From: Alphaproteobacteria bacterium
GTDB lineage: Bacteria > Pseudomonadota > Alphaproteobacteria > MPNO01 > UBA830
Assembly: GCA_965243135.1 (NCBI GenBank)
Contig: OZ251539.1
Span: 4,096,001-4,160,000 of the forward strand
Direction: 5' to 3'
Length of the DNA stretch: 64,000 nucleotides
Shown: piece after piece, positions 1 to 64,000 of the stretch
Layout of the letters: each line of letters begins with the position of its first letter
Numbering within the stretch: the stretch's first letter is position 1
The notes under the pieces: model-generated
Seen by the model: the letters and a program-made list of their open reading frames with translations, nothing else
The model's database searches: none
Told to the model about the DNA's origin: nothing
Position numbers and translations under genes: made by a program

Positions 1-1412
1 TTCTGCTGACGACCCTGGCCGCCGCCATGTGCGCGCCGCTCGCGGCGGATCTGCTGGCCGGCAACCGGAACTGGCTGGTGTTCGCCAGCGCCGCTGGCCT
101 GACCGCCTTCGTCGGCGTCACCCTGATTCTGACCATGCGATCGACGTCGAAAAGGCTTTCGATCCGGCAAGCCTTCGTGCTGACCACGGCGACCTGGCTG
201 ATCCTCACGTATTTCGCGTCCCTTCCGTTCGCGTTCGCCGATCTCGGACTTTCGTTCACCGACGCGTTCTTCGAATCGATGTCCGGCCTCACCACGACAG
301 GATCGACGGTGATCGACGACCTCGGCAAGGCGTCGAGCGGCATACTGCTTTGGCGCGCGACCTTGCAGTGGCTGGGCGGCATCGGAATCATCGTCATGTC
401 CATTGCGATCCTTCCCATGCTCAGGATCGGCGGCAACCAGCTGTTCCGGACCGAGTCTTCGGACCGCTCCGAGAAAGTGATGCCGCGCATGGCTCAGATC
501 GTGACCGGCGTGGGTCTCGTCTATTTGGGCCTCACCGTCGTTTGCGGCGCGTTGCTGTGGTCGGTCGGCTTCGGAAGCTTCGACGCGACGGCGCACGCCA
601 TGACGACCATCGCGACCGGCGGATTCTCGACGCGCAACGGCTCGATCGGCGCCTTCTCCAACCCCGCCGCCGAGGTCATCATCACCGTTTTCATGTTTCT
701 CGGCGCGTTGCCCTTCGCGCTCTACCTCCAGGCCGCGCGCGGCAAGCCGATGACGCTCTGGCGCGACGATCAGGTCCGCTGGTTCTTCTGGGTCGCGCTG
801 GGGTTCATCCTGGCGGTGGCGATCGCCCATTACGCGCGCAACGACATCGGCCTGGCGCGCGCCCTTCGGGAGGCCGCGTTCAACACGCTGTCGATCATGA
901 CCGGCACCGGCTACAGTTCCGCCGATTACTCCCATTGGGGAGCGTTCGCGACCGGCGTATTCTTCTTCATCATGTTCATCGGCGGCTGCGCGGGATCCAC
1001 GACGTGCTCGATCAAGATCTTCCGATTCCACGTGCTCTACGAAACGGCGAAGGCGCAGATGAAGCGGCTCATACGGCCGCACGGCGTGTTCGTCGCCACG
1101 TTCAACGGACAGGAGATCACCAGCGAGGTCGCGAGCTCCGTCATGAGCTTCTTCTTCCTCTTCATCACGACCTTCAGCGTCCTTGCGGGAGCCCTGCACT
1201 TCATCGGGCTCGACTTCCTGACCGCGCTCTCGGGCGCGGCCACGGCGATCTGCAACGTCGGCCCGGCGCTGGGAGACATGATCGGTCCGAGCGGAAACTT
1301 TTCGGAGCTGGAGGACAGCGCCAAGTGGGTCCTGTCGGTCGGCATGCTCCTGGGCCGGCTCGAGCTGTTCACCGTGCTCGTCCTCTTCGCGCCCTGGTTC
1401 TGGCGCAACTGA
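1..1412 (+). CDS. trkH: TrkH-family potassium uptake membrane protein (probably starts upstream of the window)
   Basis: Pore motifs FESMSGLTTTG, TTIATGGFS, TGTGY, GGCAGST, NVGPA and GRLELF; the frame is open from base 3 to the ATG at 27. Confidence 0.93.
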   Translation, partial: LLTTLAAAMCAPLAADLLAGNRNWLVFASAAGLTAFVGVTLILTMRSTSKRLSIRQAFVLTTATWLILTYFASLPFAFADLGLSFTDAFFESMSGLTTTGSTVIDDLGKASSGILLWRATLQWLGGIGIIVMSIAILPMLRIGGNQLFRTESSDRSEKVMPRMAQIVTGVGLVYLGLTVVCGALLWSVGFGSFDATAHAMTTIATGGFSTRNGSIGAFSNPAAEVIITVFMFLGALPFALYLQAARGKPMTLWRDDQVRWFFWVALGFILAVAIAHYARNDIGLARALREAAFNTLSIMTGTGYSSADYSHWGAFATGVFFFIMFIGGCAGSTTCSIKIFRFHVLYETAKAQMKRLIRPHGVFVATFNGQEITSEVASSVMSFFFLFITTFSVLAGALHFIGLDFLTALSGAATAICNVGPALGDMIGPSGNFSELEDSAKWVLSVGMLLGRLELFTVLVLFAPWFWRN

Positions 1413-1416
1413 CGCC

Positions 1417-2553
1417 ATGCACCCCCTGACCGACGACGCCGCGGCCATTCTGCGGGAGCTGGTCGGTTTCGACACGACCTCGCGGAATTCGAACCTGCCG
1501 CTCGTCGAGCGCGTGGCGACCCGCTTGCGCGACAGCGGCATCGAGTCCCGGATCATCGCCTCCGACGACGGCGAGAAGGCGAACCTTTTCGCCACCGCAG
1601 GCCCGGATGTCGAGGGCGGCGTCGTTCTTTCGGGACATACCGACGTCGTTCCCGTCGACGGACAGGACTGGTCGAGCGATCCCTTCGAACTGACCGAACG
1701 GGACGCGAGGCTGTACGGCCGCGGCGCCGCCGACATGAAGGGCTTCCTCGCCTGCGCTCTCGCCCTTGCGCCGCGGTTTTCGCAAGCGCCCCTGCGCCGC
1801 CCTCTGCATCTGGCGTTCTCCTACGACGAGGAGGTGGGGTGCCTGGGGGTCGGACGGATGATCGATTTCATCCTCGACGAAACGCCGGAACCCGGCGCGG
1901 TCATCGTCGGCGAACCCTCCGGCATGGGCATCGCCAGCGCGCACAAGGGCATATGCGCCATGACCACCGCGGTTCGGGGACAAGAAGCGCATTCCAGCCG
2001 TCCGCAGGACGGCGCCAACGCGATCGCGGCGGCCGCCGCCGTCGCGTCGCACCTGTACCGGTTGTGCGACGAGATGGCGGAAACGGAGCGCGACGAACGG
2101 TTCGACCCGCCGTTCACGACCTTCAACGCCGGCCGGATCTCGGGCGGAACCGCGGTCAACATCGTTGCCGGCGAATGCGTTCTCGAGTGGGAATTCCGTC
2201 CGATACCGTGCGCCGATCCGGACGCGATCGTCGAGCGGGTCGAAGCGTTCTCCTCCACGCTTCCGCAAGACGTGCGCGTTTCCACGACGCGCAACGTCTA
2301 CGTGCCGCCGTTCGACGCGCCGAACGGGTCGCCCGCCGAGGAGTTGGCCCGGCGCGCGTCCGGCCGCAACGACAGCGGCACCATCGCCTTCGTCACCGAA
2401 GCCAGCCTGTTCTCCCGGGCAGGGTTTCCGGCCGTGATTTGCGGGCCGGGCGACATCGCCCAGGCCCACCAGCCGGACGAGTTCATCGAGATTTCCCAGC
2501 TGTCCGCGTGCCTGGAGTTTCTGGACGCGATAGCGGACGAACTGCGGGATTGA
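1417..2553 (+). CDS. argE: Acetylornithine deacetylase (M20 family)
   Basis: Motifs SGHTDVVP, GRGAADMKG, YDEEVGCLG, AHSS and GPGDIAQAHQPDEF. Confidence 0.9.
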   Translation: MHPLTDDAAAILRELVGFDTTSRNSNLPLVERVATRLRDSGIESRIIASDDGEKANLFATAGPDVEGGVVLSGHTDVVPVDGQDWSSDPFELTERDARLYGRGAADMKGFLACALALAPRFSQAPLRRPLHLAFSYDEEVGCLGVGRMIDFILDETPEPGAVIVGEPSGMGIASAHKGICAMTTAVRGQEAHSSRPQDGANAIAAAAAVASHLYRLCDEMAETERDERFDPPFTTFNAGRISGGTAVNIVAGECVLEWEFRPIPCADPDAIVERVEAFSSTLPQDVRVSTTRNVYVPPFDAPNGSPAEELARRASGRNDSGTIAFVTEASLFSRAGFPAVICGPGDIAQAHQPDEFIEISQLSACLEFLDAIADELRD

Positions 2554-2611
2554 TTCTCGGCGGAACGCCGAAAGGCCGCCGCGCGGCAGCGACCGTCCGG
2601 ACGGGCGGACG

Positions 2612-3049
2612 TCACCTCCGATACTTCACGAATTCCGTCAAACGGCCCACGCGATCATAGAGCCGCCGCGCAGTCGCGTTGCCTTCCTCCGTAAGCCAGT
2701 AGACCTGATCGGCTCCTCGCGCGTCCGCCTCCGAATAGACCGCTTCGATCAGGCGACGGCCGATCCCCGTCCGCCGGGCGGCCGGTTCGACGAACAGGTC
2801 CTCCAGATAGCAGCGATGCGCGATCGCCCACGTGACGGGATGGAAGAGGTAATGAACGATGCCCACGAGTTTCCCCGCGTCGCCGTCCGCGCACAATCCA
2901 TGCACCTCGGCGCCGGGATCCAGCAGTCTTCGCCACGTCGCCTCGGTTACTTCGGGTGGAAGTTCGACGCGATAGAATTCCAGGTATCCGTTCCAGAGCG
3001 CCTCCCAGCCTGCGCGGTCGGCGACCGTCAACGGACGCACCGCAGTCAT
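2612..3049 (-). CDS. GNAT-family N-acetyltransferase
   Basis: C-terminal part of the 2612..4255 ORF (MTAVRPL...CYLEDLFV...[10 protein letters not shown]...NATARRLYD); ATG at 3049 overlaps the upstream stop (ATGA). Confidence 0.88.
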
Positions 3050-4734
3050 GCCGTGCGAACCTCCTGCAGTTCCAGCTCCTCGACCATGCGTTCGCGCATG
3101 ACGAATTTCTGGACCTTGCCGGTCACCGTCATCGGAAAGGAGTCGACGAACCTGACGTAACGGGGGATCTTGTTGTGGGAGATCCGGCCGCGGCAGAACT
3201 CGACGATCTCCTCGGCGTCCGCGGTTTCGCCCTCGGAAAGCCGGATCCAGGCGCACAGCTCCTCGCCGTACTTGTCGTCGGGGACGCCGAACGCCTGGAC
3301 GTCGGCGATCTTCGGATGCCGGTAGAGGAACTCCTCGATCTCCCGGGGATACAGGTTCTCGCCGCCGCGAATGACCATGTCCTTCATGCGGCCAACGATA
3401 TTGAAGTATCCGTCGGCGTCCATCGTGGCCAGATCGCCCGTATGCATCCAGCCGCTTTCGTCGACGGCTTCCGCCGTCTTTTCCGGATCGCCCCAGTAAC
3501 CGCGCATGACCGAATACCCGCGGGTGCAGAATTCGCCGGCGACCCCGACCGGCGCGACGCATCCGTTCTCGTCGACGATCTTGACCTCGAGGTGAGGCTG
3601 CACCCGTCCGACCGTGGAAACGCGGCGGTCGAACGCGTCGTCGACGGAAGTCTGGGTCGACACCGGACTGGTCTCGGTCATCCCGTAGGCGATGGTGACA
3701 TGCCGCATGTGCATTTTTTCGATCACCTGCTTCATCACCTCGACGGGACACGGCGAGCCGGCCATGATGCCCGTGCGCAGGCTGGAAAGATCGAACCGGT
3801 CGAATTCCGGGTGCCGGAGCTGGCCGATGAACATCGTCGGCACGCCGTAGAGCGAGGTACAGCGCTCCGCCTCCACCGTCCGCAGAGTTTCCAGAGGATC
3901 GAAGGCGCCGGACGGAAACACCATCGCCGCGCCGTGAGTGACGGCCGCCAGATTGGCCATGACCATGCCGAAGCAATGATAGAGCGGTACCGGAATGCAG
4001 ATGCGGTCTTCTTCCCCGAGCGACTGGGCGGCGCCGACGAAGTAGCCGTTGTTGAGAATGTTGTGATGGGTCAGCGTCGCGCCCTTGGGAGAACCGGTCG
4101 TGCCGCTGGTGAACTGGATGTTGACAGGGTCGTCGAACTGGAGTCTCGGCGCCAGCGCGTCGGTCGCCGCCGGGCCGGCCGACGCGCCGCGCGCGAGGAC
4201 GTCGTCGAAGGAATGCATCCCGGGTGCCGCTTCTTCCCCTATCTGGATCACGCATCGGAGATCAGGCAGCTTCCCGGCGCGCAGCGCTCCCGGTTCGGCA
4301 TCGTCGATCTCCGGCGCGAGCGTTCGGATCATGCCGACGTAATCGCTGCTTTTGAACGCCGTCGCGGTCACGAGCGCCCTGCAACCGACCTTGCCGAGGG
4401 CGTATTCCAGCTCTTCCAGCCGGTAGGCGGGATTGATGTTCACCAAGATCAGGCCGGCTTTCGCGGTCGCGAACTGGGTGATCACCCATTCGGCGCAGTT
4501 AGGGGACCAAATGCCGATGCGGCTGCCGGGCTCCAGACCGAGCGCGGCAAGTCCGGCGGCGAAAGCGTCGACCCGCTCCTTCAGTTCCGACCATGTCCAG
4601 GAGACATTCTGATGACGCACGACGAGCGCGGCGCGGTTCGCCCATCGTCCGGCGGCGGCGTCGAACCGGGCGCCGATCGTATCGCCGATCAGCGGCCGGT
4701 CGGACGCCCCGTGAGCGTAACTCGATTTCGCCAT
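3046..4734 (-). CDS. AMP-binding acyl-CoA synthetase
   Basis: Motifs [28 protein letters not shown] and TVTGKVQKF; start MAKSSY after a GGAGG RBS. Confidence 0.92.
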
Positions 4735-4949
4735 CCTCCCGCTCCTTTCGTAAAAGACGCATGCTGTCCGGCCTGCGCGACGCGCAACCATTCGAGCGAA
4801 TTATCGCCATCTTGCATTCCGTTTTCCATCTATGGTTCGGAAGCGAACCGGCGCGGGCGGCCGGGCGGCATCCCGCTTGCGAGGCGGAGAAGGGGAAAGT
4901 CATGGTCGGGAAAGCGCTGCGACTTGCTCGGCAAGGATCGTTCTCTGGA

Positions 4950-6626
4950 ATGAGCCCGGTCGAAGAGGCGCTCGAAAATCTCGCTTGCGCAGGAGTCGAG
5001 AAACGGGGAGCGATCTTCACCCGGCGGGAGGTCGTCGATTTCATTCTCGACCTGCTCGGCTACACTTCGGATCGGACGCTGCATCGATGGCGGATTCTGG
5101 AACCGTCCTTCGGGGAGGGCGATTTTCTTCTCGTCGCGGTCGACCGGCTGGCGAAGGCTTGGAGAAACCAATGCCGCGACGCTCGGAACGCCTACGACGA
5201 TCTTCGAGACAGCGTCAGGGCGGTGGAATTGCACCGGGGCTCGTTCGCGGCGACGCGCCCGAAGGTCGTTTCCGTCTTGGCAAGGCGGGGCATCGCAACC
5301 GCGACCGCGGAACGGCTCGCGGACGTCTGGTTGACGCGCGACGACTTCCTGCTGGCTTCGCTTCCGTACGAATTCGACCGCGTCGTCGGCAATCCGCCTT
5401 ACGTTCGCCAGGAATTGATCCCCGACGCTCTCATCGCCGAATACCGAGCGCGCTACGCCACGATATACGACCGGGCCGATCTCTACGTTCCTTTCATCGA
5501 GCGTTCGCTCGGCTTGCTGGCGGAAGGCGGACAGCTCGGTTTCATCTGCGCCGATCGCTGGATGAAAAACCGCTATGGAGGCAGGTTGCGGCAAATGGTG
5601 GCGGAATCATTTCGTCTGCGGGTCTATGTCGACATGGTGAATACGCCCGCATTTCGCGACGACGTGATTGCGTATCCCGCCATTACCGTTATCGGCCGGG
5701 AGAAGCGCGGAAAGACCCGGATAGCACGCCGACCCGAGATCACGGCGGAAGCGCTGGGGAATCTGGCTCGCGAGCTTCTTGAGGACGAAACCTCCGGCGG
5801 GTCGGTGGAAGAACTTGATTGCGTGGCGGCCGGCGCGGAACCGTGGCTGCTGGAAGGCTCGGAGCATCTGGGTCTCGTTCGACGCCTGGAGCGGGATTTC
5901 CCGCTCCTGGAAGATGCGGGATGCAGAGTCGGGATCGGCGTCGCGACCGGAGCCGACAAGGCGTTCATCGGTCCTTACGAAGAACTCGACGTGGAGCCGG
6001 AGCGCAAGCTTCGGCTCGTCATGGCCGCGGACGTTCAAAGCGGCAAAGTGGAATGGCGAGGTCTCGGCATCGTCAACCCGTTTGCCGAAGGGGGAGGGCT
6101 GGTCGATCTTGATCGGTATCCCAGACTTAAACGATATCTGGAGGCGCGCAGGCATGCGATCGCCCGACGCCATGTCGCTCGAAAGGTTCCCGCCAACTGG
6201 TACCGCACGGTCGACAGAATCTATCCTTCCCTCGCGACGACCCCTAAATTGCTCGTTCCAGACATAAAGTCGGAAGCCCATATCGTCCACGAAAAAGGCC
6301 AATTCTATCCGCATCACAACCTTTATTTCATCACGTCCGAAGATTGGAACTTGAAGGCGCTGCAGGCCGTGCTTCGATCAGGGATCGCCAGATTGTTCGT
6401 CTCCGCCTACTCGACGCGAATTCGAGGAGGCTACCTGCGGTTTCAGGCGCAATATCTGCGCCGCATCCGCCTGCCCCATTGGAAAGACGTGCCTGCCGAA
6501 ATCAGGACGGGGCTGACGGCCGCCATCGAATCCGGGGATGACGCCGTTGGAATGATCGCATCGTTGTACGGGCTGTCGGCGCAGGAACGAACCGCCTTAC
6601 GAGGAGCCCGCGGCGGTCGTTCTTGA
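4950..6626 (+). CDS. Type II N6-adenine DNA methyltransferase, M.PaeR7I/M.XhoI-like (predicted target CTCGAG); start could be 4902
   Basis: Motif [11 protein letters not shown] and motif IV GNPPY; [29 protein letters not shown] and [12 protein letters not shown] match M.PaeR7I as I recall it. Confidence 0.9.
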
Positions 6627-6738
6627 GGATTGCGACCGCAACGCTCGTCGAGCGGTCAAGATATTCTGGAGGAACCGCGAACAGGCCCGGCTTCGACAAC
6701 GGGCCGTCGGCAGAGTCGATCAAGGGGGACGGCGGTAG
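6610..6738 (+). pseudogene. N-terminal stump of a PaeR7I-like restriction endonuclease
   Basis: Frame 6622.. reads [38 protein letters not shown], resembling the R.PaeR7I N-terminus (ARDAVKAFWGNREAARQKQ...DQGER). RBS GAGGAG at 6601; no start codon; TAG at 6736. Confidence 0.75.
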
Positions 6739-6864
6739 AACCGCGGGGCGCCGCGGCGGACCGACTTTCCGGTTCGTCTTCGCTCGAGGAATGCCGAAAC
6801 GCCTTTCGCGCCCGGAAACGGATCGAAACCCGATGGCGACGCGCGCCGCGCAGGCCGTCCGGCC

Positions 6865-7452
6865 CTACCGCTCTCGCAACCACGCCTTGAAATGTTCGCG
6901 TGCCTGGGCCTCCAGAGACCGGTCCATGTCCGCCATCAACGCTTCCGTCATCGCGAACCACGCTTCCTCGCGACCGTGCGCGGATATGCTCTCCGAAACC
7001 GTGCGGGACCTCTTAGCCACGGACTCGACGGTCGCGCGAACCTGTCCGTCCGCGCCGACGATCTCCATCTTCACGTCGAGCACGGCGTCGTATCGCTCCG
7101 ACTGCTCGATCCTGAAAAGCCCGGCAACTCCGCCGGTCCGCGCCAGAGGCACCTCGACCACGCTGGCTTGCCGCAGGGTGATTCGCGCCTCCCCGCTCCC
7201 GCCCGCAGCCCGGAAGCGGCTGCGGCCCCATTCGAGCGCCGCCGCGGCGGGAGAGACGGGAAACCGGTGTTCGACGTTGGGCGCCTCGGCCGGAGAGCGG
7301 TAGCCGTTGCGAACCTCCACACTGCCGACTTCCAGCGTTATCGGAGGGAGATGAGCGAACGTGATGCGAGGAAACTCGCGGCTCTGCGGCGGCGGCGTGC
7401 AGGCCGCGACGAGCGCCAGCAACGATATTCCCAGCATGCGCACGGTGATCAT
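6865..7452 (-). CDS. Conserved hypothetical lipoprotein
   Basis: MITVRMLGISLLALVAAC lipobox; ATGA overlap with the hslO stop. Confidence 0.75.
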   Translation of the reverse strand: MITVRMLGISLLALVAACTPPPQSREFPRITFAHLPPITLEVGSVEVRNGYRSPAEAPNVEHRFPVSPAAAALEWGRSRFRAAGGSGEARITLRQASVVEVPLARTGGVAGLFRIEQSERYDAVLDVKMEIVGADGQVRATVESVAKRSRTVSESISAHGREEAWFAMTEALMADMDRSLEAQAREHFKAWLRER

Positions 7453-8348
7453 CGGGCGCGATATACCAGATCGAGCGCGTCGGCGCGATAGCGGTAGCCC
7501 CGGCCGCAGAATTCGCAGGTTACGACGACTTCGTCCCCCACCTTCAATTCCTCGATCTCGTCGCGCGGAAAGGAACGCAGCATCGTTTCGACGCGCTCCG
7601 GCGAGCAGCGGCAACGCATTTCGAGGGGCGTCGGATCGTAGACCCGCACGCCGTCCTGATGAAACAGGCGGTACAGCAAACCGTGAGGGTGCAGCAGCGG
7701 ATCCAGGACTTCGCCGTCGCGCGCGCCGCTCATCATGATGACCGCCCGCCGCCACCGCTCCTCGGCGGCGTCGCCGGGAACGCCGGAGTCAGGCAACCTT
7801 TGCAACAGGAGGCCTCCGGCGCGCCACGCCCCTTCGGCGTCGCGCCCGGAACACAGCTTGATCGCGCCCTCGAACTGATCGGACTGCCGAAAGTAGGCGT
7901 GCGCGCAGTCCGCGAGCGTCGCGCCGTCGAGAGCCACGATGCCCTGATACGGATTCATTCCCGCGCCGCGATCGACCGTGAAAGCGAGACGCCCGCCGCC
8001 GAGGAGAGCCGGCACCGGCCGGCTGCGCCAATCTTCGGCCAACTCCGCGACCGCTTCGGCGTCGAACTTCGCCAAACCGCGCAACGCGCCGTCGTTCGTG
8101 AGGTCGACGACCGCCATTCCGACCGGCCCGTCGCCCCTGACCTGCAGCGAAAAGACGCCGTCGAACCTGAAGATTCCCGCGACGAGCGCCGCAAGCGCCA
8201 ACATGTCCGAGAGCAGCGTCGCCACGGGCTCGGGCCGGTTCGCGACGACGGCCTGCGCCGCAGGCCCCAGACGCGCCAGCCGGCCTCGCGCGGCGCCGTT
8301 CTCGATCCGGAACGGCTGGACAATGTCGTCGACCGCTGCGCTTTCCAT
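7449..8348 (-). CDS. hslO: Hsp33 redox-regulated chaperone
   Basis: YQGIVAL, YFRQSDQ and C-terminal Zn motif CRCS...CEFC. Confidence 0.93.
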   Translation of the reverse strand: MESAAVDDIVQPFRIENGAARGRLARLGPAAQAVVANRPEPVATLLSDMLALAALVAGIFRFDGVFSLQVRGDGPVGMAVVDLTNDGALRGLAKFDAEAVAELAEDWRSRPVPALLGGGRLAFTVDRGAGMNPYQGIVALDGATLADCAHAYFRQSDQFEGAIKLCSGRDAEGAWRAGGLLLQRLPDSGVPGDAAEERWRRAVIMMSGARDGEVLDPLLHPHGLLYRLFHQDGVRVYDPTPLEMRCRCSPERVETMLRSFPRDEIEELKVGDEVVVTCEFCGRGYRYRADALDLVYRAR

Positions 8349-9251
8349 TCACTCAAGGCACCAGGTCAGAATGCCCTTCTGCGAATGCAACCGGTTTTCG
8401 GCCTCGTCCCAGGCGATGGATCGAGGACCGTCCAGCACCTCCCCCGCCACCTCCCGGTCCCGACTGGCCGGCAGGCAATGCATGAAGACGGCGTCGGGAC
8501 GCGCCCGCGACATCAGCCGTTCGTCCACGCGGTAGGGCGCGAGCAAGCGGAGACGCTCCTCTCCGTCGGTGTCGCCCATCGATATCCAGGTGTCGGTCAC
8601 GACGCAGTGGGCGCCGTCCACCGCTTCCGCGGGATCCCCGGTGACCTGGACCGAAGCGCCCTCGCGGCGCGCCCAGGCGACGCTGTCGCCGGACGGCGCC
8701 AATTCAGGCGGGCACGCCAGCCGCAACTCGAAGCCGAACCTAGCCGCCGCCTGGATCCAGGTGCTCGCCATGTTGTTCCCGTCGCCGCACCACGCGATGC
8801 GCTTGCCCCGGATGTCCCCTCGATGCTCCTCGAACGTCATCACGTCCGCCATCAGCTGGCATGGATGGGACCGGTCCGTCAGGCCGTTGATCACCGGCAC
8901 GCCGGCATTCTCGGCGAGTTCCAGAAGCGTCCCGTCCTGCGCCGCGCGGATCATGATGGCGTCGACGTAGCGCGACAGCACGCGAGCGGTATCGGCAACG
9001 GTTTCGCCGCGGCCGAGCTGGGTTTCGCCGACCGACAGCACGATGGCGTCCCCGCCCAGCTGCTTCATCGCGACCTCGAACGACACCCGCGTGCGGGTCG
9101 ACGGCTTCTCGAAGATCATGGCGAGCGTCCGGCCTTCCAGCGGCCTCCCGCCGTCTCCGCGCTTGAAGGCCGCCCCGGCGTCCACGATGCGGCGAAGATC
9201 CGCGGCATCGATCAGGGACAAGTCGAGAAAATGCCGCGGCGCGGCGGTCAT
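8349..9251 (-). CDS. argF: Ornithine carbamoyltransferase
   Basis: [18 protein letters not shown] and HCLPA motifs. Confidence 0.96.
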
Positions 9252-10426
9252 CCAACCAGCTCTCCGCAGCTGTCGTCGAGAATCGAGACCGCCTCCCGGA
9301 TATGCGCCTCTTCGGCGATCAACGGCGGCAACAGGCGAAGCACGTTGTCGCCCGCCAGAACCGTCAGAAGCCCGCGGTCGAACGCTTTCGCTCCGAGATC
9401 GGCATTGGGGACGACGCACTTCAGACCCCACATCATGCCCGTGCCGCGCGCCTCGGCGACGACCGAAGGGCGGCGGACCGCCAAGGCTTCCAACTCCGTC
9501 TTCATGAGTTCGCCTACGGAAACCACATGCTCCAGAAAGCCGTCCTCCAGCATCACGTCGAGCACGGCGTTGGCGACCGCCGTCGCCAGCGGATTGCCTC
9601 CGAACGTGCTGCCGTGAGTTCCGGCCGTGATCCCCTTCGCCGCGTCGGCGGTCGCGAGGCACGCGCCGATCGGAAAGCCGCCGCCCAGGCCCTTGGCGGA
9701 CGCCATGACGTCCGGCTCGATTCCAGACCATTCGTATGCCCAGAGCTTGCCCGTCCTTCCCATGCCGGTCTGCACTTCGTCGAACATCAAGAGCAGGCCC
9801 TGCTCGTCGCACAGCGTTCTGAGATCGCGCAGGAATCGCGAGTCGGCCGGGCGGATGCCGCCTTCTCCCTGCACGGCCTCCACCATGACGCCCGCCGTTT
9901 CGCCGGTCACGGCCGCGCGAACCTCGTTCATGTTTCCGAAAGCGACGCGGTCGAAACCCTCGACGGGCGGCCCGAACCCCGCGCGATGGGCGTCGCTGCC
10001 GCCCGCCGCGATCGTGGCGAGCGTGCGTCCGTGGAAACTCCCTTCGAAGGATATCAGGCGGTAGCGCTCGGGATGCCCGTTCTCGCTGTGATGCTTTCGC
10101 ACCAGCTTGACGCAGGCCTCGACAGCTTCCGCGCCCGAGTTGCAGAAGAAAACCGTATCCGCGAACGAATTGGCGACCAAACGCGCAGCCAGGCGCTCTT
10201 GTTCGGGTATGCGATACAGGTTGGACGTATGCCAGACCCGACCGCTCTGGGCGTTCAGCGCCGCGACAAGGCGGGGATGGTTGTGGCCGAGCGACACGAC
10301 CGCGACGCCAGCCCCGCAGTCGAGAAACCTGCGACCGTCATCGGCAAGTAGATAGACGCCGTCGCCGCGCTCGAACGCGACGTCCGCACGGCTGTATGAC
10401 GGCATCACCGCCCGCGCATCGTCCAC
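9248..10426 (-). CDS. argD: Acetylornithine aminotransferase
   Basis: [31 protein letters not shown] and [10 protein letters not shown]; sits in the argD-argF-hslO operon. Confidence 0.95.
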
Positions 10427-10464
10427 GATTGATCCTCGATTGCTGCCTGTAATCGACGAGCCGG

Positions 10465-10493
10465 AGTATGTTGGCCGGCGGGCCGCCTGTCAA
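10465..10493 (-). promoter_or_regulatory. Sigma70-type promoter of the argD operon
   Basis: Minus strand reads TTGACA-17 nt-CATACT about 40 nt upstream of argD. Confidence 0.6.
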
Positions 10494-10752
10494 TCGCGCG
10501 CGCGGCGTTGCCCCCGGAATCGACCGTCGCAACGATCGACGACGCGAATTGGCCGCATAGACGGAACGCGGACAACCTCCGCGTTTCGCGTCCGCCATTC
10601 GCTGCGCATCCGGATCTCGTGCCGAAGACGGCGAAGCGCGCCGCGGCCCGAGATCTCCGGGTGGATGGTCCGGATCCGCAGCCGCGGCGGCCGAACTCGT
10701 CGGCGAGAAACGCCTCGACTGCGCCGGGCGCCTACGCCGCGACCGCAAAAAC

Positions 10753-11490
10753 TCACGAAGGATCCGTCGGGGCTCCGGCCCTTTCGATCGGCGGACGAGA
10801 CGATCCAGCCGGCCGCGCGATACGGCACGGCCTCCAGTTCCTGGTCCAATGCTCGTCGGTCTGCACATGTCCGGCGCGGACGCTCTTGCAGACGTTGGCC
10901 GGGAATTCCTCCGCCGGGAATTCCCGCGCCAGCCTCAACACGACGCCTTCCCGCTCGCCCCCGAGCGCGGACGGCTCGCCATGCGCGAGTTCGATGAACC
11001 TGCGCATATCGGCGACCGACCCGAAACGCCCCTTGAAGAGAACCGGGACGACCGGAATCCCCTGCTGGCCTGCATACGCCTCGACCTCGGCGAAGGAGGC
11101 GAACGCGCCGTCGCCGCGGCGCAACGCGAATGCGTAGAACGTCTCCTCCTCCGCGACGGCTTCGTACTCGATGCTGTGCACGCCGTAGATGTCCTCGCCA
11201 TACAGCCAGACATCGGATTCGGTCAGTTTCCAGGCGTGGTGTTTCTTCGCCATCGCCATCCACTTGGCGTCGGAGGGAACCGAAACGCTGCGCGCGTAGA
11301 CCTTGCCCGCGTGCAGGAGCGTGTTGCCGCCGTCCAGTTTCTCGGTCACCACCACGTCCTCGCCGACAAAGCGGCCCGGATCGGCGTGCATGTCGCGGCT
11401 GGGGGACGGCGACCACGGCCAGTATGGCGTGCTCGGGTACTTTACGTTCCAGGGTGGGCGGCTCTCTGCGGTCATCGCTTGCGGAGTCAT
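10753..11490 (-). CDS. RNA ligase family nucleotidyltransferase (Rnl2-like, stand-alone)
   Basis: KYPSTP-x-WPWS, motif I TEKLDGGN, LYGE, FYAF, EGVVLR and KSVRAGHVQTDEHW. Confidence 0.82.
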   Translation of the reverse strand: MTPQAMTAESRPPWNVKYPSTPYWPWSPSPSRDMHADPGRFVGEDVVVTEKLDGGNTLLHAGKVYARSVSVPSDAKWMAMAKKHHAWKLTESDVWLYGEDIYGVHSIEYEAVAEEETFYAFALRRGDGAFASFAEVEAYAGQQGIPVVPVLFKGRFGSVADMRRFIELAHGEPSALGGEREGVVLRLAREFPAEEFPANVCKSVRAGHVQTDEHWTRNWRPCRIARPAGSSRPPIERAGAPTDPS

Positions 11491-12128
11491 TGTTTCGAAA
11501 CCTGTTGCGGACAGGGTTGTGCCACTTCTACGCCCAACTCGTCCATCAGCGCCGTACGCGCGGCCCAATCGCCGCCGGTCGCATTGAAAACGACCGCATT
11601 CCGCGACAACTGCAACCGCCAGGAACTTTCGGTCCGAACGGTCGAAGGCATTCTCGAGAAGGTCTTCGAAGCCCCGTCGAGCGTCCCAGGAGGGCGTCAC
11701 CGTGGACCGGCGCACGCGGTCATCCCGTTTTTCGTGGTTTCCTCATCGGCCTCGAAGCGTAACGCATGCGTTCGGCAATCTCTATCGTGAGGGCAGTATC
11801 GCTCCGACCTTGCTGGCGAGTCAAGGTGCTGCGGCGGTTTTCAGGTTGCGGAGACCGTGTTTTCGTGGAACGCAAGGAAGATCAGCGATCCGACGAGGGT
11901 GAGAGGGGAAGTAATCGCCAATTCGACACGCACCGCGGGTTATATCGAGATCCACAATCTCCGCGACCGGCGCTACGTCGTACTCGAAGGAGAGGTGAAA
12001 TGATGCCGCCGGGACGAGACGCTACCCTCGATGCAGTTCATGCGCCAGCAAAAACCGGAGCACCGTCTACCGGGATGGCGATTACCCGGCCTACCCGGCG
12101 GCCATCGTCATTATTTAGGAGGGACGCC

Positions 12129-12434
12129 ATGCCCGGCGCAAGCATGAAAGTCGAGATGATCGGCGCGGAGAAAGTCCGCCGCCGCCTCGACGAAATCGTC
12201 CGCGACAGCCAAGACGCCACCCCGCTGATGCGCGACATCGGAGAGCATGTGCTCAACGCCACCCACGACCGCTTCGACTCGCAGACCGACCCCGCCGGCA
12301 ACCCGTGGGAGCCGCTCTCCGACAACACCAAGCGGCGCAAGAAGCGCAACGGGGACAAGATCCTCACCCTCGACGGCGACCTCCGCGGCAACCCTTGCCG
12401 ACGCACAGACGCCTCAGCGCATGTCGCGCCATGA
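12129..12434 (+). pseudogene. Truncated phage virion morphogenesis protein (Mu gpG / phage tail S-like)
   Basis: PLMRDIGE...RFDSQTDPAGNPWEPLS..TKRRK...KILTLDGDLRG, then similarity stops; RBS AGGAGG upstream. Confidence 0.7.
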
Positions 12435-12573
12435 TCGCCTGTCTCGGACGCCGGACGCGCCGCGATCGGCTTCTTGAACATTTCCAAGCCGCGGTTGCGA
12501 TCGTCCGTGCGGCTCGGTCGGCGATACGCTTTCGGCCGCCCGGCCGCGGCGACGGATTCCGGCTTCTTGCGGT

Positions 12574-13470
12574 TCAGTCGTCCGCACGCTCGTATGCGAC
12601 GCCCGCGTCGTCAAGGAGCGCCAAGATGGCTTCGGCATGAACGCCCACCCCGACGTTGAGAAACTGGTGCGCGATCTGCCCCTTCGGCTCTCCCGGCGCG
12701 CGCGGCCGGAAACCGAGCGGCAGATGGCGCGTGTGCGACTGGATCGCCCAAACCGCCCCGTCGGAATCGAACACCGGCCCGCCGCTCTGCCCCTGGAAGC
12801 CCGGCGAAGAGGTTTCGAGGTACTTTCCCCGTCGAGCGCCTCCGTCCGCGGAAGCTCCGGGCGGCGGCGACAAGAGGAACCGCGTCAGCATTCCTTCGAT
12901 CGGAAAGAGCGGTATCGGAAGCGCCTCCGGCGGCAGGATGAACGCGCCGCGCGCCTCGTCCCAGGTCGGCACGATCTCGTGAAACGGAAAACCGAGCCGG
13001 CACAGGCTGCGGCCCGGCCCGTAATCCGCGCCGGGAGCCTTGAAAGCGGGATAGTGCGCGACGCTCGCCGGGTCGAACGGTTCCAGGCGCCCGAGCGCCA
13101 GATCGGACTCGGGCATCAGGCGCACATCCTTCAACGCCGCGCCGTCGGACCCCCACCAGGCCGAGCAGCCGCGTGCCGAGTCCGGGGCCGGTCGCTCCAG
13201 ATGGCGCAGTTCGCGCTTGCGCGCCGAATCGTGGGACGTCCTCGCGTTTTCCATGTCGCGAACGGCGGAGCGGTAGGCGCGGTAACGGTCCGCTTCTTCC
13301 TCCAACCGGCGCAGAAGGCCGAGGATGTGCGCCGCGGTCAGCACCCACCCGTCCCGGTTGACGACCGTGAAGGCGGCCACGACGCCGCGGCAATCTCCGC
13401 GCGCGGTGCGGCTCGAAATCACGACCGGCCGCGTGAAGGCGCTCGCCAGGCGGAAAGCTCGAACGAACAT
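12574..13470 (-). CDS. Trypsin-like serine protease, no signal peptide
   Basis: Catalytic motifs LTAAH, SDLAL and GQSGGP. Confidence 0.8.
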   Translation of the reverse strand: MFVRAFRLASAFTRPVVISSRTARGDCRGVVAAFTVVNRDGWVLTAAHILGLLRRLEEEADRYRAYRSAVRDMENARTSHDSARKRELRHLERPAPDSARGCSAWWGSDGAALKDVRLMPESDLALGRLEPFDPASVAHYPAFKAPGADYGPGRSLCRLGFPFHEIVPTWDEARGAFILPPEALPIPLFPIEGMLTRFLLSPPPGASADGGARRGKYLETSSPGFQGQSGGPVFDSDGAVWAIQSHTRHLPLGFRPRAPGEPKGQIAHQFLNVGVGVHAEAILALLDDAGVAYERADD

Positions 13471-13975
13471 CGCGGCGGCTATGGGCGCCGACTGCGCGAA
13501 AGTCCGGCCGGCGCGGGCCGGCGTCCGTTACGGAATTCGGTCGTCATGTTCCCGCCCGGCGAAGGAACGCCGGCTCTTCGTGAACGCCGGCGCCTCGCCG
13601 TCATCTCAATGCCTCCACCAACCCGTTCGCCCTGGAAATCGGCGCGCCGAACACCGCGCCCGCAAGCCGCGGTTTCCGCTCGTCGCGTCGCGGGGCAGGA
13701 GCCTGCGCGCTCGCCTCCCCGACGGAAACGCAGCTTATAGAATAGTGCGCGAGCGCGAAGCAACGCTCCGCGCGTTGTCGACGCGATGAACGCGCCGACG
13801 CCCGCGTGCGCCCCTGCGGAGTTGACGGCGTTTCGGCCGCGCTCCGCCGCAGGCTGGCTTGAGCGGACCGGGGCGGCACGAGAAGGGGGACGGAGAGAAA
13901 GGGTTGCGACGTTCCGGCGCGGAACGGCGTGCGGCGAGGACGAGTTCGATCCTCGGGCGCGGGCCTGCAGGCGAT

Positions 13976-14011
13976 CCGTGTCCCGCTCCTCGGAGCGGGC
14001 CTCGTTGAAGC
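13976..14011 (+). repeat. Solitary CRISPR-repeat-like hairpin (type I-G/I-U style)
   Basis: CCGTGTCCCGCTCCTCGGAGCGGGCCTCGTTGAAGC: 8-bp stem CCCGCTCC/GGAGCGGG followed by CCTCGTTGAAGC; single copy. Confidence 0.35.
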
Positions 14012-14176
14012 GCCTTCGGGTGACCGTGTCGCCGTCCAGTTCCCCCGAGGCTCTCGGGGCGCGCCGCCCGGAGAGCGCCGGGGACGCGGCCGGCAGTCGC
14101 GCGGCCCGCGAAATGCCGGACGGGCGGCAGTTGACAGGAACGCGGCGCGGCGCGAACGTCTCAGCTGCGACGCGAT

Positions 14177-14205
14177 TTGCAATCCGTCGAGCGATGTCGT
14201 ATTCT
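14177..14205 (+). promoter_or_regulatory. Sigma70-type promoter of the betaine ABC operon
   Basis: TTGCAA-17 nt-TATTCT about 60 nt upstream of the ATG at 14265. Confidence 0.55.
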
Positions 14206-14264
14206 TGGCTTGCGAGGGTTCTCCGCAGGGGCGGACCCGGACAACGGCAAAAGGAAACGATCCC

Positions 14265-15254
14265 ATGAGAAAGTGGTTGGGAGCATTGGCCGCCGCGCCG
14301 ATGATCGCCGGTTTCGCGACCGGCGCCGGAGCGGCGTGCGGCAAGATTACGATTGCCGAGATGTCCTGGGCATCCGCGGAAGTGGCTGCCCATGTACAGA
14401 ACGTCATTCTCAGCAAAGGCTACGGATGCCAGTCCGAACTGGTGCCGGGAGACACCGTGCCCACCGTCACCTCGATGACCGAAAAGGGCGAACCCGACAT
14501 CGGACCGGAAATCTGGCTGAATTCCGCGCGCGAACCCGTCGAAAAGGCCGTCGCGGACGGCCGGCTCAAGATCGCGACGGAAATCCTGGCGGACGGCGGC
14601 GAGGAAGGCTGGTGGGTTCCGGACTACGTGGTCAAGGACCATCCCGAACTGACCACCCTGCAGGCCGTTCTCAAGCAGCCCGGCCTGTTTCCCGACAAGG
14701 AAGAACCGGGGAAGGGACGGTTTCACACCTGCCCGGCCGGGTGGGCTTGCGAAATCATCAACGCCAACCTGTACAAGGCCTACGGCTTGGAGAAGGCGGG
14801 GTTCACGCTGTTCAATCCCGGTTCCGGCGAGGGACTGGCCGCCGCGATCGCCAAGGCTTACGAGCGGAAGCAGCCGATCTTCGCCTATTATTGGGCGCCG
14901 ACCTCCGTGCTCGGCAAGTATCCGATGGTCAAGCTCGGCGGCATGACGCACGATCCCGCGTCGTGGCCGTGCGTGATCAAGCAGGACTGCGAAGCGCCCA
15001 AGCCCAATCAGTACCCGAAGTCCGTGGTCTACACCGTGGTCACTTCGAGCTTCGCGAAGAACGCGCCGGAAGCGTACGATTTCATCTCCAAGTTCAAGTG
15101 GCGGAACTCGCTGGTGAACAAGCTGCTGGCCTGGAAGGACGATCAGCAGGCGACCGGAAGCGAGACGGCGACGTATTTCCTCAAGAACCACGAGGAGGTC
15201 TGGAGCAAGTGGGTGACCGCCGACGTGGCGGCCAAGGTGAAAGCCGGCCTCTGA
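14265..15254 (+). CDS. proX: Glycine betaine/proline-type ABC transporter substrate-binding protein
   Basis: Signal peptide, EMSWASA, CPAGWAC and YYWAPT. Confidence 0.85.
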   Translation: MRKWLGALAAAPMIAGFATGAGAACGKITIAEMSWASAEVAAHVQNVILSKGYGCQSELVPGDTVPTVTSMTEKGEPDIGPEIWLNSAREPVEKAVADGRLKIATEILADGGEEGWWVPDYVVKDHPELTTLQAVLKQPGLFPDKEEPGKGRFHTCPAGWACEIINANLYKAYGLEKAGFTLFNPGSGEGLAAAIAKAYERKQPIFAYYWAPTSVLGKYPMVKLGGMTHDPASWPCVIKQDCEAPKPNQYPKSVVYTVVTSSFAKNAPEAYDFISKFKWRNSLVNKLLAWKDDQQATGSETATYFLKNHEEVWSKWVTADVAAKVKAGL

Positions 15255-15304
15255 ACGGGTCGCGGGGGAAGCCCGAGTCGTCCTGAGAGCGGGGAGGACG
15301 GATC

Positions 15305-16186
15305 GTGTTCGACTGGCTGCGGGAGTTTCCGACTCTCGACGACGGCGCTCTGCGCGCGGTCAAAAAGGCTTTCGACACCGGATACCGCTCGTTTTCCCGG
15401 GAATACGGCGACGCGATCGAGAGCGCTTTCGATCCGTTGCTGTATTTCCTGGTCTGGTTCGAGCAGCTCCTTCTGGCCGCGCCGTGGTGGCTGGTGATCG
15501 CCGTCGTCGCCGGCCTCTGCTTCGCGGTGAGCAGGAGCAAGCGCCTCACGGCCGGCGTTGCGGCCGCTCTCTTCGTCATCGGCTATCTCGGCATGTGGGA
15601 CGACACGATGCGCACCCTGGCGATCATCTTCGTCTCCACGCTGATCGCCGTCGCCATCGGCCTCCCGATCGGGATCTGGATGTCGCGTTCGAGCCGGGTG
15701 CAGGCGTGCATGATGCCGGTTCTCGACGTCATGCAGACGATGCCGATTTTCGTCTATCTGATTCCCGTGGTGATGCTGTTCGGCCTCGGCAAGATACCGG
15801 GCCTCATCGCGGTGGTGATCTACGCCGTGCCGCCGGTCATCCGGCTTACGAATCTCGGCATTCGGCTGGTCGACAAGGAAGTGCTGGAAGCCGCCGACGC
15901 CTTCGGCACCGACGGGTGGCGAAGGCTGTTCGGGATTCAGCTTCCGCTCGCCCTTCCCAACATCATGGCCGGAATCAATCAGACCATCATGATGGCGCTG
16001 TCGATGGTGGTGATCGCGTCCATGATCGGCGTGAAGGGCTTGGGCCAGCCCGTGCTGCGGGCGGTTACGAACCAGTATTTCGCGCTCGGATTGTTCAACG
16101 GCGCCGCCGTCGTCGCGCTGGCCATCGTCTTCGACAGGATCACCCAGAGCTACGGCCGGCGGATCCAGGAAAATAGACGGCTGTGA
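15305..16186 (+). CDS. proW: Glycine betaine/proline ABC permease
   Basis: LDVMQTMPIFVYLIP, EAA loop and AGINQTIMMALSMVVIASMIG. Confidence 0.9.
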   Translation: MFDWLREFPTLDDGALRAVKKAFDTGYRSFSREYGDAIESAFDPLLYFLVWFEQLLLAAPWWLVIAVVAGLCFAVSRSKRLTAGVAAALFVIGYLGMWDDTMRTLAIIFVSTLIAVAIGLPIGIWMSRSSRVQACMMPVLDVMQTMPIFVYLIPVVMLFGLGKIPGLIAVVIYAVPPVIRLTNLGIRLVDKEVLEAADAFGTDGWRRLFGIQLPLALPNIMAGINQTIMMALSMVVIASMIGVKGLGQPVLRAVTNQYFALGLFNGAAVVALAIVFDRITQSYGRRIQENRRL

Positions 16187-17250
16187 CGTCGAACATCGAA
16201 ATCGGCTCGCTGTACAAGGTGTTCGGAGACGATCCGGAGTCCGCCATGCGGCGCGTGCACGACGGGATGGAAAAGCAGGAGCTTCTCGAATCCCACGGCC
16301 ATGTGCTCGGCCTGCGCGCGATCGACCTGGACATCGCGCCGCAAAGCATCCAGGTCATCATGGGGCTGAGCGGTTCGGGAAAATCCACGCTCATCCGCCA
16401 CATCAACCGTCTGATCGATCCCTCCGAGGGCGAAGTCCGGATCGGCGGCGAAGACGTTTTGGCTCTCGACGAAGCGGCGCTGCGCGACCTCCGCCGGCAC
16501 AGGGTCAGCATGGTGTTTCAGCGCTTCGCGCTGTTCCCGCACAGGACGGTGCTGGAAAACGTCGGCTACGGCCTGACCGTACAGGGAATCGAACGTTCCG
16601 AACGCAAGGCGCGCGCGGGGCAATGGATCGACCGCGTGGGACTCGGCGGCTACGAGGAATCCTATCCGCACCATCTGTCCGGCGGGATGCAGCAGCGCGT
16701 CGGACTCGCCCGCGCCCTCGCGACCGACGCCGAGATCCTGCTGATGGACGAAGCGTTCAGCGCGCTCGATCCTCTCATCCGTTCGGACATGCAGACTCTT
16801 CTTCTGGAGTTGCAGCAGGAACTGAAGAAAACCATTGTCTTCGTGACCCACGATCTCGAGGAAGCGATCGCGATCGGCGACCGAATCGCGATTCTGCGCG
16901 ATGGCGAGATCGTGCAGAACGGCGATTCCCAAGAGATCGTCCTCAAGCCGGCCGACGACTACATCGCCGACTTCACCCGCAACATCAACCGCGGCCGCGT
17001 CATCCGCGTCGAATCCGTCATGGAGCCTGCCAGGAACGATCTCCAGGGTCCCCCTTCCTGTCCCTCCGGCATGTCGTTGGATGAAGCGCTGCCGCTGGTC
17101 ATTACCGCGCCCGGCGAAGAAGTGCCGGTCGTGGATCCAGAGGGCAAAAACGTCGGTACGGTGTCCGTCATCGGAATACTCGCCAGCCTCGTCGGCAAGC
17201 AACTCCCCGGGTTGCACGACAAGAAATCGTCCGCTTCCTCGCCTCGATGA
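16183..17250 (+). CDS. proV: Glycine betaine/proline ABC ATP-binding protein
   Basis: GLSGSGKST, LSGGMQQRVGLARA and MDEAFSALDPLIR. Confidence 0.92.
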   Translation: MTSNIEIGSLYKVFGDDPESAMRRVHDGMEKQELLESHGHVLGLRAIDLDIAPQSIQVIMGLSGSGKSTLIRHINRLIDPSEGEVRIGGEDVLALDEAALRDLRRHRVSMVFQRFALFPHRTVLENVGYGLTVQGIERSERKARAGQWIDRVGLGGYEESYPHHLSGGMQQRVGLARALATDAEILLMDEAFSALDPLIRSDMQTLLLELQQELKKTIVFVTHDLEEAIAIGDRIAILRDGEIVQNGDSQEIVLKPADDYIADFTRNINRGRVIRVESVMEPARNDLQGPPSCPSGMSLDEALPLVITAPGEEVPVVDPEGKNVGTVSVIGILASLVGKQLPGLHDKKSSASSPR

Positions 17251-17327
17251 AGCCGCGAAGCTCCTGAGCCGCGCGCCGGCCTGAAGGGCGGCGGTCCGGC
17301 CGACGTTCGTTCGGGAAGGACGGCCCG

Positions 17328-18686
17328 TCACCCCACGGACAGCGTCACGCGAAGCCCCTGCCCGCCGTCCGACAACTCCACCCGCCCGCCGTGCTGCTGC
17401 GCAACCGCCTGGACCAGGCTCAGCCCCAGACCGCTGCCCGGCGTATTGCGGCTGGCCTCGAGACGGTGGAACCGCTTGAACACCGCCTCGCGGCTGCCCT
17501 CCGGTATGCCGGGACCGCTATCCCAGACCGCGACCTCCTTCGCGGCCGTCGCAACGCCGACCGAACCGCCGGCCGGCGTGTACTTGATCGCGTTGTCGAC
17601 AAGATTCGCGACCGCCTGGAACAACAGGTCGCGGTCTCCGTCTATGCGTCCGGTTTCCGCTACGTCCACGCGGAAGGCGAGGTTCTTCTCCTGGGCGAGC
17701 GGCTCGTAGAGTTCGGCGACGTCGCGAACGACCGCCGCGAGATCGACCGGCCCGAAGGTCTCGCCGCGGCCGCCGGCCTCGATCTGCGTTATGCGGAGAA
17801 GTGCGTTGAACATCGCGATGAGGCCGTCGGCTTCGGCCGCCGCTTCCCTTGCGAGCCGCCCGCGGTCTTCCGGCGGCAACGACTCGTCGTCGAGATCCTC
17901 GATCCGTCCCCTCAATCTGGCCAGCGGCGTTCTGAGGTCGTGGGCGATATTGTCCGATACGTGCCGCAGCCCCTCCATCAAGGCCTGAATTCGGTCGAGC
18001 ATGTCGTTGAGGTTGCCCGCGAGTTGATCGAAATCGTCCCCGCTGCCGCGAACCGGAATGCGGCGCGAAAGGTCGCCGGTCATGATTTCGCGGCTGGTCT
18101 GGTTGATCGCCTCGATGCGCCCTGCCGCGCTGCGGCTCATCGCGACCCCGCCCGCCAGGGACAGGACGATCGCGATCCCGGAACCCCAGATCATGGCGTT
18201 GCGGATCATTGATCGGGTTCGCTCCAGTTCCCGGACGTCGCGGCCGACCAGCAGCCTCAGCCCGCCTTGCAGGGCGAAGAGCCGCGCCCTGGCCGGATGA
18301 AGGCTGCCGTCCGGAGAATCGATCAGTTCGAACGTCATCCAGCCGTCCCGGTCCGGTTCGGAGGCGGGCCACGCGCCGAGATTGCCGACGAGGCGGCGGC
18401 CCTGCGGATCGGTGAGCAGATAGACGGTGCGCCCGCCCGGGTCGCGCCTCACCCGCCCGGCGACGATCTCCGCCACGCCCTGGACGCCGCGCCGTTCGTA
18501 CTGCTCCGCCAGCCCCTTGATGTCCGCGAGTATGATCTCGCTGGTCTGTTCGGTGAGGGCGCCCACCGTCGCATGCCAGAGAAAGCCCAGAAGCGCCGCT
18601 CCGGACGCGCCGAACAGGACCATGTAGATCAGCGCCAGCCGAAAGGTCGCGCTCTTAAGCAGGCGGGCCGTCGTCGCGAATGACAT
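17328..18686 (-). CDS. HAMP-domain sensor histidine kinase
   Basis: Two TM helices, H-box IAHDLRTPL, NLVDNAIKY, DSGPGI and GSGLGL. Confidence 0.93.
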   Translation of the reverse strand: MSFATTARLLKSATFRLALIYMVLFGASGAALLGFLWHATVGALTEQTSEIILADIKGLAEQYERRGVQGVAEIVAGRVRRDPGGRTVYLLTDPQGRRLVGNLGAWPASEPDRDGWMTFELIDSPDGSLHPARARLFALQGGLRLLVGRDVRELERTRSMIRNAMIWGSGIAIVLSLAGGVAMSRSAAGRIEAINQTSREIMTGDLSRRIPVRGSGDDFDQLAGNLNDMLDRIQALMEGLRHVSDNIAHDLRTPLARLRGRIEDLDDESLPPEDRGRLAREAAAEADGLIAMFNALLRITQIEAGGRGETFGPVDLAAVVRDVAELYEPLAQEKNLAFRVDVAETGRIDGDRDLLFQAVANLVDNAIKYTPAGGSVGVATAAKEVAVWDSGPGIPEGSREAVFKRFHRLEASRNTPGSGLGLSLVQAVAQQHGGRVELSDGGQGLRVTLSVG

Positions 18687-19344
18687 ATCCGGCTCCGCGG
18701 ATCGTGTGAATCAGCGGCCTGTCGAAATCCCGGTCCACCTTCCGGCGCAGCCGGCTGATGTGAACGTCGATGACGTTGGTCTGCGGATCGAAATGATAGT
18801 CCCAGACGTTTTCCAGCAGCATCGTGCGGGTGACCACGCTGCCCGCGTTGCGCATCAGGCACTCTAGAAGACGGAATTCCCGCGGTTGAAGCTCTATCGG
18901 CCGCGTTCCCCGGGTTACGCGGCGCGCAAGTAGATCCAGCTCGAGATCCGAAACGCGCAGCGCCGTTTCCGCGCCGCCGGCGCCCGCCGCCCGGCGCGCC
19001 AGCGCCTCCAGCCGCGCCAGAAGTTCGGCGGCCGCGAACGGCTTCACCAGGTAATCGTCTCCTCCGGCCTTGAGACCCTTGACGCGGTCGTCCACCGCCC
19101 CCAAGGCGCTGAGAAACAGCACCGGCGTGCGGTCGTCCGAAGCGCGAAGGGTGCGCACGATGGTCAGGCCGTCCGGCCCCGGCAACATGCGGTCCACCAC
19201 CAACGCGTCGTAATCGGCGGACGCAGCCATGACCAGACCGATCCTGCCGTCGGCCGCATGGTCGCCGACATGCCCGGCCTCGGCCAGCACCTTGAGGACG
19301 TAGGCCGCGACTCCGGGGTCATCCTCGACGACCAGTATGCGCAT
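18655..19344 (-). CDS. OmpR-family response regulator
   Basis: VEDD, DRMLP, DDYLVKPF and winged helix TNVIDVHISRLRRKVD. Confidence 0.94.
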   Translation of the reverse strand: MRILVVEDDPGVAAYVLKVLAEAGHVGDHAADGRIGLVMAASADYDALVVDRMLPGPDGLTIVRTLRASDDRTPVLFLSALGAVDDRVKGLKAGGDDYLVKPFAAAELLARLEALARRAAGAGGAETALRVSDLELDLLARRVTRGTRPIELQPREFRLLECLMRNAGSVVTRTMLLENVWDYHFDPQTNVIDVHISRLRRKVDRDFDRPLIHTIRGAGYVIRDDGPPA

Positions 19345-19374
19345 CCCGTCCCCCGGCCTTCCGTCTTGCCTCCG

Positions 19375-19773
19375 TCAAATCGCCGCCACGGCGGAGATCT
19401 CGATCAGGAACTCCGGCCAGGCCAGCGCCGATACCTCGACGATGGCGGAAGCCGGACCGTTTTCGGGAAAGTAACTTTCGCGGATATCGGACACCGACTC
19501 GAACGCGCCGATGTCCCGCGCGTAGACCGTGACCTGCACGATGTCCCGCATGGCGCCGCCGTTCGCCTCGACGATAGCCTTGACGTTCTCCAGAACCTGG
19601 ATCGTCTGGGCGCGGATGTCGCCCTTGCCGACCAGATTGCCGCCGGCGTCGAGCGCCACCTGTCCGGCGACGAAGAGCAGCGGCCCCGCCTCCGCGCGGA
19701 CGCTGTTGGAATAATGCGGCTTGAGCGGCGGCGCAACGCCGGCCGGGTTCGCGCCTACGGATTTTCGCGTCAT
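19375..19773 (-). CDS. RidA/YjgF-family protein
   Basis: HYSNSV, LFVAGQV, PASAIVEV and LIEISAVA; ATGA overlap with the upstream gene. Confidence 0.87.
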   Translation of the reverse strand: MTRKSVGANPAGVAPPLKPHYSNSVRAEAGPLLFVAGQVALDAGGNLVGKGDIRAQTIQVLENVKAIVEANGGAMRDIVQVTVYARDIGAFESVSDIRESYFPENGPASAIVEVSALAWPEFLIEISAVAAI

Positions 19774-22175
19774 CTCCGATCCCCCTGCTGCAATTGTCGT
19801 TCCCGTGCGCCGGACGGCTCCGCCTCCCGAAGCGCGCGCCAGACGGTCTCCGCGGTGAAGGGCAACGGCACGTGCCGCACGCCGAGATGCCACAGCGCAT
19901 CGACCACCGCGTTGCCGACCGCGGCGGGCGACCCGATAGCGCCGCTTTCGCTGCCGCCTTTGACGCCGAGCGGATTCGACGGCGCAGGCGTTTCCCTGAA
20001 GACGAGATCGAACGACGGCAGATCGTCGGCGCGCGGCATGCAATAGTCCGCGAAGCTGCCGGTAACGAGCTGTCCGCTCCCGTCGTATACGACGCGCTCC
20101 ATCATCGCCTGCCCTATTCCCTGCGCAAGTCCTCCGTGCACCTGACCTTCGACGATCATCGGATTGACGACCACGCCGCAATCGTCGGCCGTGAAGTAAT
20201 TCCGCAGCGTAACCGTGCCGGTCTCCGGGTCGACCAACACCACGGCGAGATGCATGCCCTGCGGATCGTTGGTGTCCGGCGGCTCCCAGAAGACCGTCTC
20301 CTCGAGTCCCGGTCGCACGCTTCCGTCGGCCTCGCGAGGCAGCATGGCGCCGTGGCAGGCGTTGCCGGCGACCTCCGCGAAGGTCACGCGCCGGTCCGTG
20401 CCGCGGACAGTATAGACCGCGGCGTCGAATTCGAGATCTTCTTCCGCGCTTTCGAGCATGTGCGCCGCGATGCGGCGCGCCTTCGCGGCGACCTTGTCGG
20501 CCGCGATCATGACGGCGGAACCGCCCACCGTCAGCGACCGCGACCCCCACGTTCCGTTGCCGAAGGGGATCATGTCGGTGTCGCCCTCGATCAGCGCGAT
20601 GTCGTCCACCGGGATCCCCAGCCGGTCGGCGGCGATCTGCGAATAGGTGATGTCGTGGCCCTGTCCATGGCTGTGGCTTCCGGAATAAAGCGTGACCTTG
20701 CCGTCGGAATGCACGCGGACGACGGCGCTTTCGTAACCTCCGTGCATGCCGCCGCGGGACGCGAGGTTGGCGCTGCTGCCGGTGCCGGACTTGTCGAGAA
20801 AACAGGCGGCGCCGATTCCCATGAGGCGGCCCTGCGCCCGCAGCGCCTCCTGCTCGGCGCGCAACGCTTCGTAACCGGCGAGCGCGAGCAGATCCTCCAA
20901 CAGAGCCGGCGGATCTCCCGAGTCGTAGGTGCGCCCGCCCGGAGCCGGATAGGGGAAATCCTCCGCCCGGATCAGGTTGCGGCGGCGCATGCGGACGACG
21001 TCGATGCCGAGTTCCCGAGCGCCGTTCTCGGCCAGCCGTTCGTTGACCCAGGTCGCTTCCGGGCGGCCGGATCCGCGATAGGCGTCGACCGGCACGGTGT
21101 TGGTGTAAGCGCCGCGCACCCGCAGATGCGCCGCCGGAGTTCTATAGAGGCCGGTCAGGGTCTGCGGGTAGGAGTTTCCGGGAATGCTGGGCGCGAAGTT
21201 CGAAAGATACCCGCCGAGCGCCGCGACCGTATCGACCTGCAGCGCGACGATCCCGCCGTCGGGGCCGAAACCCATGCGCGCGACCGTGTGATGGTCGCGA
21301 GCCTGCGCATCCGACACGAGGCACTCGGAGCGCGTCGCCGTCCACTTTACCGGTCGTCTCAGAATGCCGGCGGCCCAGGCGACGGTCGAAGCTTCGACCG
21401 CAAAGTGAACCTTCAGGCCAAAGCCGCCTCCCACGTCCGGGGCGATCACCCGGATCCTGTGCTCCGGCACGAAAAGGGCGTAGACCGCGAGCCAGCGCCT
21501 GAGGTAGTGGGGCGTCTGGGTGGTGGCGTAGAAAGTGTAGCGTTCGCCGTCGAAATCGCACAGATACGAACGCGGCTCCATAGGGCTTCCGGCGACCCGG
21601 TTGGACGGCAGTTCCATCTCGACGACCCGGTGCGCCGCGGCGAGCGCGGCTTCGGTCGCCGCCCGATCCCCCTTCTCGATTTCGAATACGAGATTGCCGC
21701 CGAAACATTCGTGAACGACGGGCGCTCCGGCGTCCAGTGCCCGCGAGACTTCGGCGACAGCGGGAAGCGGCGCGTAGTCGACCGAGACCAGATCGGCGGC
21801 GTCCCGGGCGAGATCTCCGGTTTCCGCGATTACCGCTGCAACCACGTCTCCGACATGCCGCGCCTTGTCCGAGGCGAAAGCCGGGCGGGGCGCTTCGTTC
21901 ATGGGCCGTCCGTCGCCGAACGGCATGGGATGCACGACGGTCAGTTCGCCGAGTCCGGCCGCTTTCCAGTCCGAATGGGCAAGAATTCCGAGTACGCCCG
22001 GCATCGCCGCGGCAACGCTCGAATCGACACGATCAATGCGCGCATGGGCGTGGGGCGAACGAACGAAAGCGCACCACGCGGTATTCGGAAGCCGGATATC
22101 GTCGACGTAACGTCCGCTGCCGCGAAGGAAACGCGCATCTTCCCGCCGCCCGAGCGATCGGCCCATGTAACCCAT
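19770..22175 (-). CDS. Xanthine dehydrogenase-family molybdopterin-binding subunit (form II CoxL-like)
   Basis: RSPHAHARI, VGGGFGLK, active-site loop AYRGSGRPE, GQVHGGLAQG and NPLGVKG. Confidence 0.9.
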   Translation of the reverse strand: MGYMGRSLGRREDARFLRGSGRYVDDIRLPNTAWCAFVRSPHAHARIDRVDSSVAAAMPGVLGILAHSDWKAAGLGELTVVHPMPFGDGRPMNEAPRPAFASDKARHVGDVVAAVIAETGDLARDAADLVSVDYAPLPAVAEVSRALDAGAPVVHECFGGNLVFEIEKGDRAATEAALAAAHRVVEMELPSNRVAGSPMEPRSYLCDFDGERYTFYATTQTPHYLRRWLAVYALFVPEHRIRVIAPDVGGGFGLKVHFAVEASTVAWAAGILRRPVKWTATRSECLVSDAQARDHHTVARMGFGPDGGIVALQVDTVAALGGYLSNFAPSIPGNSYPQTLTGLYRTPAAHLRVRGAYTNTVPVDAYRGSGRPEATWVNERLAENGARELGIDVVRMRRRNLIRAEDFPYPAPGGRTYDSGDPPALLEDLLALAGYEALRAEQEALRAQGRLMGIGAACFLDKSGTGSSANLASRGGMHGGYESAVVRVHSDGKVTLYSGSHSHGQGHDITYSQIAADRLGIPVDDIALIEGDTDMIPFGNGTWGSRSLTVGGSAVMIAADKVAAKARRIAAHMLESAEEDLEFDAAVYTVRGTDRRVTFAEVAGNACHGAMLPREADGSVRPGLEETVFWEPPDTNDPQGMHLAVVLVDPETGTVTLRNYFTADDCGVVVNPMIVEGQVHGGLAQGIGQAMMERVVYDGSGQLVTGSFADYCMPRADDLPSFDLVFRETPAPSNPLGVKGGSESGAIGSPAAVGNAVVDALWHLGVRHVPLPFTAETVWRALREAEPSGARERQLQQGDRR

Positions 22176-22658
22176 TAAACGATCCCGCCGGTGGTCCGCC
22201 TGGCCATATTAACCTCCCCCTGTCAACTCCGAAGCGCAACACAGCCGGTCGGCAATATCCGTCGCGAGGCGGGCTTCGCGGCGAGTCAAGCGACCGCCCC
22301 TCGTCCCCCCCTCCGAAGACCGCCGCACGATGCTCTTCGCAGCGGCAGCGCGTTCCCGGATCTCTACGCTGACCCCGAAAGGCGCACTACGCACGCTTAC
22401 CGGTCGGGCGGGCGCGAGCGCTGCCGCCGGGCAGCGCAACCGCAAGGTTGGCGAACTTGCGGCGGCGACTCAAGCCGCCGCCGCGGCGCGCCTTTCCGGC
22501 ACCAGCAGGGCAAAGACCCCGGCGAGCGCGACCCACCAAAGTCCGTCTCGCAGTCAGAGATCCCCGAGCAAGACCCCTGTCGACGCGCCAGAAACGGCGA
22601 CGCCAGTCCGCGCCTGCGAACGAAGTAGCGGGAAACCGCGGCCGTGACGGGAAGCCGT

Positions 22659-23186
22659 TCAGGCGGTCTCGCAATCGAAGCCGACGACGTTGCGCTCCTC
22701 GCGGCTGAACTCCACCCCGATCAGGTGGACCGAACGTCCGAGACGGCGGTACTTGTCCGCATAGCCCTTCTCCCGCAGCTGCGCGAGCGCGATCCCCTCC
22801 CGCCCGCGCTCCACCACCTTGAACTCGAACAGGTAGACGCGCCTGCCGGCGCGGATCGCCATGTCGGCGCGCCCCCGGCTGCCGCTGTCCTCGGCCACCG
22901 GCTCGAGGCCCTCCATCAGGAAGCAGCTGGACGCTCGCGTAGTGGGCCTCGTACACCGGGCTGTTCATGTACCACTGGTGCGGGATGGCGGCGAAAATGC
23001 CGCGGAACAGGGTTTCGAGACGTTTGAAGTCGTTCGCCTCCAGCAATTCGCCCAGCCGCAAGTTCTCCGTCTCCTCGCGGGCCTCGTCCGGGAGCAGTTC
23101 TTCCAGCAGGGCCTCGCCCAGGCTTTGGCGCACCTCGAGGTTCGGGTAGCCCAGCCGGTAGCGCCCGTCCTTCTCGCCGACGATGG
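22659..23186 (-). pseudogene. 3' exon of the AAA-ATPase-like/PD-(D/E)XK (PDDEXK_9) gene, frameshifted near 22929
   Basis: TIVGEKDGRYRLGYPNLEVRQSL...YEAHYASV, then a frame change to SCFLMEGL..AED..GRADM..YLFEFK..ALAQLREKGYADKY..LIGVEFS. Confidence 0.85.
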
Positions 23187-24047
23187 GTAGAGTCGAGGAC
23201 TGGCGCGTTAGCTTTAGGGTCCGGTGGATGTTCCGTCGCTTTCGCTCCGGGCCTCAGTCCGGCTCCCGTGGCCACGTTTCCAGTCCCCGCTCTCCGAACC
23301 GGACGTGCGGATTTCCCGCGCCTCCAGCAGGATCATGCGTCTCGCCCACGGATGGATTGTCAGCGTTCCCAAAAAACGGCCGGTTTTCCGGACCCGGGAG
23401 TTGCACCGTCTCCCATATTTTCCGCCTGTTCTCGCTTTCCAACCCGTCGCCGAGCCTGTTTACGCCTCGACGACCCCGGCCTCTCGACCGGGTTCCTTCG
23501 CTTCTGCATGTGACGCTTCCGGGATCTCTGGCATGTAGTCGGTTGTTAGGCATAGCCAATCTCCGAGCCCTTCTCCCTTGCGGCGCCCTTCCTCGCCTGA
23601 GGCCCCTTTCCTCCGCCGGCGTTACCCGGCTTCTCCGGTACTACGGGCCTCTCCGCCACCCTGCCGGCCCGGCCTGCCCCTCGCGGGGTTCCGGTTGACT
23701 CGTGCGCGTCACCGACAGGGCTTCCCGTGTTGCTGCTTCCTTCATCTTCCATGCGTGCCGACACCCCGGCGGAAACGGTCGGTGCTTTTGTCGTTCTCTT
23801 CCCGACCGTCGGCGGCTTTCCCCTAACCTCAGGAGGGTCAGCTTCCGCATTGACCGTTTCGAGGCCTGCTCAATGTTCACTACTCGTTTCGGCCCGCGTG
23901 TTCGCTGAGCGGCCTTCGCCGCCCTTTCCCAGAGTGCTTCAGCCTACATCGTTACCTCCGTAAACCGCCCTGGCCGCTACCAACCGGAACGACAGTTGTT
24001 GGGTGGGATTCGCACCCACCAGAAGAAAGCGCCTTTCCACGGCGCAC
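23187..24047 (-). mobile_element. Group II intron (IIB-like) lacking its RT/maturase ORF
   Basis: 5' GTGCG and 3' CTCGACTCTAC; D5-like GCGGGAAATCCGCACGTCCGGTTC; D6 stem GGGGACTGG/CCAGTCCTC; EBS1 TGAGGT complementary to the exon end ACCTCA; removal restores the host frame (GYL-T-IVGE). Confidence 0.93.
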
Positions 24048-25041
24048 TGAGGTAGCCGGTCTGGAACAGAAGCGCCTGGACCGACATCCTGTCCACGTCG
24101 AAGGTCGAGAGCAGGCTCTCGCTGCCGATCATGCCGTCCAGGCGGGGAGTGGGCAGGTTGCGGCGCGCCAGCGTCTCGATCAGGAAGGTCGGCGTGCCGC
24201 TCTCGAACCAGTACGGGTGGAACTCGCGCCGCCGAAACAGCAGCAGCAGGCCGAACGGGTTGTGGACCTTTTCCGATCCGAGCCAGTTGTAGCCGTCGTA
24301 CCAGCGGCGGACCTCGTCCCGGTCCAGGCCCTCGAGTTCAGGAGCGAAGACCGCGTCCAGCTCCGCATCCGTGTAGCCGCAGATGTCCGAGAACTCCGGC
24401 TCCAGCGTGATGTCGATCAGGTTGTTCAGGCCCGAGAACAGGCCCGATAACTTGCTCACTCCCGTCAGGAAAACGAAACGGAGCTGCCTGTCGCAGGCCT
24501 TGATCACCCCGTACAGGCTGCGCAGGAAGTCGCGGTTGGCCAGCGCCAGTTCCCGGTCGCCGAGCGCGTCCAGGACCGGCTTGTCGTATTCGTCCACCAG
24601 CACGACCACGCGCCGCCCGGTGCGCTCGTGCAAAGCCTCGATCAATTCCCAGAAACGAACCGACGCTTCGACGAGGCACGGTTCGAGGCCGGCGTGCCTC
24701 TCCGCCACCGCCAGCTGCCTTTCCACGGCGACGCGAACCCCGTCCGGGGCGCGGAAATCGCCCCCTCTGCTGAAATCCAGCCGCACGACAGGATGGCGCG
24801 CCGACCAGTCCCACCCGCCGTGCACGGCGAGGCCCCGGAACAACTCCTCGCTCCCCTCGAACAACTCCTGCAGCGTGTCCACCAGCAGGGTCTTGCCGAA
24901 CCGGCGCGGACGCGACAGGAAATAGTACTTGCCCCCTTCGACGAGGCGGCGCGCATGGTCCGTCTTGTCAACGTAGTAGCAGTCCATCCCCCGGATCTCC
25001 CGGAGGGAGGAAAAGCCGATCGGAAGCATGCGTCCTGCCAT
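24048..25041 (-). pseudogene. 5' exon of the AAA-ATPase-like (PF09820-type) gene
   Basis: LPIG, YYVDKT, Walker A SRPRRFGKTL, Walker B LVDEYDKP, TGVSK, YWFESGTP and LLFQTGYL. Confidence 0.9.
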
Positions 25042-25798
25042 TCGGCGAGAAGTAGGCCGCCGCGCCGGAACCGTCAAGAAGTCGGCGGCGGCAGGCCTGT
25101 CTGCGTCCCCTGGCGCGGCAAGCAGCCGGCAGTTTCCGCGACGCTACGGCTGGGAAAAGCGCGGGGGCGAGCGAACCTGTCGCTCCGCGGGAATCCTGCC
25201 CGCTCGCAGGAGGCGAGCGCGTTCGACGCGCTCAACGCGCGGCCAGGAGACATTCAGGCGGAAGCGAACGCCGACGGAAGGCTCCGTCACCAAAGGCGAC
25301 GCGCGTCGGCAACGATCTCGACACCGGCTTCGCGAGCCTCGACGGCAAGGTCGACGCCCTCGCCGCGGAAACCAGAGCCGACGCAACGCGACGGCAAGCG
25401 CCCTCGCCAAGGAAAGCCGCACGCCTCGAAACCAGGACGATTGTCGCGGCAGGCCTCGCCGCGCCTGTGTTGGTTCGGTACCGAAGATCCGCGCACGACG
25501 ACATGCGCCGCAAGCGGCGAAACGCTTGAACGTCAGGCAACGGTTCCGTCGAACAACGAGAGCGTCGTCCGGTCGAGCGAGCGGACTTCCGCCGTCGAAA
25601 ACCATGGCCCGTTCGAAGCCATCAACCGAAGCGGCTCGCGAAAGCGAAACCGGAAACGGCGATGGCAGGCGTTGGCCTCCGTTTTTGAACTCACCCGCCT
25701 GACCTCTCCGCAACATTAAAACGACCGGTCAGCCACCACGCATGTTGCGCTTCAAACATGAAGGGGCGTCCGGTACCAGGTCTTTCCCGCATTTGGTC

Positions 25799-25837
25799 TT
25801 GCAATGAATCCATAAATGGTCTATTTTATCAAAATAG
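25799..25837 (+). promoter_or_regulatory. TA promoter with palindromic operator
   Basis: TTGCAA-17-TATTTT; inverted repeat CTATTTT-atc-AAAATAG (25821-25837) overlaps the -10 element. Confidence 0.6.
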
Positions 25838-25856
25838 TTCAAATATGGAGCGAGTT

Positions 25857-26255
25857 ATGCGCCTGCAATCGCCTGCGAAGATTGATCGGACGAGCCTGTC
25901 CGGCCCTGCGCTGCGCACGTTCTTTCGTATCGCGGATCTGTGGAGCCTCCCGGTGGATGGGCAGATGAGGTTGTTGGGCGTGACCGCCCGGTCAACTTTC
26001 TTCAAGTGGAAAAAGAACCCGAACACGACCTTGCCCAAGGACACGCTCGAGCGCATCTCCTACATCGTGGGCATCTACAAGGCGCTTCAGATACTGCTGC
26101 CCGACGAAAAAGCGGCGGACGAGTGGGTGAAGCAGCCGAACTCGGCTCCGCTGTTCGGCGGGCGCTCCGCGCTCGACAGGATGTTATCGGGCCAAGTCGC
26201 GGACCTCTTCCTCGTCAGGCAATACCTGGACGCCCAGAGAGGCGGCTGGGCGTGA
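25857..26255 (+). CDS. Xre/MbcA/ParS-type antitoxin
   Basis: LRTFFRIADLW HTH, ERISYIVGIYKAL, PNSAPLFGG and RQYLDAQRGG; GGAG RBS. Confidence 0.9.
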   Translation: MRLQSPAKIDRTSLSGPALRTFFRIADLWSLPVDGQMRLLGVTARSTFFKWKKNPNTTLPKDTLERISYIVGIYKALQILLPDEKAADEWVKQPNSAPLFGGRSALDRMLSGQVADLFLVRQYLDAQRGGWA

Positions 26256-26935
26256 CGCCCCCGGTTGCCCGCATTGAATGGAGGCCGTGCTGGAGAATTA
26301 TCCCCAGCCGATTTCCGCCGATCGACCTTTTCCAGCGAGTAACGGCTCCCGACGACCTGGAGGCCGTCTTCGCGCTGGACGCCATGACCAATCCGCGATT
26401 GCGCAACGACGCGGGCGATATTCAGCTTGTGCCTCCGGAGGAGCGAATCAGCGGCCCCGGCTCCAGTGTCGTTATGGCGGCCTTCACGCATCTGAACGCC
26501 GAGGGAAGCCGGTTTACCGACGGAAGCTACGGAGTGTTCTATGCCGCCCGCAATCTCGAAACCGCCATTGCGGAGACGAAGCATCATCGCGAACGCTTCA
26601 TGCGCGCCACGGCGCAAGCGCGCATGGAGCTCGACATGCGGGTTTACCTCGTCGATCTCGCCGGCGACATGCACGACCTGCGCAGTCTCGAACCAGTCTT
26701 TCCGCTTGTCTATTGCAAGGACGACTACACGGCCAGCCGCCATCTCGCGAGTACGTTGCGGAAGGAAGGATCCAGCGGCATCGCCTATGACAGCGTCCGC
26801 CGAAAAGGCGGCGAATGCGTGGCTGCGTTCCAGCCTTCGGTTCTGTCGGCCGTTCGTCAAGAACGGCATCTTTGTTACGTCTGGAACGGGCGGCAGATCA
26901 CGGATATTTACGAGAAAAGGGATCTGAAGCGGTAA
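26252..26935 (+). CDS. RES-domain toxin (NAD+ phosphorylase/ART-like)
   Basis: RIIPSRFPP, SRFTDGSYGVFYAA, AIAET and YDSVR; GTGA overlap with the antitoxin. Confidence 0.92.
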   Translation: MTPPVARIEWRPCWRIIPSRFPPIDLFQRVTAPDDLEAVFALDAMTNPRLRNDAGDIQLVPPEERISGPGSSVVMAAFTHLNAEGSRFTDGSYGVFYAARNLETAIAETKHHRERFMRATAQARMELDMRVYLVDLAGDMHDLRSLEPVFPLVYCKDDYTASRHLASTLRKEGSSGIAYDSVRRKGGECVAAFQPSVLSAVRQERHLCYVWNGRQITDIYEKRDLKR

Positions 26936-27597
26936 ACCGTCGCCGACGCGAGCGCGATGCAAACGGCATCTTTCGGGTTGCCTCGCTTCCGCTCGATGCC
27001 GACGACGCCGACTTTAAATTCTCCCCTTGCCCTTCCCGCCCCCGGTCGACGCCAACCGCGCCCCGTCCGGAAGTCCTGCGGAGACCCCTTGCAGTCGGTC
27101 GCGGTTTCGCCCGCGCAACCGCCGGGTCGAGAGCGGTATGACGCCGGCCCGGCGGCGAGACCGAGACCCGACGCCCCATCACGTTCGGCGTTCCGACCGG
27201 CGCGATCGTTCGCGAACGCGCCGATACCGAAAGACGGATGAAGGCGGCGACGCGTCCGGTTTCGGAAAGCGACTCCCGCAAGTTCGATTTGCCGACGCTC
27301 GCGACAGGTCGGCACCATGGTGCCCAGCGCGCCGATTCCGAGGGCTTCGGTCGCGGCGAACGGCACGCGCGCCGCCGGGAACCAAAGCGAACGGCGCGCT
27401 CTTGGACGGCGAACGGGTCGCCGACCGACAGGCTTCCGGCAGCGTCAGACCCGGCGGAACAGGCAGGCCAGAACGGAACGGCCGACGACGGCGACCTATT
27501 AACCCGGACGGTAGCCCATGCGCGGCTTGCTTGCCGTTCCGGTCCCGCTGCCGTAGCTTCGCTTGCGAAAACGACAACGGTCACGGAAAGCCGCCCG

Positions 27598-28461
27598 ATG
27601 GTTCAACTGCTCGACGACGACATTCGCAGCCCGGAAATCCGAAGCTGGAAAGGAATCCATCTGTTCCACTTTCACGGTTCGTCCTGCTCGCAGAAGGTCC
27701 GGATCTTCATGAACCTGAAGGGTATCGACTGGGAACCGCATCTGATCGACTTGCCGTCGAACGAAAATCTCAGCGAATGGTACCTCGGGATCAATCCGCG
27801 CGGCCTCGTGCCCGCCTTGGTCTTCGACGGCGAAGTCCACATCGAAAGCAACGACATCGTCACGCTGATCGAGCGCCGTTTTCCGGAGCCCGCCCTGATC
27901 CCGAAGGGACGCGAGGCGGAAGTCGACGATCTGCTGCGGCACGAGGACGACCTGCACCTCGACATCCGCACCCTTTCCTTCCGCTTCGCCCAGCCGCGCG
28001 GACGAAAGATGAAGTCCGCCGAAGCGCTGTCCGACTACAAGTCGCGCGGAAGCGGCACCGTTCTCGGCAAGGCCGACGAGAACAAGGCGCGGGAAATCGC
28101 TTTCTGGGAATGGGCCGGCCGTGAGGGGATCACCGACGACGCCGTCCGCGCCTCGGCGGCGAAGTTCCGAAGCGCCCTCGATGAGATCGAGCGGCGGTTG
28201 GCGTCCGGCCCTTACCTGCTCGGCGAAACCTTGAGCGTCGTCGATGTCGCTTGGTTTATCTACGTCAATCGCCTGGACCGTTGCGGCTATCCCCTGCGCC
28301 GCCTGCATCCTGCGGTGGCGGGATGGTTCGAAGCGTTGAGACGGCGGCCGGAATTCGCCGACGAAGTCCGGATGCCGGCCGAGATCGACCGGGCCGTGGA
28401 GGAAAACCAGCGTCGGCAGCGCGCCGAGGGAACCGCTCTGGTAGACGTCGCCGGCCTCTGA
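27598..28461 (+). CDS. Glutathione S-transferase family protein
   Basis: SSCSQKVR, INPRGLVPAL, IESNDI and YLLGETLSVVD. Confidence 0.88.
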   Translation: MVQLLDDDIRSPEIRSWKGIHLFHFHGSSCSQKVRIFMNLKGIDWEPHLIDLPSNENLSEWYLGINPRGLVPALVFDGEVHIESNDIVTLIERRFPEPALIPKGREAEVDDLLRHEDDLHLDIRTLSFRFAQPRGRKMKSAEALSDYKSRGSGTVLGKADENKAREIAFWEWAGREGITDDAVRASAAKFRSALDEIERRLASGPYLLGETLSVVDVAWFIYVNRLDRCGYPLRRLHPAVAGWFEALRRRPEFADEVRMPAEIDRAVEENQRRQRAEGTALVDVAGL

Positions 28462-28503
28462 CGCGGTGCCGGCCGCCGCTCGGGCGCTCGACGGCGAACG
28501 GGA

Positions 28504-29541
28504 TCAACCGTCCGCTACGGTCGCGTGGATCCGCAGAAGTTCGGGAATCGTCTCGGCCGGCCGCCGTCCGAAACCGCATTCCGTCGCGACGCCGAAGTTC
28601 GGGGCATGCCTTTCCGCGGCGGCGATGCGCCTGCGGGTGCCGGTCGCGCCGTCCGTGTAATGCACCAGCCCCAGATACAGTTCCGTTTCCGGGTTGAGAG
28701 CGAGATCCCGAAGCGGCGCGAAATAGGCGTCGTCGTCGCGGCTGCGGGGAACCGGCATGTGAATCCAGTGAACCGGACGGGGAGAGCCCGCGCAAATGCC
28801 GTTGGCGAACGCGACGCAGGTCGCGAAGTCCTCCGGCTCGACGATATGCTTGTGTCCGGGATCGCCGTAGCAAAGGTGTATCCCCGCCTCGGCGCCCTCG
28901 GAGACGAAGCCGAGTTGACGGCAAATGCGCTCCAGGGATCCTTCGAGTATGTCCTCGTAATGCAGCTTCCAGCGGCCTGACCCGCCGTCGCGAGCGATGA
29001 CTTCGTGGCAGACGTCCCATTGGATGGCCAGCCGGTCGGCCGGAACCGCGGCGGAAATCGCCTCGACGTCGCGCTTCAGTCCGCGCTCCACGGCGGGCTC
29101 GATCAGCGGCCGATGGCCGATCTCCATGAAGTTCGTGGACAACGCGACCGCCGTCGGAAGCGACACCTGAAACCGCGTCGCGGCCGGAATGGATCCTTCC
29201 GCCCGATGAACTTCGAACCGCTCGTAGGAAGCGATTGCAGCGCCGGCGTAGCCGAGCGTCTCGAATTCGATCTCCGTCACGCCGTCGGCCAGCCGAAACG
29301 GCGCGACCCCCAACTGGGCCTGGAAGCCGTCGACTCCTTCGTACTCGCCGACTCTGGCGAGCGACGGATGACGGTCGAACAGATCGAAGACCCACCGGAT
29401 CCAGTGGTAGCGCGGACCGGTCTCGCCGTCGGGATAGCGCCGCGCACGCGGGCCGATGGTTTCTCCCAACGCCTTGAAGACGGCGTCTTCGTTTTCGAGC
29501 CCGAGGCTCCCGGTAAAATGGATTTTCCCGTTCTGCGGCAT
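28504..29541 (-). CDS. Cobalamin-independent methionine synthase (MetE C-terminal/URO-D)-like Zn protein
   Basis: GSL, PDGETG, IQWDV, HLCYGD and ECGFGR. Confidence 0.72.
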   Translation of the reverse strand: MPQNGKIHFTGSLGLENEDAVFKALGETIGPRARRYPDGETGPRYHWIRWVFDLFDRHPSLARVGEYEGVDGFQAQLGVAPFRLADGVTEIEFETLGYAGAAIASYERFEVHRAEGSIPAATRFQVSLPTAVALSTNFMEIGHRPLIEPAVERGLKRDVEAISAAVPADRLAIQWDVCHEVIARDGGSGRWKLHYEDILEGSLERICRQLGFVSEGAEAGIHLCYGDPGHKHIVEPEDFATCVAFANGICAGSPRPVHWIHMPVPRSRDDDAYFAPLRDLALNPETELYLGLVHYTDGATGTRRRIAAAERHAPNFGVATECGFGRRPAETIPELLRIHATVADG

Positions 29542-29983
29542 GGTCTCGCCTCCCCGAGTTCCCTGGACGCCCGGCGTTCCGAAACCCGGGCGCGCGGCCC
29601 AGCGCCGGAGCGGACCATATTCTCGTCAATAGCGCAAAGTCATTTCAAGTCGCGCGGCGCATGAAGCCTCGCCTCGGAGTCGCCCGACCGCCGACGCGAT
29701 ATCGTCGATCATCCGCGCCGGCGGGCGCGGTCGCAGCTTGGTCCGCAAGGAACGGATCGGCAGGCCGCAGACGATCTCCATCCTTCTGGTCCATCGGCTC
29801 GCTCCAGCGCGTTGACGACCCGCTGCCGGAATCCGAAATGAGATGCAAGAACTATTTTCGAGAACGTCGAAAATCACCGGAACGTTATGGAACTAACGAC
29901 GCAAACGCGAACGCTCGCCGTATGCCATTGGGCCCCGACCCAGGCTCTTGCGGGAGTTCCGCCACGGCTTCGGGGCGGCGCGT

Positions 29984-32203
29984 TCACGCCTGCGCGGGCG
30001 GCAGCGGTTGCTCCACGGCGGCGGCGGCCGCCGCCTTGGGGTCTTCGCCTTCGTTCACCTTGACCCGCACTTCGCGCCGCGCGAATTGTATGCCGTTGGC
30101 CTCGAACTCCTGTTGCACGCGGTTGTAGACCTCCTTGCGGATCATGAATTGCCGGCCCGGCTTCGCCATGTACTTGCCGCGGACGACGATGCCGACGTCG
30201 TCGACCTCCATCACGCCCTGGCTCTTGAACGGCTGGATGAAGTCGCCGGCCAGCTCCGGCACCTGCATCAGGTCGGCGCCGATCTTCTTGAAGATGTTCT
30301 TCACCTTCTTGAGGTCGGTGTCGAACGGAACCGTGAACTTCAGCTTCATGATCACCCAGTCGCGCGAATAGTTGGTGATCCTGGGAATGTCGCCGAAGGG
30401 GATCGTGTGGATCGCGCCCCGGTGATGCCGCAGCCTCAGCGAACGGATGGAAATCCTTTCGACCGTCCCGACCGTGCCGTCGATGTCGAGATACTCGCCG
30501 GTCCGGAACGCGTCGTCGACCAGGAAGAAGATGCCCGAGACGACGTCGCTGACCAGTTTCTGCCCGCCGAAGCCGATGGCGAGGCCGATGATGCCGGCGC
30601 CGGCCAGCAGCGGCGTGATGTCGATGCCGACGTTCCCGAGAGCGATCAGCACGGTGACGGCGACGATCGCCGACCGCAGCACCCAGCGGACGAGCGGAAG
30701 CACCGTGGAAAGGCGGGAGCCGCCGACGCCGCCGCCCTCGCCGCCGCCGGGCTCGTCGGGATCGAAGCCCGCGTCCGTCTGCTCGCCCGCCAGCCGCCGG
30801 TCGATCCACAGGGTCGTCAGCTCGAACGCGAGAAAGCCCGCTCCCAGCACCAGCAGCACCTCGATCAGGCGGGCCGCGGCCTGCGCTCCGATCCCCGCGC
30901 TGGCCAGGAAGTCGATCTCCCAAATCTCGACCATGAGAAAGACGAAAAGGCAAAACACCAGCAAGCGGCCGATCTGGACGTAGCTGCGCAGCGCGGAACG
31001 ATACGCCCGTTCGGCGAGTCGCCCCTCGCCGGTCATCGGCGGCACCGCATGCCGGACGACGCCCCTTATCGTCGTGTCCAGCACCGGGACGGCGCCGAGT
31101 AGCGCCAGCGTCAGATAATGGCTTCCCCCGACGATGAGATGCAACTGTTCCAGATACGCCAGGCATTCGACCAGCAGCCAGGTAAGGCCGCTGAAGACGA
31201 TCATGGCGTAGGGATAGGAGGCGATCGCCTTCGCTTCCAGCGGCGAGAGGTCGTCGTCGCCGCCGCGAAGCATCGTGACCAACCCCTCCCGCGTATCCCA
31301 GGCGATGAAGGCTATATAGGCGAGCGTCGCCAGAGTTAGCCAGAAGCCGAGCTTCAGATCGTCGACCGGAATGCCGTTGCGCGTACTGAAGTTCAGCATT
31401 GCGAATTGGAAGCCGATCAGCAGAGCCAGCAGGATCAGGTGCCGGTAAAGAATGCGCGCCGTGCGGTCGTCGGTTCGCACGAGCCGAAGCTCCGGCCGGC
31501 GGGGCGCAATCAGGAACCGCGACAACGCGGCCGCCCCCATGGGCAGAATCGCGAGATACGTCAGGATCAGCCGCCCGAACGGACGGTCCGCCTCGTTCAT
31601 CGTCGCGTCGAGGATCAGGCCCGAAACGATCGCCAGAAGGATCAGGCCCGAAGCGTCGAGGAGCAGCCGGAGCGTCAGCACCTTGAGCGTCTCCTTCAGC
31701 CCGCGGTCGCCCGCGGCCTCGGCGATGCGGTGCCGCCATCTCCCGGCTAGGCGGTAGGTCAGCCATCCGGCCGCCAACCCGCCGAGAAGCGAGAGGGCCG
31801 CGAGGCCCAGAAACGCCGCCGTGCCGGACGCGCCGCGCATTTCGTAGAACGCGGCGAACGCCCGGCCCTGCACCGTCAGCAGATCGGGCAGGCTTCCGGC
31901 CGCGTCCAGGACGGAGCCGGCGACGCCCGCCGCCAGCCCGGCGATCTCGTCCGTCATGCTGCGCCGCGCCGTGCGCTCCCTCTCTGCGGCGACGGCGTCG
32001 AGCCGCTCCAGCAGGAGTTGCCGCACCTGTTGGTCCGACAGCCGGGACACCGCGTCCCTGACCTCGCCGGGAGACATGGCGTCGGGAACGCTCGGCGCCG
32101 ACGGGGAACCGGTCGCGGTCAGCGCCCCGGTCTGGGCTCGCGCCGAACCGGCGGCGAGCGCGCAACACAGCGCCAGAAGAAAAGCGAAGAGAAATCGCGG
32201 CAT
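29984..32203 (-). CDS. Large MscS-family mechanosensitive channel
   Basis: Signal peptide, multiple TMs, LLAGAGIIGLAIGFG, GTVERISIRS and IPFGDI..ITNYSR. Confidence 0.9.
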   Translation of the reverse strand: MPRFLFAFLLALCCALAAGSARAQTGALTATGSPSAPSVPDAMSPGEVRDAVSRLSDQQVRQLLLERLDAVAAERERTARRSMTDEIAGLAAGVAGSVLDAAGSLPDLLTVQGRAFAAFYEMRGASGTAAFLGLAALSLLGGLAAGWLTYRLAGRWRHRIAEAAGDRGLKETLKVLTLRLLLDASGLILLAIVSGLILDATMNEADRPFGRLILTYLAILPMGAAALSRFLIAPRRPELRLVRTDDRTARILYRHLILLALLIGFQFAMLNFSTRNGIPVDDLKLGFWLTLATLAYIAFIAWDTREGLVTMLRGGDDDLSPLEAKAIASYPYAMIVFSGLTWLLVECLAYLEQLHLIVGGSHYLTLALLGAVPVLDTTIRGVVRHAVPPMTGEGRLAERAYRSALRSYVQIGRLLVFCLFVFLMVEIWEIDFLASAGIGAQAAARLIEVLLVLGAGFLAFELTTLWIDRRLAGEQTDAGFDPDEPGGGEGGGVGGSRLSTVLPLVRWVLRSAIVAVTVLIALGNVGIDITPLLAGAGIIGLAIGFGGQKLVSDVVSGIFFLVDDAFRTGEYLDIDGTVGTVERISIRSLRLRHHRGAIHTIPFGDIPRITNYSRDWVIMKLKFTVPFDTDLKKVKNIFKKIGADLMQVPELAGDFIQPFKSQGVMEVDDVGIVVRGKYMAKPGRQFMIRKEVYNRVQQEFEANGIQFARREVRVKVNEGEDPKAAAAAAVEQPLPPAQA

Positions 32204-32432
32204 GATTTCGAACCCGTCCGTTGTCTGCGGATGCCGCCGGCCGGCCATCCGCCGAAAGCTCGCGCCGACGCGCGACGCCCTTCGCCGCCGCCGAGGGCCG
32301 CCCGCTCCGTCGCCCAAGGCGCCCGTTCCCCGCGAACCCGGCCCCCTTTGCGCACCGTCGAACCGGGCGTTACATTAAACCCGATCCCGGGACGAATCGA
32401 AAGATTCCCGGTACGCGAATCAGAAGGGAAGA

Positions 32433-33434
32433 ATGGCTATGAAACTATACGGAACCGTCGGCGCGCTGGTCGGCCTCGCGCTCGCGGGCGGCGCGGCGTC
32501 CGCCGCGGACATGAAAATCGGCTACGCGACGATCAACGATCCGCAGCACGCCATCGCGCTGGAAATCCAGAAGCGCTTCGCCGCCGCCAAGGACGCCGGC
32601 ATCGAGGTGCGCATCTTCCCCTCGGGCCAGATCGGCAAAATCCCGCGCATGATTGAAGGGTTGCAGTTCGGAACGCTCGAAGCCCTCATCTCGCCGCCCG
32701 GCTTCCTGGTCGGCATCAATCCGGCGTTCCAGGTTCCCGACGCGCCCGGCGTGTTCGCGGACGTCTTCCACGCGCACCGGACCCTCAACGATCCGGCCTT
32801 CTTCGGACCGTACTCGCAGCTCGCGTCCTCGCGCGGCATCAAGATGGCCTCGCTGTACGTGTACGGCCCCACCTCCTTCGCGAGCAAGGCGCCGCTCCGT
32901 TCGCTGGCGGACTTCAAGGGCAAGAAAATCAGGGTGCTCGCCACCAAGATGGAAAGCTCGCTCGTGGGCAAGTTCGGCGCGGCGGGCGTTCCGATACCGT
33001 ACACGGAAGTGCTGCCGGCCCTGCAGCGCGGCACCATCGACGCGGTGCGCAGCTCGATCATCGTCATGGGCGGATCGAAGTTCTTCACGGTCACCAAGTT
33101 CATAACCGTCGTCGAAAGCGGGCAAATCCCCAGCGTCGTGATGCTGAGCGACATCTGGCTCAAGAAGCTCTCCGCCGCGCAGCGCAAGTTCGTCGAGTCC
33201 ACGCTCGCCGGAATGAGCGAGGGGAACACCGGGATCGCCGCCGAGTACGGCAAGCGCGCCGAGCAGCTGTGGAAGGACAACGGCGCCGAAGTGATCCGCC
33301 TTTCGGCCGCCGAACAGAAGACCTTCATGGACACGGTGCGTCCACTGGGCGACGAATTTCTCGGCAAGCACCCGAACGCCAAGGTCCGGGAGATGTACGG
33401 GATCCTCAAGGATTCCGCCAAGCGCAACATGTAG
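32433..33434 (+). CDS. dctP: TRAP transporter substrate-binding protein (DctP family)
   Basis: Signal peptide, FPSGQIG, DFKGKKIRV and EVLPALQRGTID. Confidence 0.85.
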   Translation: MAMKLYGTVGALVGLALAGGAASAADMKIGYATINDPQHAIALEIQKRFAAAKDAGIEVRIFPSGQIGKIPRMIEGLQFGTLEALISPPGFLVGINPAFQVPDAPGVFADVFHAHRTLNDPAFFGPYSQLASSRGIKMASLYVYGPTSFASKAPLRSLADFKGKKIRVLATKMESSLVGKFGAAGVPIPYTEVLPALQRGTIDAVRSSIIVMGGSKFFTVTKFITVVESGQIPSVVMLSDIWLKKLSAAQRKFVESTLAGMSEGNTGIAAEYGKRAEQLWKDNGAEVIRLSAAEQKTFMDTVRPLGDEFLGKHPNAKVREMYGILKDSAKRNM

Positions 33435-33538
33435 GCGCGCGGGCGCCGGGGGCGGCGGCCCTCGGCGCCGGGCGGGGAAGCGGCGAAACCGGTCATGACG
33501 GGACGAAGCGCCGAGCGCGGCGGCCGGGCGAAGGCCGA

Positions 33539-35623
33539 GTGACCGGCGCGGCCCGGATTCCGCCGTGGCGCATCGGCGTCGACGTCGGCGGCACCTTCAC
33601 CGATCTCGTCGTCGCCGACGCGAACGGCCGGACGGACGTGTTCAAGGTTCCGTCCTTGCCCGTGGATCCGGGAGAAGGCGTAATCGCGGCGCTCGAGGCG
33701 GCGGTCGCCGCGTACGGCCTTTCCCTCGAGGGCCTGCTCGGCGATTGCCAGTTCTTCCTGCACGGGTCCACGGTCGCCACCAACACCTTGTTGGAGAGCA
33801 AGGGCGCGCGGGTCGGCCTCCTGACCACGAGGGGCTTTCGCGACAGCCTCGAAGCGCGCCGGGGCATGCGGAAGAATCCCTGGGACCACCGAACGCCCTA
33901 CCCGCCCGTTCTGGTGCCGCGCTATCTGCGCCGGCCGGTCGCCGGCCGCATCGACGCCGCCGGCAAGGAGGTCGAAGCGCTCGACCGCGAAGACGTCCGC
34001 GCCGCCTGCCGTGCGTTCCGCGACGAAGGGGTCGAATCCGTCGCCGTCTGCCTGCTCAACAGCTTCGTCAACCCCGCGCACGAACGGGCCGCGGCCGAAA
34101 TCCTGCGCGAGGAGAACCTGTGCGACGCGATATCCGTGTCCTCGGACATCGTGCCGATCATGGGCGAATACGAGCGCTGCTCGACGACGGTGGTGAACGC
34201 CTATGTCATGCCGCGCGTCGGCACCTACCTGCGGGCGCTGCAGAAGCGCCTGACCGGGATGGGACTCCGGACCAAGCTCCTGATGCTGCAGAGCAACGGC
34301 GGTGCCGCCTCCCTCGACCAGCTGCTGCAGCGGCCCGTGAACCTGCTGCTGTCCGGTCCTTCGGCCGGCGTCGGCGCCATGCGCCGCCTCGCGGCGCAAA
34401 TCGGCGAGGACAACCTGGTCAGCATGGAGATCGGCGGGACGAGCTGCGACGTGATGCTGATGCATCGGGGCGAGGTCGCGATCACCGACATGCTGTCCGT
34501 CGCCGACTACGATCTCGTAACCCCGTCGGTCGACATCCATACCGTCGGCGCCGGCGGCGGCACCATCGCGGGAGTGGATCCGGCGGGGCTCGTCTACGCC
34601 GGCCCCCAGGGCGCGGGCGCGAAGCCCGGCCCCGCGGCCTACGGCCTCGGCGGCGTCCGCCCGACCGTCACCGACGCCCATCTCGTGCTCGGCCGCCTGC
34701 GGCCCGGTCCCTACGCGGGCGGCTCCGTGACGCTCGATCTCGCGGCGGCCGAGGAGGCGATCGACAGGGAGATCGCGGAGCCGCTCGGGCTTTCCCGCGC
34801 GGACGCGGCCGCCGGCCTGATCCGCATCGTGGAGCAGAACCTGCTGCATGCCGTCGAACGGATCAGCATCCAGCGGGGCTACAACCCCGGACGGTTCATG
34901 CTGATCGCCTGCGGCGGCGCGGGTCCGATGCACGGCGCGACCATCGGCCGCCGACTCGGCGCGCGGGCGGTCTACGCGCCGCGGCAGTCCGGCGCGTTCT
35001 GCGCCATCGGCATGCAGCACGCCGACGTGCGGCGGGATTTCGTTCGGGTGCTGATGCGCCGGCTGGACGACGGCGCGTCCCGCGAGATACGCCAAGGGTA
35101 CGCCGACCTCGAAGCGCAGGCGCGGACGGCGCTGCGCGAGGAAGGCTTCGAGCCCGGCAGCATGGCGTTCGGCCGCGAGCTCGACCTGCATTACGAGGGG
35201 CAGCAATGGGACGTGCGGGTCGCCCTCGCCTCCGACGCCTCGCCGGACCGGATCCGCGAAGCCTTCGAAGCGGAGTACGATCGCCAGTTCGGACACACCA
35301 ATCCCGGCGGACGAATCAACGTGGCCAAACTGCGCATCGTCGGAACCGGCAGGCTGCCGCCGCTGGAGGATCCCGCGTTTCCGCGCGTCGACGCGCCGGC
35401 CGTTCCCGCCGGGAGCCGCATGGCGTACGCCGAAGCGGCCGGCGGCTTCGTCGAGACGCAGGTCTATCGCGGCGCCGATTTGCATCACGGACAGGGATTC
35501 CGGGGTCCCGCGATCGTCGAGGAAGAAACGACGACGGTCCTGGTCGGCCCCGGCGACAGGGTCGCGGTCGACGCGCTCGGAAATTACGTCATCGCCTTCG
35601 ACGGCGGAGAGCGGACGCCATGA
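33539..35623 (+). CDS. Hydantoinase A/5-oxoprolinase ATP-binding subunit
   Basis: GVDVGGTFTD, HGSTVATN, SGPSAG, EIGGTSCD and GAGGG. Confidence 0.92.
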   Translation: MTGAARIPPWRIGVDVGGTFTDLVVADANGRTDVFKVPSLPVDPGEGVIAALEAAVAAYGLSLEGLLGDCQFFLHGSTVATNTLLESKGARVGLLTTRGFRDSLEARRGMRKNPWDHRTPYPPVLVPRYLRRPVAGRIDAAGKEVEALDREDVRAACRAFRDEGVESVAVCLLNSFVNPAHERAAAEILREENLCDAISVSSDIVPIMGEYERCSTTVVNAYVMPRVGTYLRALQKRLTGMGLRTKLLMLQSNGGAASLDQLLQRPVNLLLSGPSAGVGAMRRLAAQIGEDNLVSMEIGGTSCDVMLMHRGEVAITDMLSVADYDLVTPSVDIHTVGAGGGTIAGVDPAGLVYAGPQGAGAKPGPAAYGLGGVRPTVTDAHLVLGRLRPGPYAGGSVTLDLAAAEEAIDREIAEPLGLSRADAAAGLIRIVEQNLLHAVERISIQRGYNPGRFMLIACGGAGPMHGATIGRRLGARAVYAPRQSGAFCAIGMQHADVRRDFVRVLMRRLDDGASREIRQGYADLEAQARTALREEGFEPGSMAFGRELDLHYEGQQWDVRVALASDASPDRIREAFEAEYDRQFGHTNPGGRINVAKLRIVGTGRLPPLEDPAFPRVDAPAVPAGSRMAYAEAAGGFVETQVYRGADLHHGQGFRGPAIVEEETTTVLVGPGDRVAVDALGNYVIAFDGGERTP

Positions 35624-37353
35624 CGGCCCTGGATCCCGTCCTTCTCGCGCTCACCCAGAACCGGCTGGACCACATCTCCCACCAGATGGGGTGGGTGATG
35701 GTGCGCACGGCGCGCAGCCCGATCTTCAGCCAGGCGCACGATTTTTCCTGCTTCATCGCCGGCCCGGGCGGCGAAGTGGTGAGCCAAGCCGACGGCATTC
35801 CCATCCACACCGGCAGCGGCGGCTTCGGGGTGCGGGCGATCCTGCGGGATTTCGAGGGCGACATCGCGGAAGGCGACGTATTCCTTCTCAACGACCCGTG
35901 GGCGGCCGGCGGCAACCACCTGCCCGACTGGGTGATCGCCCGCCCGGTCTTCGTCGACGGGACCATGGCCGGACTGACCTGCAACCGCGCGCACCAGTCG
36001 GACATCGGCGGCGGCGCGGCGGGCGCCTACAATCCCGGCGCCACCGAGGTGTTCGAGGAAGGAATTCGCCTGCCCGTCCTCAAACTGGCGGAAGCGGGGA
36101 AGATCCGCCGCGATCTCTGGAAGCTGCTGCTGCTCAACACGCGGACGCCGCATCTTCTGGACGGCGACCTGCGAGCCATGCTGGGATCGACCCGCATCGG
36201 CATGGAACGCGTGGCGGCGCTGGTCGAGGAACTCGGCGCGGACGAGGCCTTCCGGTATTTCGCGGGCGTTCTCGATCATGCCGACCGGTCGGTGCGGGCG
36301 GAGATTTCCAGGCTGCCCGACGGCGTCTACGAGGCCGAGGACCGCTCCGACAACGACTGCTTCGAGCTGCGCGACGTAACGGTGCGGGTCAGGCTGACGA
36401 TCGAGGGCGACCGGGCGACGGTCGACTTCGCGGGTTCGGATCCGCAGATAAGGGGATTCAAGAACTCGTCCCTGGGCAACACCTGCTCGGCCGTCTACAC
36501 CGCGCTGGCTTCGTTTCTCGATCCGGATCTGCCCCATAACGAAGGCGCGTTCCGTTGCGTCGACGTGGTCGCGCCGGAAGGCACGATCGTCAACGCCGCC
36601 GAGGGCGCGTCCACGACCATGTGCACGGTCTTCTTCGCGCACGAAATCATTCATGCCGTCTGGAAGGCGCTGGCGCAGGCCGACCCGCGGCGCGGCTGCG
36701 CCGGCTGGGCGAAGAACGTGTTCGGCCTGTCCGTCGGCCGCGAGGAAAGCGGCCTCCCTTACGTCTTCTACCACGGCGCGGCTTCGGCGGGCGCCGGCGC
36801 GGTGGAGGGCCGCGACGGCTTCAACCAGATCGGCCACGTCTGCACTTTGGGCGGATTGACGATGCCCAACGTGGAAGCCTACGAGCAGCTCTACCCCGTC
36901 CTTTTCCGCCGGCAGGAGTTCCGCGCCGACGCTGCGGGCGCAGGCGAGTGGCGCGGCGGCAGCGGCTGCGAGTACGAGGTCGACATCCGCACGCCCGCCA
37001 CCCACTCCTTCCGCGGCGAAGGGCTCGGCTACGAGACGGGGTACGGCATCAACGGCGGCCGCGGCGGCGCTCCGGGCGAGATGCATCTCGCGCATCCCGA
37101 CGGCGCGACGGAAGCCGCGCCGAAATACGGGCTGCTGGCCACCGGACCGGTGCGCTTCGTCACCAGTTCGCCGGGCGGCGGCGGATACGGCGACCCGCTG
37201 AAGCGCGATCCCGAGCGCGTGCTTCGCGACCGTCGCGACGAGATCATTTCGGAAGCCGCGATGCGCGAAGTGTACGGAGTCGCGGCCGCGCCCGACGGGC
37301 GGACGGTGGACGCGGCGGCCACGGCGGCGCTCCGCAAGCGGCTGGAACGCTGA
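35620..37353 (+). CDS. Hydantoinase B/5-oxoprolinase subunit
   Basis: ARSPIF..AHDFS, PIHTG, NDPW.GGNHLPD, AHQSDIGG and PGGGGYGDP. Confidence 0.92.
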   Translation: MTALDPVLLALTQNRLDHISHQMGWVMVRTARSPIFSQAHDFSCFIAGPGGEVVSQADGIPIHTGSGGFGVRAILRDFEGDIAEGDVFLLNDPWAAGGNHLPDWVIARPVFVDGTMAGLTCNRAHQSDIGGGAAGAYNPGATEVFEEGIRLPVLKLAEAGKIRRDLWKLLLLNTRTPHLLDGDLRAMLGSTRIGMERVAALVEELGADEAFRYFAGVLDHADRSVRAEISRLPDGVYEAEDRSDNDCFELRDVTVRVRLTIEGDRATVDFAGSDPQIRGFKNSSLGNTCSAVYTALASFLDPDLPHNEGAFRCVDVVAPEGTIVNAAEGASTTMCTVFFAHEIIHAVWKALAQADPRRGCAGWAKNVFGLSVGREESGLPYVFYHGAASAGAGAVEGRDGFNQIGHVCTLGGLTMPNVEAYEQLYPVLFRRQEFRADAAGAGEWRGGSGCEYEVDIRTPATHSFRGEGLGYETGYGINGGRGGAPGEMHLAHPDGATEAAPKYGLLATGPVRFVTSSPGGGGYGDPLKRDPERVLRDRRDEIISEAAMREVYGVAAAPDGRTVDAAATAALRKRLER

Positions 37354-37436
37354 AGGCGAACCGCCGACGGCGTCTTCACAAGCGTGACCGCAAGTAGCAT
37401 ACTGCCGCGGGCTTGCAGCGGCGAGGAGACGGAAAC

Positions 37437-38771
37437 ATGGCCGATCTGAGAACCGAATTCTGCGGCATTCCCTTCAAGAATCCGGTGTTGGTCGCCTCGC
37501 TCGAAACGACCAACAGTCCCGACCTCATGAAGCAGGCGTTCGACTACGGCGCGGGCGGGGCCATCATCAAGACGCTGACCGACATCGACGACATGGCCGT
37601 TCTGACCATGAACTCGAAGTACTGCATCATGAACGAGCGCGGCGACATCATAAAGGGCAAGGTGCCGCGCGACTTCAAGTTCTACAGCCGCTCCGGCTAT
37701 TCGAGCACCTACTACAAGGACTGGATTCCCTGCCTGAAGGAAGTGGGCGCCTACGCGCGGGAGCGCGACGCCCATCTGATCGGCAGCGCCGGCGCCAGGG
37801 ACGTCGACGGTTGGAAGGACATCTGCCGCACGTTCGAGGATTGCGGCGTCCCGCTCGTCGAGCTCAATTTCGGGTGCCCGCATCCGGCCATGATGCCGGG
37901 CGTCCACGGCGGCAGCATGATCGGCCAGTCGGCCGAGGTGGCGTTCGAAGTGACGCGCGCGGTCCGCGAAGCGGTGGACATCCCGATCATGGTGAAGCTG
38001 ACGCCGGACCAGACGCGGCCGGTGGAGATCGCGCGGGCCGTCAAGGAAGCGGGCGCGGCGGCGGTGACGGCCACCAACCGCTACACCGGCTTCGCCGTCG
38101 ACATCGAGACCGGACGCCCGCGGCTGGAAGGCCCCGCGGGCATCGGCGGCACCTGGACGAAGCCGCTCACCCTGCGTTACGTCCACAACATCTATCGCGA
38201 AGTCGGCATCCCCATCGCAGGTTCCAACGGCGTCTTCGATCACCGCGACGTGGTCGAGTTCCTGATGACCGGCGCGGACGTCGTGGAAGTCGGGTCGGTG
38301 CTGATGATCAAGGGCATGAAGTGGCTTCCCGGCATCGTGCGCGGCCTCGAGCGCTTCATGGACGAGCGCGGTTATCCCGACGTCGCCGCGATGCGCGGCA
38401 TCGCGACCGAATCGTCGGTGCAGGACTACGCCGGCCAGTTCGCGCAACCGCGAATCCACGCCGTCGTCGACCGGGAAACCTGCCAAAACCCGACCTGCAA
38501 CATCTGCGTGCAGATGTGCTTCTACGAAGCGCTGTCGCAGAACCCGGCCGGCCGCATCGACGTGCATCCCGACTCCTGCATCGGCTGCGAGCTCTGCCTC
38601 GACGTCTGCCCGTTCGACTCGATCTCCATGGAGCCGACCTCGGAAGCGCAGTTCGCTGAAGGGTATTTCGCGATTCCGGACGGCGTCTACGAAAAGCCCG
38701 GCAAGTTCGTCACGCAACGCAACAACATGGAAACCATAACCCGGGACGGCCCGAGGCTGGCGGCGGAATAG
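37437..38771 (+). CDS. PreA-like dihydropyrimidine/dihydroorotate dehydrogenase-family FMN enzyme with a C-terminal 2x[4Fe-4S] domain
   Basis: ELNFGCPH, VKLTP, ATN, CxxxxCxxCxxxC and CIGCELCLDVCP. Confidence 0.82.
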   Translation: MADLRTEFCGIPFKNPVLVASLETTNSPDLMKQAFDYGAGGAIIKTLTDIDDMAVLTMNSKYCIMNERGDIIKGKVPRDFKFYSRSGYSSTYYKDWIPCLKEVGAYARERDAHLIGSAGARDVDGWKDICRTFEDCGVPLVELNFGCPHPAMMPGVHGGSMIGQSAEVAFEVTRAVREAVDIPIMVKLTPDQTRPVEIARAVKEAGAAAVTATNRYTGFAVDIETGRPRLEGPAGIGGTWTKPLTLRYVHNIYREVGIPIAGSNGVFDHRDVVEFLMTGADVVEVGSVLMIKGMKWLPGIVRGLERFMDERGYPDVAAMRGIATESSVQDYAGQFAQPRIHAVVDRETCQNPTCNICVQMCFYEALSQNPAGRIDVHPDSCIGCELCLDVCPFDSISMEPTSEAQFAEGYFAIPDGVYEKPGKFVTQRNNMETITRDGPRLAAE

Positions 38772-38826
38772 CGCCCGCCGGCCGGATCCGGCGGAAAGGC
38801 GCGAACGGGAGACCGCGGAGCGACGC

Positions 38827-39516
38827 ATGGCGAAATCGGAATTCAGGCTGGAACTCGAGGCCGCGGTGAACGAACGCCACTGCGCCGACCATCCGATGTG
38901 GGACAAGCTCGCCGCCGGCGAACTCGGCCGCCGCGCGTGCATGGGTTGGGCCGTGGAGCACTATCACTGGATCTCCACGATGCTGCGCGAAGCGACGTTC
39001 GGCATCTGCGCCAAGGCGCCCGGCGACGTGATCGAGGTCGAGCTGGAGAACTTCCGCGAGGAAGAAGATCCGGACGAGCCCCACATGGAGATCGTCCTGA
39101 AATTCGCGAAGGCGAACGGAGCGGATCTCGACGAGGTCAGAAGCGGCGAGGGCCTGCCGACCACCCGCTCGTGGTCGGCGTGGCTCAGGCATGTCGCCAG
39201 GGAGGAGCCGTGGTATTGCGGCGTGGCCGCGATCCGCATCGGCACCGAGTCCCAGTCGCCCCGGCTGTACAGCAAGGTTCTGCCGTCCCTGCGCGAGAAC
39301 TACCGGTACGACGAAGAGGACATCAAGCATTTCTGGCTGCATTCCGAGGTCGACATCGAACATGGCGACCGCGGATTCGAGGTTCTCGAACGCCATTGCT
39401 CGACCCGCGAGATGAAGGAGGCGGCGATCCGCTTCGCCCGCGAAAGCGCTCGCATGCGCTGGTTTTATTTCGACGGAATTCACCTGCACTACGAACTGGG
39501 CTACGCGCTTCGCTAG
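38827..39516 (+). CDS. Heme-oxygenase-like diiron oxidase (CADD/PqqC/TenA fold)
   Basis: ENFREEE...H, TESQ and HSEVDIEH (HxxxDxxH) metal-ligand pattern. Confidence 0.8.
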   Translation: MAKSEFRLELEAAVNERHCADHPMWDKLAAGELGRRACMGWAVEHYHWISTMLREATFGICAKAPGDVIEVELENFREEEDPDEPHMEIVLKFAKANGADLDEVRSGEGLPTTRSWSAWLRHVAREEPWYCGVAAIRIGTESQSPRLYSKVLPSLRENYRYDEEDIKHFWLHSEVDIEHGDRGFEVLERHCSTREMKEAAIRFARESARMRWFYFDGIHLHYELGYALR

Positions 39517-39547
39517 CCTCCCGGAAACAAGGAAAGGAAACCGGATC

Positions 39548-40411
39548 ATGCGTTTTGTCGCATTCAAAAAGAACAGGGAAGCCCGGCTGGGCGTCAGGAC
39601 GGATGCCGGGGTTGTCGATCTCTCCGCCGTCGACGAGTCCCTGCCCACCGACCTGAAACAGTTACTCGCCATGGGCAAGGGAGCCATGCAGCGCGCCGGG
39701 CGGGCGGCCCGGAAAGCGCCGGAAGAGGCTATCGTCAAGGGCCGGATCAGCCATCTGCCGCCGATCCAGGAGCCGCAAAAGATGATCTGCGTCGGGCTCA
39801 ACTACAAGGACCATGCGGCGGAGGCGGGTCTGAAGCCGCCGACCTACCCTGTCCTGTTCGTCCGTTTCCCGACCTCCATGGTCGGCCACGGCCAGCCGCT
39901 GATCGCGCCCAAGGCGTCCCGGCGGTTCGACTACGAGGCCGAGCTCGTCGCCGTGATCGGAAGCAAGGCGCGCAACGTCAAGAAATCCGAAGCGCTGAAC
40001 CACGTCGCAGGGTATTCGATCTTCAACGAGGGGTCGATTCGCGATTATCAGATGAAGGCCAGCCAGTGGACGGTAGGCAAGAACTTCGACGCGACGGGAT
40101 CCTTCGGTCCGGAATTCGTGACCGCGGACGAACTGCCGACCGGCGGAAAGGGCCTCGGCATCCAGTGCCGGGTCAACGGCAAGGTGCTGCAGGACTCCAA
40201 CACGAAGGAAATGATCTTCGACGTGAAGACGCTGGTCTACGAGGCGGCGCGCGCGTTCACCCTTCTGCCCGGCGACATCATCATTACCGGAACGCCCGCG
40301 GGCGTCGGGTTCGTCCGCAAGCCGCCCATCTTCCTCAAGGAGGGCGATACCTGCGAGATCGAGGTCGAGAAGATCGGCATCCTCTCCAACCCGGTCAAGA
40401 AGGAGAAGTAG
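39548..40411 (+). CDS. Fumarylacetoacetate hydrolase family protein
   Basis: CVGLNYKDH, DYEAEL, GKNFD and TGTPAGVG. Confidence 0.93.
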   Translation: MRFVAFKKNREARLGVRTDAGVVDLSAVDESLPTDLKQLLAMGKGAMQRAGRAARKAPEEAIVKGRISHLPPIQEPQKMICVGLNYKDHAAEAGLKPPTYPVLFVRFPTSMVGHGQPLIAPKASRRFDYEAELVAVIGSKARNVKKSEALNHVAGYSIFNEGSIRDYQMKASQWTVGKNFDATGSFGPEFVTADELPTGGKGLGIQCRVNGKVLQDSNTKEMIFDVKTLVYEAARAFTLLPGDIIITGTPAGVGFVRKPPIFLKEGDTCEIEVEKIGILSNPVKKEK

Positions 40412-40519
40412 CGCCCGAAACGGTTTCCGGACTCCGCTGTTCGCGACGCGAGAGTTCGGAAACCGTGGACGTATTTTTGAAGCCATCGCCGGGGAAGAAG
40501 TTCGGAAGCGCTTGGCCGA

Positions 40520-40660
40520 TGGCGGGGCGGCATTGGGCGTTTCGGAGCGCGCCTTCCGGCGCTGGCGCGACGGAGGGAGCGGAAAGGTTATACGACCATG
40601 GGCTGTCGGCTTGCCTGCCCCGAAACGCGTCGACGAAACTGCTTGGGTTCCGCCCCGGAG
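40520..40660 (+). pseudogene. Degraded transposase HTH fragment (ISNCY/IS481-like)
   Basis: AALGVSERAFRRWRD followed in another frame by EGAERLYD. Confidence 0.55.
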
Positions 40661-40911
40661 CGCAGCGCGCCCCGAACGTTCCCGCCGCTTACGAACGGAC
40701 GGTTGGAAAACCTGCCGTCCCGTCTGACGTGGTGGGTGGCGGCAGGTTGGGATTTGTCAGCGTCACGTTCCCACCGCATATGCTGTCCTGCGCGTAGCCG
40801 TCCAGCACCGTCCCATTCGCACGGTCGCCTTCACGGCGTTCCGGTCGCCAACGGCCATGCTTCCCCGACGGCGGTCCTGAACGGCGTCGCCGGCCGCGGG
40901 TCTCATGCTTG

Positions 40912-41200
40912 CTATGCTTCGAGCGGGCCCCGTTTGAATTCGATGCGGCTTCGACGGTCCAAATCTACAACCACAATATTCGCTGACGAACCGTCCAGGC
41001 TCTTCTCGTATCCCCGCAACAGATCCGGTAACCGGTTCGGAACGATCCTTTCCGCCGGATTTGCCCTGCAAATCTTTCGATACGCTTCCCAAATTCTTGT
41101 AACCGTGCGTCTTCCATCCATGGTGCGTGCGCCAAGAAGTTTCCCGAGAAGGATGTCAACCGCGATGCGCCCCGCCCTCGACCAATGCTTCGAATTGCAT
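40912..41200 (-). pseudogene. Frameshifted, truncated DUF4276-like partner of the ATPase
   Basis: MQFEALVE / DILLGK / RIVPNRLPDLLRGYEKSL / VVVDLD spread across frames. Confidence 0.6.
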
Positions 41201-41211
41201 CGCGCCGCCCC

Positions 41212-42501
41212 TCAATCCAGATAGTCGCTGTACCAGAGGCCGCCAAGCGGCAATCCTTCCTTTACCATAGCCCTGACGATTTTGTCGTCGCTCGCCCTTC
41301 GAATGCGGGAAAAACCGTCGCCTTTCTTCTCCAGAATCCAAGTTTCGTCAGGTCCAAGCGCGTCGACGAAATGCGGCTGGTGCGTCGTGACGAAAATCTG
41401 CGGCGCGTTCCTCCGCCCGGTCGCATGGCCGCGAAACTCGTCAGCCAAAATTTTCAGGAGCTTGTGATACAGCCCGCTCCCCGGTTCTTCCACGCAAATG
41501 AATGGCGGGGGATCCGGATCCTCCAGCATGAGCAGATAGGCAAGCACCTTCAGCGTGCCGTCGGACATCTGTTGCGCATAGAAAGGATCTTCGAAACTCT
41601 TGTCGTTGAAGCGCAAAAGCAACCGGCCATCGGGGCTACGCTCGGTATCGATCTTGTCGATACCCGGGACTCTTTCCGCGATCCGATTCAGAATCCTCCC
41701 GAATCCGCCTCGATGTTCACGTTCCATGAATTGCACAACGTTTCCGAGATTGTCGCCGTGGATGCTCAGGCGTCTCTGGGGGCCAACCATAGGCAGGCTG
41801 CGGGCCGCGTCCGGCGTGAAGCAACTCAAGTACCACCCTTCGACAAACTGGCGAAAAGATGCAATCCTGGGATGCTGCTTCAAAGCACCGAGCGTCGCAA
41901 TGCTGAGTCTGCTATTGTTCTGAAGTTCAACGCGCTCCGTTTTCTCGCTTTCTCCTCCCTTAGATCCCTCCGAGACTCGGTCCATCAACTTCACCAAGTC
42001 GAATCCAGTTTCTTCGTCTCCATCGATCCGCTGACCTTGCGCATCTCCTTTCCAAGCTATGCCTTTGCCTGCAATCATTATGAGGAACCATAAGGGCTGA
42101 CCGAGCTTTGGCCCTCTTTGCTGTTGTCCTAGGAGCTCATGCGAAACGTAAGGGCGCCCCGTATCGTCCTTGTCGATCGAGAGTACGTAGGTGAAGGGCC
42201 GCGTACGCGCTTGCTGTCGATAATGGATCTCGAACTTAATCGGTTTGTCGCTACCTTGGGAACGGATACTGTCGAATCCGCCCCGCCCCCGCACGTCGCA
42301 TGCTTCCTCCACCCCCAGCTTCAGGCAATCCGCCAGAAATCCGAAGGCGTCGAACAGGGCAGTCTTGCCAACGCCGTTCTTGCCGATCACAGCGGTCATT
42401 GGAGTCAACGAGGCAACATTCCGCATTTTCCACAGCTTGCCAAGCGCGACGTTCTTCAGCACCCGGTAGTTGACGATCCTGATTCCTTCGATCTTCGCCA
42501 C
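41212..42501 (-). CDS. AAA_21/AbiEii-like ABC-type ATPase (defence-associated)
   Basis: GKNGVGKT, MSDGTLK, VEEPGSGL, TTHQP and C-terminal LGGLWYS; lower GC than its flanks. Confidence 0.88.
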   Translation of the reverse strand: MAKIEGIRIVNYRVLKNVALGKLWKMRNVASLTPMTAVIGKNGVGKTALFDAFGFLADCLKLGVEEACDVRGRGGFDSIRSQGSDKPIKFEIHYRQQARTRPFTYVLSIDKDDTGRPYVSHELLGQQQRGPKLGQPLWFLIMIAGKGIAWKGDAQGQRIDGDEETGFDLVKLMDRVSEGSKGGESEKTERVELQNNSRLSIATLGALKQHPRIASFRQFVEGWYLSCFTPDAARSLPMVGPQRRLSIHGDNLGNVVQFMEREHRGGFGRILNRIAERVPGIDKIDTERSPDGRLLLRFNDKSFEDPFYAQQMSDGTLKVLAYLLMLEDPDPPPFICVEEPGSGLYHKLLKILADEFRGHATGRRNAPQIFVTTHQPHFVDALGPDETWILEKKGDGFSRIRRASDDKIVRAMVKEGLPLGGLWYSDYLD

Positions 42502-42559
42502 AGCAATGTTTCCTCTCTATCTCGGCGCCGCCAGCAACATGGCGCGGAGCAGGCCGCCC

Positions 42560-43139
42560 AGCGGTTTCAGCGGGAACGCCGCGTTCCCGGCGCATTCCCT
42601 GACGAATCGCGCGATGGTTTCGGGCGCGAGGCTCAGTTCCTGCGCCCACGCCCGGCCCTCGACAAGCGTCTCCAGATCGAGCTTTCGGGAAGCACGCCCT
42701 CAAGGACATTACGGTAAATGTCTCGAAACCAGCCTTCGTCCGCATCCTTCAGAAGCCGGTCCTCAAGATCGCCGTCGCCGGCCCGCACGCGCAATAGTCC
42801 CGAAGCACCCGTTCCACTGAGCACGGGGAATTTCTCACTGACGCGGCAGCTGATCCACGCGCGATATCGAAAGCCCGAAACAGGGATCGAACTCGTGGGC
42901 AATGCCCAGCGACCAAGCTTGCAGGCCGAGGCGCAAGAGCAGGCCGTCACCGTGACAGGAAAGGGCGGAGTCCGCGACAGCAACTTCAGCCAAATCGTCC
43001 GCCGTTAGCGCAACTCTGCCAAACTGCTCGGAGAGCGTGCCGACCAGGACCAAGCGTCAGTGCCGCATGCACGCATCGTTTCGTTGAACTGCGGCCCTGT
43101 CAGAACCTGTCCTTCGTCCAAGGACGCATCAACGCTCAA
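42560..43139 (-). pseudogene. Internally deleted SNF2-type helicase relic (DUF3883/DrmD-like)
   Basis: EGQVLTGPQFNETMR / LVGTLSEQF / LLRLGLQAWSLGIAHEFDPCFGLSISRVDQLPRQ* / LEDRLLKD..RNVLEG / APETIARF; the helicase core is missing. Confidence 0.65.
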
Positions 43140-43390
43140 CAATGACTCCCTGTGCGGCTCACGGTTGACGGTAAAATAGCATATGATCGCCAGTCCGACG
43201 AAGACAATCCCCGGCAGAGGCGTTTGCGCTGCGCCATTTTTCGTCGGCTCGGCGCCCGGCCGGCCCCCCTCGGGTCGCTCCGGACGGCCGCCGATAAGTC
43301 CGCAAGGGCCGCGCAGACGGCCAGATACGAGAACGAAAAGCGAATATCTGGTTGCCGCGGCAACGCGGCGCAAACGCTCCCCGACAAGGG

Positions 43391-43419
43391 GTTGAATCGC
43401 CGGTTCGCCCGAATCATAT
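43391..43419 (+). promoter_or_regulatory. Possible RpoH (sigma32) promoter of htpG
   Basis: GTTGAA-N17-TCATAT upstream of a heat-shock gene. Confidence 0.45.
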
Positions 43420-43453
43420 TGCGCTCAACGAACAAGATTGGAGATCCGCACCG

Positions 43454-45313
43454 ATGGCGCAAGAAAAACTGAAATTCGAAACGGAGGTCTCGCGCCTCCT
43501 CGGAATCGTCGCCAACTCTCTCTACAGCCGCAAGGAAATTTTCCTGCGCGAGCTCATATCGAACGCGTCCGACGCCTGCGATCGCCTGCGTTACGAACTG
43601 TTGACTGCGCCGGAACTGGTTGCCGACGCTCCGGAGTTCCGGGTCCGGATCTCCATCGACAAGCGGAAGCGGTTCGTCGAGATCGACGACAACGGCATCG
43701 GCATGAACCGCGAGGCGCTGATCTCGGATCTTGGCACGATCGCGCGGTCGGGAACGTCCGCCTACATCGAGGAGCTGGGCGACGATGCGGATCTCAACGC
43801 CATCGGGCAGTTCGGCGTCGGTTTCTATTCGGCTTTCATGGTTGCGAGCGAGGTCGAGGTGATCAGCCGACGGGCCGGCGAGGACCAGGCATGGCATTGG
43901 GCTTCGGACGGGACGGGCGAATTCACGGTCGGAGAGAGCGAGCGCGGCGTCCACGGCGTGACGGTTCGCCTGAAGCTCAGGAAAGGCGAGGACGAGTTCC
44001 TCGACGCGAGCCGCCTGCGCCACGTGGCCCGGACCTATTCGAACCATATCGCGCTGCCGATCGTCCTCGTCGACGAAGACGGGAAGGAAGAGACCGTCAA
44101 CGAGGCCTCGGCGCTCTGGACGCGGCCGCGCAAGGAAATCACGGAAGATCAGTACCGGGAGTTCTTCCATCACGTGGGCGGCTTCGGCGACCCCTGGATG
44201 ACGATCCACTGGAAGGCCGAGGGCGCGCTCGAATATTCCAACCTCGTTTTCGTGCCGTCGAACCGGCCCTTCGACCTGTTCGACCCCGGACGCAAGCACG
44301 GCATGCGGCTGTTCGTGAAGCGAGTGTTCATCTCGGCGGAGGCCGAGGACCTGGTGCCGCCTTGGCTGCGCTTCCTCCGGGGCGTCGTCGATTCCGAGGA
44401 TCTGCCGCTGAACGTCAGCCGCGAGATTCTGCAGAACAACCCGATGATCGCCCGCATGCGCAAGGCCATCGTGAAGCGCGTCCTTGGCGATCTGGACAAG
44501 AAGGCCAGCAAGAAGCCGGACGAGTTCGAGACGTTCTGGGAGAACTTCGGGGCGGTTCTGAAGGAAGGACTCTACGAGGATCCGGACAACCGGGAGGCGA
44601 TTCTCAAGGTCGCGCGGTTCCATTCGACCGCCGGCGACGAGCTGACCAGCCTGGCGGACTACGCGTCCCGCATGAAGGAGGGGCAGGAGGCGATCTACTA
44701 CGTTTCGGGAGAAGATAGGGACAAGGCGCGCCTCAGCCCGCAGCTGGAAGGCTTCGCGGCGAAAGGCGTGGAAGTCCTGCTGGCGACGGATCCGGTGGAC
44801 GAATTCTGGATTCCGGCAGTCGGGGAATACGAAGGCAAGGCTTTCAAGTCGGTGACCCGCGGCGCCGCCGACCTCGACGGGATCGGGGCCGACGACGAAA
44901 AACCCGAAGAAGGCGAACGGGCCGACGACAGCAAGATCAACGCCTTGATCGCCATGTTCCGACTGACCCTGAAGGACGAGGTGAAGGATGTCCGGATCTC
45001 GGAGCGGCTCACCGACAGCGCCGTCTGCCTGATATCCGACGAGGGCGACCTCGACATCCGCATCGAACGCATGCTCAAGCATAACAATCAGCTCGGCGAG
45101 GTCTCGAAGCGCATTCTCGAAGTCAATCCGCGGCACGCGCTGGTGGTGTCGCTCGCGAATTCGGTCGGCAAGGACAAGGCTGGCCAGAACGTCGAGGATG
45201 CCGCATGGCTGCTGCTCGATCAGGCGCACATCATCGAGGGCGAGCAGGTTCCCGATCCGGCCGCCTTTTCGCGGCGGCTCAACGACGCGATGTCGGCCGG
45301 GCTCGCCGCTTGA
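43454..45313 (+). CDS. htpG: Chaperone HtpG (Hsp90)
   Basis: FLRELISNASDA, DNGIGM, IGQFGVGFYSAF and GVVDSEDLPLNVSRE. Confidence 0.97.
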   Translation: MAQEKLKFETEVSRLLGIVANSLYSRKEIFLRELISNASDACDRLRYELLTAPELVADAPEFRVRISIDKRKRFVEIDDNGIGMNREALISDLGTIARSGTSAYIEELGDDADLNAIGQFGVGFYSAFMVASEVEVISRRAGEDQAWHWASDGTGEFTVGESERGVHGVTVRLKLRKGEDEFLDASRLRHVARTYSNHIALPIVLVDEDGKEETVNEASALWTRPRKEITEDQYREFFHHVGGFGDPWMTIHWKAEGALEYSNLVFVPSNRPFDLFDPGRKHGMRLFVKRVFISAEAEDLVPPWLRFLRGVVDSEDLPLNVSREILQNNPMIARMRKAIVKRVLGDLDKKASKKPDEFETFWENFGAVLKEGLYEDPDNREAILKVARFHSTAGDELTSLADYASRMKEGQEAIYYVSGEDRDKARLSPQLEGFAAKGVEVLLATDPVDEFWIPAVGEYEGKAFKSVTRGAADLDGIGADDEKPEEGERADDSKINALIAMFRLTLKDEVKDVRISERLTDSAVCLISDEGDLDIRIERMLKHNNQLGEVSKRILEVNPRHALVVSLANSVGKDKAGQNVEDAAWLLLDQAHIIEGEQVPDPAAFSRRLNDAMSAGLAA

Positions 45314-45317
45314 GCCG

Positions 45318-46589
45318 TCAGCCGTTTTCCCGCAGGGCCGCGCCCGCGAGATATAGGGATCCGCAAACCAGGATCCGGTCGCAGACGGCAGCCTGTTTCA
45401 GCGCGTCTTCGAGAGAGCCGGCGATCGCTGCCGCGAGGCCCGAACGGCGCGCGGCGGCGGCCAGGCGTTCCGGCGGCGCGCCTCCTCCGGGCAAATCGAC
45501 GGCGACGAAGCGCTCCGCGACGTCCGCGAGGGGAGCGATGAATCCCTCCGCGTCCTTGCCGGCCTGCATCGCGCAGACCACGCCAAGGGACTTTCCGCCC
45601 GGCAACTGCGCGGCGGCGGCCGCCAGAGCCGCGCCGGCCGCGGGGTTGTGGCCGCCGTCGATCCAGAGTTCCCGGCCTTCCGGCAACGACGCCGGCAGGC
45701 GACCGCGGGTAAGCCGCTGAAACCGGGCCGGCCAAACCGCGCCGGCAAGGCCGGCGGCGAGGACGTCCCGCCCGAAGGCGTCGGGACGCCAGCATCTCAT
45801 GGCGGCCGTCGCGACCCCGGCGTTGATCACCTGGTGCGGGCCGCGCAGCGCCGGCCGCGGGAGGGCGAACTCCGCGCCGGCGTCGCGGAACGTCACGCCG
45901 GATTCGGTCGCCTCGACCGACCAGTCTCGGCCGGCCGCAAGCAACGGCGCGTCGATCTCGGCCGCGCGCGCTTCGATCGCCGCGAACGCGTCGGGCGGTT
46001 GAGGGGCCGCGACGCAGGGCGCTCCCGGCTTGAGGATCCCGGCCTTCTCGAACGCAATTTTTTCCCGGGTGTCTCCGAGAAAGCCGGCGTGATCGATGGA
46101 CACCGGCGTGATCACGGCGACGGCGGGGGCGGCGATCGCGTTGGTGGAATCGAGCCGGCCGCCGAGGCCGGTTTCCAGAAGCAGCAGGTCAGCCGGACGC
46201 CGCGAGAACGCGAGAAAGGCCGCGGCCGTCGTGATCTCGAAAAACGTGACGGGAGCGCCGCCGTTCGCCGCCTCGCACTCTTCGAGGAGGTCGAGAAGCG
46301 TCTCCTCGGAAATTGCGCGGCCGTTGAGCGCGATGCGTTCGTGAAACCTGACGAGATGAGGCGACGTGTAGGCGTGCACGGAAAGCCCCGCCGCTTCGGC
46401 GATCGCGCGCATGAACGCGATGGAGGACCCCTTGCCGTTGGTTCCGGCGACGTGGATCGTCGGCGGCAAGCGATCCTGCGGCCGGCCGAGGGCCGCGAGC
46501 AGGCGCTCGGTCCTGGTCAGCGACAGATCGATCAGCTTGGGATGCAGCGCCGTCAGCCGGTCGAGGACGGCGTCACTCGCCGGCGCCAT
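45318..46589 (-). CDS. folC: Folylpolyglutamate synthase/dihydrofolate synthase
   Basis: HVAGTNGKGS, YTSPHL, ETGLGGRLDSTN and DGGHNP. Confidence 0.96.
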   Translation of the reverse strand: MAPASDAVLDRLTALHPKLIDLSLTRTERLLAALGRPQDRLPPTIHVAGTNGKGSSIAFMRAIAEAAGLSVHAYTSPHLVRFHERIALNGRAISEETLLDLLEECEAANGGAPVTFFEITTAAAFLAFSRRPADLLLLETGLGGRLDSTNAIAAPAVAVITPVSIDHAGFLGDTREKIAFEKAGILKPGAPCVAAPQPPDAFAAIEARAAEIDAPLLAAGRDWSVEATESGVTFRDAGAEFALPRPALRGPHQVINAGVATAAMRCWRPDAFGRDVLAAGLAGAVWPARFQRLTRGRLPASLPEGRELWIDGGHNPAAGAALAAAAAQLPGGKSLGVVCAMQAGKDAEGFIAPLADVAERFVAVDLPGGGAPPERLAAAARRSGLAAAIAGSLEDALKQAAVCDRILVCGSLYLAGAALRENG

Positions 46590-47469
46590 CCTCGACCGCG
46601 GCGATTTCCGCAGACGGCTCCCTTCGCGCCAGCAGGTCGAGGATGCGCGCCAGCGTATCGCGCAATTCCGACCTCGGCACCACCATGTCGATCATTCCGT
46701 GTTCCAGCAGATACTCGGCCCGCTGAAAGCCCTCCGGAAGCTTCTCGCGAATCGTTTCCTCGATGACGCGGGCGCCCGCGAAACCGATCACGGCGCCGGG
46801 TTCGGCGATCGCGATATCGCCGAGCATGGCGAGCGACGCCGAGACGCCGCCAGTGGTCGGATCGGCGAGAAGCACGATGTAGGGCAACCCCGCCTCCTTG
46901 ACCTGATCCACGGCGACCACGGTCCGCGGCATCTGCATGAGCGAAAGAATGCCTTCCTGCATGCGCGCGCCGCCCGACGAGGACACGACCAGAAACGCCG
47001 CCTTGCGGCTCGCGGCGAGACGCGCGCCGGCCACGACTCCGTTGCCGACCGCGACTCCCATCGAACCGCCCATGAACTCGAAATCGAACACTGCGGCCAC
47101 GACCCCCCGGCCGCCGATATCGCCGTGAGCGACGATGATCGCGTCGTTGCGGCCGGTGGCGGAGCGGGAATCCCTCAACCGGTCGCCATAGCGCTTGCGA
47201 TCCCGGAACTTCAGCGGATCCATGGCGCTGCCGGGCACGTCGACCTCCCGGTAAGCGCCCTTGCCGAACAGGAGATCCATGCGCTGGCGCGCCGGCAGCC
47301 GCATGTGATGGCCGCAGTGGCCGCAAACGCACAGGTTCTCGGAGAGGTCGCGGTGAAACAGCATCTGCTCGCAGGACGGGCACTGATGCCAGAGGTTGTC
47401 CGGAACGTCGGTCCTGGCGCCGACGAGAGATCTGATTTTGGGACGGACGTAGTTGGTCAGCCAGTTCAT
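46573..47469 (-). CDS. accD: Acetyl-CoA carboxylase carboxyltransferase beta subunit
   Basis: Zn finger CPSC/CGHC, GGSMG, SGGARMQEG and PTTGGVSAS. Confidence 0.97.
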   Translation of the reverse strand: MNWLTNYVRPKIRSLVGARTDVPDNLWHQCPSCEQMLFHRDLSENLCVCGHCGHHMRLPARQRMDLLFGKGAYREVDVPGSAMDPLKFRDRKRYGDRLRDSRSATGRNDAIIVAHGDIGGRGVVAAVFDFEFMGGSMGVAVGNGVVAGARLAASRKAAFLVVSSSGGARMQEGILSLMQMPRTVVAVDQVKEAGLPYIVLLADPTTGGVSASLAMLGDIAIAEPGAVIGFAGARVIEETIREKLPEGFQRAEYLLEHGMIDMVVPRSELRDTLARILDLLARREPSAEIAAVEDGAGE

Positions 47470-48275
47470 GCGGCGGCCCGGCGCACGGCGCGGGCGAGCG
47501 CGGCGACGTAAGCCAGCGTGCCGTTCACGGGATCCCCGCCGTTCAGTTCGTTCGCGATCTTTTCGACTATGGCGGTTCCGACCACGGCCGCATCGGCGAC
47601 GCGCGCGACTTCCGCCGCCTGCTCGGGCGTCCGGATGCCGAAACCGACGGCCACCGGAAGATCGGTCCGTCGGCGGATGCGGCTCACGCCTTCCTCGATT
47701 TCGGTCAGGGCGGCGCCGCGCGCGCCGGTGATGCCGCGCACGGAAATGTAATAGACGAAGCCGGACGCGTTCTCCGCCAGCCGGCCCAGCCGCTCGGGAG
47801 TCGTGGTCGGCGCGACGAGGCGCACCATGTCCATGCCGGCTTCCCGCGCGGGACCGGCCAGCTCGTCCGCTTCCTCCGGGGGCAGGTCGACGACGATCAG
47901 GCCGTCGACGCCCGCGGCGGCGGCGTCCCTCGCGAACCGTTCCGGTCCGTAGGCGTAAACCGGGTTGTAGTAGCCCATCAGGACGACCGGAGTGTCGCCG
48001 TCGGTTCCGCGGAACGCGGACACCATCGCGAGCGTCCGCGTCATCGTCTGCCCGGCGGCGAGAGCGCGTCCCCCGGCGCGTTCGATCGCCGGACCGTCGG
48101 CCATAGGATCGGTGAAGGGCATGCCGAGCTCGATCACGTCGGCGCCCGCGCCCGGCAGGCCGGCGAGAATGTCCGCCGAACGCGCGGCATCGGGATCGCC
48201 GGCGGTGACGAAGGTCACGAGGCCGCCGCGCCCTTCGGCGCGCAGCGCCTCGAAGCGCGGTTGCAGCCGGCTCAC
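47466..48275 (-). CDS. trpA: Tryptophan synthase alpha subunit
   Basis: [28 protein letters not shown] and VGFGI; GTG start overlaps the trpB stop. Confidence 0.96.
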
Positions 48276-49483
48276 AATTCGGCCCCCATCGCGGCGGCCA
48301 CGGAGAACACGTCCTTGTCGCCGCGTCCGCACATGTTCATGACGATCAGATGGTCCGCCGGCAATTCGGGGGCGATCTTGAGCACGTGAGCGAGAGCGTG
48401 CGCCGGCTCGAGCGCGGGTATGATGCCCTCCAGCCGGCAGCACAGGTGAAAGGCCTCCAGCGCCTCTTCGTCGGTCGCGGACGCGTACTCGACGCGCCCG
48501 GCGTCCCGCAGCCAGGCGTGTTCCGGGCCGATCCCGGGGTAGTCGAGACCAGCGGAAATCGAATGGGCCTCGAGAATCTGGCCGTCGTCGTCCTGCAGCA
48601 GATAGGTCCGGTTGCCGTGGAGGACGCCCGGCCTCCCGGCCCCCAGCGAAGCGGCGTGACGGCCGGTCTCGACGCCCTCGCCGGCCGCCTCGACGCCCCA
48701 GATCCGCACGTCGTCGTCGAGAAAGGGATGGAACAGGCCCATGGCGTTCGACCCCCCGCCGATGCAGGCCACCAGGCTGTCGGGGAGGCGCCCTTCCGCC
48801 GCCGCCATCTGCTCGCGCGCCTCGTCGCCGATCACCGACTGGAAATCCCGCACCATCGCCGGATAGGGATGAGGCCCGGCAACGGTGCCGATGACGTAGA
48901 AAGTGTCGTCGACATGCGCGACCCAGTCGCGCAGCGCGGCGTTCATGGCGTCCTTGAGCGTCGCCGAGCCGGTTGCGACCGGGACGACTTCCGCGCCGAG
49001 CAGCTTCATGCGAAAGACGTTCGGCTTCTGGCGCTCGATGTCCGTCTCGCCCATGTAGACCACGCAGGGAATGTCGAACAGGGCGCAAACCGTGGCGGTG
49101 GCGACGCCGTGCTGTCCGGCGCCGGTCTCGGCGATGATGCGCGTCTTCCCCATGCGGCGGGCGAGGAGCGTCTGGCCGAGGGTGTTGTTGATCTTGTGCG
49201 CGCCCGTGTGATTGAGTTCGTCGCGCTTGAAGTAGATTTTGGCGCCGCCGCAATGGGCGGTGACGCGGGACGCGAAATAGAGCGGGCTCGGCCGTCCCAC
49301 GTAATTCTTCAGGAGATCGCGAAACTCGCCGCGAAACCCGGCGTCGCCGCGCACCGCCTCGTAGGCCGCCTCGACCTCGGTCAGCAGCGGCATCAGCGTC
49401 TCCGCGACGTAGCGTCCGCCGTAGATGCCGAAATGCCCGCGCTCGTCCGGGCCCGCCCTGAATGTGTTTTGAGCACCCGTCAT
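48272..49483 (-). CDS. trpB: Tryptophan synthase beta subunit
   Basis: [25 protein letters not shown] and SAGLDYPG. Confidence 0.98.
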
Positions 49484-49535
49484 GGCGGCGGAGTTTTAGA
49501 CCATGGAGCCGCCGTTGCAAAACGGGGGACGCCCG

Positions 49536-50177
49536 TCATTCAGCCCGGCCGGCGGCGGCGAGAAACGCGCGGATGCGATCCGGGTCCTTAACGCCCGGCG
49601 CGGACTCGACGCCCGAGGAAACGTCGACCGCGGACGCTCCGGATATGCGAACCGCGTCGGCCACGTTGTCCGGATCGAGCCCGCCGGAAAGCATCCAGGG
49701 CACCGGCCACTCGCGCCCCGCGAGAATGCTCCAATCGAAGGAGACCGCGTTGCCGCCCGGCATCGCCCCCTCCATTCGGGGCGGCGTCTTCGAGTCGAAC
49801 AGCAGCATGTCGGCGGCGTCGACATAGGCGGCGGCGGCCGCGAGGTCGGCGGGCCGCGAGATCTTGATCGCCTTCAGGACCGGCTTTCCCGTGCGCGCCC
49901 GGATCTCGGCGGCCCGATCCGGAGTCTCGCGGCCGTGGAGCTGGAACATTCCGGCGGCCGGATTCATCCGGTCGACGAGATCGTCGTCGGGATCGACGGA
50001 CAGGACGACGGGAACCACGCCGCCCGGCAGCAGCGACGAAAGCGCGCGGGCGGTCTCGGGGGTCACGTTGCGCGGAGAGCGCGGATAGAAGACGAACCCG
50101 ACGTATCTCGCTCCGGCCGAGACCGCCGCCTCGACCGCGCCGGGATCGGAAACGCCGCATATCTTGACGTCCGTCAT
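49536..50177 (-). CDS. trpF: Phosphoribosylanthranilate isomerase
   Basis: VKICG, QLHGRE, LSGGL and DVSSGVE. Confidence 0.95.
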   Translation of the reverse strand: MTDVKICGVSDPGAVEAAVSAGARYVGFVFYPRSPRNVTPETARALSSLLPGGVVPVVLSVDPDDDLVDRMNPAAGMFQLHGRETPDRAAEIRARTGKPVLKAIKISRPADLAAAAAYVDAADMLLFDSKTPPRMEGAMPGGNAVSFDWSILAGREWPVPWMLSGGLDPDNVADAVRISGASAVDVSSGVESAPGVKDPDRIRAFLAAAGRAE

Positions 50178-50875
50178 GGGGCGAGCGCCTCCGCGATCTC
50201 GCTCGCGATGCGGCGCGCGGCGCCCGCGGGATCGTCGGATCTCGTTATCGGCCTGCCAACGACCAGCCGGTCGGCGCCCGCGGCGACGGCTTCTCCCGGC
50301 GTCGCCGCGCGCTTCTGGTCGTCCGCGTCCGCCCGGAGGGGCCGAACGCCGGGCACGACGAGTTCGAATTCCGCGGGCAGCGCGGACCGGAGCATGGCCG
50401 CTTCGCGCGGCGAACAAACCACGCCGTCGAGACCGGCCGACTCCGCGAGCCGCGCCAGGCGCATCACCTGATCGGCCGCGGGCGCGCTCTGCCCGACCGC
50501 CGCGAGGTCCCGATCATCGAGGCTCGTCAGCACCGTGACGGCGAAGATCCTGGGTGCGCCGGCGGCCGCGTCGACCGCGGCCTTCAGCATCTCGCTGCCG
50601 CCCGACGCATGGACGGTGAGCATCCAGCATCCGAGAGCGGCGGCCGACCGCACGGCTCCGGCCACCGTGTTCGGAATGTCGTGGAACTTGAGATCGAGAA
50701 AGATCCGGTGACTCCGTTCGGCGACGCGGCCGAGACCGGCCGGACCGTGAGCCGTGAAGAATTCCTTGCCGAGCTTAAGCGCTCCGACCTCGCCGGAAAG
50801 GAGCTCGGCCAACAGCAGCGCTTCCTCCAGATCCGAAGTGTCGATCGCGCAGATGATGCGGTCGCTGGCGTTCAT
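50174..50875 (-). CDS. pyrF: Orotidine-5'-phosphate decarboxylase
   Basis: FLDLKFHDIPNTV, VTVLTS, PGVRP and VVGRPI. Confidence 0.97.
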   Translation of the reverse strand: MNASDRIICAIDTSDLEEALLLAELLSGEVGALKLGKEFFTAHGPAGLGRVAERSHRIFLDLKFHDIPNTVAGAVRSAAALGCWMLTVHASGGSEMLKAAVDAAAGAPRIFAVTVLTSLDDRDLAAVGQSAPAADQVMRLARLAESAGLDGVVCSPREAAMLRSALPAEFELVVPGVRPLRADADDQKRAATPGEAVAAGADRLVVGRPITRSDDPAGAARRIASEIAEALAP

Positions 50876-51253
50876 CCTTCCGTTCCTCCGCGCGGGGATG
50901 CTTTCCGCGCGTTCGGGAGCGCCCGTCGAAACCCCCGCCGCGCCGCCGCCCGCGAAAGAAAGCCGTCGGGCCGGGCGCCCGCGGACGCTTTCCGGCCGTT
51001 CGTCCGGATCGGGCCAAGCCGGGCGGCGCCTTCCGGTCTTCTCTCCGTCCCGAAGCCGCGACCGCCGCGCGAACCGTCGGCCCGCGCCGGAGTCGACCGG
51101 GGGAGGCCGTCCGAACGGCGGCGCGCGTTCATGCGCGGCCGCGGCGAGACCGAATCCGCCGGCTCGCGGAAAAGCCGGGACCGTTCGCGCCAAGAAAACC
51201 CGGGAAAAGGAAGGGCCGGAGGCCGCGGCGGTTCGGACATGAGCTGTCGGCCG

Positions 51254-52171
51254 TCAACAGCGGGACCAGACCAGTTCGGCCGCGGCGAGATCCTCGAGCG
51301 CCATGCCGACGGATTTGAACAGAGTCCTCGCCTCCGACCAGCCGGAACATTCTCCCCGGCACAGTTCCGCGAGGTCGCCGACGATGTCCTCTTCCGAAAT
51401 CACGCCGGCTTCGATGGGACGGATCAGATCTCCGGCTTCGGCAAGCGCGCCCTCTCGGCTGTCCACGAACAGCCGGCAGGCCGACGCCGCCTCGTCGTCG
51501 GCCTCGCGCATGTCGGGCCGGTAGCCGCCGACGAGGTCGAGATGGGCGCCCGGCCCGAGCCACGCGCCCCGCACCAGCGGGCTCGCGGCGAGAGTCGCGC
51601 AGGAAACGACGTCCGCCCTGCCGACGGCTTCCTCCAGATCGCCGGCCGCCGACGCGGCCATTCCTTCCGCCGCGAGCGTCTCGGCGACCGCCGCCGCCTT
51701 GGCGGGGTTTCGCCCCCAGATCAGCGTTTCGGAAATCGGCCGAACGGCCGCGTGGGCCCGCGCGAGTTCCGGCGCGAGCTGCCCGGTGCCGACCACCAGG
51801 TGCGCGGAGGCTTCCGCGCGGGCCAGATGGCGAGCCGCGAGGGCCGACGCCGCCGCGGTTCGGCGATTGGTCAGCGCCTGTCCGTCGATCGCGGCGAGAG
51901 GCGCGCCCGTCGCGCCGTCGAACAGAAGAACGCTCGCCTGGACCGCGGGAATTCCCGCCGCCGCGTTGCCCGGAAAGACGTTCGCGACCTTGACGACGAC
52001 CGGGCCGTTCCTGCGCCATGCCGGCTTGATCAGCATCAAGCCTGCCGGGCCGATCTCGTGGCGATGGCGGAGCGGCGCTTCGCAGCCTTCGCGAAACGCG
52101 TCCTGGAGCCGGTCGATCAGAGAAGGATAATCGAGCAACGCCTTCACCTGTCCGGCGTCGACGACGCGCAT
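51254..52171 (-). CDS. Ornithine cyclodeaminase/mu-crystallin family protein
   Basis: LTNRRTAAAS, GTGQLA, ADVVSCAT and FKSVGMALEDL. Confidence 0.9.
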   Translation of the reverse strand: MRVVDAGQVKALLDYPSLIDRLQDAFREGCEAPLRHRHEIGPAGLMLIKPAWRRNGPVVVKVANVFPGNAAAGIPAVQASVLLFDGATGAPLAAIDGQALTNRRTAAASALAARHLARAEASAHLVVGTGQLAPELARAHAAVRPISETLIWGRNPAKAAAVAETLAAEGMAASAAGDLEEAVGRADVVSCATLAASPLVRGAWLGPGAHLDLVGGYRPDMREADDEAASACRLFVDSREGALAEAGDLIRPIEAGVISEEDIVGDLAELCRGECSGWSEARTLFKSVGMALEDLAAAELVWSRC

Positions 52172-52452
52172 CAGTCCGCGGGGCCGGGCAATGCCGTCGG
52201 GGAGGCGCGCTTTCGCCCCTCCGGCGCCGCGAGCCGGCGGCCGGCCCGCCAGCGCCCGGACGTCCATCCGATCGCCATGCCGGCCAGCAATCCGGCGGCC
52301 GCCGATCCGAGCAACCAGATGGCGGCCGGCATTTCGAAAGAGCCGGGCAACGGCCAGAGCGTCAGCGCGACCGGCGCGCTGTTCTCGAAGGCGAATACGC
52401 CGACGAGGAGCGCGAGCAGGACGAACAGCGCGATTCCCGCGAGCCGCTTCAC
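52171..52452 (-). CDS. lapA: LapA-domain membrane protein
   Basis: Two TM segments with FAFEN...V.L.LWP; canonical position after ihfB. Confidence 0.7.
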   Translation of the reverse strand: MKRLAGIALFVLLALLVGVFAFENSAPVALTLWPLPGSFEMPAAIWLLGSAAAGLLAGMAIGWTSGRWRAGRRLAAPEGRKRASPTALPGPAD

Positions 52453-52479
52453 GAGCCGGCCGGCTTCCTGCGCGCCGCC

Positions 52480-52761
52480 CTACCTGCGGTTCAGGCGGTC
52501 GCGCATGTCCTTGCCGGCCTTGAAGAAGGGCACGCGTTTCTCCTCGACGTCGACGGCTTCGCCGGTTCGCGGGTTGCGGCCGACACGCGCGCCTCTCGTC
52601 TTGACGGAAAAAGCCCCGAACCCCCGCAATTCGACCCGACCGCCGCGCTCGAGCGTCGAGGTGATCTCGCCTAGGACCGCGGCGACGATCCGCTCGACGT
52701 CGCGCTGGAAGAGATGCGGATTTTTTTCCGTGAGCCGCAGAACGAGTTCGGACTTGGTCAT
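52480..52761 (-). CDS. ihfB: Integration host factor beta subunit
   Basis: [16 protein letters not shown] and GRNPRTG. Confidence 0.97.
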
Positions 52762-52826
52762 GCCCCGTGTCTCCCTGCACCGCCGCGCAAGCCGGCGGGT
52801 TTCCTCCCGGACGCGAAGCCCGGAGG

Positions 52827-53714
52827 TCAGCGCAATTCAGGATGCCAGACGGATACCAACCCGTCAAGCGTAAGCCTCTCAGAAAACACCGTTTTTCTCG
52901 CCAATCCGACGACGCTGTCGAAAAGGTCGTCCATGTCGCGCCGCGGCCCGACGCGACGCACCGGCAGATCCTCGGGGATCCGGCCTTCCAGCCACGCGAG
53001 CGCCGCCTTCTGGCCGCCGATCTCGTCGACGAGCCCGGCCTCGACGGCGCGGCGTCCGGTGAAGACCCGTCCGTCCGCGAACTTTTCGGCGGAAGCCAGG
53101 CCGCGCCGTTCGAGAACCATGTCGCGGAACATCGCGTAGATTTCGTCGATCAGGCCCTGGGCGGCGGCGGCGGCCCGCGGAGACACCGGCTCCAGCGGAT
53201 CGGGCACGGACTTCAGGTCGCCGCTCCGGAACGTTCGCGTCCTGACGCCGATCGTTTCGAGCAGGCGCGAGATTTCCGCCGTCTGGAGAACGACGCCGAC
53301 GGAGCCAGTGAGGGTGCTTTCGCGGGCGTAAATCCGGTCGGCCGCGATCGCGACCATGTAGGCCGCCGACGTCGCGAGGCCGTCCAGAACCGCGACGACC
53401 GGCTTCCTTTCCGAGACCGACCGAAGGGCGCGATGCAGCGATTCGCCGCCGGCCACGGTGCCGCCCGGACTGTCGATATGAACGACGACGGCGCGCGCGT
53501 CGTCGTTTTCCGCGAGCGCCTCGACCGCCGCGAGCCGTTCCCCGTCCCGAACGATGACGCCCTCGACGTCGATGCGGGCGATGAAGTCGCCCCCGCCGCC
53601 CAGACGGCCCGCGACGACGGCGACCGCGAAAAAGGCGGCGAGAATCGCCAGAGCCCGCCAGAAGGACAGACGCCGCTTCAGGCGTTGCCGGTCGACGAGA
53701 TAGTCCGAATGCAC
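52827..53714 (-). CDS. sppA: Signal peptide peptidase SppA (S49)
   Basis: IDSPGG, ATSAAY, TGSVGV and DGRVFTG. Confidence 0.92.
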
Positions 53715-53736
53715 GGCCGAGGCAACCGCGGACGGG

Positions 53737-55482
53737 TCACTCCTTCCCGGGATCTTCCGCCGCCGCCTCCTCCGTTTCCCCGGTGCCGCGCTTGCGGTCG
53801 AGGGCGGCTCCCAAAATGTCGCCGAGGCTGGCGCCGGAATCGGACGATCCGTAATTCTCCATCGCCTGCTTTTCTTCGGTCATTTCGTACGCCTTGACCG
53901 ACAGGGTGAGCTTTCGCTCCTTGCGATCGACGTTCGAGACCTGGGCGTCGACCCGGTCGCCGACCGCGAACCGGTCGGACCTCTGCTCGCCGCGGTCGCG
54001 CGAAAGATCGGATCGCCGGATGAAACCGGGAACGACGCCCGCCACGGTGACCTCCAGCCCGCCGTCGACAACGGCGGAGACGGTGCACGTGACCGCGTCG
54101 CCCTTCTTCAGCCCCTTCAAGGCCGCCGCGACCGGATCGTCCGACAGCTGCTTGATCCCGAGGCCGATCCGCTCTTTCGCCACGTCGATATCGATCACGG
54201 AGACGCCGACGACGTCGCCCTTCCGGTAGGAGCCGACCGCTTCGCTTCCGTCTTGCTCCCACGACAGGTCGGAAAGGTGCACCATGCCGTCGATTTCGCC
54301 CGGCAGGCCGACGAACAGGCCGAATTCCGTAATATTCCGGACCTCGCCCTCGAGTTCGGATCCAACGGGATAGTCGCGGGCGAACGCCTCCCACGGGTTC
54401 TCGTGGCATTGCTTGAGACCGAGGCTTATGCGCCGCTTCTGGGCGTCGACCTCCAGCACCATGACCTCGACTTCCTGGCTGGTCGACACGATCTTGCCGG
54501 GATGCACGTTCTTCTTGGTCCAGCTCATCTCGGAGACGTGGACGAGCCCTTCGACGCCCGGCTCGAGTTCGACGAAGGCGCCGTAATCCGTGATGTTGCT
54601 GACCCTGCCCGTGAATCTGGCGTCCACGGGGTATTTGAGGACGGCCCCGTCCCAGGGGTCGGCGTCGAGTTGCTTCATGCCGAGCGAGATGCGCTGGGTT
54701 TCGGGATTGTAGCGTATGACCTGGACCCTCACGTTCTGGCCCACCGACAACGCCTCGCCGGGGTGCGCGATGCGCCGCCACGCGATGTCGGTCACGTGCA
54801 GCAGTCCGTCGACGCCGCCAAGGTCCACGAAGGCGCCGTAGTCGGTGATGTTCTTGACCATTCCGTCGAGCACCTGGCCTTCCTTGAGGCTGGCCAGGAG
54901 TTCGGAGCGCTGCTCGGCGCGGGACTCTTCGAGAACCGCGCGCCGGGACACGACGATGTTGCCGCGCCGCCGGTCCATCTTGAGAATCTGGAAAGGCTGG
55001 GGAGTGCCCATGAGAGGGCCCACGTCCCGGATCGGGCGCACGTCGACCTGGCTCCCCGGCAGGAACGCGACCGCGCCGGACAGGTCGACGGTGAAGCCGC
55101 CCTTCACCCGGCCGAAAATGGTTCCGGTGACGCGCTCGGTGTTCGCGAACGCGGCTTCGAGCTGGGTCCAGGCTTCCTCGCGCCGGGCGCGGTCGCGGCT
55201 CAGAACGGCTTCTCCGTTGCGGTCCTCCATGCGCTCCAGATAAACGTCGACGACGTCGCCTTTCTCGATTTCCGGCGGTCGTCCGTGCGTTCCGAATTCC
55301 TTCAGCGGCACGCGGCCTTCGGACTTCAATCCGACGTCTATCAGCACGTCGTCGCCGTCGACCGACAGCACGGTTCCCTTGATGACCGTTCCTTCGGCCA
55401 GCTTGCCGTCGCCGAAGCTCAGGTCGAGAAGCGCGGCGAAGTCTTCCGCTGCGTTGGCAGCGATCTCGGTTTCGACTGTCAT
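53737..55482 (-). CDS. rpsA: 30S ribosomal protein S1
   Basis: Six S1 repeats; DVGLKSEG and YGAFVDLGG. Confidence 0.98.
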   Translation of the reverse strand: MTVETEIAANAAEDFAALLDLSFGDGKLAEGTVIKGTVLSVDGDDVLIDVGLKSEGRVPLKEFGTHGRPPEIEKGDVVDVYLERMEDRNGEAVLSRDRARREEAWTQLEAAFANTERVTGTIFGRVKGGFTVDLSGAVAFLPGSQVDVRPIRDVGPLMGTPQPFQILKMDRRRGNIVVSRRAVLEESRAEQRSELLASLKEGQVLDGMVKNITDYGAFVDLGGVDGLLHVTDIAWRRIAHPGEALSVGQNVRVQVIRYNPETQRISLGMKQLDADPWDGAVLKYPVDARFTGRVSNITDYGAFVELEPGVEGLVHVSEMSWTKKNVHPGKIVSTSQEVEVMVLEVDAQKRRISLGLKQCHENPWEAFARDYPVGSELEGEVRNITEFGLFVGLPGEIDGMVHLSDLSWEQDGSEAVGSYRKGDVVGVSVIDIDVAKERIGLGIKQLSDDPVAAALKGLKKGDAVTCTVSAVVDGGLEVTVAGVVPGFIRRSDLSRDRGEQRSDRFAVGDRVDAQVSNVDRKERKLTLSVKAYEMTEEKQAMENYGSSDSGASLGDILGAALDRKRGTGETEEAAAEDPGKE

Positions 55483-55504
55483 GTTCGCTATCGGTAACTC
55501 CCGT

Positions 55505-56191
55505 TCAGGACCGACCGCCGGAGAGCGGCGGTTTCGGTTCCACCCTGCCCTGCGGCCGGATCAGAGACATCGCCTTGGCGAAGACGGCGTCGGCGCTCAG
55601 TTCCGTCGTATCGATGACGAACGCGTCCGCCGCAGGCGCCAACGGCGCAACCGAACGGGTGCGATCCCGCTCGTCGCGAGCCTCCATGTCCTGCAGGACT
55701 TGCGCGGTTATACTCTCAATCCCCCTGTCCCGCAACTCCCGGACTCTCCGCCGGACGCGCTCGTCCAGAGCGGCGTGCACGAACAGCTTGACGCCCGCGC
55801 CGGGGCAGATCACGGTGCCGATGTCCCGGCCGTCGAGAACCGCTCCGGGAGCTCCGCCCGGCGGCGAAGCGGCGAAGCGGCGCTGAAACCGCAACAGGGC
55901 CTTGCGGACGCCGGGATCGGCGGCGACGATTCCGGCGGCGTTTCCCGTTTCCTCGTCGCGCAACGCGGGGTTCGCCATGTCCGCGGCGACGAGCGCTTCC
56001 GCCGCCGCGACGGCCGCGCGCGGATCGCCCGGATCGCCGCCCGCCTGCAGAACCGCATGACCGACGGCGCGATAGAGCATGCCGGTATCGAGATGCGCGT
56101 AGCCGAGGGCGGCGGCGACGCGGCGGGCCAGCGTTCCCTTGCCGCTCGCGGCGGGTCCGTCGATCGCGACGACCGGCGGCGCCTCAGTCAT
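55505..56191 (-). CDS. cmk: Cytidylate kinase
   Basis: IDGPAASGKGT, LDTGMLYR and DGRDIGT. Confidence 0.97.
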   Translation of the reverse strand: MTEAPPVVAIDGPAASGKGTLARRVAAALGYAHLDTGMLYRAVGHAVLQAGGDPGDPRAAVAAAEALVAADMANPALRDEETGNAAGIVAADPGVRKALLRFQRRFAASPPGGAPGAVLDGRDIGTVICPGAGVKLFVHAALDERVRRRVRELRDRGIESITAQVLQDMEARDERDRTRSVAPLAPAADAFVIDTTELSADAVFAKAMSLIRPQGRVEPKPPLSGGRS

Positions 56192-57506
56192 CGCGCAGCC
56201 GCGCGCCGATGCCTGCCATGAGGGCCGCGAAACCGGGGAAGCTCGTGTCGATGGCCGACCCGTCGTCGATGCGGACAGGCGCCGCCGCGGCGGTTCCCAT
56301 GACCAGGAACGACATCGCGATCCGGTGGTCCAGATTGACCGCGATCCGCCCGCCGCCCGGAGGCGGGCCGCCGCAGCCGTCGATCACGATGTCGTCGCCT
56401 TCCGCCCGCGCCGCGACGCCGCAGGCCGTCAGGCCGTCGACGATCGCGCCGAAACGATCGCTTTCCTTGACGCGGAGTTCGGCCAGTCCGCGCAGGCGCG
56501 TGCGCCCCTGCGCGAAGGCCGCCGCGACGGCCACGATCGGGTATTCGTCGATCATGGACGGCGCCCTTTCCGCGGGAACGTCGACCCCGCGCAGGGGGCC
56601 GTGGCGGAAAACCGCATCCGCCACCGGCTCGCCGCCCGCCTCGCGGCGCCCGGAAAGCTCGAAATCGGCGCCCATTTCGCGCAGCGTCTCGAGGAAGCCG
56701 ATTCTGGACGGATTCACGCCGACGTTGTCGACGGCGAGTTCCGAACCCGGCGCGAGCAGCGCCGCGACGCCGGGGAACGCCGCCGACGACGGATCGCCGG
56801 GAACGTCGACCTCGATCGCGGTCAGCTCCGCGTATCCTTCGACGGAGATTTCGCTCCCGCCGCCGACGGCGGGAGCGGCGCGGACCGCGGCTCCGAACGC
56901 GCGCAGCATGTTTTCGGTGTGGTCGCGGGTCGCCCGGCGCTCGACGACGGTGGTGCGCCCCGGAGCGTTGAGCGCGGCGAGCAGGATCGACGACTTGACC
57001 TGCGCGGAGGCCACCGGCAGCTCGTATTCGATCGGCAGGGGATTCGCCGCGCCGCGCAGGCGCAGGGGCATGCGCCCGCCGTCGCGGGCCTCGAACGCGG
57101 CGCCCATCCGGGACAGCGGGACGATGACGCGGTCCATCGGCCGGCGGCGGAGCGACGCGTCTCCGGTCAGGTGCGCGTCGATCGCCTGCGTCGCCAGCAG
57201 CCCCGCCAAGAGCCTCGCCGAGGTGCCCGAATTGCCGAAATCGATCACGTCGTCCGGCGCGGCGAGGCCGCCGACCCCCGCGCCGTTGACGAACCAGGCG
57301 TCCCCTTCCTTGCGGACTCCGGCGCCGAGCGCACGCAGCGCCTCCGCGGTCCGGAGGACGTCGTCGGATTCGAGCAGGCCGCTGACGCGCGTTTCGCCGA
57401 CGGCGACGGCGCCGATCATGAGCGCCCTGTGCGAAATGGATTTATCGCCGGGCACGGATACCCGGCCCCTCAAGGGGCCGGCGGGTTCGGATCGCAGCGC
57501 CGTCAC
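56184..57506 (-). CDS. aroA: EPSP synthase (class II)
   Basis: PGDKSISHR, GNSGT, SAQVKS, ELRVKESDR and DHRIAM. Confidence 0.97.
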   Translation of the reverse strand: MTALRSEPAGPLRGRVSVPGDKSISHRALMIGAVAVGETRVSGLLESDDVLRTAEALRALGAGVRKEGDAWFVNGAGVGGLAAPDDVIDFGNSGTSARLLAGLLATQAIDAHLTGDASLRRRPMDRVIVPLSRMGAAFEARDGGRMPLRLRGAANPLPIEYELPVASAQVKSSILLAALNAPGRTTVVERRATRDHTENMLRAFGAAVRAAPAVGGGSEISVEGYAELTAIEVDVPGDPSSAAFPGVAALLAPGSELAVDNVGVNPSRIGFLETLREMGADFELSGRREAGGEPVADAVFRHGPLRGVDVPAERAPSMIDEYPIVAVAAAFAQGRTRLRGLAELRVKESDRFGAIVDGLTACGVAARAEGDDIVIDGCGGPPPGGGRIAVNLDHRIAMSFLVMGTAAAAPVRIDDGSAIDTSFPGFAALMAGIGARLRDD

Positions 57507-57648
57507 GCGGTTCTCCGCAGTTGCCGCCCAAGTTGCGGAATCTCCTACCACAAAAGGTTCCGCCTGCCATCGCGCGAGGTTTTTTGCCTTTGACAGGCAA
57601 GATCGAACATGGCAAAGGCTGCCCCCGGTCAATCGAGGGAGGAGGGCG

Positions 57649-57948
57649 TTGGCGAAGCCGGAATGGGGATCGAAGCGGGTATGCCAGAGTTGCGGCGGCC
57701 GCTTTTACGACTTGTTGCGCGATCCGATCGTATGCCCGCATTGCGGGGCCGAACTCCAAGGGACGGCGCATCAGCGGTCGCGGCGCAACCGGCCGGCGGC
57801 CGGCGGGGCGCAACCGGCGACGGCCGCGGCCGCCAGCGGCGAGAGCATCGAAAACGGAGATCCCCTTGCCGAGGTCATCGACGACGAGGCGGATCTGGAG
57901 GACGAATCCGACGATAGCGGCGGCAACGACGTGTCGGGCGTGATCTGA
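57649..57948 (+). CDS. TIGR02300/FYDLN acid-domain protein
   Basis: TTG start after GGAGG; AKPEWGSKRVCQSCGGRFYDL...CPHCG with an acidic tail. Confidence 0.88.
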   Translation: MAKPEWGSKRVCQSCGGRFYDLLRDPIVCPHCGAELQGTAHQRSRRNRPAAGGAQPATAAAASGESIENGDPLAEVIDDEADLEDESDDSGGNDVSGVI

Positions 57949-58244
57949 GGCGGCCCGCCGTTTCCGAAAACCCCGCCGGCTGCGGACGGAAAGCTCCCGC
58001 GACCCCGAACGTTCGCGCGCGGTTCGTGCGCCGAAGCGCCGCCCGTTTCTCCTGCGCCGCCGAAAACACGGGCCGGCGCGGCCGCGGCGACGCCCGGTGG
58101 ATCGAAGCCCACGGATCCGGTAGGCTCCGCGGGCGGGCTGCCCATCGCGGCGATCGTCAGGTCTTTCTCCGAAAGCTGTCTTGTGGGCGCATCATCCGAG
58201 CAAGCGAAAACGTCCGGGCGGCGCGCTCCTGTCGGCGGCGGCAT

Positions 58245-58425
58245 AGGCCTCGATTGTCGGGCGGCTGTCCGCGGAGGAGCGCACTCCGCCGCTGACCTCC
58301 CGGCGACGGGTCTGCGCCCCGCTCTTCTTCGGACGCGAGATCTGGCGACAGCGCAGCGCGATCGCCGCGACTTCCGGCTTCTGAACCTGCTCGCGCCGTT
58401 GTCGATGAGCTCGTTCAGCGCGACC
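58245..58425 (+). pseudogene. Fragment of a decayed EamA/DMT paralogue
   Basis: 58363-58422 matches 58674-58733 at 58/60 nt; the upstream part is a diverged, frameshifted EamA N-terminus. Confidence 0.7.
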
Positions 58426-58466
58426 GGCATACGGCTCGAGCGCCAGCCGACGGGCGACGCCTGCGC

Positions 58467-59369
58467 ATGAAGGACGCCGGCGACGCCTCCCGGACCGCGG
58501 CTTTCGTTCTGCTGGCGCTGGTCGCCATGTTCTGGGCGGCGAACACCATCGTCGCGCGCGCGACGGCCGACGAGGTGCCGCCGTTCGCCCTGACGTTCTG
58601 GCGCCTGTTCCTGTCGGCGCTCGCTTTCGCTCCCTTCGCGCTTCGCAACGTCTGGCGGCAGCGCCTCGTCCTGCGCCGCGACTTCCGGCTTCTGAACCTG
58701 CTCGCGCTGCTGTCGATGAGCTCGTTCAGCGCGCTGGTCTACAGCGGCCTTCAGTTCACCGAAGCGATCAACGGAAACCTGCTGCAGGGAGCGCTGCCCC
58801 TCTGCATCCTGTTGTCGGGCGCGCTCTTCGTCGGCCGCGCGGTGACGGCCCGCCAGGCCGTCGGCATGCTGCTCGGACTCGCCGGGCTGGTCGTCATCGT
58901 CGTGCGCGGCGATTTGCAAATCCTGCTCGGGTTGCGGATCAACGTCGGCGATCCGCTGGTTTTTCTGGGCGTCTTCGCGTCGGCCACCTACGCCGTCCTG
59001 CTGTTCAAGCGGCCGGAAGAACTGGACATGCCCGCCTTCCTGTTTCTGATGATGGCGCTCGGCAGCGTTCAGATCGCGCCGTTCTACGTCGCGGAGCATT
59101 TCTGGATCCGTCCCCTGCCGCCGACGGAAACGGCGCTATTCGCCGTCGGCTTCGTCGCGCTGTTTCCGTCGGTGCTGGCGCAATGGTTTTTCGCCGAGGG
59201 CGTGCGCCGCGTCGGCGCGGCGATGGCGGGATACATGATCTATCTTACGCCGGTATTCGGCGTCTTCATGGCCGTCGGCGCGCTCGGCGAGGCGTTCCGG
59301 GCGTTCCACGCTGCGGGCATCGCGGCGATCGCGGCGGGCATATGGCTGGCGACGGTTCGCCGCGGATGA
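58467..59369 (+). CDS. EamA/DMT-family transporter
   Basis: About 10 TM helices; FWAAN, PPFALTFWR and YLTPVFG. Confidence 0.9.
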   Translation: MKDAGDASRTAAFVLLALVAMFWAANTIVARATADEVPPFALTFWRLFLSALAFAPFALRNVWRQRLVLRRDFRLLNLLALLSMSSFSALVYSGLQFTEAINGNLLQGALPLCILLSGALFVGRAVTARQAVGMLLGLAGLVVIVVRGDLQILLGLRINVGDPLVFLGVFASATYAVLLFKRPEELDMPAFLFLMMALGSVQIAPFYVAEHFWIRPLPPTETALFAVGFVALFPSVLAQWFFAEGVRRVGAAMAGYMIYLTPVFGVFMAVGALGEAFRAFHAAGIAAIAAGIWLATVRRG

Positions 59370-60271
59370 TCCATCCCTACGCCATGTTGACTCTCGCCGC
59401 GCTGTTCTGGGCGGGTTCGGCGGTCACGGCGCGCGCCGTCGCCGACGAGGTGCCGCCGATGGCGCTGAACTTCTGGCGCTGGGCGTTCGCGTTTCTCGCC
59501 GCGCTGATCTGGACCTGGCCGGAGCTTCTGCGGCATCGCAGGCTGATCGCGGCGCGGTGGAAATACCTCGCCTTTCTCGCCCTGAGCTCCGCCGTCGGCT
59601 TCGGCGCCCTGCACATCGTGGCCATGCATTACACCACGGCGATCAACGGCTCCCTCTTCCAGGGCTTGATGTCGATATTCATCCTGATCGCCGCATGGAT
59701 CGTTCTGGGCGACCGCATCGGTCCGGCGGAAGGCGTCGCCGTCGCGCTGGGGTTCGCCGGCCTCGCGGCGATCGTCACGCGCGGCGACGCCGGGGTCCTG
59801 CTCGGGCTCCGGTTCAATCCGGGAGACATCCTCCTGCTCGTCGCGACGGCCTCCTATTCGATCTACGCGGTCTACCTGCGAAGAGCGCCGCCCGAGCTGA
59901 GCTCCAGCGGGCTCATGACCCTGATGTTCTTCTTCGCCTGCCTGTGGATGCTGCCGCTCTGGCTGATCGAAGTCTACGCTTTCGACCGTCCCCTGCCGCT
60001 CGGCTTCGACTCGGCCTGGTCCATCGCCTACATGAGTCTCTGTCCGTCCCTGCTGGCGCAGATTTTCTGGGCCGCCTCGGTGGCGAAGGTGGGGCCGGGA
60101 CGCGCCGGATACTTCGTGTACCTCTCGCCGGTGTTCGGCGTGGCGTTGTCGATGGCGCTCCTCGGAGAGGCTTTCCGTTGGTACCACGCCGCCGGAATCG
60201 CGCTCATCTTCGCGGCGATCTGGCTCGCGACGCGGAAGCCGCCGCGCGCCGCCCGCCCGGGGGATCGCTAA
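59366..60271 (+). CDS. EamA/DMT-family transporter
   Basis: FWAGS, PPMALNFWR and YLSPVFG; ATGA overlap. Confidence 0.9.
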   Translation: MIHPYAMLTLAALFWAGSAVTARAVADEVPPMALNFWRWAFAFLAALIWTWPELLRHRRLIAARWKYLAFLALSSAVGFGALHIVAMHYTTAINGSLFQGLMSIFILIAAWIVLGDRIGPAEGVAVALGFAGLAAIVTRGDAGVLLGLRFNPGDILLLVATASYSIYAVYLRRAPPELSSSGLMTLMFFFACLWMLPLWLIEVYAFDRPLPLGFDSAWSIAYMSLCPSLLAQIFWAASVAKVGPGRAGYFVYLSPVFGVALSMALLGEAFRWYHAAGIALIFAAIWLATRKPPRAARPGDR

Positions 60272-60879
60272 GCTTGCGGCAGGGCGACGCCGACCATGCA
60301 ATCCCGCGTCACGATGCCGGCGAGCCGTTCCTCGGACCAGCCTTCGGTGCCTTCGGGACGCCGCGGCAGGACGAGGTAGCGCATGTCGGCGTTGGAATCG
60401 TGCACGCGCACGGCGACATCGTCCGGAATTTCCGTACCGAACTCCTTCAGCACGGCCCGAGGCTCGATCACCGCGCGGCTGCGGTAGCTCTTCGACTTGT
60501 ACCAGTCCGGCGGCAGGCCGAGTATCGTGCGGGGGTAACAGGAGCACAACGTGCAGACGATCACGTTGTGCACGTCGGGCGCGTTCTCGACGACGACCAG
60601 TTCCGCGTCGCCCATCGCGAACCCCAATTCCTCCACCGCTTTCGTTCCGTTTTCCAGAAGCCGCTTTCTGAACTCCCGGTCGACCCAGGCGCGAGCCACG
60701 ATGCGGGCGCCGTCGGCGGGGTCGCGGCTGTCGAGAAACTCAAGGTTGCGGCGGACGTCTTCGGCGTCGACGACTCCCTTCTCGACCAGCAGTTCCTTCA
60801 TGGCCTCCGCCATCAATTCGTAATGGCCCGTCTCGTCGACGTCCGGCGTCGTGCCGGCGTGCGCGCCGTGATCGTGCAT
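60268..60879 (-). CDS. nthA: Co-type nitrile hydratase alpha / thiocyanate hydrolase gamma-like subunit
   Basis: Metal motif VCTLCSCY and LGLPPDWYKS..YRSRAV.EPR. Confidence 0.9.
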   Translation of the reverse strand: MHDHGAHAGTTPDVDETGHYELMAEAMKELLVEKGVVDAEDVRRNLEFLDSRDPADGARIVARAWVDREFRKRLLENGTKAVEELGFAMGDAELVVVENAPDVHNVIVCTLCSCYPRTILGLPPDWYKSKSYRSRAVIEPRAVLKEFGTEIPDDVAVRVHDSNADMRYLVLPRRPEGTEGWSEERLAGIVTRDCMVGVALPQA

Positions 60880-60883
60880 TTTC

Positions 60884-61171
60884 CTACTCCTCAAGCCGTT
60901 CGAGCCAGTGGTCGTAGATTTCGAGATCCAGGGTGTCCCCGGGCGGACCGTCGTACGAGTCCCAAAGCTCGGTCTGCCGTAACCGCACCCGGTAGAGTTC
61001 GCGCCTTGGGAGGCCGTCGAAGCCGTAGGCGAGTTCCTCCGGATTGCGGAACGCGCCGCAATATCGTTCGATGACGCCCGTCTTGCCGCGAGCGTAGAAC
61101 GGCGTGCGCCGGTGTCCGGGCGGGTGGGCGTTCCTGATGCGCACGCGGTCTCCGACTTCGAACAAGGGCAT
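60884..61171 (-). CDS. Nitrile hydratase beta C-terminal SH3-like / ScnA-like subunit
   Basis: FEVGDRV, GHRRTPFYARGKTG and LEIYDHWLE. Confidence 0.85.
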   Translation of the reverse strand: MPLFEVGDRVRIRNAHPPGHRRTPFYARGKTGVIERYCGAFRNPEELAYGFDGLPRRELYRVRLRQTELWDSYDGPPGDTLDLEIYDHWLERLEE

Positions 61172-61173
61172 CG

Positions 61174-61476
61174 TCAGGCCTCCAGCCTCGCGCGGATCGC
61201 GCGCATGCGCTCCTCGACTTCCGCGCGGGTCATCAACCCCTTTTCCTCAAGCAGGTTGACCATCGCTTCGGACCAGCGCTCGAAATAGTCCTGCGCGTAG
61301 ACGTCCGGCGGCAGGTCCTCCAAGGCGCGGCGCAGCTCGTCGATCCGCATGGTGTCGCGCTCGCGCATGGCCGCCGCCAACGCCGTGATCGTCTTCGCCC
61401 AGGGTTCCGCCGCATGGCTGCCGATTTCGAGCGGGCCGGCCTCCATGCCGCCCATGTCGTGCTGACGCTGGCTCAT
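61174..61476 (-). CDS. Nitrile hydratase beta N-terminal / ScnB-like subunit
   Basis: HDMGG, DELRRALE and YFERW..LLEEKG. Confidence 0.85.
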   Translation of the reverse strand: MSQRQHDMGGMEAGPLEIGSHAAEPWAKTITALAAAMRERDTMRIDELRRALEDLPPDVYAQDYFERWSEAMVNLLEEKGLMTRAEVEERMRAIRARLEA

Positions 61477-61831
61477 GTTCTCTCCTTCACTCGGCAATTC
61501 TGCGACTTTCGCCCGGAGAGTTCAACCGCCGCGTTCCCGCGCGGCAGGCCGGCCTGCGCCACTTCGAGCGCGTCCTTTCGCGCCAGCGCGTCGCGCACCG
61601 CCCGCGCTCGAAGCACCCCGGCGCGCGGTAGCGCGCCCGGCCGAGGTTTTCCCGCGCCCGCCGCGCGAAGGGATGTCGGTCCCGCGTCGCCCGGCGCCGA
61701 CCGCAACGCGACGGATGGCCTCGCCCGCGGCTCGCTTTCCGGCCCCGGTGTTCGCCGCCGATGCCGTTCGCTCTTTTCACGGCTCTCTCCCGGCGTTATC
61801 TGTAGCGGCCATCGTAATCGAGGAGCTGCCA

Positions 61832-63235
61832 ATGCGCGACCAATCGCTGCGAGGCCACATCGCAAACCTCGAACAGCAAGGCGAAACGATCCGCATCGCG
61901 AAGCGGACGAACCCGCGCGAGAACGTCTCCGCCATCGGATGGAAGGCCTACGACCGGCTCGGGAAGTCCACGCTGTTCACCGATCTGGAAGGCTTTCCGG
62001 GCTGGCGCGTGGCGAGTCAGATCGTCGCCGACCGGCGCAAGTGGTCGATCGCGCTCGGGCTTGCGGAAGACGAACTGATTTCCGCGCTTGCGGAGCGCAT
62101 CAAGCGGCGGGTGGCGCCCGTCGGGATCGACCGGCGCTCGGCTCCCGTGAAGGAGACGGTTCTGCGCGGCGCCGACGCCGACCTTACGCGCCTTCCGGCG
62201 CTGTGGCATGCGGAAGACGATCCGGGGCCGTACATCGCGTCGGGCATCGCAATCATCAAGGATCCCGAGACCGGCATTCGCAACATGTCCATCCACCGGC
62301 AGCAGGTCATGGGGCCGGATTCGACGGGTTTCCTGATCTGTCCCCGACACGCGCTTCGCATCTACCAGAAATACCAGGAGCGGGACGAGGCGATGCCGGT
62401 CGCGATGGTGATCGGCGCCCATCCGGCGCTCTACTACGCCGCGGCCTTCACCTCGTCCTACGGTCTCGACGAACTCGAAATCGCCGGCTCCCTGCTCGAC
62501 GATCCCGTCCGCCTAGTCAAATGCGAAACCATCGACCTCGAGGTGCCGGCGGAAGCGGAGATCGTCCTCGAAGGCGAGGTGCCGCCGCGCAGCAAGGTCG
62601 AGGAAGGGCCGTTCGGCGAGGCCACGGGCACCTACGCGATGGAGGGATCCACGGAGGTCTTCCGGGTCAAGGCGATCACGCATCGCCGCGACCCGATATT
62701 CTACGCAATGCAATGCGGCGCGCCCATGACGGACACGCAGTCGATCACCGCCACCTGCATCGAGACCGTGATCACCGACCATCTCCGGAACGTGGAAGGC
62801 GGCCTCGACCTGCTCGATCTGCGCTGCCTCGGGATCTCGGGCCTTATGGCCGTCGTCCTCAAGTTGCGGCCGCGCGTCGAAGGCCAGGCCAAGACGGCGG
62901 CGATGGCCGCCCTGTCGAGTCCGTACCTCCACCCAAAGGTCGCGATCGCGGTGGACGACGACATCGACGCGGCCGATCTGCGTCAGGTGTTCTGGTCCCT
63001 GACCACCCGGGTCGACGCCGGCCGCGACGTTATCAAGGTGCCCAATACGCGGATCTGGTCGCTCGACAACGTATCCGACATCGTTCCGGGCATGAGCCCG
63101 ATGTACCGGATCGGAACCAAGTTGATCATCGACGCCACGAAGCCGGCGGTTACCCAGACGGACGAACGGGCGCGGTTCGACCCGGCGATGCCGTTCGGCC
63201 ACGACCGGGTGAAGTTCGAAGACTTTCTGTCCTGA
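61832..63235 (+). CDS. UbiD-family (prFMN-dependent) decarboxylase
   Basis: HAEDDPGPY, NMSIHR, EIVLEG, EEGPFGE, VDDDID and IDATKP. Confidence 0.9.
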   Translation: MRDQSLRGHIANLEQQGETIRIAKRTNPRENVSAIGWKAYDRLGKSTLFTDLEGFPGWRVASQIVADRRKWSIALGLAEDELISALAERIKRRVAPVGIDRRSAPVKETVLRGADADLTRLPALWHAEDDPGPYIASGIAIIKDPETGIRNMSIHRQQVMGPDSTGFLICPRHALRIYQKYQERDEAMPVAMVIGAHPALYYAAAFTSSYGLDELEIAGSLLDDPVRLVKCETIDLEVPAEAEIVLEGEVPPRSKVEEGPFGEATGTYAMEGSTEVFRVKAITHRRDPIFYAMQCGAPMTDTQSITATCIETVITDHLRNVEGGLDLLDLRCLGISGLMAVVLKLRPRVEGQAKTAAMAALSSPYLHPKVAIAVDDDIDAADLRQVFWSLTTRVDAGRDVIKVPNTRIWSLDNVSDIVPGMSPMYRIGTKLIIDATKPAVTQTDERARFDPAMPFGHDRVKFEDFLS

Positions 63236-63284
63236 AGGCCCGGACGGCGGAGCTGGCGGTCCGCGCGGAACGCGGAGGAAGCGA

Positions 63285-64000
63285 TCACGCCTCGGGCGCG
63301 TCGTGCAGGATTTGTTGCCAGACGGCGACCTCGTCGATCAGGATCCATTCGGCGACGATCCTGCCGCCGACCGCATGCGCGTGATTGATTCCGAAGAAGC
63401 GCGCCGTCTTTCCCGTCGGTTCGCCGAAAGCGCCGCGGCCGCCGTGGGTCGCCGCGACCGACCAGCGCATCGCGATGCGGACGGGGCGGTCCGCGTCGCG
63501 GCGGGCGATCAGGTGATCGACGGCGAATTCCGCATCCGGAAAAGCCGCGAGATAGCCAAGAAAGAAACGGTCCATGCCTGCATGCCCGACGGCCGACTCG
63601 CCGCCGGGCAGCGCCAAAGCGGCCGCCTCGTGATAGGTCTCGGCGACGGCCGAAAGCCTTTTTTCGTTCCAGGCATCGCGCCAGCAATTTGCGTAGGCAA
63701 CCGCGCATTCGTCCGCGCGTTCGCTCGCGCCGCCGCGCCATTGTCCGGGTCCGGCGGTTTGCGGACACGGTCCCAGCCGCGCCGCGAGATCGCGCGGGCG
63801 AAGGCCGATCCGGCGCGCCGCCGCGGCGCGGTCACGGACCATCCATTCCATGTGGATCCGGTTTTCGCGCACCGCGCAGTCGGCGATGGTCCTCGCCCTG
63901 ACCGGCTTGCCGGTCGCGGGGCCGAACAGGCCGTCGCCATCGTGATGCATCGTCGACAATATGCGGTGCGACGAATAGTAGCCTGCATCGTCGCCGCCCG
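63285..64000 (-). CDS. SnoaL-like/ester cyclase (NTF2-like) protein, 5' end outside the window
   Basis: Tandem SnoaL-like domains (FGPATGKPV; HGGRGAFGEPTGK); the frame is open to the window edge. Confidence 0.75.
   Translation of the reverse strand, partial: GGDDAGYYSSHRILSTMHHDGDGLFGPATGKPVRARTIADCAVRENRIHMEWMVRDRAAAARRIGLRPRDLAARLGPCPQTAGPGQWRGGASERADECAVAYANCWRDAWNEKRLSAVAETYHEAAALALPGGESAVGHAGMDRFFLGYLAAFPDAEFAVDHLIARRDADRPVRIAMRWSVAATHGGRGAFGEPTGKTARFFGINHAHAVGGRIVAEWILIDEVAVWQQILHDAPEA

Follow-up and report, generated by a model that had tools for sequence, protein, structure and literature searches.

Six neighboring genes in the window (the whole 64,000-nt stretch of DNA that was analyzed) would, on the reading that we favor with modest confidence, form an operon that breaks down a carboxylated, unsaturated lactam or N-heterocycle along lines like those of the reductive nicotinate pathway, but with apparently non-homologous enzymes. 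The predicted substrate is a carboxylated alpha,beta-unsaturated cyclic amide, either an N-heterocycle of the 2-pyridone or pyrimidone type or an unsaturated lactam of another kind. The essential core of the pathway would be HyuAB, PreAl and FAH.

Gene organization of the locus

The original prediction of six co-oriented, closely spaced and intact genes was indeed confirmed: all six ORFs lie on the plus strand without internal stops, separated from DctP to FAH by 104, -4, 83, 55 and 31 bp (Table 1). Its six family assignments also hold, as judged from Pfam, NCBIfam and PDB matches. The Pfam family matches are far above chance, and none of the six proteins reached a curated NCBIfam cut-off for a characterized enzyme. 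As had likewise been stated, no published pathway combining these enzyme families was found in the literature searched. Terminator-like sites within the cluster were at or below chance (4 observed versus 7.0 expected). A 1262-aa ORF at 33565-37353 was rejected as a fused HyuAB; its coding part is the last 577 residues (HyuB), and HyuA lies in another frame.

Table 1 Genes of the cluster and two putatively associated genes upstream (positions in the window).
Feature	Coordinates	Strand	Description
DctP	32433..33434	+	TRAP solute-binding protein, 333 aa
HyuA	33539..35623	+	Hydantoinase/oxoprolinase A-type ATP-binding subunit
HyuB	35620..37353	+	Hydantoinase B/oxoprolinase-type catalytic subunit
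PreAl	37437..38771	+	PreA/DHODH-like FMN barrel with C-terminal 2x[4Fe-4S] domain
HDO	38827..39516	+	Heme-oxygenase-like diiron oxidase/oxygenase, PF14518
FAH	39548..40411	+	FAH-family enzyme, 287 aa
RidA	19375..19773	-	RidA/RutC-like enamine/imine deaminase
Mo-hydroxylase large subunit	19770..22175	-	Xanthine-dehydrogenase/CO-dehydrogenase family, Mo-binding

HyuAB as a putative lactam hydrolase

HyuA starts with a GTG codon, its homology begins by 33569, and its stop is overlapped by 4 bp by the HyuB start. Against NCBIfam CapA (caprolactamase alpha) it scored 574 bits, about half of the equivalog cut-off of 1000. It matched the caprolactamase structure 6yra_A with an E value of 2e-135, N-methylhydantoinase 7hk5 with 2e-125 and acetone carboxylase with 1e-76, and an ortholog (L013:16621-18696) carries the Hydant_A_N, Hydantoinase_A and Hydant_A_C domains. 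HyuB covers the full Pfam profile PF02538 (Hydantoinase_B; positions 1-519, 501 bits) and reached 362 bits against CapB, about a third of the cut-off of 1000, with an E value of 5e-91 against 6yra_B; its orthologs in 27 relatives are 81-87% identical. These matches place HyuAB nearer to lactam hydrolases than to carboxylases, and it is predicted to be an ATP-dependent lactam or cyclic-amide hydrolase. CapAB, 5-oxoprolinase and N-methylhydantoinase are its closest solved and curated relatives and have the two-subunit architecture in common with it. However, HyuAB is surrounded by a ring reductase, HDO and FAH, in contrast to the caprolactam pathway of CapAB, which is aminotransferase-based according to the abstract of PMC6061476.

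PreAl as a predicted ring reductase

PreAl matched Pfam DHO_dh (109 bits) and Fer4_21. It resembles PreT/PreA and class 1B dihydroorotate dehydrogenase in its FMN barrel, catalytic-Cys motif and two C-terminal [4Fe-4S] clusters. Aligned with pig DPD (1gt8, E value 2e-35), its motif NFGCPH coincides with NLSCPH of DPD, and the Fe-S cysteines are kept. These likenesses bring up a modified form of reductive pyrimidine catabolism, acting on uracil, thymine or orotate, in which PreAl would serve as dihydropyrimidine or orotate reductase and HyuAB would be a dihydropyrimidinase or hydantoinase that depends on ATP. PreA and pig DPD are indeed the best-scoring characterized relatives of PreAl, N-methylhydantoinase is among those of HyuAB, RidA weakly matches RutC, and 4nn3, the solved binding protein that DctP matches best in sequence, is presumably orotate-bound. 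We nevertheless regard this variant as highly improbable. PreAl differs from PreT/PreA in scoring 220 bits against NCBIfam PreA, under the cut-off of 335, and in having no PreT/GltD-like partner in the cluster, which also holds no carbamoyl-amino-acid amidohydrolase. It differs further at the DPD positions that presumably contact the pyrimidine, which are replaced by other invariant residues: S670 by Gly, T737 by Arg (a new invariant Arg) and the N609 loop by an invariant FYSRSGYS. FAH and HDO, moreover, would have no role in pyrimidine breakdown.

On the favored lactam or N-heterocycle reading, PreAl is a predicted stand-alone ring/ene-reductase. It occurs as a single copy in the genome, where the next best match is 31% identical, and its family is rare, with no ortholog in 400 phylum-sampled genomes. 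In Burkholderiales, PreAl orthologs (62-64%) precede genes for distant HyuA/HyuB (30-38%), for DctP and for a Mo-hydroxylase of three subunits. The orthologs of L030, L031, L037 and L043 have Cupin_7, AS-family amidase and DUF2848 neighbors, together with 7Fe ferredoxin and either FNR or 2-oxoacid:ferredoxin oxidoreductase, suggesting that ferredoxin donates the electrons. A Desulfobacter ortholog (L042) lies with BCCT, MttB and Mo-hydroxylase genes, and CN-hydrolase is found beside others. The reductase and amide-hydrolase pairing thus recurs independently outside the family. The original prediction had proposed ring reduction, ATP-dependent opening and C-C cleavage of an N-heterocyclic acid. 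Its general logic gains support because PreAl sits with HyuAB-like genes, amidases and Mo-hydroxylases, and HyuAB with OYE ene-reductases; the substrate class itself is a prediction.

HDO and FAH

HDO scored 69 bits against Pfam Haem_oxygenas_2 (PF14518; cut-off 29). Its best solved relatives are CADD-type and PqqC proteins (9pj4, E value 2e-17; 1rcw, 4e-9; PqqC 5vrc, 6e-7), and it belongs to the same helical fold family as the CADD-type 4-aminobenzoate synthase and PqqC. It was rejected as a member of either, being far under both curated cut-offs (76 bits versus 200 for CADD TIGR04305, 43 versus 240 for PqqC), and is described here as CADD/PqqC-related. Fifteen orthologs invariably carry residues E78/E79, H86, E141, H172, D176 and H179, which align with metal-site positions of 1rcw and 9pj4; HDO retains all six positions of the diiron ligands. 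The positions of CADD Tyr27 and Lys152, which we assume to be functional residues, are instead Trp/Thr and Val, and the context of HDO is catabolic rather than that of folate or PQQ. Genes of the HDO family are also found in other lineages, next to Mo-hydroxylases, amidases, HyuAB-like genes and FAH.

FAH matched Pfam PF01557 (FAA_hydrolase) with 230 bits. It shares its domain and size class with L-2,4-diketo-3-deoxyrhamnonate hydrolase (8gsr), the OPET decarboxylase HpaG and fumarylpyruvate hydrolase, and matches solved members of the family with E values of about 1e-46, those for 8gsr and the OPET decarboxylase structure 6iym being about 3e-46. However, it is under every equivalog cut-off, including that of its best NCBIfam match, 2,4-didehydro-3-deoxy-L-rhamnonate hydrolase (195 bits, cut-off 500), and no sugar-acid or homoprotocatechuate genes lie nearby. 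FAH is predicted to be a C-C hydrolase or decarboxylase acting on a 1,3-dicarbonyl or beta-oxo acid.

Conservation of the cluster

Conservation was assessed in 41 genomes, including 24 of the same family and five of a sister family (f2). Orthologs of HyuB, PreAl and FAH (72-87% identity) were present in 22 of the 24 same-family genomes. HyuB and PreAl are adjacent in 21 of these 22, and PreAl and FAH lie less than 5 kb apart on the same contig in 19, spanning six genera; all five genes were present in seven of the eight family loci fetched. The conserved core is HyuA-HyuB-PreAl...FAH. HDO was found in 12 of the 24 genomes, always beside FAH, and 10 of the 22 that carry the core lack it, which makes HDO an accessory gene and does away with the fixed six-gene unit originally envisaged. 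Further accessory genes in relatives are a luciferase-like monooxygenase (LLM), a MetE-like protein, MarR and TRAP genes. Twelve marine metagenome loci of 4 kb or longer carry HDO with an identity of at least 81%; each of the 12 has LLM-HDO-FAH, and 10 of them have PreAl upstream. In same-genus G002, a TAXI-TRAP transporter is inserted inside the cluster, as would suit an organic anion as substrate.

Conservation of the cluster as a unit is limited to this one family, outside which it dissolves. All four orthologs occur in the five f2 genomes, yet they are dispersed: G029 alone has HyuB next to PreAl, and in G036 the two lie 4.6 kb from each other. The f2 HyuAB orthologs (76% and 81-84%) have genes for two OYE ene-reductases, for TauD and for TRAP components as neighbors, and the FAH ortholog (62-67%) lies in a Cupin_2-VOC-Aldolase_II-FAH operon. 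G000 carries the Cupin_2-VOC-Aldolase_II operon without FAH. Given both arrangements, FAH of the window may serve another pathway.

These data bear on the alternative that the six genes do not form one pathway but belong to two or three separate modules that happen to adjoin here: DctP with RidA and the Mo-hydroxylase, or for aromatic-acid uptake; HyuAB-PreAl as a lactam module; and HDO-FAH as an oxidative cleavage module serving a ring-cleavage pathway encoded elsewhere. We consider this unlikely. The f2 dispersal and the G000 operon would agree with it, as would the separate distribution of each gene among the 41 genomes (FAH in 38, HyuB in 30, PreAl in 28, HDO of at least 58% identity in 22) and the divergently transcribed MarR gene that parts PreAl from LLM-HDO-FAH in other genera. 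It is opposed by the tight packing in the window (gaps of 31-104 bp, with no intervening regulator or convincing terminator between the six genes) and by the PreAl...FAH linkage across six genera. FAH even keeps beside PreAl-MarR where HDO and LLM are missing (G006, G011, G015, G016 and G017).

DctP, RidA and the Mo-hydroxylase

DctP has an N-terminal signal peptide and matched Pfam PF03480 (155 bits) and NCBIfam TRAP_S1 (139 bits, cut-off 50). Its AF2 model (pLDDT 90, residues 1-21 disordered) resembles many TRAP binding proteins with Z scores of 33-34.5, which do not discriminate between ligands. In G006, G007, G008, G016, G019, G022 and metagenome locus L112, a DctP ortholog (72-82% identity) is found upstream of HyuA. 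The DctP orthologs are not near HyuAB in G002, where the distance from the cluster is 205 kb (a further point for separate modules), or in G004. RidA orthologs (76-81%), by contrast, divergently adjoin the DctP ortholog in all eight relatives' loci fetched (L192-L199). DctP is therefore loosely linked to the cluster, and its constant neighbor is RidA, not HyuA; no DctQ/DctM partner is encoded within the window. In these two respects the original prediction needs correction. Between DctP and HyuA, other genera have a Rieske gene resembling vanillate demethylase and a bona fide PobA (equivalog 631 bits, cut-off 539), so that DctP could instead function in the uptake of aromatic acids.

In the window, RidA lies 12.7 kb from DctP, and the Mo-hydroxylase gene about 10 kb upstream of the cluster. 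RidA matched Pfam Ribonuc_L-PSP (102 bits) and, both under cut-off, NCBIfam Rid (88.5 bits) and RutC (78.8 bits). The Mo-hydroxylase subunit contains Ald_Xan_dh_C, MoCoBD_1 and MoCoBD_2; it shares 82% identity with the gene of the MoCoL-RidA|DctP arrangement in G002 and 70% with the hydroxylase adjoining HDO2-RidA-HDO in f2. No small- or medium-subunit genes are adjacent to it. RidA and the Mo-hydroxylase probably belong to the same system as the cluster, which would thus extend beyond the limits first drawn for it (32433..40411), and the Mo-hydroxylase possibly supplies an upstream hydroxylation step.

Proposed pathway and its relation to nicotinate catabolism

From the established chemistry of each enzyme family, we propose the following steps. 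DctP would bind the anionic substrate for import via DctQM encoded elsewhere; alternatively, the Mo-hydroxylase would make it in the cell by hydroxylating the ring at the carbon adjacent to its nitrogen, giving a lactam. Electrons, probably from ferredoxin, would pass through the two [4Fe-4S] clusters to the FMN of PreAl and reduce a ring C=C bond, with the conserved active-site cysteine as proton donor. HyuAB would then hydrolyze the non-aromatic lactam using ATP, like caprolactamase, 5-oxoprolinase and N-methylhydantoinase. The open-chain enamine or amino acid would lose its nitrogen via a RidA-type deaminase or, where HDO is present, oxidatively. Finally, FAH would cleave or decarboxylate the resulting 1,3-dicarbonyl or beta-oxo acid to central metabolites. 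The accessories (HDO, LLM, MetE-like, MarR and TRAP) probably broaden or shift the range of substrates.

The reductive nicotinate route runs from 6-hydroxynicotinate to tetrahydro-6-oxonicotinate and on to ring hydrolysis with release of NH3. In Azorhizobium, Kitts in 1992 reportedly placed a decarboxylation step after ring opening, and the Eubacterium barkeri reductase is said to hold a [2Fe-2S] cluster and a covalent flavin. The chemical logic of the route, including C-C chemistry on an open-chain acid, is common to our proposal and the nicotinate catabolism of E. barkeri, Azorhizobium caulinodans and a Bradyrhizobiaceae cluster. However, the nicotinate pathway opens the ring by a metal-dependent enamidase, whereas ATP-dependent HyuAB would do so here; HDO and FAH are absent from the described pathway; and the DHODH/PreA-type PreAl is likened to the E. 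barkeri reductase by role, not by sequence comparison.

A more specific version of the favored reading, which we think rather doubtful, is that the locus encodes a variant of the aerobic form of this route. The Mo-hydroxylase would form 6-hydroxynicotinate, PreAl would reduce it to 1,4,5,6-tetrahydro-6-oxonicotinate, HyuAB would replace the enamidase, RidA would free ammonia to give 2-formylglutarate, and FAH would decarboxylate this to glutarate semialdehyde. No nicotinate-specific marker was found in support. The Mo-hydroxylase subunit is under every NCBIfam equivalog cut-off and closer to CoxL (8uem, E value 3e-164) and quinoline 2-oxidoreductase (1t3q, 2e-134) than to E. barkeri nicotinate dehydrogenase (4e-35). 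The cluster has no enamidase-type amidohydrolase, and the role of HDO would go unexplained. PreAl has only three further invariant cysteines, and a [2Fe-2S] site is therefore unlikely, in contrast to the E. barkeri enzyme. On the other side, the step order is that of E. barkeri and A. caulinodans, for which PMC3511419 and PMC9304392 describe a Mo-hydroxylase forming a 2-pyridone, ring reduction by an Fe-S flavoprotein and hydrolytic opening that frees ammonia. The best solved FAH relative, 6iym, decarboxylates a vinylogous beta-oxo acid, and HyuAB, PreAl and FAH with RidA would suffice, fitting genomes without HDO (G006 and L193). Mo-hydroxylases accompany PreAl in Burkholderiales and Desulfobacter, and in the latter the MttB-type methyltransferase and the BCCT carrier would suit N-methylnicotinate.

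Gene layout and family assignment

Six intact genes lie in the same orientation between 32433 and 40411, as the original prediction had stated, and are separated, from DctP to FAH, by 104, −4, 83, 55 and 31 bp. Pfam, NCBIfam and PDB sequence searches also bore out the family it had named for each protein: a TRAP solute-binding protein (DctP), the A and B subunits of a hydantoinase/oxoprolinase (HyuA and HyuB), a PreA-like FMN/2x[4Fe-4S] reductase (PreAl), a heme-oxygenase-like diiron protein (HDO) and an FAH-family enzyme (FAH). None of the cluster's proteins reached the curated NCBIfam equivalog cut-off of any characterised enzyme. Sequence scans returned promoter-like and terminator-like sites within the cluster at chance level only. 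A fused HyuAB reading of the long ORF 33565-37353 was rejected, because the match to Hydantoinase_B is confined to the 577 residues at its C terminus and HyuA uses another frame.

Coordinates of the clustered genes and of two related upstream genes, with scores against curated NCBIfam models
Gene	Position	Strand	Basis of assignment	NCBIfam model, score vs cut-off (bits)
DctP	32433-33434	+	ORF; Pfam, NCBIfam and PDB sequence searches	
HyuA	33539-35623	+	ORF; NCBIfam and PDB sequence searches	best, CapA (caprolactamase NF050156/NF050157 pair), 574 vs 1000
HyuB	35620-37353	+	ORF; PF02538, 501 bits across full profile	best, CapB (caprolactamase NF050156/NF050157 pair), 362 vs 1000
PreAl	37437-38771	+	ORF; Pfam, NCBIfam and PDB sequence searches	best, PreA, 220 vs 335
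HDO	38827-39516	+	PF14518, 69.4 bits vs cut-off 28.9	CADD TIGR04305, 75.9 vs 200; PqqC TIGR02111, 42.7 vs 240
FAH	39548-40411	+	PF01557, 229.6 bits vs cut-off 23.9	best, 2,4-didehydro-3-deoxy-L-rhamnonate hydrolase, 195.4 vs 500; HpaG decarboxylase equivalog, 171.8 vs 276.4
RidA	19375-19773	-	window counterpart of DctP-adjacent RidA in relatives	
Mo-hydroxylase large subunit	19770-22175	-	window counterpart of the gene in genome G002	

Comparison with characterised enzymes

HyuAB belongs to the hydantoinase/oxoprolinase superfamily, with its HyuA-type and HyuB-type domains encoded by neighbouring genes. HyuA matches PDB 6yra_A with an E value of 2e-135, and one HyuA ortholog carries all three Hydant_A domains. 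Caprolactamase and N-methylhydantoinase scored far above acetone and acetophenone carboxylases, which makes a ketone carboxylase less likely. The nearest curated relatives are the caprolactamase subunits CapAB, yet HyuAB falls under both 1000-bit cut-offs.

PreAl aligns with both the FMN domain and the Fe-S domain of pig DPD (1gt8). The catalytic-cysteine motif is kept (NFGCPH in PreAl, NLSCPH around C671 in DPD), as are the eight Fe-S cysteines, whereas S670 is replaced by G, T737 by an invariant Arg and the N609 loop by an invariant FYSRSGYS. We take N609, S670 and T737 to be the pyrimidine-contact residues of pig DPD, and the kept motif together with the changed contact positions suggests that PreAl acts on a different, probably carboxylated substrate by a related reaction. 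PreAl also scores under the PreA cut-off and lacks an adjacent PreT; annotation of the cluster and the window shows no such GltD-like partner. It is very unlikely that the locus encodes a variant of the pyrimidine pathway, since the PreT and carbamoylase genes are missing from the cluster and the substrate-contact residues of PreAl are changed. In databases, members of the PreAl family are named tRNA-dihydrouridine synthase, dihydroorotate dehydrogenase or PreA.

Six positions of HDO (E78/79, H86, E141, H172, D176 and H179) do not vary across 15 sequences; their counterparts in 1rcw are E81, H88, E142, H174, D178 and H181, presumably the metal ligands of CADD. These carboxylate/His ligand positions and the PF14518 score above cut-off assign HDO to the heme-oxygenase-like diiron proteins. 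At the positions of CADD Tyr27 and Lys152, which we assume to be functional residues of 4-aminobenzoate synthase (Tyr27 the sacrificial one), HDO has W25 (T in most orthologs) and V151. With the metal ligands kept and the equivalents of Tyr27 and Lys152 absent, HDO is a diiron HDO rather than a CADD-type 4-aminobenzoate synthase. It also lies well under the curated PqqC cut-off, and an ESM Atlas search returned only generically named TenA/PqqC/iron-redox clusters.

FAH carries the C-terminal domain of its superfamily and scores below the specific rhamnonate and HpaG equivalogs; its best solved relatives are 6iym, a decarboxylase, and 8gsr, a diketo-acid hydrolase. The DctP model (pLDDT 90, signal peptide disordered) matches about 50 TRAP binding proteins that tie at Z 32-34.5, a comparison that does not discriminate the ligand. 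DctP is the only TRAP component at the locus: neither DctQ nor DctM was found within the window, and of the genome's 48 DctM matches the two closest are ~80 kb and ~140 kb away from it.

Conservation within the family

Conservation was assessed in 40 relatives, 24 from the window's own family and 16 from four other families of the order (G numbers denote genomes; L numbers denote fetched loci, some from metagenomes). Orthologs of HyuB (81-87%), PreAl (77-86%) and FAH (72-83%) occur in 22 of the 24 family genomes, the other two being 60% and 70% complete. PreAl adjoins HyuB in 21 of these 22; in G015 the two sit on separate small contigs. PreAl and FAH lie within 5 kb on one contig in 19/22 and are split between contigs in the remainder (G010, G013 and G024). 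HDO orthologs were found in only 12 of the 24 genomes, invariably directly upstream of FAH. All five genes from HyuA to FAH are present in seven of the eight fetched family loci. PreAl appears to be disrupted in L027 (G018:C8; assembly 86% complete), where one match covers residues 1-174 only and a separate 357-aa ORF (5815-6888) has the Fe-S domain only; HyuAB, HDO and FAH are intact there.

The spacer between PreAl and HDO/FAH varies, holding a divergent MarR gene, a luciferase-like monooxygenase (LLM) or a MetE-like protein, or, in the same-genus genome G002, a TAXI-TRAP transporter. None of these inserts occurs in the window, where the cluster takes its most compact form. The order LLM-HDO-FAH occurs in 12/12 of the marine metagenome loci that span 4 kb or more and have HDO identity of 81% or above, with PreAl upstream in ten and HyuAB wherever the contig is long enough.

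In the cluster of G004, a PDDEXK_9 gene (L207:10020-10985) lies between MarR-PreAl and FAH, where others have LLM/HDO. At 22659-25077 (-) in the window, an AAA-ATPase_like ORF (23977-25077) and a short PDDEXK_9 ORF (22659-22916) resemble one split gene. The PDDEXK_9 gene may be mobile and mark sites of rearrangement.

Linkage to RidA and a Mo-hydroxylase

DctP orthologs (69-80% identity) occur in 12 relatives, and a RidA ortholog (76-81%) divergently adjoins DctP in all eight loci fetched. HyuA follows within about 6 kb in six of the eight (G006, G007, G008, G016, G019 and G022) and in metagenome locus L112; MarR and a VanA-like Rieske oxygenase occupy the interval there, frequently joined by a monooxygenase that passes the PobA equivalog cut-off (631 vs 539 bits). 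Because that cut-off is passed and the PobA-bearing genomes also contain LigB-type and intradiol dioxygenase genes, MarR-VanA-PobA is probably a separate aromatic-acid module. The presence of these dioxygenases also led us to reject VanA-PobA-HyuAB-PreAl as a novel protocatechuate route.

DctP likewise adjoins RidA in the same-genus genomes G002 and G004, where it is distant from, or without, the HyuAB cluster, and the G002 locus includes a Mo-hydroxylase large subunit 82% identical to that of the window. The window's RidA and Mo-hydroxylase genes are flanked on the far side by a histidine kinase and a response regulator, as in G002, and are separated from DctP by ~10 kb containing the split AAA-ATPase-like/PDDEXK_9 gene, an unassigned ORF, a GST, a MetE-like Zn-motif protein and an MscS channel. 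This linkage suggests that the six genes originally delimited as the cluster form the right-hand part of a looser system that includes RidA and the Mo-hydroxylase.

A 345-aa protein encoded at 28504-29541 (-) has no Pfam or NCBIfam match, and its HxC...E...C motifs are, as we read them, reminiscent of MetE-type Zn sites. The sole homolog seen (34.5%) belongs to another family's locus, L022, in an operon of HDO, Cupin_7, this homolog and an alanine:sodium symporter, which may tie the protein to the HDO network as well.

Gene contexts outside the family

In the sister family of the same order, all four orthologs are present in 5/5 genomes (HyuB 81-84%, PreAl 78-80%, HDO 70-75%, FAH 62-67%) but dispersed. 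Only G029 has HyuB next to PreAl; in G036 the two are separated by 4.6 kb, and HDO and FAH are never beside them in the five genomes. HyuAB there is accompanied by two OYE-family ene-reductases and a TauD-family dioxygenase, with TRAP genes in addition in G039. HDO forms an HDO2-RidA-HDO group next to the genes of a three-subunit Mo-hydroxylase, the large subunit of which shares 70% identity with that of the window, and FAH lies downstream of Cupin_2-VOC-Aldolase_II, a trio that the genome holding the window carries without FAH at 4931842-4935821. The conservation expected of the cluster therefore holds inside the family and fails outside it. Both the dispersal and the other operon of FAH would fit two or three juxtaposed, separate modules, an explanation that we nevertheless judge improbable.

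Orthologs of PreAl in Burkholderiales are followed by distant HyuA/HyuB, DctP and Mo-hydroxylase genes in 6/9 loci (L033-L041). Those in L030 and L031 (partly also L037 and L043) lie beside Cupin_7, an AS-amidase, DUF2848 and a 7Fe ferredoxin, with FNR, ETF or 2-oxoacid:ferredoxin oxidoreductase as redox neighbours, and a Desulfobacter MAG (L042) has PreAl with GntR, BCCT, MttB and a Mo-hydroxylase. The PreAl family is rare: an even sample of 400 genomes from the phylum contained no ortholog at E <= 1e-120, and the gene is single-copy in the genome holding the window. That genome also contains an Amidase-Cupin_7-DUF2848 group divergent from an MFS gene (C1:995970-999847, L189), 3.1 Mb from PreAl; the same set adjoins PreAl orthologs in other organisms.

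Metagenome relatives of HDO (60-70% identity) lie beside Mo-hydroxylases (L141, L151, L152 and L163), FAH (L131, L151 and L152), amidases (L170 and L176) and HyuAB-like genes (L169). Of the 27 such loci that span 4 kb or more, 17 had no neighbour recognised by an in-house panel; for part of the neighbour genes in late loci, identification came from tblastn against this panel alone.

Proposed pathway

The recurrent pairing of PreAl or OYE-family reductases with HyuAB, an AS-amidase or a CN-hydrolase, often with a Mo-hydroxylase and RidA, fits the breakdown of an N-heteroaromatic acid by a lactam route. Judged from sequence, we give slightly better than an even chance to the general reading that the locus serves the catabolism of an N-heteroaromatic acid via a lactam. 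The N-heterocyclic acid of the original prediction gains support from the recurrence of the reductase/amide-hydrolase pairing elsewhere, while the six genes do not form a fixed unit. Such a pathway would start with hydroxylation adjacent to the ring nitrogen and continue through reduction of the ring, lactam hydrolysis, enamine/imine deamination and 1,3-dicarbonyl cleavage. The role of HDO is its weakest part: the enzyme could catalyse oxidative deamination, hydroxylation or an oxidative cleavage feeding FAH.

The reductive nicotinate pathway, as described in PMC3511419 and PMC9304392, has a parallel step logic. The cluster would share this logic with different enzymes; by analogy, it may resemble reductive N-heterocycle pathways while fitting none of the specific enzyme families against which it was compared. 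No enamidase-type gene was found in the cluster, and NCBIfam and PDB searches did not attribute the Mo-hydroxylase large subunit ~10 kb upstream to a specific enzyme. We consider nicotinate or 6-hydroxynicotinate an unlikely substrate. The homarine operon homABCDER (PMC13236597) relies on an FAD protein together with a peptidase and an aldehyde dehydrogenase, and is therefore not this cluster.

Within the lactam-route reading, we tentatively suggest, at chances well short of even, an undescribed aerobic reductive pathway for pyridone- or pyrimidone-type acids in marine and host-associated Alphaproteobacteria, with three enzyme types new to the task. These would be a ring reductase of a rare ferredoxin-linked DHODH/PreA-like family, an ATP-driven HyuAB lactamase replacing metal amidohydrolases and, for roughly half of the genomes, a diiron oxidase of the heme-oxygenase-like type working in catabolism instead of natural-product or cofactor biosynthesis.

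The locus is a well-supported candidate for new enzymology. Full-text literature searches yielded no description combining HyuAB, a PreA-like reductase, HDO and FAH, in agreement with the initial statement that no described pathway does so, and no paper that pairs hydantoinase with a heme oxygenase-like protein, or either of these with fumarylacetoacetate hydrolase. The same searches gave no hit for DUF2848, no link between E. barkeri nicotinate reductase and dihydropyrimidine dehydrogenase, and no heme-oxygenase-like diiron enzyme tied to N-heterocycle catabolism. For oxoprolinase/hydantoinase with pyridone, nicotinate or lactam, they gave caprolactamase and valerolactam work only; a text search of the caprolactamase paper (PMC8453981) gave nothing relevant on dihydropyrimidine, dihydroorotate or phylogenetics.

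If correct, the proposal would provide a first function for a rare, highly conserved and mis-annotated reductase family, bring heterocycle catabolism within the range of ATP-dependent lactam hydrolases and add a catabolic role for a heme-oxygenase-like diiron enzyme. Since closely related clusters occur on several marine metagenome contigs, the substrate may be a relevant dissolved organic nitrogen compound. HyuAB-type lactamases and lactam ene-reductases are also of practical interest in biocatalysis.

Other features of the window

The G+C content is 64-72% over the cluster and 56-59% immediately downstream, in an insert (40500-43350) between FAH and htpG; 3.8 kb separate these two genes in the same-genus genome G003. 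The insert encodes a 429-aa AAA ATPase (41212-42501, -) that PADLOC reports as a candidate defence protein (HEC-01A, 578 bits; HEC-01B, 302 bits), and no second component was recognised beside it there. Four runs from a single study, labelled sponge metagenome, contain DNA near-identical to 32433-40411 (48-78% of sampled words), and all of this region is present in three 'organism A' runs; the runs listed with near-identical DNA include no RNA run. Genes for a nitrile hydratase alpha subunit and a split beta subunit (60268-61497 and 61748-63235, -) adjoin those for a UbiD-family decarboxylase and a SnoaL-like protein.
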